NCBI GenBank assembly: GCA_044892525.1
Contig: JBJFYX010000150.1
Coordinates: forward strand, 62,001-126,000
DNA from: Schmidtea polychroa
Lineage: Eukaryota
Length of the DNA stretch: 64,000 nt
Direction: 5' to 3'
The notes under the pieces are model-generated. The model was not told where the DNA came from. It was given only the letters and a program-made list of their open reading frames with translations, and searched no databases. A program made the translations under genes and the position numbers. How positions within the stretch are numbered: the stretch's first letter is position 1; every line of letters starts with the position of its first letter. Positions 1 through 64,000 of this stretch are shown piece after piece.

Positions 1-42
1 GCGTAATAATACTTTTCTACAGTCATCGATGGGATCTCTTTC

Positions 43-1659
43 CTATTTCGATGCTTCTCTAACCTTTATTGGTTCATGACCACACTCACCTCGCATGGAT
101 GATGTGGTTATAAGGACTTCCGGTTCACTGACCGAAGCCCATCTTTTTTCCAAAACTTCTGTTGGAACAATTACTTTAGCTGCTGGATCCATGTCCACAG
201 CCTTACGATTTTTAACTGGTGAAACCGGTAAACCTTCTATTTCTCTGTAGGCTTCTGGCTCCATGGCCACAGCCACTAGATTTTTCCTGGGTGAAACCTG
301 TAAACCCTCACAGACCTCTGGTTCTATGACCATAGTCTTTTCCTCTTTGTCCTCTCTTGGACTCTCTTGAAGCATCAATACTTCAAGTTCTACATAATTA
401 TTTTTATTTCGCCTCTTTTTGGCTGGCGTCATATAAACACCTTCATTCTCATCGTACCCATCGGTTTCATTTGTTGTTAACCTCGCTAACCTGTTTCTCT
501 CTTCTTGAATTTCTAATTCAAGCTGCTGCAAATACGTTAATTTATGATCTGAATTCACTGCAAACGTTGTCTGCTTCGCTCGATTATTACCATTGTTACT
601 ACTACCATTGTTATTAGATAACTCATTTTGTGGACAAGTACGCATAATATGACCAAATTTTCCACACTTATGACATTTAATTTTACCCCCCGAATTTACT
701 TCATCCCTTTTAATATTATTATTAAAATTATTATTTCTACTCTGAAAGTTATTGTTATTATTATTACCACGAAAATTCCTATCGGGGCTTCTATTTCTAC
801 TATCATTATTCGAATTATTCCCCCCAAAACTAGCTTTACAAACTGACGCTACATGTCCCTTGCGCTTGCATTTCTCACAATTTAGGTCCAAAATTCTACA
901 GTTTGATGCCACATGATTATTTCTCCCACACTTGGTACATAATTTGTCCCCTGGAGAATTATTCCTACTTTTACAATCCTTTGACATATGTCCCTTTTTA
1001 TGACAATTGAAACACTCAATATCTGACTTATTGATACTAATTGCAAAATTATTTGACTTTTCAATGCTACTTTCAATTAAACACGCTTTGCGAGTTAATT
1101 CCTCTAAATTATCTCCTATATGTAAACTGAGTGCATTTCTCATTGCTGACGATAACCCTGATCAAAACTGATCTTTCACCAATGCTCTAGTTGCATCATT
1201 CCAGGCTGCCCTATTGCCAAATGCTCTCTCTGCCAACATCATTATTTGATATGAAAGTTCCCCAACATGCTCACCCGAATTTTGTCGCCTGTTATAAAAC
1301 TGTTGTCTCAGCACTCTAATTGCATCCCCCGGTAATATTCTGTTTTGTAACGCTAATCGCAATACATTCCATTCGACTGGATGCTCGGCTATTATAACAT
1401 CGCTATATATCTCCCGCGCCATCCCTTTTAAATATAAGGGTAATCTCAAAATCATTACCGGTTCCGGGAATCCTAATGCTCTGGCTAACTGAAAATATTC
1501 GGACATAAATTCTGGAAACTCCCCTGGGTTTCCACTAAATGGTTTAATCGGAATTGTTGGGTATCTCATAAAATCTACCGCTGGTGGTTGAGCTACTGGC
1601 ACATTATTATTTTGTAAATTATTCTCATTTAAATTTTGTAGATTATTTATCTCTGCCAT
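43..1659 (-). pseudogene. gag: Gag with four CCHC zinc knuckles, one in-frame stop
   Basis: ORFs 1162-1659 and 43-1143 share a frame, joined as DQF*SGLSSAM (TGA at 1162-1164, gag-like DQFxxGL motif). Knuckles: CFNCHKKGHMSKDC, CTKCGRNNHVASNC, CEKCKRKGHVASVC, CHKCGKFGHIMRTC. Confidence 0.88.
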
Positions 1660-1775
1660 TATTTGCTGGTTTCTATTACCTGGTCTAAAATTTATTACTC
1701 TCCTATTTCTTAACTCAATGATTGAAAAAGATGTTTGTCTTTTATAAATAAAATTCTTATTCCCCCGTAAATTAT

Positions 1776-1793
1776 ATCACGTCGGGCTCACCA
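1776..1793 (-). promoter_or_regulatory. Primer-binding site, tRNA-Trp type
   Basis: TGGTGAGCCCGACGTGAT is 17/18 complementary to the metazoan tRNA-Trp 3' end (AUCACGUCGGGGUCACCA) and lies 3 nt from the LTR CA end. Confidence 0.85.
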
Positions 1794-1796
1794 AAA

Positions 1797-2822
1797 TGTT
1801 AAGATCAAAAAACGGGGACTACAGATCTTAACACAATGACTCCAATAATTCAATTAAGATAAATAAATAAAAATAAATATAAATATGTTATATTTAATGT
1901 GGTTGTGCGTGTAAGTTTAAATCACTGAATTAAAAACAAAACTCCTTTCTCTTTTTATAAAAATGTATTTAATAATTTACAAAAGAACTTTATAATATAT
2001 GTGCAAAGAGTACAAGAAAACGGATTTATTAATCCTTACTGTTTACCACAGCCTGCAAGAAATCGATGGCTCCTGTGTAGCATAACGATCGCTATATGAC
2101 TTAAAGAGTTGGGCAAGCAAGAGGGAATGATTTTGAGGCTCCCAGGGAACACTAAAGTAATAGAACAATACTTTGCGTTCGCTATATTTTAACTATTCCA
2201 CAAGATACTAATTTATCCCTTTACCAAATAATTTTACCTTGTTCGAATAAACACTATTGTAGAATAATCTTCTTCAAAATTCTCGATCACGATATTCTTG
2301 CCTCTGGCTATTAAGTTTTTTTTTGTTTTTGTCCCTCCAAATCAATTCTCGTTTACAATTTAAAGTCAGTTTTCTTCGTATTAATTACTCCGAAATTTGA
2401 ACTGGAATGTCTGTCTGGTGCTTGATAAACTCAGTGATTCTCTAATCACTTTTCCCTGGTTCAGACTTATGTTGAATTAATTATGATCAACGCAGTGATT
2501 TTTTAATCACGTTTTCTTTTTACAATGATAATCAAATAATTTTCTAAAAAATTCTTCTCAATGTTTATCGTCCCTGGTTCTCGTTTTGAACCAGTATTTA
2601 TATTATATTTTAATTATTTATTATATTAATAGCAATTTTATAATTACTATATATAGTAATAGTATTATCAAATATTCCTATATACTACTTAATTCTATTA
2701 ATAGTAATTAATAAAACCTATCTTTTATTTTCGGTAATACTTTATTATTTTTATTTATGCTATTTCTAATTATAGTAATTTTTATTTATTTTGTCAACAA
2801 GGCTCCAGGCCTATCCCTAACA
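1797..2822 (-). repeat. 5' LTR of element A (1026 bp)
   Basis: TG...CA termini with 5-bp inverted ends TGTTA/TAACA; bounded by the PBS on one side and an (ATA)n tract on the other. Confidence 0.8.
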
Positions 2823-2848
2823 ATAATAATAATAATTATTATTATTAT
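2823..2848. repeat. Palindromic (AAT)n/(ATT)n junction between elements A and B
   Basis: ataataataataa|ttattattattat is a perfect 26-bp palindrome centred on AATT. Confidence 0.95.
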
Positions 2849-3056
2849 TAGCCACAGAGCTACGGGTATTAATAGAATCCATAACAAAAACACGTTTATT
2901 ATAAAAACACAAATATTATTAAAACAAATTATAACGTTAATTTGTTTGAGGAGTTTCTAAAAATAATAATTAATGTATAAGTAAAAATTTCAACATACAA
3001 TCAAACATGCACAACATCATACCATTATTTAAATACAAATTACAAAACGCCTCACA
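2846..3056 (-). repeat. 3' LTR of element B
   Basis: Direct repeat of 6422-6632; starts TGTGAGGCG immediately after the PPT and ends GGCTAATA. Confidence 0.95.
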
Positions 3057-3069
3057 TCCCCCTCTTTTT
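3057..3069 (-). promoter_or_regulatory. Polypurine tract
   Basis: AAAAAGAGGGGGA abutting the TG of the 3' LTR. Confidence 0.9.
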
Positions 3070-4275
3070 GAAAACCTTTAACCACTCAATATTTCTCGTG
3101 ACGGAACTTCCATTTTCCAATTTTATTTCATAACTTCGATCATGAATCTTTTTAGTAATCACACCTGGACCCATTTATCTGTTATCACCTTTATTTCGAA
3201 CATTTACTTTGATCAATACGCAATCTCCAATTTGAAATTCGCGATTTGTCGCCTGATTGATTTTTTCTTCTTCCACAATCTCTGAGAACCATTCACTATA
3301 AATCTTTTTCCCAAACACCATTTCAGCTGGAGTCTTCCTAATTGTTTTTTGAAAAGTTGAATTCAACATAAACTGAACTTCGGGAAGAATATCTACCCAT
3401 GATTTATGTCTTTTATCTTTGAGTGTTATCTGTATTGCATCTCTAATTGTACGGAATTGTCTCTCAATCTGTCCATTTGCTGAGTGATGATATGGACTTG
3501 AATAATTAATTTCAATATTGTGGAATTCTGCAAAATCTTTCATTAGCTTTGATTCAAATGATTTACCTCTGTCACAGTTTATTATCCTTGGTGCTCCAAA
3601 CTTCATTATCCACTCTTCTTTCAGTAATCTTACCACTATTTTTTCATCTTGCGATTTCACTGCATGTAAAGAAATAAACTTACTATGATGATCTATAATC
3701 CCAAGAATATATCTTTCTCCTTTCATTGCAAGTTGTAATGGACCACAAAAATCTACATAGATTGTTTCAAATAATTTCGAATCACTTTTGCAAATTATTT
3801 CTTCTTTTGTTTTAGTTGTATCAACCTTTCTTTTCTGACAGTTTTCACAGGATTGTACAACATTACGAATAGATTGCTCCAAATCTTTCATATCAAAATT
3901 GTTTGATACATACATTTTTACTTTATTAGCACCCGCGTGACAGAGCTTCTTATGATATTCTATGATGAATTCAGACTTGTTTTCTTCTGGAATCCAAATT
4001 TTATTATTATTTGTCATAATCACTCCGTTGACATATTTAAAAAATGTTTTATCTGGCATCAAACTAATATTTTCTTTTATATTTTCAATTTCTTTCGAGT
4101 TCTTTTGCCATATATTTTCAATATTATCAGTCATCAGTGTCAACAATCTTGTTTTTAATTTACCCATTTTAGGATTTTCATGAATCATTTGACATTGAAC
4201 ACATGTTTCACATTCTTTTCTAGATAAAGCGTCGGCATTATTGTGGTTATCACCCTTTCTGTATTGAATCTCCAT
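3060..4275 (-). pseudogene. pol: Integrase (end of RNase H, HHCC, DDE core, GPY/F-like tail)
   Basis: IQYRKGDNHNNADALSR, HKKLCH..CENC, YVDFCGP, CDRGKSF, ANGQIER. The TAA at 3175-3177 interrupts R*MGP and the frame continues to the PPT. Confidence 0.92.
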
Positions 4276-4294
4276 GTCCAGACCACTAAGATGG

Positions 4295-5050
4295 TTAATC
4301 CAAGTTTGAAATTGTAGCTTTCTTTGTCTTCATCATAAATGTAATTGCTTTGTGATCCGTCCTCAAAATAAACTTTTTACCATATAGATAATGCCTAAAA
4401 TGACCAGTAAAATAAAATAGAGATAGTAATTCCTTTCTTGTTATACAATAACCCAACTCGTGTTTATTCATAGCTCGGGATCCATATGCGATTACTCTTT
4501 CTTTACTTCCATCTTTTTGAGACAGAACAGCACCAATGCGGTCAAAACTTGCATCTGTATCCAAAATGAATGGCTTAGAAAAATCTGGGAACTTCAATAC
4601 AGGTGTAGACGTCAATTTCAGTTTTAAATTTTGAAATGAAGTTTCACACTCATCAGTCCACATAAGCTTCTTTTGTTTACTTCCACATAACGCTTCTAAA
4701 ACTTTGGAATCTTTGGTGTAATTTTCTATAAATCTGCGATAGTAATTTGCCAAGCCTAAAAATCCTCTCAAACTTTTTACGCATTTAGGTCTTTCAAAAT
4801 TTTTAATAGTTTCAATCTTGCTTTCATCCGTACGTATTCCATCTTCACCAATGATATGACCCAAAAATTTTACTTCTTTCCTTTTGAATTGACATTTTGC
4901 TGGACTTTTTTTAATATTTGCTAATTTAATCTTTTGAAAAACCTTTTCAATGGTACTATAATGTTCATTCAATGTCTTTGAAAATATAAGGATATCATCC
5001 AGATATTCAATTGTTCCATTCCAATTTAATTCTCCAAGAACCAAATTCAT
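4295..5050 (-). pseudogene. pol: RT C-terminal half and RNase H
   Basis: YLDDILIFS, KEVKFLGH, LRGFLGLANYYRRFI, LDTDASFDRIGAVLSQ, TDHKAI. Confidence 0.93.
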
Positions 5051-5570
5051 AAGTCTTTGAAATGTTGCTGGTGCGGCTGCTATTTGTCGAAAATGCTGTT
5101 TTCAATTTTGATGCATCATCGAGTTCTACTTGATAATAAGCATTGCCTAAATCAATTGTCGAGAAAAGCTTTGCTCCGTCAAGAATATCTAATAATTCAT
5201 CAGTATTTGGAATGGGAAAAATCGGTCTTTCGGTTATATTATTTAAAGCACGGTAGTCCAAGCATATTCTTATATCACTACTGTTTTTCTTTTTAACACA
5301 TACTAATGGAGAATTCCAAGGAGATGTACATTCTGATATAATGCCATATTTCAACATTTCTTGAATATTTTCTTCAATTTTTTCTATTAAATGTATAGGT
5401 TGTCGTCTTGGGTTTATTACAATCGGACTACCTTTAGTAAGTATTTCATGCTTTAATAGTTCGGTTTTTCCAACATCCCATTTATGTTTCATAAAAATAC
5501 CGTCAAACGTGGAAATTAAATTATTTATAATCTTATCTTCACTTATGTGGTTCTTAAATGAATTTTCCAT
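5007..5570 (-). pseudogene. pol: RT N-terminal half
   Basis: SPWNSPLVCVKKK..RICLDYRALN..FPIP..FSTIDLGNAYYQV..KTAF; different frame from both neighbouring pol segments. Confidence 0.93.
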
Positions 5571-5578
5571 AATTGTAT

Positions 5579-6139
5579 TTATTTCGTTGTACGGTTTTCT
5601 ATTTGCAATTGCATTCCAAATCTTTCGAGAAAATCTATAACTCCTATTAACTTTGGGTTTATATCTTTGGCTACAACGAATTCTACTTTTTTAATATCAG
5701 AAATTTTATCAACTTTTACATTTAATAAAGTTTTACCGCAAATTTCAATCGGGCTATCATTCGCACATCTTAATTTTAAATTACTTGTAGTCATATTCAA
5801 ATTTCCAAGTTTTTTAAAAATATTATAATCAATCACACTTATTTTAGCTCCAGTATCTAATAGGCATACTAATTTTACATTATTAATCATCACGGAAACA
5901 CTGGGCCTTCCCTGCATTTTATCGTATACTATTATATCATTCTGTTTATCACGATTAAGAACATTTATTTCATTAGAAGTTAGGGGTGGATCTTTAAAAA
6001 CTTCATCCATACAAAATTTATTAATGTATATATTAATATAATTTCTATAATCAAAAACACCATCACAACAGTTATCATTCAAACTATCACAATCATTCAA
6101 ACTATCACAATCATTCAAATTCATACAACCCTTACTCAT
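5579..6139 (-). pseudogene. pol: Retroviral-type aspartic protease
   Basis: RPSVSVMIN..LLDTGAKISVI..LIGVIDFL. Confidence 0.88.
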
Positions 6140-6170
6140 ATCATTAATTACCTTTAATTTATTGCTCCGA

Positions 6171-6422
6171 TCACCTCCTTGTGTAGTGGAGCATTCCCAT
6201 TTGGGTACTCAAAATCAGCCTCTGGATTCTCGTCACCGAATGCAGCCACTGATTTATGGAGTTTTCGACGTCTGCCTGGAAATAACTCATGGCACTGATG
6301 TTTGAAATGTCCAGATCTTTTACAATGGGCACATTGAATATTGGGGCATTCAGATCTTCCACGTCGGAATCCATGTCATATGGTTCTGGTGGCTTGATAA
6401 ACTTTGCAATCGTGGTCGCCAT
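6171..6422 (-). pseudogene. gag: Gag N-terminal remnant
   Basis: ATG overlaps the LTR end and PBS; MATTIAKFIKPPEPYD resembles a gypsy gag start; only 83 codons, no capsid C-terminus or knuckle. Confidence 0.55.
6410..6421 (-). promoter_or_regulatory. Primer-binding site, tRNA-Arg type
   Basis: TGGCGACCACGA directly after the LTR; complementary to the tRNA-Arg(TCG) 3' end UCGUGGUCGCCA. Confidence 0.75.
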
Positions 6423-6631
6423 ATTAGCCACAGAGCTACAGGTATTAATAGAATCCATAACAAAAACACGTTTATTATAAAAACACAAATATTATTAAAA
6501 CAAATTATAACGTTAATTTGTTTGAGGAGTTTCTAAAAATAATAATTAATGTATAAGTAAGGATTTCAACATACAATCAAACATGCACAACATCATACCA
6601 TTATTTAAATACAAATTACAAAACGCCTCAC

Positions 6632-6632
<1 letters not shown>
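6422..6632 (-). repeat. 5' LTR of element B
   Basis: Direct repeat of 2846-3056. Confidence 0.95.

Positions 6633-6679
<47 letters not shown>
6633..6679. repeat. (AAT)n microsatellite abutting the LTR
   Basis: About 15 perfect units starting at the LTR terminus. Confidence 0.97.
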
Positions 6680-7874
6680 TAGAATGATAATATTAAACAA
6701 TTAAATGATAATAAAAGCTTTTTAGTGCGAAGTATATATTCAATAAAATGAAAGAACTTTCAACTATAAAAATAGTCAATTTCCTGGAATTAAGCGGTTT
6801 CAATTTTCAAATGAATTTTTGATCTTCTCTTCTATTTCCTTTTCCTTTTTTATTTTTTTTGAACATAGAATAATTATAAATTGTTTACATTTTTGAGCAC
6901 TCAGTTCATTGTAAATTGATTACCATTCTATTATATAAATTAAATTATAAAATCTACTACAATAAAAAAACTATCATTAATTTTAATAAAAAATTGACTA
7001 AATCTATAAGTCTTAAAATTTAGTCAATGAAAAGAAAAAATTATTTAAAATTAATTTAATAATAAATGAGATTTATAAATTTTATTTTGTTTAAATATTC
7101 GTATTTTTGAAAGGAAATTCATCAGTAAAATATCAATTAATTGAAAGGATTTCAAAATCAGCTAGATTTTATTCATATTGTATAATTCTATATATATATA
7201 TATATATTTTCAAATCGTTTCTATTATTCTTTTTGGTTTTTTCCCCAAAATTCTCTCGAAACAAATATCTCGCCAAATCCAATTCCGGTGCTAATAATAA
7301 AGAATCATATAATTTAAAATATTAAAATAAATGAGATAAGTAAAGACAGTTGGTAACAATCCATAACAATTTACATTAGCATGACAAACATGAAATTTGA
7401 CAGAAATTAATCTGAAATCATCTTCCAAAGATTTTCCCAAAAAATTCAATTAGTCGAACGAAAAAAATTACAATTTCAACATAATGTGCTAATTTCAATG
7501 ACATTTTTCTCAATGTTGAAATACATTTTTAGCTCCCACAGATCTCCGAATCGATAAAGAAACTTTAATTCATTTGACCTTTTTGTTTGAATTAATCGTA
7601 ATAATTACATCGAAATCCCACTGTAAATGGGAATTTCATTAACAAACTATTTTCATTTTATCGTCAAGAACATTTTCCATTATTGACTAGAAATGCCCAT
7701 CAAATTGGCTTGTATAAATTGAAATTTTAAATTTGATCTATTTAATTTTTTAAATATTTTACCGTTATAAACGAGACTACTTTATTTGACCTTAATTTAT
7801 TTTACAGTGACCTCAATTAATTATTATTATCTCATTAATTTTTTATATTCAACCTACTTATTTGAACTCTAACA

Positions 7875-8559
7875 TAACGCTAAATTGACCTACTTTCAGA
7901 ATTTCTGTGATAGTCGATGGTAAAGTTAAAAATTAAAACTACTTTATCTTTAAAAATGGAAATTTGACTTATATTTGACGGGATCACACCTGAAAATATG
8001 TGCTAAATGTGTGTTATCGCTGGCCACTTTGCGCTTTGACTTTCACGCTTCACTCTAAATCAGATTAATTTTTCATCATATCACTTTTGACATCTTTTCT
8101 CGGAGCTTCCCATTACCGACTTAATTGGGTTTGAGTTTGAAACCTTCAGGTCTCCTGGCAATTTAGTTTTTTAACTACTTTCCCGAATATAATTTCCCGT
8201 TGACAAATTTAATTTTTCTCATTCCTTTTCAGTTGACTCTACCTAATTAAATAATAATATGGATTACTCGGCTTTTCTCACACTGCTCGGGTTTCCCATT
8301 AGTTTGAGCTTTCTATTAGTTAATAATATTTAATTAATTTTAGTTTTTGTATTTTTTTCTTTCTAGAGACCTCATTAACTTTATTTTTATTATATTTAAA
8401 CTCGTCTTATTGTTCGATATCCGACCATACCAGTTTCACCCGGAAAATATTCGTTTATAATTTTTTTGATTTATTTCATTAATATTTAATTAATACTTTT
8501 AATTATTATTGTGAATTTAATATTTTTATTGATTTTCACTTTGGTTTTGTGCCCCCACA
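7875..8559 (-). repeat. Partial inverted copy of the LTR family at 47031 and 49114
   Basis: Reverse complement reads TGTGGGGGCACAAAACCAAAGTGAAAATCAATAAAAATATTAAATTCAC...GAATATTTTCCGGG, matching 47051 and 49125 onwards; left boundary approximate. Confidence 0.75.
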
Positions 8560-8645
8560 GAATTCTACTTTGTGGAAATTTACTTATCGCCACAGAGTCC
8601 GGAACGGATTAATCGCGATAAACGACGGATTACTGTACTTCAAAA

Positions 8646-9385
8646 CAAGGCTGCGCAACAATATATTGTACTGACAATATATTGCAATATGTTGTTAACA
8701 ATACAATATATTGCTTGTCTGAGCAATAACAATATATTGTATTGTATGGGGCTACAATAACAATATATTGTATTGTATTGGGCTACAATAACAATATATT
8801 GTATTGTATTAGACCACAATAACAATATATTGTATTGCTTACTATTATGTTATATTATAGTCTAATGATAATTCTTTTATAAGTTAAATTGCATTTGAAA
8901 GTATTAAATTAATAGAACTAATAGAACAATGAAGCCATATTAATTCATTTAAAATAAATAATTATATACAATAAATATTTATTTATTAAAAGAAATTGAA
9001 CACAAAAAGTTTCCATCTCAATTATTGTTTTATTGAAAGTTTAATAAAATAAAAACATTATAAATTGTGTTTTACTGTATTGATCAACTTTAAATTCAAA
9101 TTATTTACAAATATTTCAATACATTATATTAAAAAAATAAGAAAATAATAAATAATATAAATTACATATTAACATAGTATTGAAAAAAATATATTATATT
9201 ATATTGTATTGAAATAAAAATATATTGCAATATATTGTATTGTAATAAAAATATATTGCAATATATTGTATTGAAATAAAAATATATTGCAATATATTGT
9301 ATTGAAATAAAAATATATTGCAATATATTGTATTGTAATAAAAATATATTGCAATATTTTAACAATATTATTGTGCACAGCCTAG
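8646..9385. mobile_element. Non-autonomous TIR element (hAT/P-like MITE) with subterminal repeats
   Basis: TIRs CAAGGCTGCGCAAC / CTAGGCTGTGCAC; 8-bp TSD CTTCAAAA (8638-8645, 9386-9393); many caatatattgtattg repeats in both arms. Confidence 0.88.
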
Positions 9386-9858
9386 CTTCAAAACATTAAG
9401 ACCTCTTTACGATTGAAAAATGGTCTCGTCATTCTGGAATTTTAAAAATTTTGTTTAAAATTGACAAATATTTTGAATATTAATGAAGAGTTTTGTATGT
9501 TTATTTTCTTTCAATTAATCACTTCTTGACAATGAAGTTTCTAAAGACGTTCTTTTCCATGCAATGAAGGATTATTATGCAGTCAGAGTAAAGGAATCTG
9601 CATTATGTCTTACCGAAGATGAAGTTAGATGGTATAAATAAATATAAGAATTATTTAGTTTATTTTTATTTATCTGTGATTCACCAAGGAACTGATATAA
9701 CATTCTTAAAATTTAAAGTAGAAACCTTTTAAGAAAAAGAATGAAACTAGATAGACCCTTTATAATACGAAAATAAGTACGAGAAAAAATTTCAAATGCA
9801 TTAAAACAAATTGAGATAATTATCTTCCTTAATGATAGATTTAAATTTTCCCAAAATG

Positions 9859-10292
9859 CAGCGCCATGCTGTAACTTTTGGGGGCCCTGTGCAGAAACTA
9901 AAAAAATTTTTTTAAAATTTGAATTTATTTTTTATTGATTGTATTTAAAAAAATAATAGCAATTATAAAGTAATTTTTCTAGCTCTTTTGCTGGCAAATT
10001 CATCAATTATATCAATTGTTCTGGCTGTTGCATTTTCAATTGACAGTATTGCTAACAATTTGAAGCAAAAAACAACTGAATTATTAGGTATATTTGTTTC
10101 AAATTAAATCGTTGCCAACTAGATTTTTTTGAAAGTTAAACGAATTTTGAATTTTCAAATTTTTTTTTCTTTCAATTCGTAGTAATTTATGGTATTGGAG
10201 AAGTTTTTCTAATGTATTTAATATTTGGGGCCCCTCAAAAATAGGGGGCCCAGTGCGATTGCACTTGTTGCACTTGCGATAGTACGGCGCTG
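9859..10292 (-). mobile_element. hAT deletion derivative
   Basis: 12-bp TIR CAGCGCCATGCT / CAGCGCCGTACT; TSD CCAAAATG (9851-9858, 10293-10300); GGGGCCC subterminal motifs; minus strand retains hATC-like LAILSIENATARTIDIIDEFASKRARK. Confidence 0.92.
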
Positions 10293-11210
10293 CCAAAATG
10301 GTTTGGGAACTTATATATTTCTACTTGATGCTTTATTGGGAACACCAATGTGAACATTTAGTTATATTTATTTTAATATAATTTTATATCAAAAACATCG
10401 ATATATTCCTGGTTTATAGTCTTGAAGCTATTTTTAATAAACAAAATGGAAACAAAAATCAGTGGTGAAATTGGAAAATAAAGTTCTTATTATATTATAA
10501 TTTTATTGGCTTTACTATAATATAATAGGTTAAATCATTTAATAAAACAATTAATACTTACATTATATAGTTTTATTTGATAAATTATAATTGGGAAATT
10601 CCAATATAAAACTTTAAACTATTTTTAAGTCTTCAATCCACGAATGATGTAATAACAGCTTGTCAAACATGCCAGTCAAAAGGTCAAGTGGTACTTTGCG
10701 TGTTTCTTCGGTTCATGTCAGAATGTTTTGGCATTTTGGATAATGTTAACGGTAAATATTTCCCTATGACTACTGGTAGGAGATGGCGGAATTTTACAGC
10801 TTCGCTTGGACTGAAGCATGAAATTTTCAGATTTTCAATTTGTTAGATATGTCGTTATCCTGATTAATGTTTAATTTAAATGATTTTCTGAAATGTTTTT
10901 TGCCATTCTAAATTTTATTATTCTTTTCTCTAATTGCACAAATTTAAATTCAATAAAACTTTTTTTTAATTTTTGAGTAAGTTTAAGTTTCAAAATCATT
11001 TAAAATAATTTTAATTTATTTAAAATTAAAAAAATGACATTAAATTATAAACATGTTTTTTACCTTAAAATAAATTATTTTTTATTTAAAAAAATTCATT
11101 AGCGAAATCTAACTTTTAAACTTATATTTAATCTTTTTAAATTTCTATAAACAATTATGGGATTAATTATATATTTCTTACACCTTATTAAACAACAATT
11201 AGCACTTATT

Positions 11211-11297
11211 CACACACTATATTACTAATCCACACACTATATTACTAATTACATTTATTTATACACACCAAATTACTAATCTACACGCTATATTTTT
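11211..11297 (-). repeat. 20-bp minisatellite (gattagtaatatagtgtgtg), inverted relative to 16160-18050
   Basis: Reverse complement aligns with 16163-16272 and 18003-18048. Confidence 0.85.
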
Positions 11298-11586
11298 AGT
11301 TTAATAAAATAAAATTTATTATCCACATGACAGAGCATCCAACTGACGAATTTACTCAAAAATACAAATTCAGTTGGAATATAAAGGTGATGACTACATA
11401 TTTAATAAAAATTTATGGAATATACGAAGTTCCAGCCTAAAAAAATATTCAAACGAGATTATATCATATACAAACATTTAGCTGCATGTTTCAATTGAAA
11501 CAAGTAAAGGATGAAAGTGGCAAGACCAAATTTTATTTTGCGTTTATTCATTCTGTCGTTTACAATAACGCAAAAAAGTTGTTAAT

Positions 11587-12216
11587 TTGTATGCCTTAAC
11601 CAGGAACAAATTTGATAGTGGCATTTTAAAAACATTTAAAATCCAAAACTCTCTTAAATCTGACGGTTTTGTGGTTGATTTAAAAATGGTGTATAACATG
11701 GTGTATACATATAAGAAGAAACTCGGACACAACATTGAAACACTCACAGATGAGATGTGGCAAACATTTCTGTCTGATCTTAACCCTCTCCGTGTAAAAA
11801 ATAATGCTGATATTTATAGTGACCCGTTCTATTCCCACAAAAACCGTTACAAAATGTGCCTTCAGCTTCATCCCGATGGATTCAAAGCTAGAAAAGGGAC
11901 ACATCTTTCTGTTTTCTTTTTCATAATGCGCGGTGAAAACGATGTACTTTTGCAATGGCCTATGAAACTGGAAGGACATCTTGCTTTAATGTCGAATATA
12001 TTCGACAAATATACGGAGAGGGTTAATAAAAATAATGAATTCTTGTATAGCTTTTAAATCGATCCATTGAGAATTACCATAGCTAGCGATAAACTCTTAA
12101 CTAGAGCAAGAACAGCTGCAAATTGGTGCATTGATGGAACCTACAAATTGATAAATATGGGATTTCCTGTTGTTGTGACAGGATTTACGGATTTGTTGAA
12201 TAGGGTTTTCTGGTAA
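11587..12216 (+). pseudogene. MULE transposase-like frame containing a TRAF MATH segment
   Basis: ORF 11587-12057 continues in frame past TAA into IDPLRITIASDKLL..WCIDGTYKLINMGFPVVVTGFTD (MULE DDE first-Asp motif) and ends at a GTAAGT donor-like site at 12213. Confidence 0.7.
11812..11967 (+). pseudogene. TRAF: TRAF-type MATH domain fragment
   Basis: IYSDPFYSHKNRYKMCLQLHPDGFKARKGTHLSVFFFIMRGENDVLLQWPM matches the TRAF-C consensus (S.PFY..GYKMCL..G..GTHLS.F..IMRGEYD.LL.WPF). Confidence 0.85.
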
Positions 12217-12933
12217 GTTTATTATACATCTATATTGAATTCAATTAACCATAGTAGTATGATGTGAGGACTCCAACACACTTTCTTATCTTTATTGATT
12301 AATTTGTTTTATATAGATTTGCATTGATACCTCAGATAATATTTATAAATTAACTAAAAAATACACAAAATAGCAATAAATATGCATGATTAACAAAGAC
12401 ACTAGAAATTTGTAGAAACTTTTGCTATCCATTCATAAATCAATCCTCTATATCCCGGTTTCAACCTTAATCACATCAGTGAATCGTTGTTTACTACTGT
12501 TTTATTTAAATACAATAAATAACTAGATAACTTCAAAATACATTTATAATAATTAAATAAATGAATCAAATATTCAATAGAGGAATGTTTGAAAATTTTT
12601 AAAACATTTTTGATTTCCTTATCAGTGTAAGTATAATGATTATTTATAAGATCTTCAACTGTTGTTAAAAACTCGAACTTCAATGAGCGCTTACCTTCGG
12701 AATAGCTTGGACTTAATTTTTCATTATTTCTAGTATGACTTCCTTGCTATAAATTACATATATATAAAAATTGATAAAATAATAAAGTTACCAAATACAT
12801 TTTGTGATTTACACAATCATATTCAACAGCTTTACTTGTAGAAATCATCAGTAATAACTAAATTACTTTTGTTTTTACATTTTTATAAACAATGAGATAT
12901 AGCCAATCAAATTAACATTATCAAAATGTAATC

Positions 12934-12980
12934 GATGAGTCACGTGATTATGATGAGTCATATGACCTTGAATGAGTCAT
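12934..12980. promoter_or_regulatory. Small AP-1 / TGACCTTGA cluster
   Basis: Three TGAGTCA and one TGACCTTGA within about 47 bp. Confidence 0.5.
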
Positions 12981-13294
12981 GCTTTATAAAATAAGAATTT
13001 TGAAGAAAATAATCATGAAAATATTGAAAAATATGAAAAACAATGAAAATGTTGAAAATATTGCTTATTACAACATTGGGTTACACTGCATAAAACCCAT
13101 CGAAATAATATTTTTGAAAATAATAATAATAATACTTTTAGACATTTTGAGTGTGGTACCTAGCATTGTGTAAAAATGTGTTTTTAAAATATATTTAAGT
13201 TTTAAAATACCGCAACGTAATATATTATTGTCCCACGCCTTAATTGATTTTAATTGGTCAGAACTTAATAATATGCCCTTTGAGACATGTTTTA

Positions 13295-14493
13295 NNNNNN
13301 NNNNNNNNNNNNNNNNNNNNNNNNNNNNNNNNNNNNNNNNNNNNNNNNNNNNNNNNNNNNNNNNNNNNNNNNNNNNNNNNNNNNNNNNNNNNNNNNNNNN
13401 NNNNNNNNNNNNNNNNNNNNNNNNNNNNNNNNNNNNNNNNNNNNNNNNNNNNNNNNNNNNNNNNNNNNNNNNNTTGTGCTAAATTCTGATTTTAATAATA
13501 ATAATATTAAGCACATATTAAGCATATGCATCCGTGTTAAACAAGGTATGTACATGATTAACAAAGACATGTGTAAAACATATCGAATGTGATTGTGTGT
13601 GTAAAATATCTAATTATTGCTTTTTCTTTACAATTATCTGTACAGGCACACACACACAAATTTTTCATAAATTTTAAAGAAATTTGATAAAATTTCAAAT
13701 TTTTTCACACACATAGTAATTCTCTACCATATAGCACACACACGGTAAACATAAATTTTTTAAAGAAATTTACATGATTTTTATAAAATTTCATATTTTT
13801 ACACACACATAGTAATTTTCTACCCCATAACTTGTGTGTATAAATATTTTAGGTTTNNNNNNNNNNNNNNNNNNNNNNNNNNNNNNNNNNNNNNNNNNNN
13901 NNNNNNNNNNNNNNNNNNNNNNNNNNNNNNNNNNNNNNNNNNNNNNNNNNNNNNNNNNNNNNNNNNNNNNNNNNNNNNNNNNNNNNNNNNNNNNNNNNNN
14001 NNNNNNNNNNNNNNNNNNNNNNNNACCTTGGACCCTTTGCCTTCAAACTCACCATCAAAAGTCCTTTTGAATGATATATATTATATGGTTTGAAAGACGT
14101 TGAATATACTCTACGCTTTTTCATTTTTTCAAAATGCTCGTGGTTAGATAAATAAATTTTAATTATTATGTTTTTATGAATTATGAAACCAATTTATTAA
14201 ATTTTATTATGAAGAATATGAATATGTTTTTATGAAGAAAATTATGACACCTATANNNNNNNNNNNNNNNNNNNNNNNNNNNNNNNNNNNNNNNNNNNNN
14301 NNNNNNNNNNNNNNNNNNNNNNNNNNNNNNNNNNNNNNNNNNNNNNNNNNNNNNNNNNNNNNNNNNNNNNNNNNNNNNNNNNNNNNNNNNNNNNNNNNNN
14401 NNNNNNNNNNNNNNNNNNNNNNNNNNNNNNNNNNNNNNNNNNNNNNNNNNNNNNNNNNNNNNNNNNNNNNNNNNNNNNNNNNNNNNNNNNNNN
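13295..14493. other. Three N gaps (13295-13473, 13857-14024, 14256-14493)
   Basis: N runs; other gaps at 26991-27121, 34079-34257, 41065-41219 and 44625-44873. Confidence 1.
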
Positions 14494-14574
14494 CTGTCTT
14501 TATGAGTCTTTGTTCTAAAAGGATGAATCATACACAGGGGGGCTAGTGCAAAAAAAGGTACTCCATATTTAAAT

Positions 14575-15175
14575 GATGAATCATTGATGAGTCTTTGTTT
14601 TAATGTCTTTGTTTAAATGTCTTTGTTTAAATATTTGTTTAAATGTCTTTGTTTAAAAAATTGATGAGTCATCTGTACTTTAATGACCTTGATGAGTCAT
14701 TGGTTTTGTTCCAAAAATGATGAGTCATATGAACTTTAATGATGAGTCATAGGATCAGTGGTCGGATCAAAAGGTGATCTGATCAAAAATGTTACTAAAA
14801 ATAGATTCAAAATTAGATGTCTTTGTTACTAAAAATAGTTGATGAGTCATCGATTAGTCATCGACCTTGTGACAAAAAATAGAATGACCTTGATCTAGTT
14901 ACTAAAAATAGAATGACCTTGATCTAGTTACTAAAATAGAATGACCTTGATGAGTCACCGATGAGTCACATGACCTTGACCTAATTATCGCCGTTGTTAT
15001 GGATGAGTTCCGTGAACTTGACATAGTTACCGTCATTGTTATGGATGAGTCACGCGACCTTGAACTAGTAACCGTGGTTGCTATGGATGAGTCATATGAC
15101 CTTGACCTGGTTACGAAGGTGAGTCATATGTCTTTGTTTAGCGATGAGTCATCGCAGGGGGTATATGATGAATCA
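14575..15175. promoter_or_regulatory. Degenerate repeat region forming a dense AP-1 / nuclear-receptor / HMG-site cluster
   Basis: Eleven TGAGTCA (mostly GATGAGTCAT/C), six TGACCTTGA and several GTCTTTGTT counted by eye; function untested. Confidence 0.55.
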
Positions 15176-16273
15176 TGGAGCTACTACTACCTACTAACTA
15201 TTTATACAAAAAGGCCGTTGAAATGAAAAAAGAGGATATAAAGAATATTGAAAACATGGATGAATATGCAAAACTAATAAATTCTTCTCAAGAACAATAG
15301 TAGCGGATTATGCTGAGTATATATGAAATGCTATTGAAAAATATGACAGCACTATAAAACGCATTAATTGCTGGTTACATACAAATAACAACATGATAAT
15401 GGAAAGACAATATATGAGGATGTTTCATTTCTTCAGGGTATTTTTGATGTGAGGTTTTTTAATAAAGGAGTTTCGTTACTTTTCAAAAGGTTGAACGAAA
15501 TTGATGATGTTCGTGATTTTTAGCAGCGTTTAAATACCGATATTTTGAAAATATGCGCATTAGACTGAATCATGTGCACCTTTTTCTCCTAATACAAACA
15601 ATGCTCTTAAAAGATTTAATCACACAATAAAATCATGGTATGTAAGACATGAAATGTCTTCAATGAAGAATTTTATCAAATTCTTTGGTTTAACTGTGTG
15701 TAGATTATGTTTAGACAGAGCTTTATAAGATACGTTCGAGTTATGTAAGGATATTCAGTTTCAGTTTCAATTTTTGTGTGAAATCGGTAATAGAGATGTC
15801 GTGATAGTCTCTGAACATTCTTTGGATTCCAGTGAAATTGACTTACTATGCTCTCAATACTTGAATTTGGATTTTAAGAAATTACGGGATTTGAAAGATT
15901 TTATATGTGTTTATTGTACCTAATAAATTAATAACTAGCTATTTGGATCTGTAATGCTCGTGTTTTGATTTCAATAAAATTAGAAGATGTAATCATATAT
16001 ATATATATATATAATTTTCTGAAAAGTATTAGTAAGTTGAATATCATTTGTGTTTCGATTGTTAAGAGGGGAAAACGAAAAGAAGACCAACTGCTAAAAT
16101 TGCAAATAGTTCGGCTCTGAATAAAACTACCAGACCATACGATATTTAAGTAAAGGTTTTTATAGTGTGTAGATTACAATTTGATTACTAATTTGATGTG
16201 TATAATTAAATGCAATTAGTAATATAGTGTTTATATTAGTAATATAGTATGTGGATTAGAAATATAGTGTGTA

Positions 16274-18002
16274 CACCAAACGCCACTGAGACCGTTTCCT
16301 ATAATAAAACAAGAAAATCAATAATTTTACATTATAGAAACATACATACTTACTTTGATTTCACGCTGATGTTCTCATTTATAGTGCAGTTAGATACATC
16401 TTATACTATAGAAATCTGAAAAGTGGAAGAAAAATTAAAAACTGCACACAAACCCAAGACATACTAAAAACACATACAAACTTTTGATTCATTGAAATGC
16501 ACAGCCGAGATACGTTACTACAATAATTCTATTTTAGACAATTTTTAGAAAAAAAAGATCGCTGAAAATATTTTAAAATATATTTTTATTGAAATTGTCA
16601 AGAGCAGATGAATTTGGTTCAATGTCTCTTCAATCCAGATTTGCTTTCCTGAAAGATGCCCTTCACGTTGAGCTCAGAAAAAAAATTACAGAAATTAAAA
16701 AAATTATTTTATTCATATTCGGCGATTTTTCCCAAAATGTTTTAGAAAAATACATATTTTTGGTAATTGATTTATTTAATTATAATTATAAACATATCTG
16801 ACTCACGTTGTTTCGAAATAATTCCAAAATACTTAAAAATAAATGTCATAAAATTCATAAAAAATCCCTGAAAATTAATTAAAAATAATTTATAATTATC
16901 CTGTTGATTAAAAGTAATATTTACGAACTTGAACAATGATCTCATATTTATATGGATCAAAATTCAAGTCTTAAAATTTACTTAAAATTTAACATCTTAC
17001 TTGAAAGTCATTTCTAAAATGACTAAAATAAATTTCCAAATAAATTTCAAATTCATGATGAATGATTAAATGTGATAATGAGTAAATGAACTGGTGAGAG
17101 AAATTGCTCTACACGCAAACCATCACTAGACCAAACACCACTGAGAATCATTTCCTATAATATAACAAAAAAATCAATAATCTTACATTATAGAAACATA
17201 CATACTTACTTTGATTTCATGTATGTTCTCATTTAGAGTGCAGTCAGATACATCTTATACTATAGAAATCTGAAAAGTGGAAGAAAAATTAAAAACTGCA
17301 CACAAACGCAACACATACGAAAAAACACATACAAACTTTTGATTCATCGAAATGCACCGCTGAGATACATTTCTATAATAATTTTATTTTAGACAATTTT
17401 TAGATAAAAAAAGATCGATGAAAAGTTTTAAAAATATATTTTTAATAAAATTTTCAAGAGCAGATGAATTTGGTTCAATGTCTTTTCAATCCATATTTGC
17501 TTTCCTGAAAGAAGCTTCTCATATTGAGCTCAGAAAAAAAAATAACAAAAAATTATTTTATTTTTATTATTCGACGATTTTTCCCAAAATGTTTTAGAAA
17601 GTCACATATTTTTGGTAATTCATTTATTTAATTATAATTTAAAACATATCTGACTCACATTTTTTCGAAAATATTCCAAACTGCTTGTCATAAAATATCA
17701 AAAATCCCTGAAAATTAATTAAAAATAATTTATAATTATGTTGACTAAAAGTAAAATTTAAGAACTTGAATGATCTCATATCTAAATGGATCAAAATTCA
17801 AGACTTTAAATTTACTTAAAATTAAATATCTTACCTGAAAGCCATTTCTAAAATGGCTAAAATAAATTTCCAAAAAACATTCATTATTGTAAGCAATTCA
17901 GTAAATTGATGATGATTAATTGGTAAATACAGCCAATTGGTGAGTGAATTGCTTTACACGCCAACTACCACTATAGAGAATGTATCTCAGTGGTGTTTGG
18001 TG
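16274..18002. mobile_element. Head-to-tail dimer of a TA-flanked MITE (TIR CACCAAACACCACTGAGA)
   Basis: Left TIR at 16274, second unit from about 17130, right TIR TCTCAGTGGTGTTTGGTG ending 18002; TA at both flanks; inserted in the 20-bp minisatellite. Confidence 0.85.
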
Positions 18003-20154
18003 TAGATTAGTAATATAGTATGTGGGTTAGTAATATAGTGTGTAGATTAGTTTTAGCCATTACACAACCATAAATTGTTTATGTGATAGACATAGTTAAC
18101 ATTAGAAATAGCGATGAGAATAATAATCGCAATTTCCGTGTCAATCAATAATTCCACAGCAATATATTTCAACTTTTACTGATATTACAATAATAACAAT
18201 AAAATTAATATAATATACTGATTTATTAGTACCACGCAAAATTATAAGTGATTTAAACTCAATTTTAAAGAGTACTGCTGGATATTTGAACCCAAGGGAT
18301 CATATCAATATCGGATCTTTTTAGTGAATTCTTAATAAACCTATAATGATTTTAATAGCCTCCAATATTAATCCTTAGAGTGGTTTTATCGGGTAATTGC
18401 TATCTAGTTTTAATGTTCATATTTCAATTCCAAATCGGCTTTTTCTTTATTTAATTTTTGTTATTTCGATTATTACATCACATTCAATTTGATTTGTTTG
18501 AATCATTAAACCTCAATTTTATGATGTTTATTTCATTTTCAACAAACTTTCTCTCTAGCAAAGTCAAAGTTTATTGAATTCATCTTTACAGATTTCAGAA
18601 AAATTTTTTTTGCTTGTTAGTTATTGATGGCGTTGACGTTTTTATGCATATATTTTTATTTAAATTATCTACATTATTAGTATTACATAAAATGTCATCA
18701 AAATTATTTATAAATTTAAAATTAAAATCAACATATATAGGTACGCCCTTAATCAATATATATTAATATAAAAGTATGACTTTATTTAAATTTTATTTAT
18801 CGATATACTACTTATATATTAAAAGTAATCTATTATCAAATAGATTGGAAATATTAAATTTATTGACAATTTTGCTTAATTTATAAATCATCCACATATA
18901 TTAATTATCGACATATTAATTATTGTTATATGTACGTCAGTAACTTTTGTTGATGTTGACAATATTATTACAGGGATATATCATTAAATCTAACTGTGTT
19001 ATACACTACTTTTAATTTTGCCATTATGTTATTGTTATTATTTTTCTTATTATTTTTATAACTTTTACAAATATATATTATTAAAACAAATCCTCAAATA
19101 AAGCTTGGGAAATTTTTAATGAATTTTAATGTTCTTAACTATTCTACATATTGCAATCATACATAATATAAAAATCACCATCACATTATTTAATAAACTA
19201 AACAAATTATGTGTGTCGATAATTAATCATTTTAATAAATTAATTAAATTATTAACAAAAAGGTTTAAAAAGATTTTTTTTGTAAACTTAAGTGCTTTGT
19301 AATTTGCTTTATAAATGTTTTATAAATTTAATTGCGTGATTATAAAAACTTGAGTACTCGACAATTTGTTTAATGGAGAGAAAATACCTTCTGTAGTATG
19401 CTAGCTTTATCTTGAAACAGACATATTGTTTTAAAAACTCAGTTTTTATTCAAATTTAAGAAATTTCAAATTTTTTCCAAATGCCACGTAGTCTTTCTTC
19501 CTTTCCACACATTCAGCTTTTGTTTGATTGTTTGATGAAGTTATTAATTACTTTTTATTATGTTGTTGATATTTTGAATATATGCAGAGCAAGGTAATTA
19601 CGATTTTGACCAACATTACAGAGACACTTCAGTGGCAGCTAGAATTTTACAATTAATTTCATAATAAATCACATTTTGTATGTTATCTTTGCATAAAACA
19701 CTCGCACACCTACAAAAAATATTTTAAATAAAGAATTATTAAATTATTTATTTTGCAATATGAAATTAATAAAAATCGCTGTATAAAATAATTAGATATT
19801 TTAATTTGTATACCACTAGAATAGTGTCTGCTAAAATGTGTGCCGTGAAATATTTAGGATAATTTAAATCTGTAATTGAAAAGATTTGCCAGCAAGAATC
19901 AAGATAAGAAAATTACAATGTATAAGACAAAGTACGTAAAATAATATAAGGATTTTTGTTATTACTACACTAAAGAATTTGTATATTTTTGTTTATATGA
20001 TAAGTTATATTTAAATTTTTTCGATATTTTTTATTTAGTGTGCCACAAAACAAAAGGCCGTTTCTTAGTGTGCAACGAAAGAAAGAAGTTTGACAGACAC
20101 TGCACTAGAACATACAAAATAACTGTAATTAATGTTAACCTGAAATTCAGACAG

Positions 20155-20188
20155 AGAACGGGCGTCAGTTCTGACGGGTTACAACTAG
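20155..20188 (+). mobile_element. Helitron-like 3' terminus
   Basis: Hairpin CGTCAG-TT-CTGACG, then CTAG (20185-20188) followed by T; 5' end not located. Confidence 0.65.
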
Positions 20189-21409
20189 TTTAATAAATAA
20201 AATAATAAATTATGATATATAAATATTTATATAAATTTTTAGTTAAATACATATCACAAAGATATTTTACTCTAAGAAAATAATTGATACTGTCAGAAAT
20301 AATATTTTATATTTTCTTTAAAAATCTTTAATAAAATACTTTATTTTTAAAGTTTTCTCACTGAAAAAACTCATTTATAATTAAAACCTTTATAATTAAT
20401 TTATTTTCCATAACCATTTTTACTAATTTCGTGGAAATTGTAGGAAATCAAGAATAAGAAATTTTTTTACTCCATTTGAGCATCATTATAATCATTATTC
20501 AGTGAGAGACATAGAAGGGGATTTCTAATGAAATTGTAGAGAAAACAATTTACCAAAACAAACCCGTACCTACAGCTTATTAAACAATAGATCATATCTC
20601 CTTGATTTCTGTCAATAAATGTCGTTCAAAATCTGATGTAAGCACTCTTCAAATAAGACAACATCTCTGATAATTTGACAAGGAAGAAAAGATTTTACTA
20701 AATTTTTAATTAAACAAAATTTATTAAAACTGATTTTATTTAAAAATATAATATATAATTTGTTAAATAATCCGGATATGATAAATGTCAGTAGCAATAA
20801 ATTTGCAATTATTATTTTCTGAAGTCAAAAACATTTATTTCAATATATTATTGAATCCTCACTTTTCGCACAAATTAAGAGACTGCAATTTTCATATCAT
20901 CAAACAGAGTTGTGCCAAAAACATTCATAAAATTTCAGTAAAAAATTATAAAATAGTTTTGTTGAGGATACTTAAGTAATAAAATAAAATAATTATTGAA
21001 ATGTATATAATGATTAGAGTATATGGTTAGGGACCCGCTAACTCACATACCCCCCTCACCTCCCGAAAATTTTTTTTTAAATTATAATTTTTTAAGATAT
21101 TTTATACTTTTTTAATATTTTCAACAGTTTTCAAGGGTTTTCAAGGGTTTTCTCGAAACGTGTCGCAAATTATTAAAAGTGATTGAGAAGTGAGGTTTTA
21201 TCACGTAAATGTCCAGTGAAAAAGAACCGCTAAATCGATAAACGAATTAGTTTAAAATTGTCCGAGTCAATGGTGAAAATATTTATTTTCCGGTGAAAAT
21301 TTACCAACAGTTTGATGATGCGCATTATTTGTTTTTTGCATAATTATAATGATGAAACGAATCAACTGTCAAAATAGATCGATGATATTGCGCAACACAT
21401 GTTAGGACC

Positions 21410-23125
21410 ATGCTGAAAATTTTTGGTAAAAGTCCTCAGTGCTTAGTAGAATTACTCCATATAACATTCACTAGCACTGGGGCAGAAATCAATGAGTTCT
21501 ATCTTGCTTATCAATTATTTAACTATTTTGCAGGAAACATTGATATGTCACAGGATCTTCGAATCGCAATATGGGAAAGTATCGGCACCAACTTTAGGAA
21601 CATCAGTTTAAACACTTTCAAATATGCCGATAAAATGGTCTTCGGAAGTTTCATCATAGGAGACCTTGTCCATGAACAGCACGTGGATTTCCTAAACGCG
21701 TTCGAAGCGGCCATAGAAATATGGCTGCTAAAAGTAACTAATAATCAAAATTACCTATCTAATTATAAAAATGTTTTCAAAAATAATACTGCTAATAATA
21801 TTTCTTATAAAGATAAAATTAAAAAAACACCCTTTGATAAAAATTATAAAAAAGACTCTCAAAGTATCAAATATATATCCTTTCTTAATAATAATCTTAA
21901 TATTAAATATTATAATGATTTTTTCATAAATGATTTTAATAATGTAAAATTTAATAATTTAAAACTTAATAATACTAAACTTAATAATAATGTAAAACTT
22001 AATATTGTAGAACCTAATAATGTAAAAATGAATAATGAAAAGCCTAATAACGTGAAATTTAATTATAAAAAGAGAAAAAGAAAAATTAACAAAATCAAAA
22101 ATAGAAAAATTAAAATATTTAAAGAAAATTTAAGGGAAAATTTGTTTAAATTTTCACCAAATTTCAGATCTGATGACCATGCTGAAAATTTTTTTCGTCC
22201 TCCTTCGGAGGACGAAAAGAATAATATACGCAGCTCGCCGGCCCGAGGCCGGCTCCCGGAAAATGTTGGCAGGAGACCTAAGAATAATACAATAACTCTA
22301 ATAAATCCACCTTATTCTATACCAAAACCGACCGTCAAAATTTGGAAACCAAAAACCTCAAACTATATTAACCTACCTAGACCCCACTACTCTAGTCCTA
22401 TACCAATAAAACCTATTAATACTCTAGATAATATGCATTTCGATTTATTATCTGCTAGGTACGATGTTGAAGTCCAAACAGATGACAATTCTAGATCTAA
22501 TACCGAATTACCGAGCGATGAACCTAATAATACAAACGAAGAAGATAATCTATTTATCATGAACACTGATCCACCAACAACCGAAAATTCAAAAAACTAT
22601 ACATCACTGAATGCCCATAATGTCAATATTATGGACGACAGCATTACTAAAACAAAACCGGATACTGAAAAACAGCCTACTAAAACTGCCAACAAAGAAG
22701 ATAATCTATTTATCATGAATACTTCTCTACCAACAGCCCAATTTCAAAACCACTCTACAACACTGAATGCCCACTATATAAATCTTATTGATGACAGTAT
22801 TATTGAAAAGAAGATGACAGATATTGAGAAACAACCTGATTCATATCCAGATTCAGAGTCATTCTCTGATTCTGATCCAGATTCCGAGTCTAGCTCTGAT
22901 ACTGATTCATACCCAGATTCTGACTCAATTTCTGAGTATGATCGAAATTATGCTTCCGTTCGTGTCTACATCACTGAATGCACATACACAGATTCAGACC
23001 CTCTTAACATCTGCAGCTCCGATTCCATTTCCGATCCTCCCTGTGATTCAGACTCCGATAATATCTCCAATTCAGATTCTACTTCCGAATCGTCCTATGA
23101 TGCAGACTGCAACTTGGATTTATAA
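21410..23125 (+). CDS. 571-aa orphan protein (conserved N-terminal domain, Asn/Lys-rich linker, ~52-aa duplication, Ser/Asp-rich tail)
   Basis: Intact ORF; first ~110 aa roughly 80% identical to the copy-2 translation, with visible synonymous changes (e.g. TTA CTC vs TTG CTT). Confidence 0.7.
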   Translation: MLKIFGKSPQCLVELLHITFTSTGAEINEFYLAYQLFNYFAGNIDMSQDLRIAIWESIGTNFRNISLNTFKYADKMVFGSFIIGDLVHEQHVDFLNAFEAAIEIWLLKVTNNQNYLSNYKNVFKNNTANNISYKDKIKKTPFDKNYKKDSQSIKYISFLNNNLNIKYYNDFFINDFNNVKFNNLKLNNTKLNNNVKLNIVEPNNVKMNNEKPNNVKFNYKKRKRKINKIKNRKIKIFKENLRENLFKFSPNFRSDDHAENFFRPPSEDEKNNIRSSPARGRLPENVGRRPKNNTITLINPPYSIPKPTVKIWKPKTSNYINLPRPHYSSPIPIKPINTLDNMHFDLLSARYDVEVQTDDNSRSNTELPSDEPNNTNEEDNLFIMNTDPPTTENSKNYTSLNAHNVNIMDDSITKTKPDTEKQPTKTANKEDNLFIMNTSLPTAQFQNHSTTLNAHYINLIDDSIIEKKMTDIEKQPDSYPDSESFSDSDPDSESSSDTDSYPDSDSISEYDRNYASVRVYITECTYTDSDPLNICSSDSISDPPCDSDSDNISNSDSTSESSYDADCNLDL

Positions 23126-23339
23126 GCTCAGCTATGTATCACGGTGAAATATCTTCAACATTTTTTATATATACCCTTATTTATATTTAATTTCTCATAT
23201 TTATATATATATATATGTGTATGTATGTATATATGTATGTATGTATATATACCCTTTATTTATATCTAACCTTCATATCACCATTATAAAACTATATTCT
23301 TTAAAAGCTTAATTATAATTAATTTAACTATATCTATAA

Positions 23340-24060
23340 ATTGAATTAATTGATATTTGTTTAAATTACTAATTATCTTGGAATTTGAAATTTTCAAATA
23401 TCTCAATTTAAATAATTTTACTATCATTATATACTAGATATAAAAAATACCCTTATCTATAATTTCCTATTATAAAATTATATTCATTAAAATTTAATTA
23501 ATTTGACTATATCTATACTTTAATCTCTTAAGGTTTGAATTAACTTGGATTTTGGTTTAATTTTAATTTAACTATATATATTCATCTTTTGAATACTAAC
23601 TATATTTAAAATTTATTGTATACATTATCCTATCTATATTTAATTAAATTTTATAATAAAATACTTTTTGAATTAAATAGGTAATAAAATACATTTTGAA
23701 TTTAATTGACACTTGTTTAAATTTTTTATAAATTATATGTACCCCTATCTATATTTATATTCATTAAAATTTAATTAATTTGACTATATCTATACCTTAA
23801 TCTCTTAAGGTATGAATTAACTTGGATTTTGGTTAACTATATATATATTCATCTTTTGAATACTAACTATATTTAAAATTTTATTGTATACATAATCCTA
23901 TCTATATTTAATTTAATTAAATAATTTTATAATAAAATACTTTTTGAATTAAATTGGTAATAAAATACATTTCGAATTTAATTGACAATTGTTTAAATTA
24001 CTAGTTATTTTGGAAATTGAGATTTTCAAATATCTCAATCTAAATAATTTAACTAAGTTA
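23340..24060. repeat. AT-rich internal tandem duplication (~280-bp unit)
   Basis: About 23475-23720 repeated at about 23755-24000; 23345-23425 repeated near 23980-24060. Confidence 0.8.
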
Positions 24061-24598
24061 CAATATATATGTATATATATTAAATACCCTCATTTATATT
24101 CGCTAATTTATATTCCTAATATTTAAATTAACTTTGATTTTTGAGTAAATTTTAATTTGACTATATATACTTATCATACTCCTCTTATGAATATTAACTA
24201 ATCTTAATTTAAAATTGCATTATCTCTCTAACTATAAATCTATACAACATCCTTCCTATATTTACTTTAATTGATATTAAACTACATTTAGAAATAAATT
24301 GATATGATTATCTGAATTATTCTGTTTCTTAAAAACATTCATAGCACTGACCGGAATGGGAAAACCCTATATCTATATACAATATATTTACTTATAATCT
24401 ACAGCAAATATAACCTGAATGAATCCAACCACATCCTTTGATGAATAAACCTGACAGAAGCCTTAACAAGCCTCTCCCAACAGCTACTACAGAACCTGAC
24501 CGAAGCCGCAACAATACTAAAACATCACCCGACAAACCTCCCACGTCCCACATAGGACTCAGATTGCAACTAAACTATCTGACATATTATCCGTGTAT

Positions 24599-24683
24599 AT
24601 TATCAGTGTAGGTCAATGTAGGAGCCCCTGTAGCGGCTCCGCCTCACTGATAATTCCTTTTTTTTTTTTTTTTTTTTTTTTTT
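24599..24683 (+). other. Conserved stem-loop followed by T26
   Basis: Outer stem ATTATCAGTG/CACTGATAAT, inner GGAGCC/GGCTCC; homolog at 59161-59216. Confidence 0.85.
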
Positions 24684-24857
24684 CAATTTTTTAGTTCTTA
24701 GTTTGTTGTATAATTATAACCACCTATCTTTAATAATACCTCTTCCTTTGACCTATCTTTCTAATACTTAATATAATATAATGTATAATATTTGACCACA
24801 AATGGAGTCTTCCAACTCCGCCCTACTTAATTAACTTTTAGTGCTCCTAACCACATA

Positions 24858-25606
24858 GAAGCCTCTCCTACTGAACCTGACAGAAGCCCTAACAAGCCTC
24901 TCCTACTGAACCTGACAGAAGCCTTAACAAGCCTCTCCTACTGAACCTGACAGAAGCCTTAACAATACTAAACCTGACAGAAGCCTAACAATACTAAAGC
25001 CTTAACAATACTGAACCTGACAGAAGCCTTAACAATACTGAACCTGACAGAAGCCTTAACAAGCCTCTCCTACCGAACCTGACAGAAGCCTTAACAAGCC
25101 TCTCCTACTGAACCTGACAGAAGCCTTAACAAGCCTCTCCTACTGAACCTGACAGAAGCCTTAACAAGCCTCTCCTACTGAACCTGACAGAAGCCTTAAC
25201 AATACTAAACCTGACAGAAGCCTAACAATACTAAAGCCTTAACAATACTGAACCTGACAGAAGCCTTAACAATACTGAACCTGACAGAAGCCTTAACAAG
25301 CCTCTCCTACCGAACCTGACAGAAGCCTTAACAGGCCTCTCCTACTGAACCTGACAGAAGCCTTAACAAACCTCTCCTACTGATCCTGACAGAAGCCCTA
25401 ACAAACCTCTCCTACTGATCCTGAAGCCTAACAATACTAAACCTGACAGAAGCCCTAACAATACTGAACCTGACAGAAGCCTAACAATACTAAACCTGAC
25501 AGAAGCCTTAACAATACTGAACCTGACAGAAGCCTTAACAATACTGAACCTGACAGAAGCCTTAACAATTCTGAACCTGACAGAAGCCTTAACAAGCCTC
25601 TCCTAA
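24858..25606 (+). repeat. Minisatellite of 35-bp and 27-bp units with a higher-order repeat
   Basis: Units aagcctctcctactgaacctgacagaagccttaac and aatactgaacctgacagaagccttaac; block at 24964 repeated at 25201. Confidence 0.95.
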
Positions 25607-28600
25607 CAATTCCTAACATCAACAACTAATACCGAAACCTGACAGAACTCTTACAGAACGTTTAATGTAGGAGTATTACACTCCAGCATCTATTGTTTAT
25701 CCAAATAAAAGCTTCAGATTACATAAGGGTGAGAATCGATCTCCCCTTCTTGGCCAGGAGGCCCGAGAAATTTAATAAAATAAAATTTGATTTTTTTTTT
25801 TTCTAAATTTATCATTGTGCATTTATTTTATCGGGGTTTTGTGACTTATATAATACAGTACAGATAAAATTTTGTCAACAAACAGTCTTCCGTTTACTTA
25901 TACAATTGAAATTTCTGTGTTTATGCATTGACATTTTGATGTGCTAAGGCATATACGCATGAATTAAAACGTGCCAATCCAATTAGTCCATGCGCCATTG
26001 GGTGGATTCAATCAGCAATAAGTTTTTATTACAATTATTATTAAAGTTTTTATTAAGAATAATATTATTATTTTTAAATTATTAAGACTTTTGTTATGAA
26101 TTACAGAATTATCGAAAATTATTATTATTTTTAAAAAATTATTATTATTATTATTTTAAAATATTTAACAATACCATATAGGAGATATTTAGGCCATTTT
26201 GAGTATTTTTAGTTAATTTATATACATCAGTATTATCTGACATTTTGAGGTATCAATATATACAACAAATCAATAAAATAAAGACCATTTGGGTAGCATA
26301 TTGTAATTTATATATTCTAATATTGTAAAACTGGTTCTAAGAGTAAACATAAATCTAAATTATTGTGCAATTACATTCATTACAACCTAATAAACCTAAA
26401 ACGATATAATTTCACAGTAACTATTATTGACTCATAGCTAAATACTGACTATTTCCTTTGAAACATTGATATTTACCAATAAGAAAATTGTCAATTTAAA
26501 TAGATATATTCAAAACATTTCCACCTTAACCGATCCCTCACCAAATATTTCTACCCCTTTAAACATTCAACCGACTATATCCCTTTACAAATCCTATATC
26601 TCCATCTTAACCGAACCGTTACTAAATCCAACCGACTATATCCCTTAATTCCACCAACTTGAGCCCTTTAACATATCAATTCTCATAAAATCCATAGACA
26701 ATTATTCAAAATATGAATTTTATTTAATTGTTACAGACATCAAACATTTTTTCATTGAAATAATTTAGTAGCTAAATTCATGTAGTAAGAGCTCACTAAA
26801 AGATCAAAATTCACTAAAATCAATATTTTCTACAAATATTTCACCCCATTTACCATCAAATACCTAACTAGGGATGATAATTTCTCATTGATTGATCATA
26901 ATTTTTCATCGATTCTTGAAAATGATGCACAAATTAAGCTTTATAAATATTCAAGTAAATAATAATGAAATGTGGAAAATAAAATAATAANNNNNNNNNN
27001 NNNNNNNNNNNNNNNNNNNNNNNNNNNNNNNNNNNNNNNNNNNNNNNNNNNNNNNNNNNNNNNNNNNNNNNNNNNNNNNNNNNNNNNNNNNNNNNNNNNN
27101 NNNNNNNNNNNNNNNNNNNNNGTAACCAGTACTTTTGTGAGCAATACCCATAAAGGGACAAAATATCTTGTCGGATAAACTCAGAATATATATAATAAAA
27201 CTATAAAAAAAATAATAATTATAAAAATTGAGTTGACCTACATATTTTAAAAATATTTTCTAAGTATTTGAGTTGACCTAAATAATCTTTGAGTTGACCT
27301 ACATATTTTTGAGTTGACCTACTTAATTTTTTAAAGACGTTTTTGAGTTGACTTACATAAAAACTATAGAATATTTTGAGAAAAAATCTTGAAAACCCTT
27401 GAAAATTGTAAAAAATTATAAACTTTCTGAGTAAAACCCTTGAAAAATATAACATTTTTAAGAAAATCCTTGAAAACCCTTGAAACCCGTTAAAAATCAT
27501 AAAAAATTATAAAAATTTATAAAACATTATAAATTTTTGAGTCGACCTACATAATTTTTATAAAAAAAATTTCGGGGGGGGGGTATGTGAATTTGCGGGT
27601 CCCTAACCATCTACTGATTAGGGAAAAATACAAAAAAATAAGGGGAATTATGTTTTAGATTGCTGAAAAAATAGTGAGTAAAAAAATTGAAAATAAGAAG
27701 TGAATAACAATAATCAATAAAATAAAACAATAAAATATTACAAGGTCATACAGCATATAAAGGAAAACTAAAATAGAAAATCAATTAGAAATAGAATTTC
27801 CTTATCTCGCCTTTAAAAGGAAACACAATTTGAATCAAAAGACACAATTTGTAAAGGAGGAAAAGGAAACAGAATTTGAAAAGAAAAAAAAAGAAAACAG
27901 AATTAAAAACAAAATGCAAAGTGAAGTATGAAATTACTGGAGAAAACAATGTCAAATCGAAGAAGCAAAATAAAACCAAATAAAGTTATCAGTCGGGAGT
28001 ATCAATTTATTTTAAATTAAAGCCATGACAGCCACTAAATTGAAATATTCAAGTAGTTTGGAATTCCAAGTTGTATTGTAAACGTGATAATCTGCTCAAA
28101 GAATTGCTAATAGCATTCAAGTCGTTGTAATATTGGATGATTATTGTCGCTGATAATCATTTGCATTAAACAATAAAAGTTTATATTATCTAGAATTCGA
28201 TATTTTTGTTAAACAAGGCATGCTTTGGAGTCAGATCAATAATTGTTAATTTCATATTCCACTTACGACCAAAGAATTTTAAAAAATTTGTAAAACACTT
28301 TTGTATAATTTGTTTATTTTACAACTTGATTTTTATTTGTTAATAAAAGTTTTCCATCTTTTCCCATTAAACATTTTTAAATTTTTTATTTTTTCTTTTA
28401 AATTACCAAACTTTTCAACTTTATAAGGTTTTAATATTTTAAATACTGAAATTTCGTTTTTAAAATTCTTTCATCTTAATATTTCCAATTATCGTATCGA
28501 CTTCCTTATCTTTGAACAAATAGCTTTTTTCGGTTACCATTTCAAATAAACAGGTTTTTATTTAAAAATTATACAATTATACAATATTATTCTTGAGAAC

Positions 28601-30117
28601 ATTTGTGAAAAGTTGTCAATGTGAGTCTTACTTTTGGTATAGAGTGAGTCGAGCACATTTTATGAGTTATTGTTTGTTATGTCTCACAGTTTTTGTTCTA
28701 CCGAGTGTCAAAATAATCATGTCCAAAATTTCAAAAAATATACAATATAAAAATTGTTTATTTCGTATAAAAGGTTTTTCCTATGGAAGTCATTGATTCA
28801 AATTTCGCTATCAGCTAAGCTATTTCTACACATTTGTTAATAGAGAACAAAATCAAAATTTAAATTACCGCTAATAAAACGCTAATCTATTAAAACAAAA
28901 AGTTCTGTTGAAAAATATTAAATTTTTATTAATGATTTTATGTAAAAATTGGCTTACCATTTAAAGTATGTTATTAAAAAAATTATTTTTTTTGCAAATA
29001 TTTGGTTTAAATAAAAATATAATCTCTGAAAATGTAAAAATTTTTATTCTAATTATTTTTAATTTTATCTGATTCTAAATTCGATATCGAAATTGCATTT
29101 GTTGACACAATGTAAGATTGACTAATTTAAAATTTTTATTAAAAAAAATTCAAATCAAGATAGGAAATAAATCCGTTTAAGCAATTAAATTTCCAAAAAT
29201 ATTTAAATTAAATAATCAGATACAGAATTAATTAGAATCGATTTATGGACTCAATTAAAACAAAAAAATAATTAACTATGCAGTTAATCAATAAAAACAA
29301 ATTAGTATTAAATTTTATCTCAATTAATATTTCCCGTAATCAGATTTGTTAGAAATTAATGAAAAATTTATTACAGTCATGTGTTGATTTGTTTTAATTA
29401 TGTGGAATATAGAGTTCAAATAAAAACAAACATTTTCGTGTTTTTAATCCGCTTAAACATTAATTCTAATTGAGATAAATGTTCCTCGCAATTCACAGAG
29501 AATATTTCCAAGATAATCCTTTTGAAATGAATTTTTCGTTATTATTTATAAATAAACATCGACAGAAATTGGAAATATTTTTATTAATTCCAACAAACGC
29601 TTTCTACACATTCATGTTTAAATGGTTTTCTTTATATAATTGTTTTAATGCCGAATAGCAATTTTTAACTGTTAATGAAAATTACATTCTATTACTTTTT
29701 GAAATGTTTCATAAAATAAATTCATTTTCCAAATTAATTCTTTTAATAGAAAAACATTTATTAAGGAATTTTTAACAATTTTGTTCGATGACATCTTTAT
29801 ATTTATTAATCAGCTCCATATTCTACCATGGTTATGAGCTCAAGTTAATAGGACCGAGGTTGACCGAGGACATCCAAATTCAGATTTCTTAATTTTCCCC
29901 GTCATAATATTGCCACCTTGTAGTGGAAATCAGCCAAGTGCAAAACTAACATGGTAATCGAAACCCGTGCTCAATTTTAATGATTTTTTATAAAATTCTG
30001 AAGATCTCTTATTAATTGTGTTTTAAAATAATAACGACAAACACAAAATAATATTATTGTTTTTTTTATTTATTAGAACATTTCTATGTATCAAAAATTT
30101 ACATTCAATTATTACTA

Positions 30118-31570
30118 TACCTAAATCCAAAATATAAAAGTCTCTAAAATCTAAAAAAAATCGATAAAATTATAGTATAGGAACACACAAACTTACTTGT
30201 GTGTAAAAACATAATTTTCCGAAAGTTACACCAAACACCGCTGAGAACCGTTTCCCATAATATAACAAAGAAATCAATAATCTTCTTTTATAGAAACATA
30301 CATACTTACTTTGATTTCACGCTGATGTTCTCATTTATAGTGCAGTGTACATCTTGTACTATAGAAATCTAAAAAGTGGAAGAAAAATTAAAAACTGCAC
30401 ACATGCAAAATATATACTAAAAGACACATACAAACTTTTGATTCATAGAAATGCACAGCTGAGATACGTTTCTATAATAACTTTATTTAAGACAATTTTT
30501 ATAAAAAAAAGATCACTGTAAATTTTTTAAAATATATTTTTAATGAAATTACCAAGAGCAGATGAATTTGGTTAAATGTCTTCAATCCAAATTGATCTCA
30601 GAAAACAATTACAAAAATTAAAAAAGTTATTTTATTCATATTCGGCGATTTTTCCCAAAATGTTTTAGAAAAATTCATATTTTTGGTGATTGATTTATTT
30701 ATTAAATTAAAATTAAAATATATTTGACTCACATTTTTTCGAAATAATTCCAAAATACTTTAAGATAAATGTCATAAAATTCCTAAAAAAAACCCTGAAA
30801 ATTAATTAAAAATAATTTATAATTATACTGTTGATTAAAAGTAATATTTAAGAACTTCAATAATGATGGATCAAAATTCAAGTCTTAAAATTTACTTAAA
30901 ATTTAATATCTTACCTGAAAGCTATTTGTAAAATGGCTAAAATAAATTTACAAAATATGATGAGAAATCATGAAAAATTCATTAAATTGGTGTGTGAGCA
31001 ATTTCTCTACACGCCAACCACCGCTATAGAGAATGTATCTCAGTAGTGTTTGGTGTAAAGGTTTTATATAAGAATTGAAAAAGTGACAGAAAAATAATTT
31101 TACATACAAACACAGCACACATAATATAAATACATGAAATTTTTTATTGCCTTTTTTATTCCGAAAGTTTAAAGTAATTAACTTATTGTTAACATGTCAT
31201 TATTTTTAATATATCAAAAAATCATGGGGGAAAAAACTTTAGATTTTGATTTGAACAACTCTACTTTGAGCTTTCGAGAAAAGACGACAAAACATCGTAA
31301 GATCTATTTATAAAGTATTTTTGAAGTTAATATTTCTTTAGATTTTCAGATATTTCTCTGGAAACGCTACCTTTTTGCGAAGGTTAAAGAATTTTTTCAT
31401 TTAATTACAAATAATTAAAATATTTTACAGTACATCAGATATTTCTTGTCAAACGACTTTGTGTGAAGGTAGCATTTCTAATATTCAACAAAGTCCATCT
31501 ACATCCTTGGATTTGCAGAAAAAAATTCGAAAATCGTATATTTTAATAACTTGTTTAATAAAAATAATAT
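30118..31570 (+). mobile_element. Partial copy of the TA-flanked CACCTAAATC element, interrupted by a MITE
   Basis: 30118-30226 and 31058-31570 are the reverse complement of about 63407-63300 and 63300-62600; right end approximate. Confidence 0.75.
30229..31055. mobile_element. TA-flanked MITE (827 bp), same family as 16274-18002
   Basis: TIR CACCAAACACCGCTGAGA / TCTCAGTAGTGTTTGGTG; TA duplication supported by the empty site near 63295 (minus strand GAAAGT-TA-AAAGTG). Confidence 0.9.
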
Positions 31571-31632
31571 TTTCAAAATAATATTTTCAAAATAATATTT
31601 TCAAAATAATATTTTACAAAAAATAATATTTT
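31561..31632. repeat. Short tandem repeat (aaaataatattttc)n
   Basis: About five consecutive 14-bp units. Confidence 0.85.
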
Positions 31633-31689
31633 ACATCTGTGCACACACTCACACAATTTTCCTATTTCAAATGTTTTTTATTCACATTT

Positions 31690-32951
31690 GCATCGACTAT
31701 TTCAAAATGTCCTCGCCAGCTGTCGTTTGTTTCAATTCTTGACAAAAAGAAATAATCATTAACAATCATTGCTCCTCATACAAATCTTAAAAATGACAGT
31801 AACTGAGCTTTATTGTTGATATAAGTGCTCTAAACATTCATTCAACTGTAATTCAATGTCATCAGGCAAATCTTCAATTCGTCTCCCAATCCTTTTTGAC
31901 AACAGTGACATATTCTTAAATTTTTCAACAGCATCATTTGTTAGCATGCATTCACCAGCAATTTTATAGATGGCAAAACTATTTCCTCTCCTTCAGCGTG
32001 GGGTTTTTTTCTTTGCAAGGAGTTGAGCAATACGATAGCTTGCGATTTGAGCTTGATCGGATGTAGTTACGTAATTTTTTAATTTATTTGCTTGTCTTTG
32101 AAGATTCGATCTTAAGTTCTCGAAATAACTGATTGGATTGTTCTTTTGTTCACAATGGTTTGCTTCGAGATGTCGAATTAGTTTGCTTGGATACATAAAT
32201 TCATTGTTGAAACCTTTTGCACAAATGAGACAAAACGGCAGCGAGGGATCGTTTTCTAATGCAATAAATCCATATTGCAGATATTCATCCTGATACTTTC
32301 GCTTTTTTACTTTTCATGATACAATTGCCTTATCATCGTTTTCTCATATGGCTTCTTCTTCTCACTTTCGTCTTTCCGAATAACAAAACTGTCCATCCAA
32401 GATTTAGATAACTAAAGTTACTTAGTAACTAAGTAATTAATTATCAATTTTTATTTTGTAAATTTTAATTTTCAAAATTGTTTTCAAATCTTCAAATGCA
32501 AATATAATTATTTTACTACGTTAGAACATTTAATTAGATTCTAAGTAATATTTAAATTTTAAATATTACTTAATTTTTATTTAAATATTTAAATATTTTA
32601 AATTTTAAAATAAAAGCATTTTATATACACAATTGAATTTCAAACCTTACTTACAAAACGCTCTATAATCATACCCGATTTAACCGTAATATATGTCGTA
32701 CCCAATTCATCAATACCAAGCTAGATCGAGTCAAATTACGCGCTTGTACAAAAATCATCGCAACATTTTGTTACAAGAAAGACACTGAACTCAAAATTAA
32801 AACAATCGATTATCAATAATAAGATTTTTGAAAAAATTTAGCAATTTGAAATTGTTTTGAAATTTTTGAAAAACACATGCAATTCTAAATATTTTTCAAA
32901 ACTTCTCATGGCACTCTAAGGTGACGGTGGTACACGGGTTGCCCGACACTG
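31690..32951 (-). mobile_element. hAT Buster/Charlie element, 5' part with degraded transposase
   Basis: Minus-strand end CAGTGTCGGGCAAC flanked by an nnnTAnnn-type site (CTCTACAC); YQDEYLQYGFI..PFCLIC..MYPSKLIRHLEANH..ASYRIAQLLAKKK and LFLFCQELKQTTAGEDIL. Confidence 0.85.
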
Positions 32952-33199
32952 GTGTAGAGTGTATCTCATTGAAATTAACAATAATAACATCAGAGTAAGG
33001 GATATATTTCTATATTATGACGTTATTGATTTTATAGAAGGTGTTTTTTAGTGTGTAGTGATTTTACAGCTGTTTTGTTATTTTTTTATTTTTTAAAGAT
33101 TATTATTAAAAATGTTTGTTTGAATATTTAGTATTAGATAGCTTTGTGAATATAGCGGATTGTAAATTTGTAAGAAAATCTTTAAGAATTGTTCAATTA

Positions 33200-34060
33200 T
33201 TTTTCTTATTATTCTAAACGGTGCGCCGATCCAACATTTGCAAACGAGCAACGATAATATAATTCATTTAATTATCGGTCTAAGCTTAAAGTCATTTGTT
33301 ATTATCGTACTATTGGCCTCATTGTGCGCCTGCTTCATCATTACAGAAACTTATCTGTCATTTTTAAAGATACTGGAAATTTAGGTTTAGGTTGAACTAA
33401 TATTTCCTTCTAAAAAGTCTAGAAGTTTCTGGTCATCAGGAATTTACCAAAAACATGATTATTGAAACTTTACCCTGTTGTTCTTCAATGAAAAAAGCGA
33501 TTTTTGTTCAAATAATTGCCATAATATATAGACAAAAACACTAGTTAAAATCAAATTTCAAATAAAAGTCATATTGTTTTATTTATATTCACAGACCATT
33601 AAAAGAAAAAGTTTTAAAAATTGGTTTTGTCATTTTTAAATTAAAAAAGAGAATTATTTAATTGTTTAACTTATCCTGATTCATAATATTATGAACCTCC
33701 CTAAGGCCAGTATAGATCTGATCATGAAACTGAGACGAAAATAATTCGAGTAATTCATAAAATAAAAAGAAGAATCTCGATAATTTTAGGTGACATCTCA
33801 GTAATGAAATCATTTTTCCTTTTCATCATTGGAAATGACAAATATCGAATTCAATTAGTTCAATACTGATTTGATTTAGAAGTATTTCTTTCAATAGTTA
33901 TTATCTCTACAGGTCGTCAGGGATCAGGAGCACCATCAATTCCTTTGAATTGGTATTTACTCTCCCAATACATAGCTACAAGTTCTTTGACACTTTTCTT
34001 CCAAGGGAATATAGAGTTGAATCTTCCGACTGTATTATGACAAGATAACGCCACTTAAAA
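33200..34060 (-). pseudogene. Highly degraded mariner-like transposase remnant
   Basis: DGAPDP*RPVEIIT (similar to D..RSGRP) and GKVSIIMF (similar to GKVMASVF); many stops; boundaries approximate. Confidence 0.35.
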
Positions 34061-34568
34061 GAAAACAATTTTTGTTCANNNNNNNNNNNNNNNNNNNNNN
34101 NNNNNNNNNNNNNNNNNNNNNNNNNNNNNNNNNNNNNNNNNNNNNNNNNNNNNNNNNNNNNNNNNNNNNNNNNNNNNNNNNNNNNNNNNNNNNNNNNNNN
34201 NNNNNNNNNNNNNNNNNNNNNNNNNNNNNNNNNNNNNNNNNNNNNNNNNNNNNNNNNCGTTATCAAAACATTATAAAAAAAGCTAGGTGAATTTAATTTC
34301 TCTTAATGTTAATATGTTATAATTTTCTCTAATAATTAATAATTCATTTAATAGTCAAAATTGCGGGGCGTATTGCAGAGGCATTCTAGTTATTTTTCAA
34401 AGAAAATTCTCGGCAAACTGTTTCTCTGCTTTAAAAACCAAGATAATTATTTTATTATCCTTTATTTAAATTACAAGAAATTAAGGATAATTACTGTTTC
34501 TTCTCTCCGCATCAATTCATCCTTTGAAATTCTCTCGCAAGTAGAAACGTAATTCCAGATTATAGAAA

Positions 34569-34570
<2 letters not shown>

Positions 34571-34603
<33 letters not shown>
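34571..34603. repeat. (AAT)11 microsatellite
   Basis: Perfect repeat. Confidence 0.97.
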
Positions 34604-35009
34604 TACGGAGCTGAGCAGTTTCAAGCTGCCTCTCATTTATCTCGGGTAATTTTTTAATTTAGTTTTGGTAAAAAAACAATTTTTTTTCATGAAATAAAAT
34701 ATTTGAAAATAAATTTTTGTTCAATTTGAATAAATAATGGCAAGTGAAAACATTTTCATTACACTTAAAATTTTTAAAATCTCTCTATATACAAAAAAGC
34801 TAAGGGTCCCCTCCATCCGAATTTTACTTTCTTTTTTTTTAATTTTTTTTAATTTTTTTTTAAAATTTTTTTTTGAAGTATTTATTCTTTTGTATTTATC
34901 GTTTTATATTACTTAGAAACGGTTTATGCTATTATCTTTTATCATAGTTATGTAAACATATTAATAAACTGAATCTTACTCCTGTCCAAGAATACCCTGG
35001 ATATTAACT

Positions 35010-35072
35010 TTAACATTAACCCCACGTTTTAACGGGGTTGGTGAAGCGAAGCGAACAGGGCAGAGCCCCTAG
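35010..35072 (+). mobile_element. Helitron/Helentron-like 3' terminus
   Basis: AACCCC..GGGGTT palindrome, GCGAAGC, hairpin GGGC-AGA-GCCC, then CTAG (35069-35072) followed by T. Confidence 0.65.
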
Positions 35073-37774
35073 TTATTATTAAATAAATAATAGAAAATTT
35101 GCGATAAGATATTTGATGCACGACATTGGTATAAAATAGTTTGTTCAATAAATATTTTCGGCTTACCTAAAATTTCTAGTGCAGCATTTATCAAGCATCA
35201 GCCAACCGATATTAGAACTCAAATATATATCGTGATGAGTTAATGTCTATTTGTCTGTCTTATTTATAGCTCTCTATATCTTCTGTGTTTAGATATAAAT
35301 ATCGTTAGACACTGGAATCAAGAACTAAATTAGATTTTTTTGACTAAATTAGTATTTCTCGGGCGGATATAGGAGTTTCATATTTGAATTGAGTCAAAAC
35401 TACAAAATTCATTTTTCAAAATATCTCAAATTTCAAAATTTCTCAATTTTCAAAAAGGTATAATTAAAAAATTTATTTAAGCAAAAATTTCTTTTATCCG
35501 GGAAAATATAAAATTTTCATTCATAGATTAAAATTTTTGGCAAACAATACTTTTGAAATAATATCTTTATTTTCAAGGAGTTACCATGTTAAATATGAAA
35601 TTTAAAAAATTTCCTAAGTACATTTAAGCATATAATTAATTTTTTTCTTAACCCTTTCTAAGGCAAAGGAAACTAAAAGTGATGTAAAACTCAAAGTTTA
35701 TTAATAATAATTATATAGTTACAAATGATCATAAAAAAATAAAAACATAAAAAATTTGTTCTCTTGTGGCTCAATATATGTCAGTAGTTGTACCAAAAGT
35801 AAAAATCATTACCGCAGCGTTACACTTAGATATTTATATTAGTTTAAAATGGTGTACAGTATATTGCCACCACTTTCCTTATATTTATTTGTCAAGCAAA
35901 AGACGACGCTTTCTTCCATATAATTGAATAGACCTATTTTTATAAAACTGAAATTTAGTCATGTAATTACTTTTGAAAATTATCAATTAATTTCATTTTT
36001 CTTTGAATTCGAGGAACACGAAAAAATCAATAAAAATTATACAATGATAAAACGTCTTGTAATTAATTTCTAATGATATTTCATTTATTTTCATTCCGAC
36101 AAAAGATCAAATATTAATTTTATGCAACATATATTTAAGATTTTTCCTTCATATTATTTCCAGAATAAAAATGAAATATTAAAAAAAGAAAACCGATCAA
36201 TCTGACAAAAAGATAAAAGTTTTTACTGATAATGATATCAAAACTTTAGAAATTTGAAGAAATTTCTATCTAAGTTTAAATTTAAACATGCCCCCTTTAG
36301 GCACCAATTAAAAATGTATAATGTCTTTGAGTTGAAATTTATCTGTTTGTCTTATGTTCAACTCTCTATGCCTCCTTGGTTTCGAAATAACTTTCGTAAA
36401 ATATGGGATATTTAGCATCGGAAATAGAAATTATTATTTAGAGATGATTGGTAAGTAGTTCACAAAATAAAAATATGAAAGTATGCAGAGATTATTATGA
36501 TTTTTCATACGCCATGTTTACAAGCTTACAGATTTCTTCTGTAAATTAGCTAATTTGCAAGTGATGTGATTTCCAGTGTACCAGAGAAGTATATGTAATG
36601 TACAGTTATTTTTGTTAATATTTTAGTATTCACAATTAGGAATTGTGTATACTAAAATATAAAATATTACCATCTGGGAAATCCAGATTTATAAAAATAA
36701 ACTATATAGCGATAATTTACTATAGTAAATTATCGCTATAGTAAGTTAAAAAAAACAAAATAAAAAAATCAAAAAAAAATCGATAAAAATTTATCTAAGG
36801 AAGAAATTAACTAGAAAACCAAAATTTCATATTTCGAATTCTTGTATCGCCACGATTCCGCGCGGATCCTTTATACTCAAAGAATATACATCATTCAACA
36901 GAAATTGGTACTGGACTTTTCACTAATCCGTTCATTCATAGAAGAACAATTACTATCTATTCATAATCTACATCTTTACAAGTTCAAAGAATATATGAAT
37001 ATCATTTAACCAAAGTTGATTTTGGTCTATCCACTAAATCGTTCATTTATAGGAGGACAATTATTAACGGTAATTTAGACAATTGATAAGTAAAGTATAT
37101 ATTGTTTTTGTTGATAAAAATATAAATATTGTTAAAGTAGTCGCAAATTTTATATTTTGAACATAACACGCACACCGATTGTCCCGCTACAAGTTTTAAC
37201 GGTGACTCTTTCGGGCTCTTCAAATTCTCCTCCTAAAATAATATAATTAACTATAATAACAACTATAACCTCCATAACAGTATACAATGGAGTTGAATCA
37301 GCAATATTGTATACTTACCTTCTCAGATTCTGTTCAAGTGATTTCTTTCTTTACACTGTCCAAATCTTAGGAATTAAAAATCAATGATTAGTCATTGTCG
37401 CAATATGGACTAAAAGATTTAGTAATAAAAAATAATACAACCATCCTAGTATATTATGTATTTGTGATAATGAGACCTGATGGGGCCTGATGCTTACAGT
37501 CCAAACATGCAACAACAAATAGACACAATAAACTATTCAAAATAAATTTCGGTCTGACTTATACTCTAATCTTGTCCTGTGCGTCCTTTGCAAAAAAAAA
37601 CACCAAGAAACACAGAAAACAAAATAAAAATTTCACAATTAATCTCGACACAACACAACAAATGTTAGTTAATGGTTAACTTTTCTTGAATGTAAACATA
37701 TTTTATCCTTTTTATATTTAAAAACTAACTTATTGCATATTGAACAGATTACTCCTTTTCCGTTATGCAAACTC

Positions 37775-37950
37775 TATCAGCTACGGAAGCTCTGGTATTA
37801 ATTGGATCCATTTAAATCAATATTTTGAATACAACGTTTTATTATTAAATCACAAAAGTATTTAAACAAATCACATTATAATTTGTTTGAGGAGTTTCTA
37901 TAAAAATAATTAATACATAAGTAAGGGTTTCAACATACAGACGACATACA
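37775..37950 (-). repeat. Diverged relative of the element B LTR
   Basis: Shares ggtattaat..gatcc, taatttgtttgaggagtttcta..aaataattaat..taagtaagg..tttcaacataca; ends CA followed by ATAATAAT. Confidence 0.7.
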
Positions 37951-38029
37951 ATAATAATTTAATTTATTTTTTAGAATACCACCCAAACACACTGTTGATG
38001 GTTATATTTTTTAATATAAAAATTGTTTA

Positions 38030-38590
38030 TTTAGACGAAATTCTTGTGTATGGCACATCATGAGCATTTACGATTTAGATTTTAGAAGAATATGAAATAA
38101 AGTGTTAAGAATAAGTCCGTAGAGGTGTGAGATTTACAAAACCAAATTGAAATTCCTTGGTTTTACCGTCAGTAAAGATGAAATACAGAGAATTTTAGAA
38201 AAGATCTAGTTAATTACAGAAGCGATAAAAACGCAGTGTGCCAAACAACTTAGATCATTATTAAGTCTAATGGATCGCTAGAGACGATTTGTCAAAGATT
38301 ATGCTAAAATAGCAGCATTCCCACATGCAACAACCTCGGGCTGTCATAAAACAATGAAATGGTCCAAAAATGTGAAAAATGTTTTGGTCAGCTGAAAGAA
38401 GCCTTAACACAAGCTCCAATTCTTGATTTCCCTAAACAGATGGAAAGGTTTTTTTGGATAGTGATGCTAGTTTTGAAGCTATTGGAGCAGTTTTGAGCCA
38501 CCCAAATGAAAGAAGATGGTTTAAAAAAAGTTATTTAAACAGCTCAAAACACCTGACTGTTCATGAAAAGAGATGCTGTATAAGGTTGTT
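38030..38590 (+). pseudogene. pol: Degraded Gypsy RT/RNase H fragment
   Basis: LDEILVYG, KFLGFTVS, QLRSLL..RRFVKDYAKIA, LDSDASFEAIGAVLSH with stops and frameshifts. Confidence 0.8.
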
Positions 38591-39198
38591 ATGGATTTTG
38601 CTGTCCCGTAGTTATTTTTTCCTAATCCAAAAACATAAATTTTAATTAGTAATATTTATTAAAAAGTAACAAATAAACAATATAAAAAATTATTAACGAA
38701 ATTAGGTTTCATCTGCATGCAATAAATTACAAATAATACCTAAAAATGCATCGAAATTCGCAATAAATAGAAGAGTTATCGAAAACACACGTTAGCACCC
38801 AGCATTTCAGTGAAAGTTACTTTTTTAGTTTATAGCTAATAAACCTTGTGATATCTCTTGGTACTGTTGCGCTTATTTCTTAAATATTGCTTGTTTGTGC
38901 TATAGTAAATATTTTAACGCTTAAAAATAAAATAAAACTTACAAAAATGTTCTGCGGACTGGTCCACGGACCACTATTTTGAGAAGCACTACTGTAGAGA
39001 ACTTCAACCAAGAAAATCTTTATTAATATTATTGACAGATTTAGCAAAATAGTAAGTTTAAAGTCCACAGCAAATTAAGATAAAAAACTAATTTGAAGGC
39101 CGAAATTCTTTAATTTTTTAAGGTCGATTCAAATTGTGTTTAAAAAATAAATATTTTTTAAATTTTCTGACTTTTTTGAAATTATGATTATAACTAGT

Positions 39199-39788
39199 AT
39201 GAGTCAAACAGATAGTTATGTTGGTGATGGAGCTCAGTTTAAGAGAGGTATTTTAACTGTGAGTTATCCAATTGAACACGGTATTATTTCAAACTGGGAT
39301 GATATGAAAAAAATCTGGTATTATATATGAATTTCATATTGCACCAGCAGTGTCCAATTCCTCTTTCCAAAGCAGCACTAAATTTAAAAGCTAAATGATT
39401 CAATTTATGTATGAAACATTCAATGCTATTGTTAGAAGCTATAACATTCAATTCTTCTGTCATCAAATAAATTACTAAGACTAAATAAATCCAAAATTAT
39501 ATTTCATTTAATCTGCTTATATAAACAAATATTCTTGGGACATTTTCTTTTTAAAAATTTTAATTTCAACCAATTATCAAAATACCATCAACATACCACA
39601 TTCATACTTGAATTGCAATCTTATAAAAAATTAGTTTATTTAAAAATTAAAATTAAAATATTCATTTTAATTTTAAACCATTTTAATTCTAATATATTTC
39701 AAATAATTTAAGTTTCACTTTTAATTTTACAAAATTTAATCATGAAATAATTTTAATTTAACATTTTAATTTTAACTCCTCACAGTTA

Positions 39789-39872
<84 letters not shown>

Positions 39873-39994
39873 CTATCTAATCTGTTTTGTCTCTTTATGC
39901 TTCTGGATGAACTACCGGGATTGTTTTAGATTCCGGATACAGTGGGTCACATACTATGTCAATTTATGAAATTCATGTGATGCCACATGGAATT
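39199..39994 (+). pseudogene. actin: Actin pseudogene fragment
   Basis: [79 protein letters not shown]; stops, frameshifts, possible intron 39431-39785. Confidence 0.92.
39790..39868. repeat. (TA)n microsatellite inside the actin Met-Tyr codons
   Basis: About 39 units between ttatg and tatgttgctatc. Confidence 0.95.
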
Positions 39995-40562
39995 TGCAAA
40001 AACAGTGAATATTTCGAAAGTTCGTATATAAAGGATAAATTTGAAAAAACTGGGAATAAGGCAAACATTTTCTACCGAATAAACATCAATCAAATAGTTC
40101 AGTGGAAATTGCCATCAAAACAATGAGAGATTTTCTTCTGACAACAATAAAAGGAGACTGTGCTGAAAAACAGTGGAGCGAATTAAATGAAATTTTGAAG
40201 TGAGAGAAAGGTATTAGTACGCACAGGACCACATAGAAAAAAATGATATTTAATATAATCGTTCATATAAAGTTATTAAGTTTGTGTCAGATCATCAAGT
40301 GGCGTTGCAATATCCAAATACAACGTGAAACCGATGAATCGAATGGTTAAAAAGAAAGTTAAAAGTCTGAATCTTAAAGAAAATTATGATATTGTATCAA
40401 ATGTCAAAGAGCGAATGTCAATCAATTTAATTGTACGTCACATAATCCAATACAATTTATTAGTCATTACTTAAGTATTACTATTTCGAAGTTATGCATT
40501 TATGCTAATTAAATAATACATTTTAAGGTAGCCGCAAGTGTTCTAACTAAATTTAATTATAC

Positions 40563-40566
<4 letters not shown>

Positions 40567-40627
<61 letters not shown>
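40567..40627. repeat. (ATT)n microsatellite
   Basis: About 20 perfect units. Confidence 0.97.
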
Positions 40628-40628
<1 letters not shown>

Positions 40629-41314
40629 GAAATATTGCAAAATAATTTCAAAATAAACATTGACATATCCATTAAGTATATGTAAAAAGGAGAAAAATCA
40701 ATTTATTTTTATCTAATAGTTTTGCAAATGAGATGAAATATGAGATAAATATTCCCTTTAAATGGATTCATCCGATATCATCGGTTTGTTGACGACCACA
40801 ACATTAGTAGCTACTTGTTTACAATTTCATAAATCCGTAGCCATATGAGCGGCTAATTCTTTAAGATAATCTCCCTATGCAATGTTATTCTTGATGCCAT
40901 TGACAATAGATTATTGTCTGTGATTGTTTTCTCGTTTTGACAATTTGAAAATTGCATTTCCCAGAATCTCATTCACGCACAGACTGGCTTGTCTCAGTTG
41001 TCGGGAGCAGATGGTAAGCAATATTCCTGCCGTAATTTATCAACTTCAAAATCTATGGTTAGAANNNNNNNNNNNNNNNNNNNNNNNNNNNNNNNNNNNN
41101 NNNNNNNNNNNNNNNNNNNNNNNNNNNNNNNNNNNNNNNNNNNNNNNNNNNNNNNNNNNNNNNNNNNNNNNNNNNNNNNNNNNNNNNNNNNNNNNNNNNN
41201 NNNNNNNNNNNNNNNNNNNGACCCAGAAGAAGAATTTCTTTATTAACTTTAGAAATATAATCCAACACAACTGTTATCATTTCATCTGTGAAGTCATCAT
41301 AATATTGTTTCAAC

Positions 41315-43796
41315 CAACGTTCCCTCTTATTTTTTTCGGGCTGCGCGAAAAAATAACGTTATGTGCTCATATTTTGAAAAGTGACCACATTGTGCGCAAG
41401 AGCAAATTTTATTTTGGTAAATTAAGACTTTTATTTTTATAAGGATTTTTTTATTATTAAAAAAGCAAATTCCATTTTAGTTTAATTACCACGTCGATCT
41501 TTATTATTTTTCCAAAAATTGAAAACTTTTTGTACATCAATTTCGTCTCAACGCCTTAAAAATAATTTGATACGCATGAGATGGTCCAAATGAAATGTCT
41601 CCAATCTGTTTCTGGCCTTTGTTTTAATGACATTCATTTGACTAAACCCACGCTCGCAATCTGCACTGGATGCTTGAAAGGTCGCAGAAATGTCTATTAA
41701 AGAGAAAAGCTCTTGAAACTCATCCTCCTTGTTGGCAAGGTCTACCATATCCGCGAAGCTGCTTACGACGTTAGAGTTAAATTTGGTTTGGTATAAAAAT
41801 TTAAAATTCGAATATTGGCTTAAAATTTGCTTCTTCACTTCTTCACTATAATTTGGAATAATTTTCGAGTATTTGTTAAGATTCAGTAAGTTTTGGTTTC
41901 CAAAATTAAAGTTGTTGCTGTTTGCGATTCCTATGTGATCAAATGCAGCCCAGTCTTTCATTTCTTCTTCTGGAAATCTGCACTCTAGATGATCATATAG
42001 CTTTGTGATAAATTCAACAATTTCAACAGTATTATCGCTTGTGTTGAGAAGTTTTATTGCTTCTTCGTTCCAAAAAATTGTTTCTCTAAGATACTGGCTT
42101 CGAATCCTTTTAATAATGGATTTTACGTATTAATGAGCTTTCATGGGAGAAAGCACGCTTTTTTGAAAAAATGTGCTCATTTTTGCTAATTCAGTTAAAA
42201 CATCATTTAGCACTGTTAAAGCTAATCGGTTCAAAGAATTAGTAAGAACGTTAACACAATATTTAGAGATTGGATCATTTGAATTTTCAACTTCACCTTT
42301 GCAATACTCAATCAAAACATCATAATTTCGAATAAATGGAATCACTGCAAAGTGTCGCGAAAGCCACCTTACCTCATTGAGAGGTCTAAAACTCAAAACA
42401 TCGCATTCCATTACTGCAGCTAAATCTTGAAATTTGCCTTTTTTCACAGATGATCTACTGAACATTATGTACACCGTTCTTAATAAAGTCTCTAGAGTTT
42501 TCATTAAAGGTATTCCCTTCCAAGTATCGTCAATTCCAAGGTCTTCTCTGTGAGCCACACAATGCTGAGCTGATAAATATGGAATATCTCGTTGTAATAT
42601 CTTTGCTACTCCATTATAGCCACCCAGCATAACCGCAGCTCCGTCCGATGTCATCATTACCATTTTAGCCATATGCAACTTAAAATCAGAGTAGAACTTT
42701 TTGATAGCTGCCACAATTGATAAAGCGTCACAAGCACTTAACTCAATTATAGTTGCAAAAGAGGTTTTGTAATCAAAGTTTGTTCTGAATTTTATGTAAA
42801 TTATGAGGATTTTATGAATAGAAATATCCGTGCTCTCATCAATAATTAAGCAATGATATTGTGATTTTCTAATAGCCTCGAAATCTTCTTTCTGAACTAC
42901 TTGATTTATACATTCCACGAATTCAAAGGCATAATTTTTGCTGCGCCAACTTTTAGGAATTTTAACATATTTTGATACGTGGCTATTTAATTCCTGTACA
43001 GAATTCATTGAAGTGTTCAATTTTATTGCCAAAATTACGTTGTCAATTAAAACTTTAACCATTTTTGGATTTGCCTTTTGTCTTCCAGCATTTTCTATTC
43101 GTACCTCACGGTCTTTAGGAGTCTCAGTAATCTGTCGAACTAATCCACCACATTTACGAGTTGTAAGAATTTCAACCACTTCAATGTGTGTTTTGTGATT
43201 TAGATGACGTTTCAGATAATCTAATTTCCAATCATCCCACTTTTTCCTAATTGAAAAATCTCCATCTACTTTCGCTTCGGTACAAAATTTGCACTTAATT
43301 TTACTTTCTTCTTCATTGAATTCGAATATACAATCTAGTTTCACATCGCAGAGTTCACGTGAAATTGGTATTTTGGTCTTAACAAGTTACAAAAGCCAAG
43401 CAGGTTTGAAATTTGGACATACTTTTTTGAATGTTGATATTGGTTGACTTGAGGAGTTTCTTTTTGACATCTTTGAAGCTGGGATTGAATTTATTTAAAA
43501 AAAACAACAAAAATAAATAATAATACATATACCATTTACAATTCCTCGGCACAGCACAGTATAAAATTCGTAATAAAATATTAACTTTATTTGGTCGATG
43601 TTCGAAATATAGTAATTATATTGCTTTATAATAGCAATTAGCAATGTAAAAATAAGTCTACTTTTATCGATATTAAAAATTATTTTAAAAAACGGTCAAT
43701 AATTTTAAAAAAAATCCGCGAGCAATTTTCTTATGCGCGCAAAATGGAATGCTGTGAGCAACAATTTTTTATGCGCGCAGCTTAAAGGGAACGTTG
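41315..43796 (-). mobile_element. Full-length hAT transposon (2482 bp)
   Basis: Perfect 11-bp TIR CAACGTTCCCT/AGGGAACGTTG; 8-bp TSD GTTTCAAC (41307-41314, 43797-43804); transposase inside. Confidence 0.96.
41548..43470 (-). pseudogene. hAT transposase (ZNF862-like group), 640 codons, two in-frame stops
   Basis: Single frame from ATG 43470; IIDESTD, TSDGAAVMLG, HCVAHR, EVRWLSR and hATC SSADCERGFSQMNVIKTKARNRL; TAA near 43388 and at 42130. Confidence 0.93.
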
Positions 43797-46700
43797 GTTT
43801 CAACCATTCTTTGTTTTTTGTCACTGATTGATCGTATATTGAATTGAAAACATTGGATAATTGTTCAACACTTTTGCTAGTAAACATTTGAATTGTGTTT
43901 ATCCTTTTAAGAGCTCGATTAAATAGAATATCATATTCCTTCTTTTCGGCAGTTCCATATTCTGCTTTATTATTCTTTGACATGAAACAATGAACAAAAC
44001 TATTAGTGGCATTTGACCAAAAATCTATGGTTTGACTTGTATTTCTAAACGGAGTTCCAGCAGCATATATAGCACTATCTTTTGCAGCAATTATTCTGTC
44101 AACACTTGGTCTAATAGAAGTGTCATAATATTCAATAATATTTAATAACATTTTCCGACGATTCTTTAAGATTTTCGAAATCTTGGATGATACTAGAAAA
44201 TGTACAAGAGTTTTACATTTTGAAATTGTCAGATTTGGGGAGATCAAACGAACGAAACTTGTTATTGAGCATATTTTGAATTTCTACTTTATATTTGTAA
44301 GAATGTACATCATGATCATGTGTCAATTCATTTCATTCAATGGAATTAATAAATAAAGATTTTGTCAGATCATCTCTTATTCTTTCCAAAGACTTAATTG
44401 AACTATCGGAAGTTTGATTTTAAACAACATCAAAAATTCTCCTTTAAAAAACCACCAAAATTTGGTTGGTTAAACAAAAATCCAATATCAATTTTCTACC
44501 AAAAACAAAATCAATCTACAAAACTAATCAAAATTATAATTAAAAATTTACCAAACCTACCAACTTTTCGCACACTACTCCGAATAGCAGTCTGATAATA
44601 ACGCGCACACAGACGCGATAAAAANNNNNNNNNNNNNNNNNNNNNNNNNNNNNNNNNNNNNNNNNNNNNNNNNNNNNNNNNNNNNNNNNNNNNNNNNNNN
44701 NNNNNNNNNNNNNNNNNNNNNNNNNNNNNNNNNNNNNNNNNNNNNNNNNNNNNNNNNNNNNNNNNNNNNNNNNNNNNNNNNNNNNNNNNNNNNNNNNNNN
44801 NNNNNNNNNNNNNNNNNNNNNNNNNNNNNNNNNNNNNNNNNNNNNNNNNNNNNNNNNNNNNNNNNNNNNNNNNAATTACATCCAATTCAGGTGAAAAGAA
44901 AAAAAATAAGAAGAAAGTTAACTGTACCAAGGTCCCTGCTTGCGTTGAGGTTGCGTTCTATGAAAACGATACGCAAACTGAAATCACACATAACAGAGAA
45001 TTGGTGTAAGAGAAACAATTATTGTGAGAAAAGAAAATTTTAAAATATTATAGTATTTAAACAAAGTTGTATTTTTTCATTATTAACTGTGGATAAATAT
45101 TCTATTCAACAAATTACATTTCTATACATATATATTTTCCAAGTAACATTTTAATTGAAAATATTAGTGTATTAAAAATTACTTTTTTACTCAATCTGAT
45201 TACAATTAATTGCAATTAAATCATTAAATAACATTTCATATCGTACATCGTTTTAACCGGAATGAAATTTAAGTCTGACTGCACGTATTTTGTATCAAAT
45301 ACTCAACACTCAAAAATGTTGAAACTTTGTATTTTACAATTCCAATCCAAATTTCAACAATTTTCAAGTTTTTTATAAAATCGAATTTTTTTTCCTACAA
45401 TGAACTGAAGAAAACCTCCGCTTTTCTGAATTTCATTGGAAATGAATGTTTCTCACAATATCTTTTCTTCAATCAATCTTATGTAATTCTTCCTTTATTT
45501 GTTTTAATCACGAATCCAAAGAAAGACTTAGAAGATTATTTTTTGGAAACCAATATTGTTTTTATGCAGTTTTTATTTTTATAATTTCTATTCATTTAGC
45601 TCCTATTTACCATAATATCATGATAAAGATATAGTTTTGTTTTTCGTACCATACCGGACACTCTTCTATAAATCCTTAATTTTGTTGCTTCTAATTAAAT
45701 GTTTTACAAACCATTTTCCGAATTTAATTCCGTAATTCACTAATTACCGATTTTTAGCATTTGCACATTTTTGCTCTTGATACTGACTCGATTCTTAAAA
45801 ATTTACTTTCCCATTTTAATTTCCACTTTGATTTCGCCTAATAGTATTTTCAATTACATTTATTTTCCAGACCCTAACGACATTTGATTTATTGGGAAAA
45901 TAAATAAAATTAAAGATTTTACTGATATTGTCGAATTATTTTCAATCAATGAAAAATAACATTTAAAAATATCATTGATTATATTTAAATTTAAATAAAT
46001 TTTTTATAAAAGCTTTTTTAAAAAAATATTATTCACACTTAAATTTTCTAAAATTTTCTAATATTTGTAAATTGAATTTGGAGATGAAATCGAAGTGAAA
46101 ATAATTAATTATATATATGTTTATTTTTATGTTTATTTAAACAAATTGAAATCAGATGCATTAATTCCAATCCAGTTCCGGAGTTGATAGATTCAATAAA
46201 CTTATCATTTGTAATTGAAATTTACATTTGTATTTCTTCAACTAATTATAATTTTGTTTTATTCATTAATTGAACTTTTTCATATTTTTAATATTTATGT
46301 CGATTTTTATGATGATTTCATCTATTAGTGTGACCTTGACATTTAGTGTTAATTTCTAATTTAATAGTTTTTTGCTTTAAGTTAATAATGCAAATTTTAT
46401 ATTTTATTTATAATTATATCAATTAAGGCTTGATTATATATTATATTTTATAATATATTAAAAAATTAAAATTTTATTTTTAGTGAATTTTTAAAATATT
46501 TAAAATATCTATATATCGAGTAAAATGTCAATAAAAATGGCTTAAAAAGTAAAGATTCAATCAAAAAAATCAGGAAATTAAATAAATTTTGTTTGTGAAT
46601 GAAAAAAATTTCAATTATGGAAAACTGCATTTACTGAATAGGGACTTTTGTCAGATGCTTTAGATTGGGGATTTAAATAATTTAAATTTTTTTTAATTAA

Positions 46701-47030
46701 AATTGTTGGGTTTTGTTTTAAAGTCAGTAATAACTCTAAATCTTAATTTTACATGTTTCAAATAAATAGTTATTCCAAATACTCTTTACTAGATTGACTA
46801 GTTTTATTACGATCTCAACTTTCCTGCTTTTTAAACAAATTTCTCAACTGCAAATTTTCAAAATCAAAATAATTAAGTTAGGCAAACAAAATTTCTGAAG
46901 TCAAAAGAATTAGGTTAGTTGCATTTCTCATAAAAACAAAATGGTTAGTCAGGCGATCTTTCGCTTTTATGCTCAAAGGCTTTGTTTAGCTCATTTGATT
47001 TTAAAACAAAACTAATCCGATTATTCAATT

Positions 47031-47867
47031 TGTTGAGGTTTGATGAAACAGGCACAAAAATAAAGTGAAAATCAATAAAAACATCAAATTTACAATAATA
47101 AATAAAAGTGCAAAAATATTAATTAAAAATCAAAAAAATTAAAAATGAATATTTTCCGGGGAAACCTGTATGAGCGAATGGGAACAATGAGACGACTCCA
47201 AATATAATAAATCTAAAATTAATGGGGGTCTCCAGGAGGAAATATTTACAAAAACCTTAAATTAATTAAAAATTAATTATCTAATGAAAAATCCGAGCAA
47301 ATGGGAAACCCGAGCAGTTTGAGGAAATCCGAGCGATCAGCAAAATTATTGAATGAGGTCGCTCCAAATAAACGAATGAGGAAAAAACCGAGAGAAAAGA
47401 GAGCCAGCGATAAATTAAATTCGGGCAAATTAACATAAAAATAAATGAATTGTCTGAAAACCTAAAAGCTCCAAATTCAAAATAATTAGGTAATCAAGGG
47501 GAAGTCCGGAGAGAATTATACCCAAAATGACAAAATAAATTTGATTGGGAAAGAATTAAATAATTTATTTTAAATTTTAAAGAAGCTTGATAAATTTGAA
47601 ATAATTGTAAGCGATATAACTTTAGTTTTAGCGTAACAGAAAGGGATATCTCTCATTGGAACACATATCCCTACGCAGATTAAAAGTGATTTTGAAAATT
47701 GTGTTATTAAAAGTGGTACAAAGTAACATTGTATTAAAGTGTGTAGATAATAAAACTGTGATTGTGGTCATTTTGAATAGATATTATTGTGTTGGGTTGT
47801 TCGATTTTCTTAATAAAAGGACACCAAGGAGTCAGACACTGATACCGACTTACATAAATAATCAACA
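47031..47867 (+). mobile_element. Solo LTR (837 bp)
   Basis: TGTTGA...TCAACA inverted termini; 4-bp TSD AATT (47027-47030, 47868-47871); AATAAA near the 3' end; homologs at 49114 and 7875-8559. Confidence 0.78.
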
Positions 47868-49113
47868 AATTTGAGGGAAAATATCTCATTATCTTTATCA
47901 TTTATCCTTCGGGGTTTCATATTTTTCAGTTTTTCTGCATTCCAATTAAATTTAATTATTTTTCTTAATTAATTTGTAATTTTTTAATATTTATCTCATT
48001 ATTTCGAATCGGTACATACCTGTTTCTTCCATAATATATCAATTTTTAATTTCTCCTATTTTAATTAATTTCTGGACTTTATTTATTAATTTGGAATTTT
48101 AATAAATTTTGCCGTTTTATTGATTTAAATTACAATTAAAATTAGAAAAATAAATTTTAAGTTACATAAAAACGAATAAATACCTTTAACGATGTAGAAA
48201 ACCAAATTTAATTTTTCATTAATTTCTTTCATAATTTTCCCATTTTTTCACTTATGAACATGGATTTATTTAATAAAAAGAAAAGTTTTCATTATGATCA
48301 GATAAATCTATTAGGATAAATCTACATGAGTTGCCTATTATCTTGATCAACGTCAGTAGCTATATGAATAGGCGTTCGTTCTATCACGAATCTGAACATT
48401 AGATAAATCTTGATAACTTTCGATCTCATTTCTCTCGAAAGAATTAAAATTATTTTCATTGCCAAATTACAATTTGTAGAAAATTAAAATTTTTATTAAT
48501 ATTTAAAAAAATTTTTTAATATAATGTTTTATTATTTAAATTAATTTTAACAAAAAATTTGTTTTAAATCAAGTCTAGAAATATAGTCAAAAAAATTTTA
48601 ATTCTAATTGACTTTATTCGACGAAAATTAACTTTTCTCTTATAATTAAAATGATTTAAAAATTTTAATGTGCCTAATTTTGGAGTATTATTTTATTAAA
48701 TTTTTAAATTTATAAACTTTTTTTTATTTTTACAATTTATATCTAACAATTTTGACAATTTATAATTTTTAAATTTCAAATTTTTATTTTGCATTTTTAT
48801 TTTTCGTACCATTTGTAAAATATGGTCAATCTAAAAATGTTTTAAGTTAAACCGGTTCTGTTTTGTGTGAGGTCCTCCACCATGTTCTTGAATAAAGCTT
48901 AATCAAAATGGCTAGAATATTAATAATATTATAAATATTCATATCCAAGATTTGTTTTGTTAATTAAAATTTTTATAAATATTAAATTTATCAAAAATAG
49001 AAATGAATTTTTATTAATATTTAAACGATGTCTTTGCCTACCTAATTCAAGATTCATCAAAAAGAAAGTAAAATCAAACAACTGACTTTTCCTTTTACAT
49101 TTATAATGGGGAT

Positions 49114-50019
49114 TGTTAAAAAAAGGCACAAAAACAAAGTGAAAATCAATAAAAACATCAAATTCACAACAATAATTAAAAGTTCAAAAATATTAATTAA
49201 AAATCAAAAAAAATTAAAAATGAATATTTTTCGGGGGAAACTTGTATGAGCAAATGGGAACAATGAGACGACTTCAAATATAATAAAACTAAAATTAATG
49301 GGGGTCTCCAAAAGGAAAAAATTACAAAAACTAAAATTAATTAAAAATTAATTAGCTAATGGAAAAAGCCCTAATGGAAAAACATTATTTTCATTAATTT
49401 CTTTCATAATTTTTCATAATTGAATTATGTCGGGTTAAATTGGAGAATGAGAAAAACCTGAGAGAAAAAAGTGCCAATGGAAAATTAAATTCAGGGTAAT
49501 TGTCATAAAAAATTAAATGAATTGTCCAGAGGCCTGAAGGTTACAAATTCAAAAACAATTGGGTGAGCAATGGGAAGCCCAGAAAAAAGATACCCACATA
49601 ACAAACTTAATTTGATTGGGTAATAATTTAAATATGGGATTGGTGTAAATAAAGCAGCCAAGTCAACAGAATTGCCAGTTGATTGAAGAAAGAAGCTCAA
49701 TAAAATGAAAGGGAATTGAAAGCGATTTTAAAACATAGTGCTAACCAAATCAAGTTGAGTCTTAGCATAGCAGAAAGGGAAATCTCCCATTAGAAAGTAT
49801 ATCCTGTGCCAGACTGAGGTTGAACTTGGAAAGTGTGTAGAATAAAAAGAGTTACGAAAACTGGTGCAAAGTGAAATTGTCGTATTAAAGTGTGCAATAG
49901 AGAAAAAGTGTAATTGTAATAATTTCGAAAAAATATTATTGTGTTGGGTTGTTTGATTTGCTTAATAAAAGGACACCAAAGAGTCAGACAGTGATACCGA
50001 CTTACATAAATACCCAACA
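49114..50019 (+). mobile_element. Second, diverged LTR of the same family
   Basis: TGTT...CCAACA, colinear with 47031-47867; no TSD seen. Confidence 0.72.
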
Positions 50020-52850
50020 TTTAATAAATTAATTTATAGTTCTATGTCAAACTTTTTATCCCTATTTCCACTTTTACTTTACGAAGATTATTTCTATCAA
50101 CATTAAACCATTTGAAAACCACAGTTAAGCTAAATTTTTGTTGTTGTCTTGGTGAATTTACAAGTTTTGATTTCAAATTGATGTCAAGAAATCAAAATTG
50201 AGAAATAAAATGCAGGCCAAACTGTCATTTTATACATAAAAAATAATTGATAGGAGTCTAAATGACATTAATTTAGAGATTCAATAATAAGATAAAATAA
50301 AATTGCAAATAATAAATGGGTGAATGTCATATCCAAAACAGACATTAAATTAGAGCCTTGACTTATGAAACTGGTAGCATGGAATAAAACCATTTATGGT
50401 ATAAAAAGACATTAGACTTATTTTATAGAAAAAACAAACTTATTTCCATGGTGATTTAAAATGTTGCATGGAATAAAATAATTTATATAGAAATTGAGAA
50501 AATGATAGAAAAAATTAATTTAACACACAAACACATAGTAAAATGCATGTTAACTTTTGATATATGTAAATTTTGATTTGATATTTGAAAATAAATATCA
50601 GCTAAAATTTGAATTTAATGCCAAATTTTACAATTTTATGAGTTACCAAGAAAATAAAGCGATAAAATAGTAAATGATGAAAATAAATTTCATTTTAAAC
50701 TATTGTTATGAATACATATAAATTACAAATTTACAATAATTTACAAATTTAGTGAGATAAATGTCAAAAAGTCAATATATAAACCTAAAAACATTATTTT
50801 ATAAATATTCGTCATTGTCTTCACATCATTTACACCATATTAAAAAATATTTTTTCAAAATCTTTAAATAAAATAGTAAATTATGGACGATTGGGTTTAT
50901 AGATTTTGATATCCATTTGATTATTTTATAAATTTAAAATTATATAAATAACTTACACTTTTTTGAAATAATTTTGACATTAAAATTCACATAAATAATT
51001 TAAAATATGAAATTTCCATAATTTTTTTATAAAATCTTGACATTAATTTGTAGACAGTTATAACTCATTTTATTTCCACGCAAATCCTGCAATCAAATGC
51101 AAGACGGTGAATGATAAAAGAATCACAACAGTACATTAAATAATTGCATCGACATTTAATTAGCTGCATTTTTTTGATTACAATTATTAATATTTTGAAA
51201 ATTCTAAAAAAATTTATATTTTAAAAATTCTTATTAAATTGAAAACTTGAAAATTAATTAAAAAGTATTATTGATTTTATTTATTATAATAAAATATAAA
51301 TTACATAGAAATAAATTTAATTTCTACATTAGTAAATTTTGACTGGCACCTATAAGTTTTAAAAAAAATATTTTTTCATATTAAGACAAATGTTGAAAAA
51401 ATCCACAAAAATAAATTAAAAATTATTAGTTTAATGACCTGTCATTAATGAATACTGTCCAAATGTTCTTTGTGGTCTTTTGGGGGATACTTCAGGAATA
51501 TCCATGGTGATATAGAGCTTTGTAGAATTTGAGGCTGTGCTTATTTCATCTGGATTTTAGAAGTTGTCGAAGTTACTTGCCATTAAATAGCAAACGTAAA
51601 TTTCTTTTAATGCAACTTGATTTGAAAAAAAAATTGTGTTCCATTTACTAAACAGAACTACATCAAATTTTGTATAATCCATTTTATATCACATGTCACA
51701 ACTTGTGACTCACAAGACGATCAAAAATGGGAAAGTTAAAATGAAAGAGAATAAACAATGAAAACAAACTATGCTGAATAAATTTGTCGAACGTCTTAAA
51801 ATCATATATAAATTCATAGAATCATATATAAAATATATTATATTTGATAAACTTAATTTAAAAAACATTTTAAACAAAAATGAGCTCAAATTTAAAATAT
51901 TAAATAACTTTGCATTAATATAGTAATTTAATAAATAAATTGTTTTATTGTTTAAGAGCAAAAATCAATAAAATTATTTGAATTTTGTTTTATCTATCAA
52001 ACGTTTTTTAGGAAACGTAGGAAACGAGAATAGAATTTGGCTGATAAATTAATATAAATCTCTTTTTTTTATTTTTATAGAAATAAAAATAATTTTTTTA
52101 ATTAGAAATGAATTTAATTGAATTCATTCGATAAGGATTTCCCGGCTGTCTCATTTAGAGATCGTTCTTGCGTTGATGTTGAAAGTGAAACTTTAAAAAT
52201 ACCGCAACAAAATCAAATTAAAAATAAATTTGGAAATATAATCAAAACAAATTATTTAATTTATATTTTATTTTAAACAAAATCGATTTAGTATAAACAA
52301 AAAAGAAGAGGGCAAGAGGGAGTTGAAAGTGTAAGGAGTTAGTAAACTCCTATATAAGATTATTATGGTTAAATGATAGAAGTGAGATCAGTTAGTAGAA
52401 ATAATTATCTTTGTTAAATTTTTATATTTAAATTCTATATTAAATTATATCATATTAAATTAAATCAATTAAATGTATGACCGGTAATTACATTAATATT
52501 AAGAATTATCACGCCTCGGTGTTTAAATACGCCAGTAAAAGTTTGAAGTTGTTATAAAAAATAAGTGCTTGAAGAAGATTTGAATTTAATTGCGTCTAAC
52601 AGAAAGAATAAAAATTCCAGACATCATTCATTATATAAATATATATATTTTTAAATTATTAAATCAAACCACTATTCCCTGAATATTTGATTGCATTTTT
52701 TGATATATATTATAAAATCTTTTGTTTTCAAATTTCACCACTGATTTATTTTCCATTGACAATGTATTTAAAAAAGCTTGACTATGAATCAGTAAGTATA
52801 TCGATGTTTTTGATATACTTACTGATTCATAGTCAAGTTTTGTTTATAAT

Positions 52851-52853
<3 letters not shown>

Positions 52854-52918
<65 letters not shown>
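52854..52918. repeat. (TA)n microsatellite
   Basis: About 32 units. Confidence 0.97.
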
Positions 52919-52922
<4 letters not shown>

Positions 52923-53924
52923 CTGTCACGTCGATTACGTGAAATCGATCCACAATACCTAATTCATGAAAAACGCAATACATTTTCATCAATGGCCAAT
53001 ATTTTATAATAAAATATAAGTATTTTATTTTAAATATTTTATGTTGTATTTTAACAATCTTTCACTATGCAAATTTAAATAATATATCATTTCTTTTAGC
53101 TTGAAATACAAAGCGAGTTAATATATTCAATAATTGTATCAAAATAGATGAAATCATAACATATACTCAGCAAAATTTGCCGATTACGTTAAATCGGTAA
53201 TGGGCTTCCGTTTTTGATGAATTTCGCAATTTCATGGATTCAGCGAATAATCAAAATATATATATTTTTTATAAATTTTTAATCAGAATATTATTAAATA
53301 AATAGTTTGCAGTAGTTTCAAGTGCTCAGAAACCTGTGGTACCATAGAAAAATGGTATATCACATCGTCTGCTTAGAATGACCTTTATTTTTGGTTCACA
53401 AAACAAGATAGCTGAATAATTTTTTATTCAAAAAATATATTGAATATAATACTAATTTCATAAATAATAAAAAATGTTTTAGGTAATATTTAAAAGACTT
53501 AATAATTATACTACTCGTTTATTAGTCAGTAAATAAATATAATAATTTTAATCAAATATTTTTTGTAAATAAAATACCAACATTAAAAAATTATTATTAT
53601 TGTTTTATTGCATCGTTTATATTTTTGACATATCCTAGAACACATCAGTTCCTAATCTTTCTGGTGCTGTAACCCTTTGATAATATTTTCCAAGTTGTGA
53701 TAACATTAGTCGTGTTGTTTTAATTTCACAGCACTAACTATTATGTTTTTGATTTCCTGAATAAATTTTTATAATTGAATCATAATAAATTGTCAACACA
53801 ACAATTTGTTATACTTTTTGATGAATATTTTTAAAAATGAACGTGCAAATTAGAAATTGTAAAATTCAACAAAGAACGCAATTTTTATTAATATTAATTT
53901 TCAGAAAATCTCAGATGATCCACG

Positions 53925-53957
53925 ATGGGGTCGCGATCTACAGGTTTGAAATCATTG
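53925..53957 (+). mobile_element. Possible hAT-Charlie-type terminus
   Basis: GGGGTCGCGATCTACAGGTTTGAAATCATTG resembles Charlie-type ends; partner end and TSD not confirmed. Confidence 0.3.
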
Positions 53958-54208
53958 TCCTGGAACCTATGTTTTATCATTTGTAATGTTGTAAAGTCTC
54001 TCTTAAAGAAACTTAAGTTAATACTTTGATGCAAATAAAAGGTTAATTCTATTGCATAAGATAGTACAAAATGGTGTTTTAATTTAGTGAGTAATTATTA
54101 TAATAAAATATTATAATCAAAAGATCAAACCGAAAATGGTTCAGAACAGCATTAAAAATAGTATATAAATAACAATGAAAATAAATTATTATAAAACAAA
54201 ATTTATTT

Positions 54209-55741
54209 TTAAATCTGATTTCTCCAATTTTCTAATTGACTTTTTGTTAATTCATAAATTTGATAACTTTCTGAATCCATTTCTAACTCAACATGAGCTT
54301 GATTATTAAGGTAATTTTCAAATGTGGCCAAAAATGTTTTAATTTGGCCTTTAAAGATATATAATTGGCTGTTAGTAAAAACACGCGAATTGTAACAATT
54401 ATCCAATAGGAACGCTTGAATATCGCAAAATTCATCACAGATATCTTGGAAGTATCTCATTTCATTTAGTAAATACTTAATAAATTTAAAATTCGGATTT
54501 TTCTTCAGCCAAAAATAATCCGGATTACTGGAAATAAATACTCGAAGAAGATTTTCGAATTCAAAATTGATAATTTCGAACTGATAAAAATTAATAAAAC
54601 AATTATTTTTCAAATCATTACAGAATTTTTGAATTTCTTCAGTCGTTGTAAAATTTTTAAAATTCAAAACCACTAAATTGATATTTTTTGCAAAATCCGT
54701 TTTCTTTAAAACTGACAAAAATTTCAATAATCTGGTTTGATTAAAATTAATTAAAGTGGAAATGAAATTAAATAAAAATGTAAAAATTGATTGTTTCTGA
54801 TCTTCTGACATTCCCTGAGCATCATTTGGACAACTTTCTTGAGTAATCATAAATTTATTTACACAAGTATTATCATAAAAATTATCATAATTATTATTCG
54901 AATCCCATTTAGCATTACAAATTATGGGATATTTGTCGATTATTTCCTCCTGATTTTTTATTGATTTATACAACTCACTATTTTTAGAAACAAAAATCAT
55001 TGTCAAAGCTGTCATTGACAAATCAATATTATGGATGATTTCTATTTCATTTGAAATGATTTCCAATAGATTATTGATTTTTCTAAAACCCGGAATGCCT
55101 AAATCATAATGCCATGGAAAATCAATTAAACAATCAAAATAAATCAGTGAATCGAATACCATTTGAATGTGCTTGAAATTAAGGACAGACATTTCGAATT
55201 CTGTTAAATTTTTTTTATTGCCTTTAGAGAGAACCGAATAGAAAACATTGTACTTTGTAAAATTATAATATGAAGGTGGTGAAAGAAGATTTATTCTCCT
55301 AAACATCAATAAATACTCATTTTCTAAATATTTGGCATTATTTAAATTGATTTCTTCTTTTTCTTCAGATAAACATATCAGGAAAGTGAGTATAGAATTT
55401 AATGACGTTTTGATTTCTGTTATAATGTTAGTGACGCCTAAAAAAGAATTCTCCCAAAACTTTTCAATGCATGAAATAAATAGCTGAGGATGATCTCTTA
55501 CAACATCTTCCTGAAATTTTGATATGGATTCGAAGGGAATTTGGGACTGATCATCGCATGATTCAGGTAAAGTTTTAACTTTCGATATTTCATGTCTATC
55601 AAGAGGACATGTTACTTTATTTTTAAATAATAATTCAATTCCACACAAAAAACAAAACATGTGACCGCATTTATCAAATCTTACAGCTTTCTCAATAACA
55701 TCATAACAAATTAAACATATATTTTCGTCCTTTGAATCCAT
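54209..55741 (-). CDS. Intronless 510-aa protein with N-terminal C3HC4-type RING finger (putative E3 ligase)
   Basis: CLIC..CGHMFCFLC..CPLDR (last ligand Asp, as in TRAF-type RINGs); uninterrupted 1.5-kb ORF in very AT-rich DNA. Confidence 0.85.
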   Translation of the reverse strand: MDSKDENICLICYDVIEKAVRFDKCGHMFCFLCGIELLFKNKVTCPLDRHEISKVKTLPESCDDQSQIPFESISKFQEDVVRDHPQLFISCIEKFWENSFLGVTNIITEIKTSLNSILTFLICLSEEKEEINLNNAKYLENEYLLMFRRINLLSPPSYYNFTKYNVFYSVLSKGNKKNLTEFEMSVLNFKHIQMVFDSLIYFDCLIDFPWHYDLGIPGFRKINNLLEIISNEIEIIHNIDLSMTALTMIFVSKNSELYKSIKNQEEIIDKYPIICNAKWDSNNNYDNFYDNTCVNKFMITQESCPNDAQGMSEDQKQSIFTFLFNFISTLINFNQTRLLKFLSVLKKTDFAKNINLVVLNFKNFTTTEEIQKFCNDLKNNCFINFYQFEIINFEFENLLRVFISSNPDYFWLKKNPNFKFIKYLLNEMRYFQDICDEFCDIQAFLLDNCYNSRVFTNSQLYIFKGQIKTFLATFENYLNNQAHVELEMDSESYQIYELTKSQLENWRNQI

Positions 55742-56499
55742 TGCAAATAATATTTGAAATATAAGTCATTTTATAAACAATTTTTTACAAATTTCCAAAT
55801 TTTTTTTAAAATTATTTATTTGTTAAATTGGAGTAATTTTTAAATGATTTTTCTAATATTTTAATATTTGTTTTAATGAAAAAATTATAAATATAAAATA
55901 TAAAAAATATAGCGGGAGATTCATTAAGACTTTAAATTTTAAAAGTTGGCTTTTTTTATTTTAGATTTATCTTAAAATCGACTTTCCTCTATTGAATGAT
56001 GCATAATTTGTCCAATTCGGCCAATTAGTTCTTTTACAACTGTCATTTATTTATGTATAAAATAGCATTTCTTTAAATAATATAAATAAAATTTAAATAA
56101 AAAATATTTAATTTTAAAAATTAAATTCCTAATGATAAAATTTAAAAAATTTATGATAATTTTATTGAATAATTATTTTTAAATTAAATAACGAAATATT
56201 TCAAAAGTAACTCCACATTCGACCTACTAAAAATATTTTAATTTATTTTATTTATATTTTAATTTTTTAATTTATAAATGATTTTAATTTTTTTGTAATC
56301 TTAAATACGCATGATTAATTATTAGCTTCATTAAAATATGTAAAATATTTTTTAAATTAAAATAATTGAATTTAATATTAAAAATTATTTCCATTCATTC
56401 TAATAATAAAAATTATTTTATTTTTTAACATTATATTAAACAAACGAATCTTTTTATTTAAAAACCTTATTCAAAGCAAAAATAGAACGTTTTCCTAAA

Positions 56500-57374
56500 A
56501 AACTATTAGTAAATTCACATTTGGAAGTCTTAGTAAATATGAAATGGACCCAAGCAATTTGCCAAGAAAATATAATGAAATTACCCAAGACACAGTGGAA
56601 AATTCCAAAAAGCCTGAAAGATCATAAATGGCGCTTCATCATTAATGCTCGAGCAAATATGTAAGACCATAATATGAAACAGCCAAAACAAAGCGACAGA
56701 ATAAGAAACTGTGAAAACCTTCACGAATCATCAATATATCTACTCAAGATCTGTGTAAATGGGAAGAGAATGAAGATGAATAAGCATTATGAAGTCCAAA
56801 AATCCTTAGAAGATCTGCTAAGAAGTAATGAAATGAACATTGAGATCGAAACAAAACCAAAAGAGGCAAAAAAGAAGGAAATTTTAAAACCAGACATTGT
56901 CATCCGAATGAAGGATAAGTTTATCATAATAGATATCAAATGTCCATTCGACGACATCACTACAATGGAAGTCTAAAGAACCAAAAATCATAATAAATGC
57001 AGAAAACTAGCCTAAGATATTCAAGAAGAAACCAGGATTTACACAACAGTGAGAACATTCCTTATGTGTTCACTTGGAACCTAGGATATTAGAAATAATG
57101 ACATATTCAGAAATTTCGGCTTCAGATATGATGACTATCACCCAATCAAAGCTAAAATGATCGAGAGAGTGATAAAAGGGCTCAAGAAATACCTACAAAA
57201 CCAATCGAGGTCTCCACCAATAAAGAATAACAGATCTTGTCACGATGATTGTGCCGGAATCGTAAAAATGCACACAAGAGAATTCAACTCCCTATAATAG
57301 CTTGCTGTAATATTTTTTCTTGCATATTCATTATGCATTGTTTATTTTTATTAATAAATGTTTTGAAAAAAAAA
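56500..57374 (+). mobile_element. 5'-truncated RLE-type non-LTR retrotransposon (R2/NeSL/Utopia-like), C-terminus plus 3' UTR and A-tail
   Basis: KWRFIINARAN, degenerate CCHC, KHYEV, LKPDIVI..IIIDIKCPFD (PD..D endonuclease), CSLGT*; AATAAA then A-run near 57366-57374. Confidence 0.85.
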
Positions 57375-59160
57375 TTAAATTAAACAATATTCGGAGTTCA
57401 TAAAAATAAATTTACAGTTTTTACTTGTTCATCACGATGAAATGGAATCTAAAAGTATTACTATATTATATTAAGGTAAGGATTGCACCAGACGTAAAAT
57501 TTGACCTAATAATTTGTAACTTGGAGAATAATTTAAACTAACCTATTTGACCTTAAAATGTCCTACTTTCATGGTTGCTATGATAACCACGTGGTTTTCA
57601 TGGTAATAAATAATTTACTTAACTGACCAATATAGAAAACATTTCGACTTCTTTTTTAATGGTTGTCACATATATCTGACACAAACATATCTATAATGCG
57701 ACTGTAATATTTTCAAATAGTGGGTTAGGTGTGTAGAAAATGTTTTGTTACATTCGCGTCCCACTAACAACTACACATAATTATTTTAATTGGCCACAAG
57801 CGACGTTGGTACTGTGATTTAACGGGGGCTGTCAGCAAAAGGTGAGTCCTTTCACCAGGACTGCTAATGACCTGGCGAGACTCTGGGTTCATGGGCTACC
57901 ATAGAAGGTATTGTGTTCCATTTTCTCTTGTTTCTTCATCCTTTTGATTTATTCAATTTCTTAGATGTCGCCATCGACCTCGAATTTCTATGTTTAAAAC
58001 TTTTACTGAAAATGAGTTTCAAAGAGTTAGAAAATACGAGTTTATCTTATTAATGTTTTGTCTCAAATCATTTGCGATAAGGTTACCATATTATATTAGA
58101 GTTGTTCACATTACACAAATATTGTATACAAAGTTGTTATTAATTTATAATCAATTAAATTTCATTTTTAGGTTTCTAAATGTTCTAAGTAGTGTTTCTT
58201 CTCGAGAATTTCCCGAGAATTTTTTTTTTAAAAATTGTAATGTTTTTTTTATATTTTTTCGAGCAAATTATTTTAACCGCATCAGTTCGGCATGTCTGGG
58301 ATTTTATGTCTCTATTAAACATTCCATTTTCTTCGAATACAGATATTGGAAGATATCGAGTGCACATGCGTTACTGGTGCTATTAAATAACTGTTTGTGT
58401 GTCTGCATGTAAGTGAGCGAGCGAGAAAGAAAGAACGCACGCATGCGTCACTATTTATTATAAAAAAAATCAAATTTTATTTCATGTAAATCCATCTGGC
58501 ATAAAGCCGAAGGGGAGAACGGTTCTCACCCTTATGTAATCTACAGCTTTTATTCTTTTAGTCTTCGGATGCTAGAGTTAATAACTCCCGCATCAAACGC
58601 GGTTTTCCCTGAAAACTTCAGTCAGGTTTGGTATCAGATAATCCTTTCTGAAGCTCCTGGCATTGGCTCATTCATATTTTATCTCATTGAGGTTGTTTTT
58701 TTTCCCGGTAAGCATCGTTGAGCATAGTAGGGGATAAACATGGCTAAGCATAAACATGATCAGTCATGGCCCATATAGATGCAACGGACATTCATTCAAA
58801 GGTTAGTTCTTTCGGATTGATTAGGAGAGGCTGAGCAACTCAAGATGAGTTTAGGTTTCCGCCGGATCCAAGTGGATTCTGAAGTAGTTCAAGCATATCT
58901 GGACGGATTTCCCAGTTTTAGCAGATGGAGTAGCAATGGTAAGGAGAGGCTGTTCAAGCTTCTGTCTGATTAGTTTAAATGAGGTTATGGGCTCTAAAAA
59001 ACGGAATTTAATAATTCGGAGTAAGAAGACTCCATTTGTGATTTTTGTAGCGGTCAAATATTATACATTATATTATAGTAAAGATTGGAAGGAATGGTGT
59101 AAAGGAAGAGGAGGTTTTATGAATAGGTTGTTATATTAGATATATAAACAACTTAAAGGT

Positions 59161-59216
59161 ATTATCAGTGAGGCGGAGCCCCTACAAGGACTCCTATATT
59201 GACCCACTGATAATAT
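59161..59216 (-). other. Conserved stem-loop just downstream of the stop codon
   Basis: ATTATCAGTG..GGAGTCC-TTGTA-GGGCTCC..CACTGATAAT; homolog of 24599-24654. Confidence 0.85.
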
Positions 59217-59224
59217 ACATACGC

Positions 59225-60524
59225 TTAGTTGCGTTTTCTTTTCTTCTTTCTAATATTACAATTCTTTAGTTCAGGTATTCGATTCGTCATTTTATTTTTT
59301 AGTTTTTCGGTTATTCTTTTTCTCTGTTGAATGAAGGATTCATATACACACTTAACCGTGTGAGATGTTAGGTAGGTATCATATTTTAGAGCTCTTACGC
59401 TATAGTTAGTAAGAAAGATTTCGAAGAAAAAATTTCTGTATTCTTTTTCTTTTTTGTTATCATCATCAGGCATACTTTTTTTGCCATTCCTTAACTTCCG
59501 AATAGCAATACTTCGCATTTCAATGCTGTCTTCAAGGAAATTGGAATAAATCGCATTATAAGTTTCTTCGGTTTGATATTTACAATATTCGAAGTTAGAT
59601 AGGTCATCAATAGTGCCAAGGATTTCGAAGAACACATTCATAAGTGTCTTGTTTTCAATTTTCTTTTTATCAATCGTATTTGGTTTAGGTAATATTTTGA
59701 AATTAATTTTTAGGTATGGTAATTGTTCAGATTTTTTGACCATATTGGACTCACCTCTGAAGGTCAAATCAGGTCTCAGCTTCTTTATGTCAGACAGTTT
59801 ATTAAATATAAATAGTTCAGTAATGTCTGGAAGATATTTACCGTAGGTTAGCTCGGATATATTCTTAGTACATTGAATCTCATAGAAACCATTCATCAAT
59901 TCTTTCTCCTCATAGTATTCGTCATTATTACGTTTCTTCGGAATTTGTTTATCATTAAAAGGTTTTTCAATTTTTGGCATTGGTTCAAGTTTCTTGACGT
60001 TTTTAAGCTTGTTAATAAGGGTCAGATTATCTTCTCTTTCTCTTGATAGTTTCATATAGTATTCCACGTCAAGGTCTGTCATTCCGTAATCGGTTGGGTA
60101 TTCGTTGTCATTTGTAAGTGTACAGCCAAAAAAGTAATTAATATCTTCTTTACTGTAGTCGAGTTGGGTCTGAAGATCGTCTGAGTTGAGATAAGAAATG
60201 GAATCAGAATTAGGAACAGAATCAGAATTAAGATCAGAATCTGAATTAAGATCAGAATCCAAGTTGGGATCAGAATCAGAATTAAGATCAGAATTAGAAT
60301 TAAAATCGGAAACAGAATTCTGATCGGCATCAGAATTTGGATCGTAATCAGAATTTGAATCGGAATCAGAATTTGGATCATTATGAGTAATACATTCATC
60401 AATATCATTTTTAGTTTCAATTATACTATCATCAATAAGATTGATATTATAAGCAGTCGGCGATTTAGGGGATTTTGGAATTTGGGCTATTGGTAGATCA
60501 ATATTCAGGTTTATTTGGTTATCC
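59225..60524 (-). CDS. C-terminal part of the element protein: Ser/Asp tract plus ~300-aa unknown domain ending in a basic NLS-like tail
   Basis: Frame is open from 60524 (NLIDDSII, shared with copy 1) through the track ORF 59225-60262 to RKKKRKRN*; joined to upstream parts only via frameshifts. Confidence 0.6.
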
Positions 60525-61088
60525 TTTTTTTACTTTGGTATTAGCCAAGATTGGTATTATCGGGATTCGTCGGGTTATTTTTAATAATGTTAAATGGTTT
60601 GGGAATTATTTGGGCAGTATCAATATTAGGTTCTTTAATTAGTTCTTCGTCATCTTTTTTGACTTTATCATCATTCTTAGTGTTTGTTAATAAGTATTCA
60701 AAACGCATATTATACTTAATCTTAAATTTTTTACGTTTAAAAATTTCGAGGTCAGATATTTTATCTTTTACGACAGAGTTATTGATTTTTATATATTTAG
60801 ATATTAAAAATAGTTCATATCATATTATACTTAATTTTATGTTTTCTACGTTTAAAGATTTCTAGGTTAATAATTGGTTTTAGTGGAATAGGATTAGAGT
60901 AGTGGGCTCTTGGTAGGTTAATATAGATTGAATTTTTTGGTTCCCAAATTTTGACGGTCGGTTTTGGTATGGAGTAAGGAGGATTGATAGGGTAATTTCT
61001 CATTTGAGTTAATTCCTTTATCTTACATCTCTTGCTAACATTTTTCGTGAGTCGGCCGGAGGCCGAAGAGCTGCGTTTGCTCAAAAAT

Positions 61089-61964
61089 TTAATATCCAAT
61101 GTAACATTTGCTGGGAGCCGGCTTCGGCCGGCGAGATGTGTATATTATCCTTTTCATCCTCCGAAGGAGGACGAAAAAATTTTTAGCATGGTCATCGGAT
61201 CTGAAATTTGGTGGAAATATAAACAATTTATCCCTTAAATTTTCTTTGAATTTTTTAATTTTTCTATTTTTAATTTTTCTCTTTTTATAATTAAGTTTCA
61301 CGTTATTAAGTTTTACGTTATTAAATTTTACTTTATTAAATTTTACGTTAAAATCATTTATGAAAAAGTCATTAAAATAAATAATATTAAGATTATTTTC
61401 AAAAAATGATATATTTTTAATTCTCCGAGTATCTTTTTTACATTTTTTATAAATATTTTTATCAAAAGGATAATTTTTATTTTCATTAATTTTACTTTTA
61501 TCGTCATTACGTATACTTTTAGCATTAGAATTTACATTAGTAGTTTTATTTTTAGAATCCTTATAAGATTTATTATTAATAATTTTATTTTTAAAAGCAT
61601 TTTTAAAATCATTTGATAGGTAATTCTGATTATTAATTACTTTTAACTGCCATATTTCTATAGCCGCTCCAAACGCATTTAGGAAGTCAACGTGTTGTTC
61701 ACGGACTAAGTTTCTTATGATGAAGCTTCCAAAGATAAGTTTATCGGCATATTTGTAAGTGTTTAAACTTATGTTCCTAATGTTGATGCCAATATTTTCC
61801 CAAATTGCGATTCGGAGATCCTTCGACATTACAATGGTTCCTGAAAAATAGTTAAGAAGCTAAAAAGCAATAAAAAACTCATTGATTTCTGCCCCAGTGC
61901 TAGCGAATGTTATATGAAGCAATTCTACTAAGCTCTGAGGAATTTTACCAAATATTTTTAGCAT
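61089..61964 (-). pseudogene. N-terminal part of the element protein, one stop, then a frameshift
   Basis: MLKIFGKIPQSLVELLHITFASTGAEINEFFIAF*LLNYFSGTIVMSKDLRIAIWENIG.. homologous to 21410; PPYSIPKP block continues in 60815-61099. Confidence 0.8.
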
Positions 61965-62114
61965 GGTCATCGAATCACGTGTCAAGGGCAAACAAATGAC
62001 AACAATTTCTTTTTCACACTGTACTTGCACTATGGAAGACAGTGGTACTTGCACTTTCAACAAGACAGGTGCGTGTATCCTCAGCAATAAAATTTTGCAA
62101 CCTCTCATCGTATA

Positions 62115-63407
62115 CACCTAAATCCGAAATATAAAAGTCTCTATAATGCACGTTGGTGTGTTCATCAGTGGATGACTCACCATTTATGAGAATGTGAAGT
62201 TATTTACTTCATTTCATTTATTCAATTTTATAAGTAAGATTTTTTAATTTAAGTAACTTTTAAGGTTTGAATTTTGATTTTATATAATTATGAGATCATT
62301 ATTCAAGTTCTGAAATATTACTTGTAGTCAACATTTTGATTATAAATTATTTTTAATTAATTTTCAGGGGTTTTTTTTAAGGATTTTTATGACATTTTAT
62401 GAATTTATTTGGAATTATTTCGATAAAATGTAAGTTAGATATATTTTTAACTATAAATAAATAAAGAAATCATCAAACACATTAATTTATTTATACATTT
62501 AAGAAAGAAGCGGCGTAATTTTTAAAGTTTTTGTAATCTTCTTTCTCCAGCTCATTGATATAGTGAATTTTGTCATTTTATGTAATTCTATGAAGTTATT
62601 ATTTTTTATACAAGTTATTAAAATTTACGATTTTCGAATTTTTTTCTGCAAATGTCGATGGACCTTGTTGAATATTAGAAATAATACCTTCACACAAAAT
62701 ATTTTAAAATATTTTAATTATTTGTAATTAAATGAAAAATTCTTACATTGTCAATTTTTCACCTTCGCAAAAGGTAGCGTTTCCAGTGAAATATCTAAAA
62801 ATCTAAAGAAATAGTTACTTCAAATATATTTTATAAATAGATCTTACGATCTTTTATCCTCCTTTACTCAAAAACTCAAAGTAGAGTTGTCCGATTGAAA
62901 ATCCAAAATTTTTCCCCAACGAATTTTAACATATTAAAAATAATGATATGTTAACAATATGTTAATTACCGTATATACTCGTTTATAAGTCGAGAAATTT
63001 ACTTCAAATTTTCAAGTCAAAATAGCCACTTCGACTTATACTCGAGTCAAAAAACGTACAAATTAATTTTAAATGAAATCATTAAATCTTTTTTTTATTT
63101 TTGTTACTTCGACTTAAACGCGGGTTTCCAATTTAGGACTTAAAAACCTCTTAAAATTTACTCGACTTATATGCGATACTTTTAACTTTACGGTACTTTT
63201 AACTTTCGGAATAAAATACTATTTTATATTATGTGTGCTGTGTTTCTATGTAAAATTATTTTTCTGTCACTTTCTCAATTCCTATAATAACACTTTTAAC
63301 TTTCGGAACATTAAATTTTTGCACACAGGTAAGTTTGTGTGTTTCTATATTATAATTTTATCGATTTTCTTTAGATTATAGAAACTTTTATATTTCCGAT
63401 TTAGGTG
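62115..63407. mobile_element. TA-flanked TIR element (1293 bp)
   Basis: ~35-bp TIR CACCTAAATC(C/G)GAAATATAAAAGT(C/T)TCTATAAT; TA at 62113-62114 and 63408-63409. Confidence 0.85.
62969..63193. mobile_element. Nested Tc2/pogo-like MITE
   Basis: Starts TA|CCGTATATACTCG..TATAAGTCGAG, ends CTCGACTTATATGCG..ACGG|TA; absent from the homologous copy near 31190. Confidence 0.7.
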
Positions 63408-63512
63408 TAGAGGCTATGTTTTGATTATGTTTGTACTTCATGAATCATTGATTAAATTTGTCACTATATCACAGATTAAATACATATTTATTTTTTTAGT
63501 ACGGCTTATCAA

Positions 63513-64000
63513 ATGAGCAAAATATACAAAGATTGTTGGCAATATTTTAAGAAATCTAGCACCAATAAAGAATTGGCAGTTTGCACTTTATGTTCAAAAA
63601 ATCTCATGTGCAAAGGTTCGGCGACGATTGGTCTTCACCGACATCTCGAAGCTATCCACCAATATATAAGAGAGGAAGAGACAACCGAAAACAGCTCCGC
63701 ACCAAAGAAAAGGAGATACTTCGAGGAAACAGAAGGAAGTGGAAATATTTCAAAGTTTCTAGTAAAGCAGACAATGGCGGAAAAGGTGTCAAAACTGGCA
63801 GCAGTAAATAGATTTTCATTTAATGCCATCAGCAAAAGTGAATTTACCCGGAAAAGTTTTGCCAATATAGGCTTTAGACTACCGCTAAACCCAACAGATA
63901 TTATGAAATTAATGATGGAATTTTTTAAAAATAAAAAAGAAGAATTTATTAAGAATATACAAAGTTTAAAATTAAAAGAGAAAAAATTTAGCGTATCCAT
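63513..64000 (+). CDS. hAT transposase N-terminus with BED zinc finger (open at window end; missing from the ORF track)
   Basis: MSKIYKDCWQYFKK..AVCTLCSKNLMCKG..GLHRHLEAIH..KLAAVNRFSFNAI..KFSVS; 162 codons without a stop. Confidence 0.88.
   Translation, partial: MSKIYKDCWQYFKKSSTNKELAVCTLCSKNLMCKGSATIGLHRHLEAIHQYIREEETTENSSAPKKRRYFEETEGSGNISKFLVKQTMAEKVSKLAAVNRFSFNAISKSEFTRKSFANIGFRLPLNPTDIMKLMMEFFKNKKEEFIKNIQSLKLKEKKFSVS

What the first reader, a model, noticed from the sequence alone, without database searches (positions are those of the whole stretch)
21407..25802. Unclassified dispersed element: orphan ORF, conserved hairpins and fixed termini, with no recognisable mobility enzyme
Seen: two copies 33 kb apart in opposite orientation share the same start (GACCATGCT at the ATG), a conserved ~110-aa N-terminal domain with synonymous substitutions, a PPYSIPKPTVKIW block, a Ser/Asp tract, three structured modules and the same end AAATAAAATTTGA(T)n. 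I see no RT, integrase, DDE, YR or HUH motif, no LTR, no TIR and no TSD. Inference: a non-autonomous or accessory-gene unit of an undescribed retro- or ssDNA-type element; DIRS/YR-like, Penelope-like and rolling-circle partners are all possible.
Basis: partly seen in the sequence, partly recalled or inferred. Interest (0 to 1): 0.8.

Follow-up and report, generated by a model that had tools for sequence, protein, structure and literature searches.

The report
Orphan-gene repeat unit with conserved hairpins
Two old, diverged copies of a 3.5-4.4 kb unit with sharply defined ends carry a protein gene with no known relatives and conserved RNA-type hairpins. It is most likely an unclassified non-autonomous mobile element, but with only two copies available neither mobility nor mechanism can be shown.

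Summary
Copy 1 (21406-25802, +) and copy 2 (61968-58462, -) share a start at GACCATGCT, an N-terminal domain under purifying selection (91/115 aa, dN/dS 0.23), the PPYSIPKPTVKIW block, three hairpin modules and the end AAATAAAATTTGA(T)n.

Homology stops at both ends. A power test shows that homologous flanks at synonymous-site divergence would have been detected. No TSD, TIR, subTIR, LTR, split direct repeat, ribozyme or enzyme remnant was found.

New points:
- The 5' terminal ~27-29 nt recur ~770 nt inside the ORF in both copies.
- Copy 2's reading frame is broken, but it carries an extra triple-repeat C-terminal domain that copy 1 lacks.
- The 3' end looks like a poly(A) signal plus a U-rich downstream element.
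- The proteins have no relatives in Pfam, PDB, a 5.8-billion-cluster word search or an exhaustive HMMER scan of 1.84 billion representatives.

Best reading (about 0.4): a lineage-restricted, gag/ORF1-only type non-autonomous retroposon copied through its sense RNA. Rivals are an orphan host-gene pair (0.25) and a DNA-level unit of Helentron or tyrosine-recombinase type (0.2). The source genome could not be searched, so copy number, the decisive datum, is missing. Interest is moderate.

The parts
21406..25802 (+). Copy 1, whole unit (4397 nt). Weak homology to copy 2 may start at 21395.
   Evidence: Homology to copy 2 starts at 21406 and ends after the T-run. Flanks are unrelated.
21395..21424 (+). 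5' terminus of copy 1: CANNTG motif (21396-21401), GACC, ATG. Repeat A1 is 21396-21424.
21410..23125 (+). Intact ORF of 571 aa. No Pfam, PDB or database relatives. Order of parts: helical N-domain, N/K-rich basic stretch, PPYS block, 2x ~50-aa repeat, Ser/Asp tail.
   Evidence: An open frame of 571 codons at 26% GC cannot be chance.
21410..21754 (+). Conserved N-terminal domain (115 aa), predicted all-helical at low confidence.
   Evidence: 91/115 aa identical to copy 2, dN/dS 0.23. AF2 pLDDT 47. One spurious hit among 1.84 billion representatives.
22165..22193 (+). Repeat A2: internal copy of the 5' terminus, inside the ORF.
   Evidence: The 15-mer GACCATGCTGAAAAT is exact at 21406 and 22175. 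The match is 29 nt at 86%.
22188..22253 (+). Module 1: 14-bp hairpin with UUCG loop (22188-22222) and a GC hairpin (22237-22253), both within the ORF.
   Evidence: I12
22301..22429 (+). Conserved PPYSIPKPTVKIW block (contains a PPxY motif).
   Evidence: 34/43 aa identical, dN/dS 0.25
22836..23122 (+). Ser/Asp-rich acidic tail of the ORF.
23126..24590 (+). AT-rich (17% GC in its main part), T-rich non-coding stretch with internal duplications. It has no counterpart in copy 2 and may be foreign DNA.
24594..24904 (+). Module 2: nested hairpin 24603-24650, a T26 run 24658-24683, a 24-nt block identical to copy 2, and a GGAGU...ACUCC hairpin.
24859..25605 (+). Tandem array of 35/27-nt units (CCTGACAGAAGCC... 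motif; higher-order period 237). Only about 1-3 units are present in copy 2.
25626..25802 (+). Module 3 and 3' terminus: hairpins at 25663-25692, 25725-25748 and 25752-25763, then AAATAAAATTTGA and T12 (25778-25802).
58462..61968 (-). Copy 2, whole unit (3507 nt). Weak homology may start at 61982, with a CANNTG motif at 61976-61981.
59225..61964 (-). Copy 2 coding region, broken: one stop in the N-domain, two frame changes and a stop-rich stretch of about 330 nt. Its 3' part is a 434-codon open frame.
59228..60130 (-). Copy 2-only C-terminal domain made of three ~60-90-aa repeats. No relatives found.
   Evidence: AF2 pLDDT 36.
61175..61201 (-). Copy 2 repeat A2. A1 is 61950-61976.
   Evidence: 27 nt, 93%
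61103..61226 (-). Copy 2 module 1. The GC hairpin part is duplicated relative to copy 1.
58942..59219 (-). Copy 2 module 2.
58462..58637 (-). Copy 2 module 3 and 3' terminus (AAATAAAATTTGA + T8).

Best explanation
The two sequences are old members of a lineage-restricted repeat family whose unit is a self-contained, promoter-proximal transcription unit.

Layout of the unit:
- A leader of about 10 nt with a CANNTG motif.
- An ORF that starts 4 nt after the conserved boundary. It encodes an orphan protein with a helical N-domain, a basic K/R/N-rich stretch, a PPxY block and an acidic Ser/Asp tail.
- A long, G-poor 3' region with three blocks of conserved stem-loops.
- A fixed terminus, AAUAAA-UUUGA-U(n).

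I propose that it works like a gag/ORF1-only non-autonomous retroposon. The sense transcript would be the copied intermediate. Its own protein would coat or escort it. The conserved 3' stem-loops, several of which share GGAG...CUCC stems, and the conserved termini would be the cis-signals read by a reverse transcriptase or integration machinery supplied in trans by an autonomous element elsewhere in the genome.

Shown: discrete ends, unrelated flanks, purifying selection on two protein blocks, conserved hairpins, absence of any enzyme, and modular variation between copies.

Inferred: transcription, the RNA intermediate, trans-mobilisation, and the roles of the protein and hairpins.
For: Discrete unit:
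- Homology starts and stops at the same positions in both copies.
- The 600-nt flanks align no better than random window segments: 19/300 and 247/300 controls score at least as high.
- Simulated homologous flanks at synonymous-site divergence (34% substitutions, up to 6% indels) exceeded a score of 40 (the highest control score) in at least 95% of trials.
- Neighbouring genes are not duplicated.

Termini are the best-conserved non-coding parts: 18 nt are identical at the 3' end, and the 15-mer at the 5' end has one difference.

Coding under selection:
- dN/dS is 0.23 (0.11-0.46) for the N-domain and 0.25 for the PPYS block.
- Open frames of 571 and 434 codons occur in 26% GC DNA.

Structures:
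- Of 55 predicted pairs, none is broken. Six one-sided changes all keep pairing as G.U on the sense strand, and one change is compensatory.
- Summed consensus energy is -69.8 kcal/mol for the sense strand against -60.5 for the antisense strand.
- Hairpin z-scores run from -2.3 to -5.9.

Other points:
- The sense strand is A-rich with C>G in every part of both copies. From general knowledge, this is usual for retroelement sense strands.
- Between the conserved cis-modules the copies differ in blocks: a tandem array that varies in unit number, an extra domain, and an AT-rich insert. This is as in subfamilies of non-autonomous elements.
- The surrounding region is TE-rich.
Against: - Only two copies, about 23% diverged and both within 64 kb, so nothing shows dispersal or recent activity.
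- There is no poly(A) or microsatellite tail and no target-site duplication.
- The unit ends in a T-run on the sense strand. Together with AATAAA this looks like a poly(A) signal plus a U-rich downstream element. The neighbouring RING ORF has a similar AAATAAATTTTGTTTT just after its stop codon. An RNA copy should not contain the part downstream of the cleavage site.
- No partner element sharing the 3' module lies in the window.
- The strand preference of the hairpins is mild, and in copy 1 alone it is absent.
- The protein has no likeness to any known gag or ORF1 family.
Confidence: 0.4

Rival explanations
1. An orphan, intronless host gene that was duplicated locally in inverted orientation. 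Only the functional transcript region would still be recognisably conserved: the coding sequence, a structured regulatory 3' UTR, and the poly(A) signal with its U-rich downstream element. Copy 2 would be decaying or restructured.
For: - The two copies lie 33 kb apart and no other fragment is in the window.
- The boundaries coincide with a start codon (plus about 10 nt) and with AATAAA followed by a T-run. This resembles the 3' end of the neighbouring RING ORF.
- dN/dS is below 1.
- No hallmark of any transposon class is present.
- The hairpins fit an RNA-level regulatory role.
Against: - Flanks, including any promoter, are not homologous, although the test had the power to see neutral-level homology.
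- A DNA duplication whose two breakpoints coincide with the ends of the transcript is unlikely.
- Non-coding modules and the extreme termini are more conserved than synonymous sites: 74-80% identity against pS 0.30-0.34. That is unusual for the UTRs of paralogues.
- The 3' region is 2.7 kb with a variable tandem array.
- The repeat of the 5' terminus inside the ORF is left unexplained.
Confidence: 0.25
2. A non-autonomous DNA-level mobile unit moved by a rolling-circle (Helentron/HLE2-like) or tyrosine-recombinase (Crypton- or DIRS-like) enzyme encoded elsewhere. The hairpins would act on single-stranded DNA, and the T-string would be part of the terminus or of a T-rich target.
For: - No TSD.
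- Palindromes lie within a few tens of nt of the 3' end.
- A string of T at the boundary differs in number between copies (12 versus 8).
- A central tandem array makes up much of one copy.
- Helentron-associated HINE/DINE-1 elements are described with exactly these traits: T-rich/TT targets, boundary T strings that vary in number, 3' palindromes, and tandem repeats making up to about 50% of the length (PMC4067079; PMC11417382).
- The unit includes sequence that would lie downstream of the RNA cleavage site, which fits copying as DNA.
Against: - The defining 12-16-nt (sub)terminal inverted repeats are absent. The 5' end does not match the reverse complement of the 3' end better than chance, and no antisense match to the 5' 15-mer exists with up to 2 mismatches.
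- There is no 5' TC or 3' CTRR.
- There are no ITR/ICR or split direct repeats.
- One-sided changes in stems give G.U pairs on the sense strand, and there is strong sense-strand compositional asymmetry. Both are more typical of RNA-level constraint.
Confidence: 0.2
3. The two copies are the long, diverged inverted arms of one large (~40.5 kb, 21406-61968) composite element or inverted duplication.
For: The copies are convergent, with their 5' ends outward.
Against: - There is no TSD outside the arms.
- The interior holds unrelated repeats, a hAT-like pseudogene and a RING ORF, but no genes of a large-element type.
- The arms differ in length and content.
- 77% identity would make it very old.
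Confidence: 0.05

Closest known systems
Gag/ORF1-only non-LTR retroposons (HeT-A of Drosophila telomeres; HAL1 of mammals). This comparison comes from general knowledge and was not tested by sequence.
   Same: One ORF for a non-enzymatic protein, a long 3' non-coding region with repeats, an A-rich sense strand, no reverse transcriptase of its own, and dependence on an enzyme in trans.
   Different: Those elements end in oligo(A), are often 5'-truncated, and in the case of HAL1 have TSDs. Their proteins belong to recognisable Gag/ORF1 families. Here the unit ends in a T-run, has no TSD, and its protein has no relatives.
Helentron-associated non-autonomous elements (HINE / DINE-1; HLE2 group)
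   Same: No TSD, 3' palindromes, boundary strings of T that vary between copies, insertion next to T, and a large internal tandem array (PMC4067079; PMC11417382).
   Different: The 12-16-nt (sub)terminal inverted repeats that define the group are absent. HINEs are non-coding. Stem changes and strand composition point to RNA-level constraint.
Tyrosine-recombinase retroelements and their non-autonomous derivatives (DIRS1, Ngaro/PAT/VIPER; SIRE)
   Same: No TSD, no poly(A) tail, and a terminal sequence repeated internally. A Gag-like ORF without recognisable domains is usual in these elements (PMC6681497).
   Different: The required architecture (A1 ... B1-A2-B2, or ITRs plus an internal complementary region) is not present. 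A2 lies 770 nt from the 5' end, no B repeat is detectable, and there are no ITRs.
Penelope-like elements / metazoan retrozymes
   Same: Structured RNA motifs in non-coding parts, and no classical LTR or poly(A).
   Different: No hammerhead or other ribozyme was found even at E<=10. There are no pLTR-type terminal repeats.

Membership tests
Helitron (HLE1) | 5' TC and 3' CTRR ends, with a hairpin about 11 nt before the 3' end, inserted between A and T | tested here: not met
   The ends read (ACACRTG..)GACCATG and ..AAATTTGA(T)n in both copies, and no CTRR follows the last hairpin. Definition from PMC11417382.
Helentron / Helitron2 (HLE2) and HINE/DINE-1 | 12-16-nt terminal or subterminal inverted repeats | tested here: not met
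   The 5' 50 nt against the reverse complement of the 3' 170 nt score 8 and 7, against control means of 7.7 and 7.5. There is no antisense match to the 5' 15-mer with up to 2 mismatches.
Helentron / Helitron2 (HLE2) and HINE/DINE-1 | 3' stem-loop, T-T insertion site with a variable T string at the boundary, no TSD | tested here: inconclusive
   The 3' hairpins and a T12/T8 run are present and there is no TSD. The 5' boundary is preceded by G in copy 1 and T in copy 2, and no empty site is available.
DIRS1-like | Inverted terminal repeats plus an internal complementary region | tested here: not met
   Only AT-rich chance inverted matches and local hairpins were found.
Ngaro / PAT / VIPER-like | Split direct repeats: A1 at the 5' end and B1-A2-B2 at the 3' end | tested here: not met
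   A1/A2 exist (27-29 nt), but A2 lies 3.6 kb from the 3' end. B1 against B2 is not above chance: 22% and 73% of controls score at least as high. Definition from PMC6681497.
DIRS / Ngaro / Crypton (any YR element) | Tyrosine recombinase, and RT/RNase H for the retro forms, encoded by autonomous members sharing the termini | not testable with these tools
   No such domain occurs in either copy. The source genome cannot be searched for partners.
Penelope-like elements / retrozymes | Hammerhead ribozyme in terminal repeats; RT with GIY-YIG in autonomous members | tested here: not met
   Rfam found no ribozyme at the gathering threshold in the window, nor at E<=10 in either copy. No RT or GIY-YIG was found.
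Non-LTR retroposon (LINE-dependent, ORF1-only) | 3' poly(A) or microsatellite tail, and a variable TSD | tested here: not met
   The sense strand ends in a T-run, and no direct repeat is shared by the flanks of both copies.
Non-LTR retroposon (LINE-dependent, ORF1-only) | 3' stem-loop shared with an autonomous LINE partner | not testable with these tools
   Conserved 3' stem-loops exist, but there is no partner in the window and no access to the genome.
LTR retrotransposon derivatives (TRIM/LARD) | Long terminal direct repeats | tested here: not met
   No direct repeat joins the two ends. For contrast, the neighbouring gypsy element shows a 211-bp pair at 98.6% identity.
TIR DNA transposons / MITEs | Terminal inverted repeats and a fixed-length TSD | tested here: not met
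Segmental duplication of a host locus | Homology continuing into the flanks or to neighbouring genes | tested here: not met
   Flank scores are within the control range. The test had power of at least 95% at synonymous-site divergence. Neighbouring genes are single-copy in the window.

The most novel reading that the evidence does not exclude
This could be a previously undescribed kind of non-autonomous element with the following properties:
- It carries its own orphan RNA-binding or escort protein.
- Its ends are defined without TSD, TIR, LTR or A-tail.
- Its 5' terminus is kept in a second, internal copy next to a very stable UUCG hairpin, as a second start or recognition site, or as a template for regenerating the end.
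- It integrates next to T-runs by a recombinase-like or U-tail-primed route.
Probability: 0.12. Interest if true: 0.7.

Novelty: new variant of a known kind. Interest (0 to 1): 0.4.

Why it matters
If genome-wide data show that the family is mobile, it would add a protein-coding non-autonomous element whose end structure fits none of the standard classes. It would also provide an orphan protein and a set of hairpins that could serve as handles for finding its unknown autonomous partner.

If instead it is a local gene pair, it is an ordinary lineage-specific orphan with an unusually constrained 3' UTR. Either way it is a useful reminder that 'unknown' repeats in AT-rich genomes can hide coding units under selection.

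Tried and rejected
- **Ciliate code.** Reading the window with TAA/TAG as Gln does not join the broken gypsy or hAT frames, so the standard code holds.
- **Ribozymes and known RNAs.** Rfam gave nothing at the gathering threshold, and only AT-repeat 'miRNA' noise at E<=10. No tRNA genes were found.
- **Protein relatives.**
  - Pfam, PHROGs and PDB, by sequence and by profile: nothing.
  - Word-indexed search of the 571-aa ORF and of copy 2's C-terminal domain: nothing.
  - Exhaustive HMMER of the N-domain: one hit, which proved to be a bacterial Ig-repeat protein matching through its repeats, so it is spurious.
- **Structure.** Single-sequence AF2 models had pLDDT 47 and 36, too poor for a fold search, which I therefore did not run.
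- **Other copies.**
  - Exact-protein look-ups found no record (one search was not sent).
  - The metagenome scans gave no relative by peptide patterns, and the 7 loci found by an 18-nt motif were chance matches.
  - The viral-contig scans found nothing.
  - A literature search for four conserved strings hit only an unrelated leech piwi primer.
- **Organism.** The gypsy integrase finds only unnamed metagenome proteins at 51% identity or less, so the host remains unidentified. It is an AT-rich genome using the standard code, with a TRAF-type MATH exon.
- **Programmed frameshift at the U-run and hairpin.** Both alternative frames close after a few codons, so I dropped this.
- **G/A covariation between the terminal and internal repeats.** About 0.4-0.8 coincident sites are expected by chance, so it is not significant.
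- **Circle-junction reading of the internal repeat (3' end joined to 5' end).** The B part is only about 9 nt of AT-rich sequence and is not above chance.
- **Long-range pairing of the 5' AUGCUR with YAGCAU in module 3.** It is only 6 bp, and the variable base is already explained by the local hairpin.
- **The ~170-bp inverted repeat pair around copy 1** (21018-21158 / 27456-27615). It has no counterpart at copy 2, so it is not part of the family.

Full report
**1. Setting**

The window has 25-27% GC, uses the standard genetic code and is poor in genes. It contains:
- Ty3/gypsy sequences at 43-6632 (protease, RT, RNase H, integrase, CCHC gag).
- A hAT-like DUF4371 pseudogene at 41.5-43.4 kb.
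- A TRAF-type MATH exon at 11587-12057.
- An intronless RING-finger ORF at 54209-55741.

No tRNA or Rfam family is present. Seven N-runs were left untouched. The organism could not be named. The gypsy integrase finds only unnamed metagenome proteins at 51% identity or less, and the window's ORFs looked up by exact sequence are not on record.

**2.

blastn of the region against the window finds one other copy, inverted, at 61968-58462. Identity is 77% over the first 860 nt, and further co-linear blocks run to the 3' end. Both copies start at GACCATGCT, with the ATG 4 nt in. Both end with the identical 18-mer AAATAAAATTTGATTTTT, with 12 and 8 T in all.

Between the ends, these parts are conserved:
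- The first 115 codons (91 aa identical).
- The block INPPYSIPKPTVKIW... (34/43 aa).
- Three non-coding or dual-use modules containing stem-loops.

The remainder differs in blocks:
- Copy 1 has a 1.4-kb stretch of 17% GC with internal duplications, and a 750-bp array of 35/27-nt units.
- In the position of that AT-rich stretch, copy 2 has a further 300-aa coding domain built from three diverged repeats.

**3. Is it a discrete unit?**

- The 600 nt on either side of the two copies align no better than random segments of the same window. 19 of 300 controls (upstream) and 247 of 300 (downstream) score at least as high as the real pair. A 185-nt internal non-coding piece scores 57.
- I mutated the real flanks in silico to the divergence seen at synonymous sites (34%), with up to 6% indel events. 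In at least 95% of trials such flanks exceeded a score of 40, the highest control score. Only at 45% divergence or more would homology be lost.
- The neighbouring RING, MATH and hAT sequences are single-copy in the window.

So the duplicated entity is the unit itself. Weak similarity does extend 11-14 nt upstream of GACC (ACACATG-TT--AG against ACACGTGATTCGAT) and includes a CANNTG motif in both copies.

**4. Coding capacity**

Copy 1 has an intact 571-codon ORF (21410-23125). At this base composition about 9% of random codons are stops, so the frame has been kept by selection.
- dN/dS between the copies is 0.23 for the N-domain (bootstrap 0.11-0.46) and 0.25 for the PPYS block.
- The protein has, in order: a probably all-helical N-domain (low-confidence model), an Asn/Lys-rich stretch with a KKRKRK... 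run, a PPxY-containing block, a 2x ~50-aa repeat and a Ser/Asp tail.

Copy 2's homologous frame is broken. It has one stop in the N-domain, two frame changes and a stop-rich stretch of about 330 nt. Its 3' part is nevertheless a 434-codon open frame, so that part was functional until recently or still is.

Neither protein has relatives in any search:
- Pfam, PHROGs and PDB, by sequence and by profile.
- The 5.8-billion-cluster word search.
- The exhaustive HMMER scan of 1.84 billion representatives. Its single hit is a repeat artefact.
- Metagenome or viral contigs.

No stop-free segment of 55 aa or more, on either strand of either copy, matches an enzyme family.

**5. Structured modules**

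Module 1 lies inside the ORF. It has a 14-bp hairpin closed by UUCG, then a GC hairpin that is duplicated in copy 2. Module 2 has a nested hairpin of about 48 nt. In copy 1 it is followed by T26, a 24-nt block identical between the copies, and a GGAGU...ACUCC hairpin. Module 3 has three hairpins just before the terminus.

- Of 55 consensus pairs, none is broken. Six changed on one side and all remain G.U pairs on the sense strand. One pair changed on both sides.
- Folding the antisense strand gives interrupted helices and a weaker summed consensus energy (-60.5 against -69.8 kcal/mol).
- For single sequences the strand preference is clear only in copy 2. With two sequences this is suggestive, not proof, of a sense-RNA structure.
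- The sense strand is A-rich with C>G in every segment of both copies.

**6. A new feature**

The 5' terminal 27-29 nt recur about 770 nt downstream, inside the ORF and immediately before the UUCG hairpin, in both copies. The positions are 21396-24 and 22165-93 in copy 1, and 61976-50 and 61201-175 in copy 2.

- An exact 15-19-mer repeat in a 4-kb sequence, retained in both copies, is not chance: 0.59 matches are expected in the whole window even when 2 mismatches are allowed.
- I tested whether it is the A-repeat of split direct repeats. The sequence before the internal copy does not resemble the 3' end above chance.
- The single G/A difference that the two repeats share within each copy is not statistically meaningful.
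- The function of the repeat is unexplained.

**7. Class tests**

Each class with defining cis-features fails at least one of them:
- Helitron: no TC...CTRR ends.
- Helentron/HLE2: no (sub)TIRs.
- DIRS: no ITR/ICR.
- Ngaro/PAT/VIPER: no split direct repeats.
- Penelope/retrozyme: no hammerhead.
- LINE-type: no tail and no TSD.
- LTR type.
- TIR type.

The closest resemblances are functional, not genealogical:
- (a) Gag-only non-LTR retroposons such as HeT-A, from general knowledge.
- (b) Helentron-associated HINEs. These share the missing TSD, 3' palindromes, boundary T-strings of variable length and large internal tandem arrays (PMC4067079).
- (c) YR retroelements, which also lack a TSD and an A-tail and repeat their termini internally (PMC6681497).

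**8. Weighing**

For a mobile, RNA-copied unit:
- Discrete ends with unrelated flanks.
- Termini and cis-modules more conserved than synonymous sites.
- Block-wise variation between conserved modules.
- Sense-strand signals.
- An intronless orphan ORF in a TE-rich region.

Against it:
- Only two old, neighbouring copies.
- No tail and no TSD.
- The terminus AATAAA-TTTGA-T(n) looks like a complete polyadenylation site including its downstream U-rich element. The RING gene has a similar sequence directly after its stop codon. An RNA copy should lack the part beyond the cleavage site.

That last point favours either DNA-level copying or plain conservation of a host gene's functional region. However, the host-gene reading needs a duplication whose breakpoints coincide with the transcript's ends and which lost its promoter.

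My estimates are 0.40 for a non-autonomous retroposon-like unit, 0.25 for a host orphan-gene pair, 0.20 for a DNA-level non-autonomous unit and 0.05 for arms of a large inverted structure. The remainder is unassigned.

**9. Verdict**

The finding is real and correctly described. Its interpretation as a non-autonomous unit of an undescribed element is plausible but unproven. The specific partner classes suggested are not supported by any defining feature. The decisive datum, copy number and insertion-site structure in the source genome, could not be obtained with the collections at hand. Interest is moderate (0.4). Unknown repeats are common, but this one combines a selected orphan protein, conserved hairpins, an internally repeated 5' terminus and an end structure that fits no class.

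Noticed in passing
window 2846-6632 (- strand) and 43-1659 (- strand): A 211-bp direct repeat pair (2846-3056 / 6422-6632, 98.6% identical) brackets protease-RT-RNase H-integrase ORFs with frame breaks but no gag. CCHC-gag-like ORFs lie just outside at 43-1659 on the same strand. This is either two adjacent gypsy copies or an unusual arrangement.
   Followed up: partly
window 21018-21158 and 27456-27615: A ~170-bp repeat (70-81% identical, containing the (TTTTCAAGGG)n motif) lies in inverted orientation on either side of copy 1, enclosing 6.6 kb. Copy 2 has no counterpart. It may be two insertions of a small repeat, or the ends of another element.
   Followed up: partly
window 16272-18004, 30227-31575, 62181-63436: A repeat family has three or more copies at 73-85% identity. 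The copy next to copy 2 is bounded by a 35-bp inverted repeat (62113-62147 / 63375-63409, 94%), which suggests a TIR-type DNA transposon about 145 bp from copy 2's 5' end.
   Followed up: partly
window 41551-43386 (- strand): A hAT-like transposase pseudogene (DUF4371 plus hAT dimerisation domain, split by at least one stop) lies next to two N-runs.
   Followed up: partly
window 54209-55741 (- strand): An intronless 510-aa ORF has an N-terminal C3HC4 RING finger and an otherwise unmatched body. AAATAAATTTTGTTTT follows its stop codon directly. No exact record was found in the protein collection.
   Followed up: partly
window 11587-12057 (+ strand): An isolated TRAF/meprin-type MATH domain exon points to an animal-like host.
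   Followed up: no
window 8213-8553 / 47051-47385 and 47046-47867 / 49120-50019: Two further repeat pairs (78% inverted and 73% direct) of unknown type.
   Followed up: no
window 24603-24650, 24795-24815, 25668-25687 (copy 1): Three separate hairpins in the 3' region share GGAG...CUCC stems, and module 1 has the mirror form CCUCC-UUCG-GGAGG. This could be a repeated protein-binding motif.
   Followed up: no

What the first reader, a model, noticed from the sequence alone, without database searches (positions are those of the whole stretch)
22192..22253. GC-rich hairpins whose stable-loop signatures lie on the strand antisense to the ORF
Seen: a 12-bp stem at 22192-22218 (copy 2: 61151-61177, one G-C to G-T change) and GCCGGCC-CGA-GGCCGGC at 22237-22253 (copy 2 variants GCCGGC-TTCG-GCCGGC 61117-61132 and TCGGCC-GGA-GGCCGA 61052-61066). 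Stems are kept while sequence changes. Antisense loops read C(GAA)G, C(GGA)G and C(TTCG)G. Known: C-GNA-G triloops are extra-stable in ssDNA and cUUCGg in RNA. Inference: the antisense strand exists single-stranded and folded.
Basis: partly seen in the sequence, partly recalled or inferred. Interest (0 to 1): 0.7.

Follow-up and report, generated by a model that had tools for sequence, protein, structure and literature searches.

The report
Hairpin marks retrotransposon's rebuilt front end
These hairpins sit inside a flatworm jumping gene exactly where its front section ends when that section comes out doubled, in two distantly related families, and they likely act as a stop sign in single-stranded copy DNA that would let the element rebuild its own promoter, much as retroviruses rebuild their ends.

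Summary
The hairpins are real (z about -5). They belong to a non-autonomous derivative of a planarian 28S-rDNA-targeting, endonuclease-bearing LINE (LIN24/LIN26-type site); RT-encoding partners share its ends. The antisense strand is the element's first-strand cDNA, so no ssDNA replicon or ribozyme is needed. Hairpin 1 is kept through five rewritten stems. Antisense C-GNA-G loops dominate (hairpin 2: 89 of 100; hairpin 1: 34 of 50), though window copy 1's second loop is not GNA and the 'cUUCGg' is a one-copy accident. New: the element's 5' terminus repeats the 11-29 nt just upstream of hairpin 1, whatever that sequence is in each subfamily. Doubled fronts end 0-11 nt past that point, inside the hairpin base. 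A second family (RT 27-29% identical, different 28S site) does the same in 10 of 28 loci. A conserved TTGTTT box upstream and two copies starting at the inner repeat point to a promoter there. Best model (inferred, untested): the cDNA hairpin stalls second-strand synthesis, which transfers to the terminal repeat and regenerates an upstream promoter, LTR-style. The scan had already noted the doubling (e1-7907765) but not, in the lines shown, the hairpin landmark.

The parts
21406..25802 (+). Copy 1 of a non-autonomous derivative of a 28S-targeting RLE LINE (4.4 kb, no RT)
   Evidence: Both ends are shared by dispersed copies with unrelated flanks; no Pfam hit in its ORF; 3' end shared with RT-encoding elements
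21406..21424 (+). 5'-terminal repeat (L5), a copy of the sequence just upstream of hairpin 1; slightly truncated in this copy
21437..21490 (+). 28S-rDNA-like piece (antisense to rRNA) ending exactly at the element's insertion site
   Evidence: Matches the left flank of rDNA-inserted copies L031-L036 and L060; same site as LIN24_SM/LIN26_SM (PMC4640811 S6 Fig)
21410..23125 (+). ORF1-derived reading frame running through both hairpins
   Evidence: 34% identity over 96 aa and 48% over 50 aa to ORF1 of autonomous L093
22142..22150 (+). TTGTTTAAA box about 24 nt upstream of where 5' ends pile up; putative core promoter (inferred)
   Evidence: Present in 79 of 81 loci at -43 to -55 from the A|T junction; TTGTTT invariant in 15 of 15 representatives
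22166..22193 (+). Internal repeat L, ending in the T-run that forms the base of hairpin 1; putative start-site region
   Evidence: two copies (L163, L164) begin here with unrelated flank
22192..22218 (-). Hairpin 1, 12 bp, antisense loop C(GAA)G; marks the 3' boundary of the front-end duplication
22228..22255 (-). Hairpin-2 unit (conserved leader plus 7-bp stem 22237-22253); antisense loop here TCG, family-wide mostly GNA
24596..24654 (+). 3'-UTR stem-loop block with sense-strand T.G wobble in many copies (RNA-type contrast)
25704..25802 (+). 3'-terminal stem-loops, AATAAA-like run and poly(T) tail shared with autonomous partners
58462..61976 (-). Copy 2 of the same non-autonomous family (older, frameshifted)
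61950..61976 (-). 5'-terminal repeat of copy 2, with a substitution in the A5T5 junction
61151..61177 (+). Hairpin 1 of copy 2 (antisense loop GAA; one pair G.T on the sense strand)
61117..61132 (+). Degenerate hairpin-2 unit of copy 2 (likely loop inversion plus 1-nt loss; source of the apparent cUUCGg)
61052..61066 (+). Second hairpin-2 unit of copy 2 (antisense loop GGA)

Best explanation
Hairpin 1 lies at the exact boundary of a front-end duplication in these planarian 28S-targeting LINEs and their non-autonomous derivatives, and it likely works as a strong-stop in the single-stranded first-strand cDNA that would let the element rebuild its promoter. Shown: the element reads L5 - 28S-like piece - A - L - hairpins - body - poly(T); at 28S sites many copies read 28S - A - L - [28S-like piece - A - L - hairpins - body]. 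Inferred steps: (1) RNA starts in L5, driven by a promoter at the end of an upstream A. (2) After target-primed reverse transcription, the upstream 28S strand anneals to the 28S-like piece of the cDNA and primes the second strand. (3) Synthesis stalls at the C-GNA-G cDNA hairpin. (4) The nascent end, which is L, transfers to the free anti-L5 end of the cDNA and copies the whole element, so a fresh A-L lands upstream. Off-target copies lack this upstream A and are probably dead ends. A would act like U3 and L like R of an LTR.
For: (a) L differs completely between subfamilies but matches L5 within each element, and always abuts hairpin 1. (b) In 56 of 81 loci with a detected 5' repeat, identity runs 0-11 nt past the A|T junction into the hairpin base and never through the loop. 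(c) A second family with ORF2 only 27-29% identical and a different 28S site has 10 of 28 loci with a doubled front ending 3 nt into a hairpin with the same TTC/GAA loop. (d) 5' ends of 53 non-tandem copies lie 11-29 nt upstream of the junction (52 at 25 or less, mode 23), below a TTGTTT box found in 79 of 81 loci; 2 of the 50 hairpin-1 matches are copies that start at the inner L. (e) The A5T5 junction varies in 16 of 43 terminal copies against 4 of 46 internal copies (Fisher p = 0.002), with some variants shared by sister copies, as expected of an error-prone transfer point inherited through RNA. (f) Antisense GNA loops with a free middle base and an antisense G.T pair. Among GCNNNGC DNAs only GNA loops form the extra-stable mini-hairpin (PMC13037366, passages). 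(g) The tandem junction also appears as a contig loose end in one of four runs laid.
Against: There is no RNA or biochemical evidence; the start site, promoter, stall and transfer are all inferred. A first-strand jump between L5 and L gives the same tandem product, and sequence cannot fully separate the two. Loops are not invariant: 16 of 50 hairpin-1 matches are not T-N-C; sense GAA occurs in 6 of 79 loci; hairpin 2 reads CGA in the youngest non-autonomous subfamily and in L093. Stems can be homogenised by template switching at palindromes (PMC3874155, passages), so compensatory changes need not mean selection. The G.T polarity rests largely on one long-lived pair; rare arm types include sense-strand G.T too. 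The tandems in unplaced rDNA contigs may be few independent events. In 25 of 81 loci no terminal repeat was detected (truncated copies, short windows or weak matches). The loop counts come from patterns that demand exact stems.
Confidence: 0.5

Rival explanations
1. The duplication is made during first-strand synthesis. RT reaches the RNA 5' end, re-anneals through L5 to the inner L of the same or another RNA and copies A again (a TART-like jump). The hairpin would only expose L in the RNA or in the RNA:cDNA hybrid.
For: It gives the same tandem structure. Such a jump was proposed for TART's direct repeats (PMC1636488, passage), and R2 RT template jumping is noted in PMC2718515 section 18. The sense RNA folds as well as the antisense.
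Against: A jump from the RNA 5' end would put errors at about -23, not at the A5T5 hairpin base where they are seen. It does not explain why homology always stops in the hairpin base, nor the GNA polarity. The sense cUNCGg register is 4.5-5.4 kcal/mol worse than the triloop in all 8 stems tested.
Confidence: 0.2
2. The palindromes are transcription elements: double-stranded protein-binding sites, or template-strand hairpins that damp the inner promoter copy so that full-length RNA from L5 dominates.
For: They lie 25-90 nt downstream of the putative inner start site. Only 2 of 50 hairpin-1 matches are copies starting at the inner L. The hairpin-2 leader is conserved in sequence, not only in pairing. 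Template-strand GNA hairpins serve as promoters for phage N4 polymerase (PMC13037366, passage).
Against: The hairpin-1 stem is rewritten wholesale, which is unlike a base-specific binding site. This reading does not by itself explain why duplications end in the hairpin base in two families. It may be true for hairpin 2 while hairpin 1 is the stop.
Confidence: 0.17
3. The hairpins have no function of their own. They are self-correcting palindromes inside an ORF1 peptide motif, and the duplications end there because any polymerase slips at them.
For: Both hairpins keep one reading frame in nearly all long ORFs. Loop inversions and frequent loop changes show mutational activity at the palindrome.
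Against: The peptide changes freely across stems (RPPSEDE / SRVPSEHE / RPPAGDE / SCPSAKK). GC-rich third positions persist in an AT-rich genome. The same layout recurs in a family at 27-29% RT identity.
Confidence: 0.08
4. The region is a self-cleaving ribozyme or part of an antisense RNA or ssDNA replicon.
For: Strong folding on both strands. R2 elements carry 5' HDV-like ribozymes (PMC3774820, abstract in search listing).
Against: No Rfam ribozyme hit in the window at E up to 5. The hammerhead-like CTGATGA is CCGATGA or absent in most subfamilies. The structures are plain triloop hairpins. No Rep/HUH domain was found in the ORFs scanned.
Confidence: 0.05

Closest known systems
LIN24_SM and LIN26_SM (planarian NeSL-related, 28S-specific RLE LINEs; PMC4640811 passages and S6 Fig parts 1-2 of 3)
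   Same: Same 28S insertion point and orientation, poly(T) tails with occasional poly(A), a 3' end close to LIN26_SM's, and relaxed specificity with many off-target copies.
   Different: S6 Fig shows only 3' junctions for these two families. The passages and figure parts read describe no internal hairpin, terminal repeat, doubled front or non-autonomous ORF1-only derivative. The sequences were not compared directly (no Repbase here).
LIN9_SM (same paper)
   Same: The second family here (L070, L183-L210) uses the LIN9_SM site. S6 Fig lists both true and degenerate 28S-like 5' junctions from one contig, which fits a doubled front.
   Different: The doubling and its hairpin boundary are not discussed in the passages read; the terminal sequences differ.
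Drosophila TART direct repeats and HeT-A upstream promoter (PMC1636488 and PMC5537684, passages)
   Same: A non-LTR element with a repeat of its 5' end, transcription starting inside the repeat, a proposed RT jump to restore upstream sequence, and an LTR-like unit from promoter to promoter.
   Different: TART's second repeat lies in the 3' UTR and is long; here it is 25-35 nt, 0.4-1.7 kb inside ORF1 and capped by a triloop hairpin. The jump proposed here is on the second strand and is coupled to a captured target-site piece.
R1/R2 5' junction formation by cDNA-target annealing (PMC2718515, sections 8 and 18)
   Same: Target-derived sequence near the RNA 5' end anneals to the upstream target and primes the second strand.
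   Different: In R1/R2 the tag is terminal and yields a precise junction; here it lies behind a short leader, and the front comes out doubled up to a hairpin.
LTR retroelement strong-stop and strand transfer (recalled, textbook)
   Same: A short repeat used for transfer restores an upstream promoter (works-like, inferred).
   Different: No integrase, PBS or full terminal repeats; integration is target-primed; the stop would be a DNA structure, not a template end.
GNA mini-hairpins in phage G4/RSF1010 origins and N4 promoters (PMC13037366, passages)
   Same: C-GNA-G triloop on a short GC-rich stem in single-stranded DNA.
   Different: Here it sits in a eukaryotic retrotransposon's cDNA, inside an ORF; its stability was not measured.

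Membership tests
NeSL-related RLE non-LTR retrotransposon (LIN24/LIN26 type), autonomous partner | RT domain | tested here: met
   RVT_1 at E 9e-29 (L075) and 1e-30 (L084); 131 genomic matches, many in 1087-1088-aa frames
NeSL-related RLE non-LTR retrotransposon (LIN24/LIN26 type), autonomous partner | C-terminal CCHC finger and PD..D-x-K restriction-like endonuclease | tested here: met
   Read by eye in L093 ORF2 and L075; motif definition recalled
NeSL-related RLE non-LTR retrotransposon (LIN24/LIN26 type) | Insertion at the LIN24/LIN26 28S site with a constant 3' end, poly(T) tail and 5'-truncated copies | tested here: met
   L031-L036, L060, L061 and truncated L070-L073 against S6 Fig
NeSL-related RLE non-LTR retrotransposon (LIN24/LIN26 type) | Phylogenetic placement with named Repbase families | not testable with these tools
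   No Repbase sequences available
Autonomous LINE (window copies themselves) | Encodes RT and endonuclease | tested here: not met
   No RT in the window copies' ORFs or in three long sister ORFs
Non-autonomous LINE derivative retaining ORF1 (HAL1/SIDE-like; names recalled) | Shares both termini and ORF1 homology with an autonomous partner and has spread on its own | tested here: met
   (150 matches listed)
LTR retrotransposon | Integrase, full-length terminal repeats with TG...CA ends, short fixed TSD | tested here: not met
   No integrase in the element ORFs scanned; ends unlike; no regular TSD in 32 rows
Penelope-like element with hammerhead pLTR | Hammerhead core and GIY-YIG/PLE RT | tested here: not met
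   No Rfam hammerhead in the window; core motif not conserved; partner ORF2 is RLE-type
R2-type HDV-like ribozyme | Nested double pseudoknot 3' of a cleavage site | tested here: inconclusive
   No Rfam hit in the window; Rfam on fetched loci returned no result; no de novo pseudoknot search was run
TART-type non-terminal repeat | Second repeat copy in the 3' UTR | tested here: not met
   The repeat lies inside ORF1, 364-1672 nt from the 5' end
GNA mini-hairpin DNA | GNA triloop closed by C-G, middle base free | tested here: met
   89 of 100 and 34 of 50, on the antisense strand
GNA mini-hairpin DNA | Extra thermal and nuclease stability of the folded strand | not testable with these tools
   DNA parameters give equal energies for both strands of perfect stems

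The most novel reading that the evidence does not exclude
Planarian NeSL-type LINEs run a programmed strong-stop and strand transfer on the second strand. A GNA mini-hairpin in the cDNA, a short terminal repeat and a captured piece of the target together rebuild an upstream promoter at each on-target insertion. This would be an LTR-like replication step evolved inside target-primed retrotransposons and shared by lineages only 27-29% identical in RT, and the first DNA-strand structural signal known to steer non-LTR integration.
Probability: 0.45. Interest if true: 0.85.

Novelty: new variant of a known kind. Interest (0 to 1): 0.68.

Why it matters
How non-LTR elements make their second strand and keep a promoter is still open (PMC13486585 abstract; PMC2718515 section 18). 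Here a 27-nt hairpin, a 25-35-nt repeat and a 55-nt target copy give a compact, directly testable answer. It would also explain why target specificity is kept while most copies land elsewhere: only on-target insertions would regain a promoter. It offers a living model for how LTR-like ends can arise, and it bears on engineering site-specific retrotransposon insertion.

Tried and rejected
Hammerhead: the CTGATGA...GAAA look-alike at 22170-22218 is not conserved, and Rfam found none. Helitron, Polinton, DIRS, Penelope and ssDNA-virus readings were dropped once RT-RLE partners and 28S junctions appeared. Splice-site reading of the AG before L and the GT after L5: not kept in the autonomous subfamilies. 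Sense-RNA cUNCGg tetraloops: the register is disfavoured in 8 of 8 stems. Folding energies cannot pick the strand. Expression: no RNA holder listed; the one guessed-RNA run laid had no contigs on the stretch, which is no evidence either way; contigs cannot show start sites. Rfam on fetched loci gave no result, so the 28S identity of the flanks rests on their match to the 28S lines in PMC4640811 S6 Fig. The '22 non-canonical' count printed was not used, because it scores a subfamily-normal base as a variant; 16 of 43 and 4 of 46 were counted by hand, after dropping three truncated 5' ends and seven duplicate loci. No covariance model or formal R-scape-type test was run; pair counts are loop-anchored tallies. 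Literature searches listed no paper describing this hairpin-bounded duplication; Repbase Reports and the 2003 R5 paper (seen only as a reference line) are not in the library, and part 3 of S6 Fig was not read. Scan look-ups by sequence and by words returned nothing.

Full report
Observation. Two details fail. The loop at 22244-22246 is TCG on the antisense strand, which is not GNA. The C(TTCG)G at 61117-61132 is seen only in window copy 2 and its duplicate locus among the copies printed, where it reads as an inverted loop with one base lost.

Host and element. The genome is AT-rich, 781 Mb, with four large contigs. It is planarian-like by its mir-753 matches (the link of that family to planarians is recalled) and by flanks that match the Schmidtea 28S lines in PMC4640811 S6 Fig. 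The two window copies (21406-25802 + and 58462-61976 -) belong to a dispersed family with sharp ends; its N-terminal domain has 150 listed matches. It has one ORF and no RT. It ends in AAAATAAAATTTGA plus poly(T); 2 of 69 tails are poly(A). Copies L031-L036, L060 and L061, and the 5'-truncated L070-L073, sit antisense in 28S rDNA at the LIN24_SM/LIN26_SM site. Elements with the same 3' end encode a 1088-aa RT-RLE protein, and ORF1 of one of them is homologous to the window ORF. So the window copies are non-autonomous derivatives of a NeSL-related LINE, and the strand antisense to the ORF is the first-strand cDNA.

The hairpins across the family. Hairpin 1 keeps its position while the stem is rewritten: five fully paired stems of different sequence among 79 loci. 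Its sense loop is T-N-C in 34 of 50 exact-stem matches; 2 are inverted GAA and 14 are other. Hairpin 2 has T-N-C in 89 of the first 100 of 168 matches, with all four middle bases. That loop is a codon whose middle base changes the amino acid, so the protein does not explain it. Antisense these loops read C-GNA-G, the only triloops that form the extra-stable DNA mini-hairpin in the GCNNNGC series (PMC13037366, passages). The commonest hairpin-2 stem (55 of 133 units) has C.A on the sense strand, which is G.T on the antisense; a 3'-UTR stem of the same element has T.G on the sense strand and longer loops. Sense C-TNC-GG also spells cUNCGg, but that register costs 4.5-5.4 kcal/mol more than the triloop in 8 of 8 stems. 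Against this polarity: CGA loops in the youngest non-autonomous subfamily and in L093, sense GAA in 6 of 79 loci, some sense G.T pairs in rare arms, and the known tendency of palindromes to be rewritten by template switching (PMC3874155, passages).

What the hairpin marks. Each full-length element begins with a copy (L5) of the sequence just upstream of hairpin 1 (L). L is unrelated between subfamilies but matches within an element. Of 81 non-duplicate loci, 56 show the repeat. In 53 it reaches 11-29 nt upstream of the A|T junction (mode 23); in 3 it is a whole doubled front of 658, 709 and 965 nt or more. On the hairpin side, identity stops 0-11 nt past the junction, never through the loop. 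The remaining 25 are truncated, cut by the fetch window or below my threshold. In rDNA the doubled front begins where a 55-nt 28S-like piece of the element meets the true 28S flank. The two fronts are identical in L032, L035, L099 and L088, and differ at 2 sites at the 28S end in L060. One of four runs laid shows the tandem junction as a contig loose end; that run may be the assembly's own sample.

An independent family. An element at the LIN9_SM site, with ORF2 only 27-29% identical, has a hairpin with the same TTC/GAA loop about 610 nt inside. Of its 28 loci, 10 have a doubled front that ends 3 nt into the hairpin arm and is followed by a short bridge and a 28S-like piece; 16 join 28S directly to a single front, 1 is truncated and 1 is unclear. 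The rDNA contigs may repeat a few events, and single fronts could also arise by recombination between doubled ones.

Promoter clues. A TTGTTT box lies 43-55 nt upstream of the junction in 79 of 81 loci. The two exceptions, L163 and L164, begin at the inner L itself, 23 and 21 nt upstream of the junction, with unrelated flanks. That fits an RNA 5' end at that position. The A5T5 junction is altered in 16 of 43 terminal copies against 4 of 46 inner copies (p = 0.002). Some variants are shared by sister copies (L042/L047, L053/L178, L065/L167), so the junction is inherited through RNA yet was made by an error-prone step at the hairpin base.

Mechanism (inferred). RNA starts in L5 from a promoter at the end of an upstream A. 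After target-primed reverse transcription, the upstream 28S strand anneals to the 28S-like piece, as R1 tags do (PMC2718515, section 18), which leaves anti-L5 free. The second strand stalls at the cDNA hairpin, transfers through L to anti-L5 and copies the element, restoring A upstream. This explains the concerted evolution of L5 and L, the boundary in the hairpin base, the junction errors and the DNA-type loops; I put it at 0.5. A first-strand jump as proposed for TART (PMC1636488, passage) gives the same product (0.2). A role in damping the inner promoter is possible, above all for hairpin 2 (0.17). No function (0.08) and a ribozyme or replicon (0.05) are unlikely.

Novelty. The family type and target are published (PMC4640811, PMC5035012, passages). 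This scan had noted the 28S-like piece and the doubled front on other DNA (e1-7907765), which I confirmed here. Searches listed no paper on a hairpin-bounded duplication or a cDNA structural signal in these elements; Repbase Reports and the R5 paper were not available. Verdict: new variant of a known kind, interest 0.68.

Noticed in passing
window 2846-6632 and 43-1776 (-): Frameshifted gypsy-like LTR element (protease, RT, RNase H, integrase) between 211-bp repeats at 98.6% identity, with a separate zinc-knuckle gag ORF beside it.
   Followed up: no
window 16918-16978, 17755-17812, 30845-30892, 62256-62317: Four mir-753-like hairpins, below the Rfam gathering score, inside a dispersed AT-rich repeat, which suggests a repeat origin or spread of this miRNA family.
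   Followed up: no
window 41548-43386 (-), 54209-55765 (-), 11569-12057 (+): hAT-like transposase fragments; an intronless 518-aa RING-finger ORF; a MATH/TRAF domain fragment.
   Followed up: no
window 18097-27997 versus L038; copy 2 versus L045: Copy 1 with its flanks is 100% identical to a locus on C1, and copy 2's locus recurs about 6 Mb away on C1, so this small contig may be a haplotig or a mosaic.
   Followed up: partly
L093 versus L096: ORF2 is 99% identical but the 5' module (A, L and hairpin-1 stem) is entirely different, suggesting swaps of the promoter module between lineages.
   Followed up: partly
L100 about 1080-1120, L106 about 810-850: [quoted passage not shown]
   Followed up: partly
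L031 and L047 3' ends: Poly(A) replaces the usual poly(T) right after an AATAAA-like run; LIN26_SM shows the same two tail types in S6 Fig.
   Followed up: partly
L087 flanks; L061 5' flank: A 34-bp target-site duplication in one copy, while the other rows show none longer than 8 nt; L061's upstream flank resembles 28S sequence from downstream of the site, a possible long duplication.
   Followed up: no
L077, L078, L080-L082: Tandem arrays of 3' fragments of the autonomous element with a period of about 2.9 kb near chromosome ends.
   Followed up: no
L102, L120, L125, L126, L172, L177, L046, L087: Recurrent inversion of the hairpin-1 loop (TTC to GAA) in several lineages, a footprint of template switching at the stem.
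   Followed up: partly
window 24849-25605: A tandem array of roughly 35-nt and shorter units in the 3' UTR, shared with autonomous L075 and L093.
   Followed up: no
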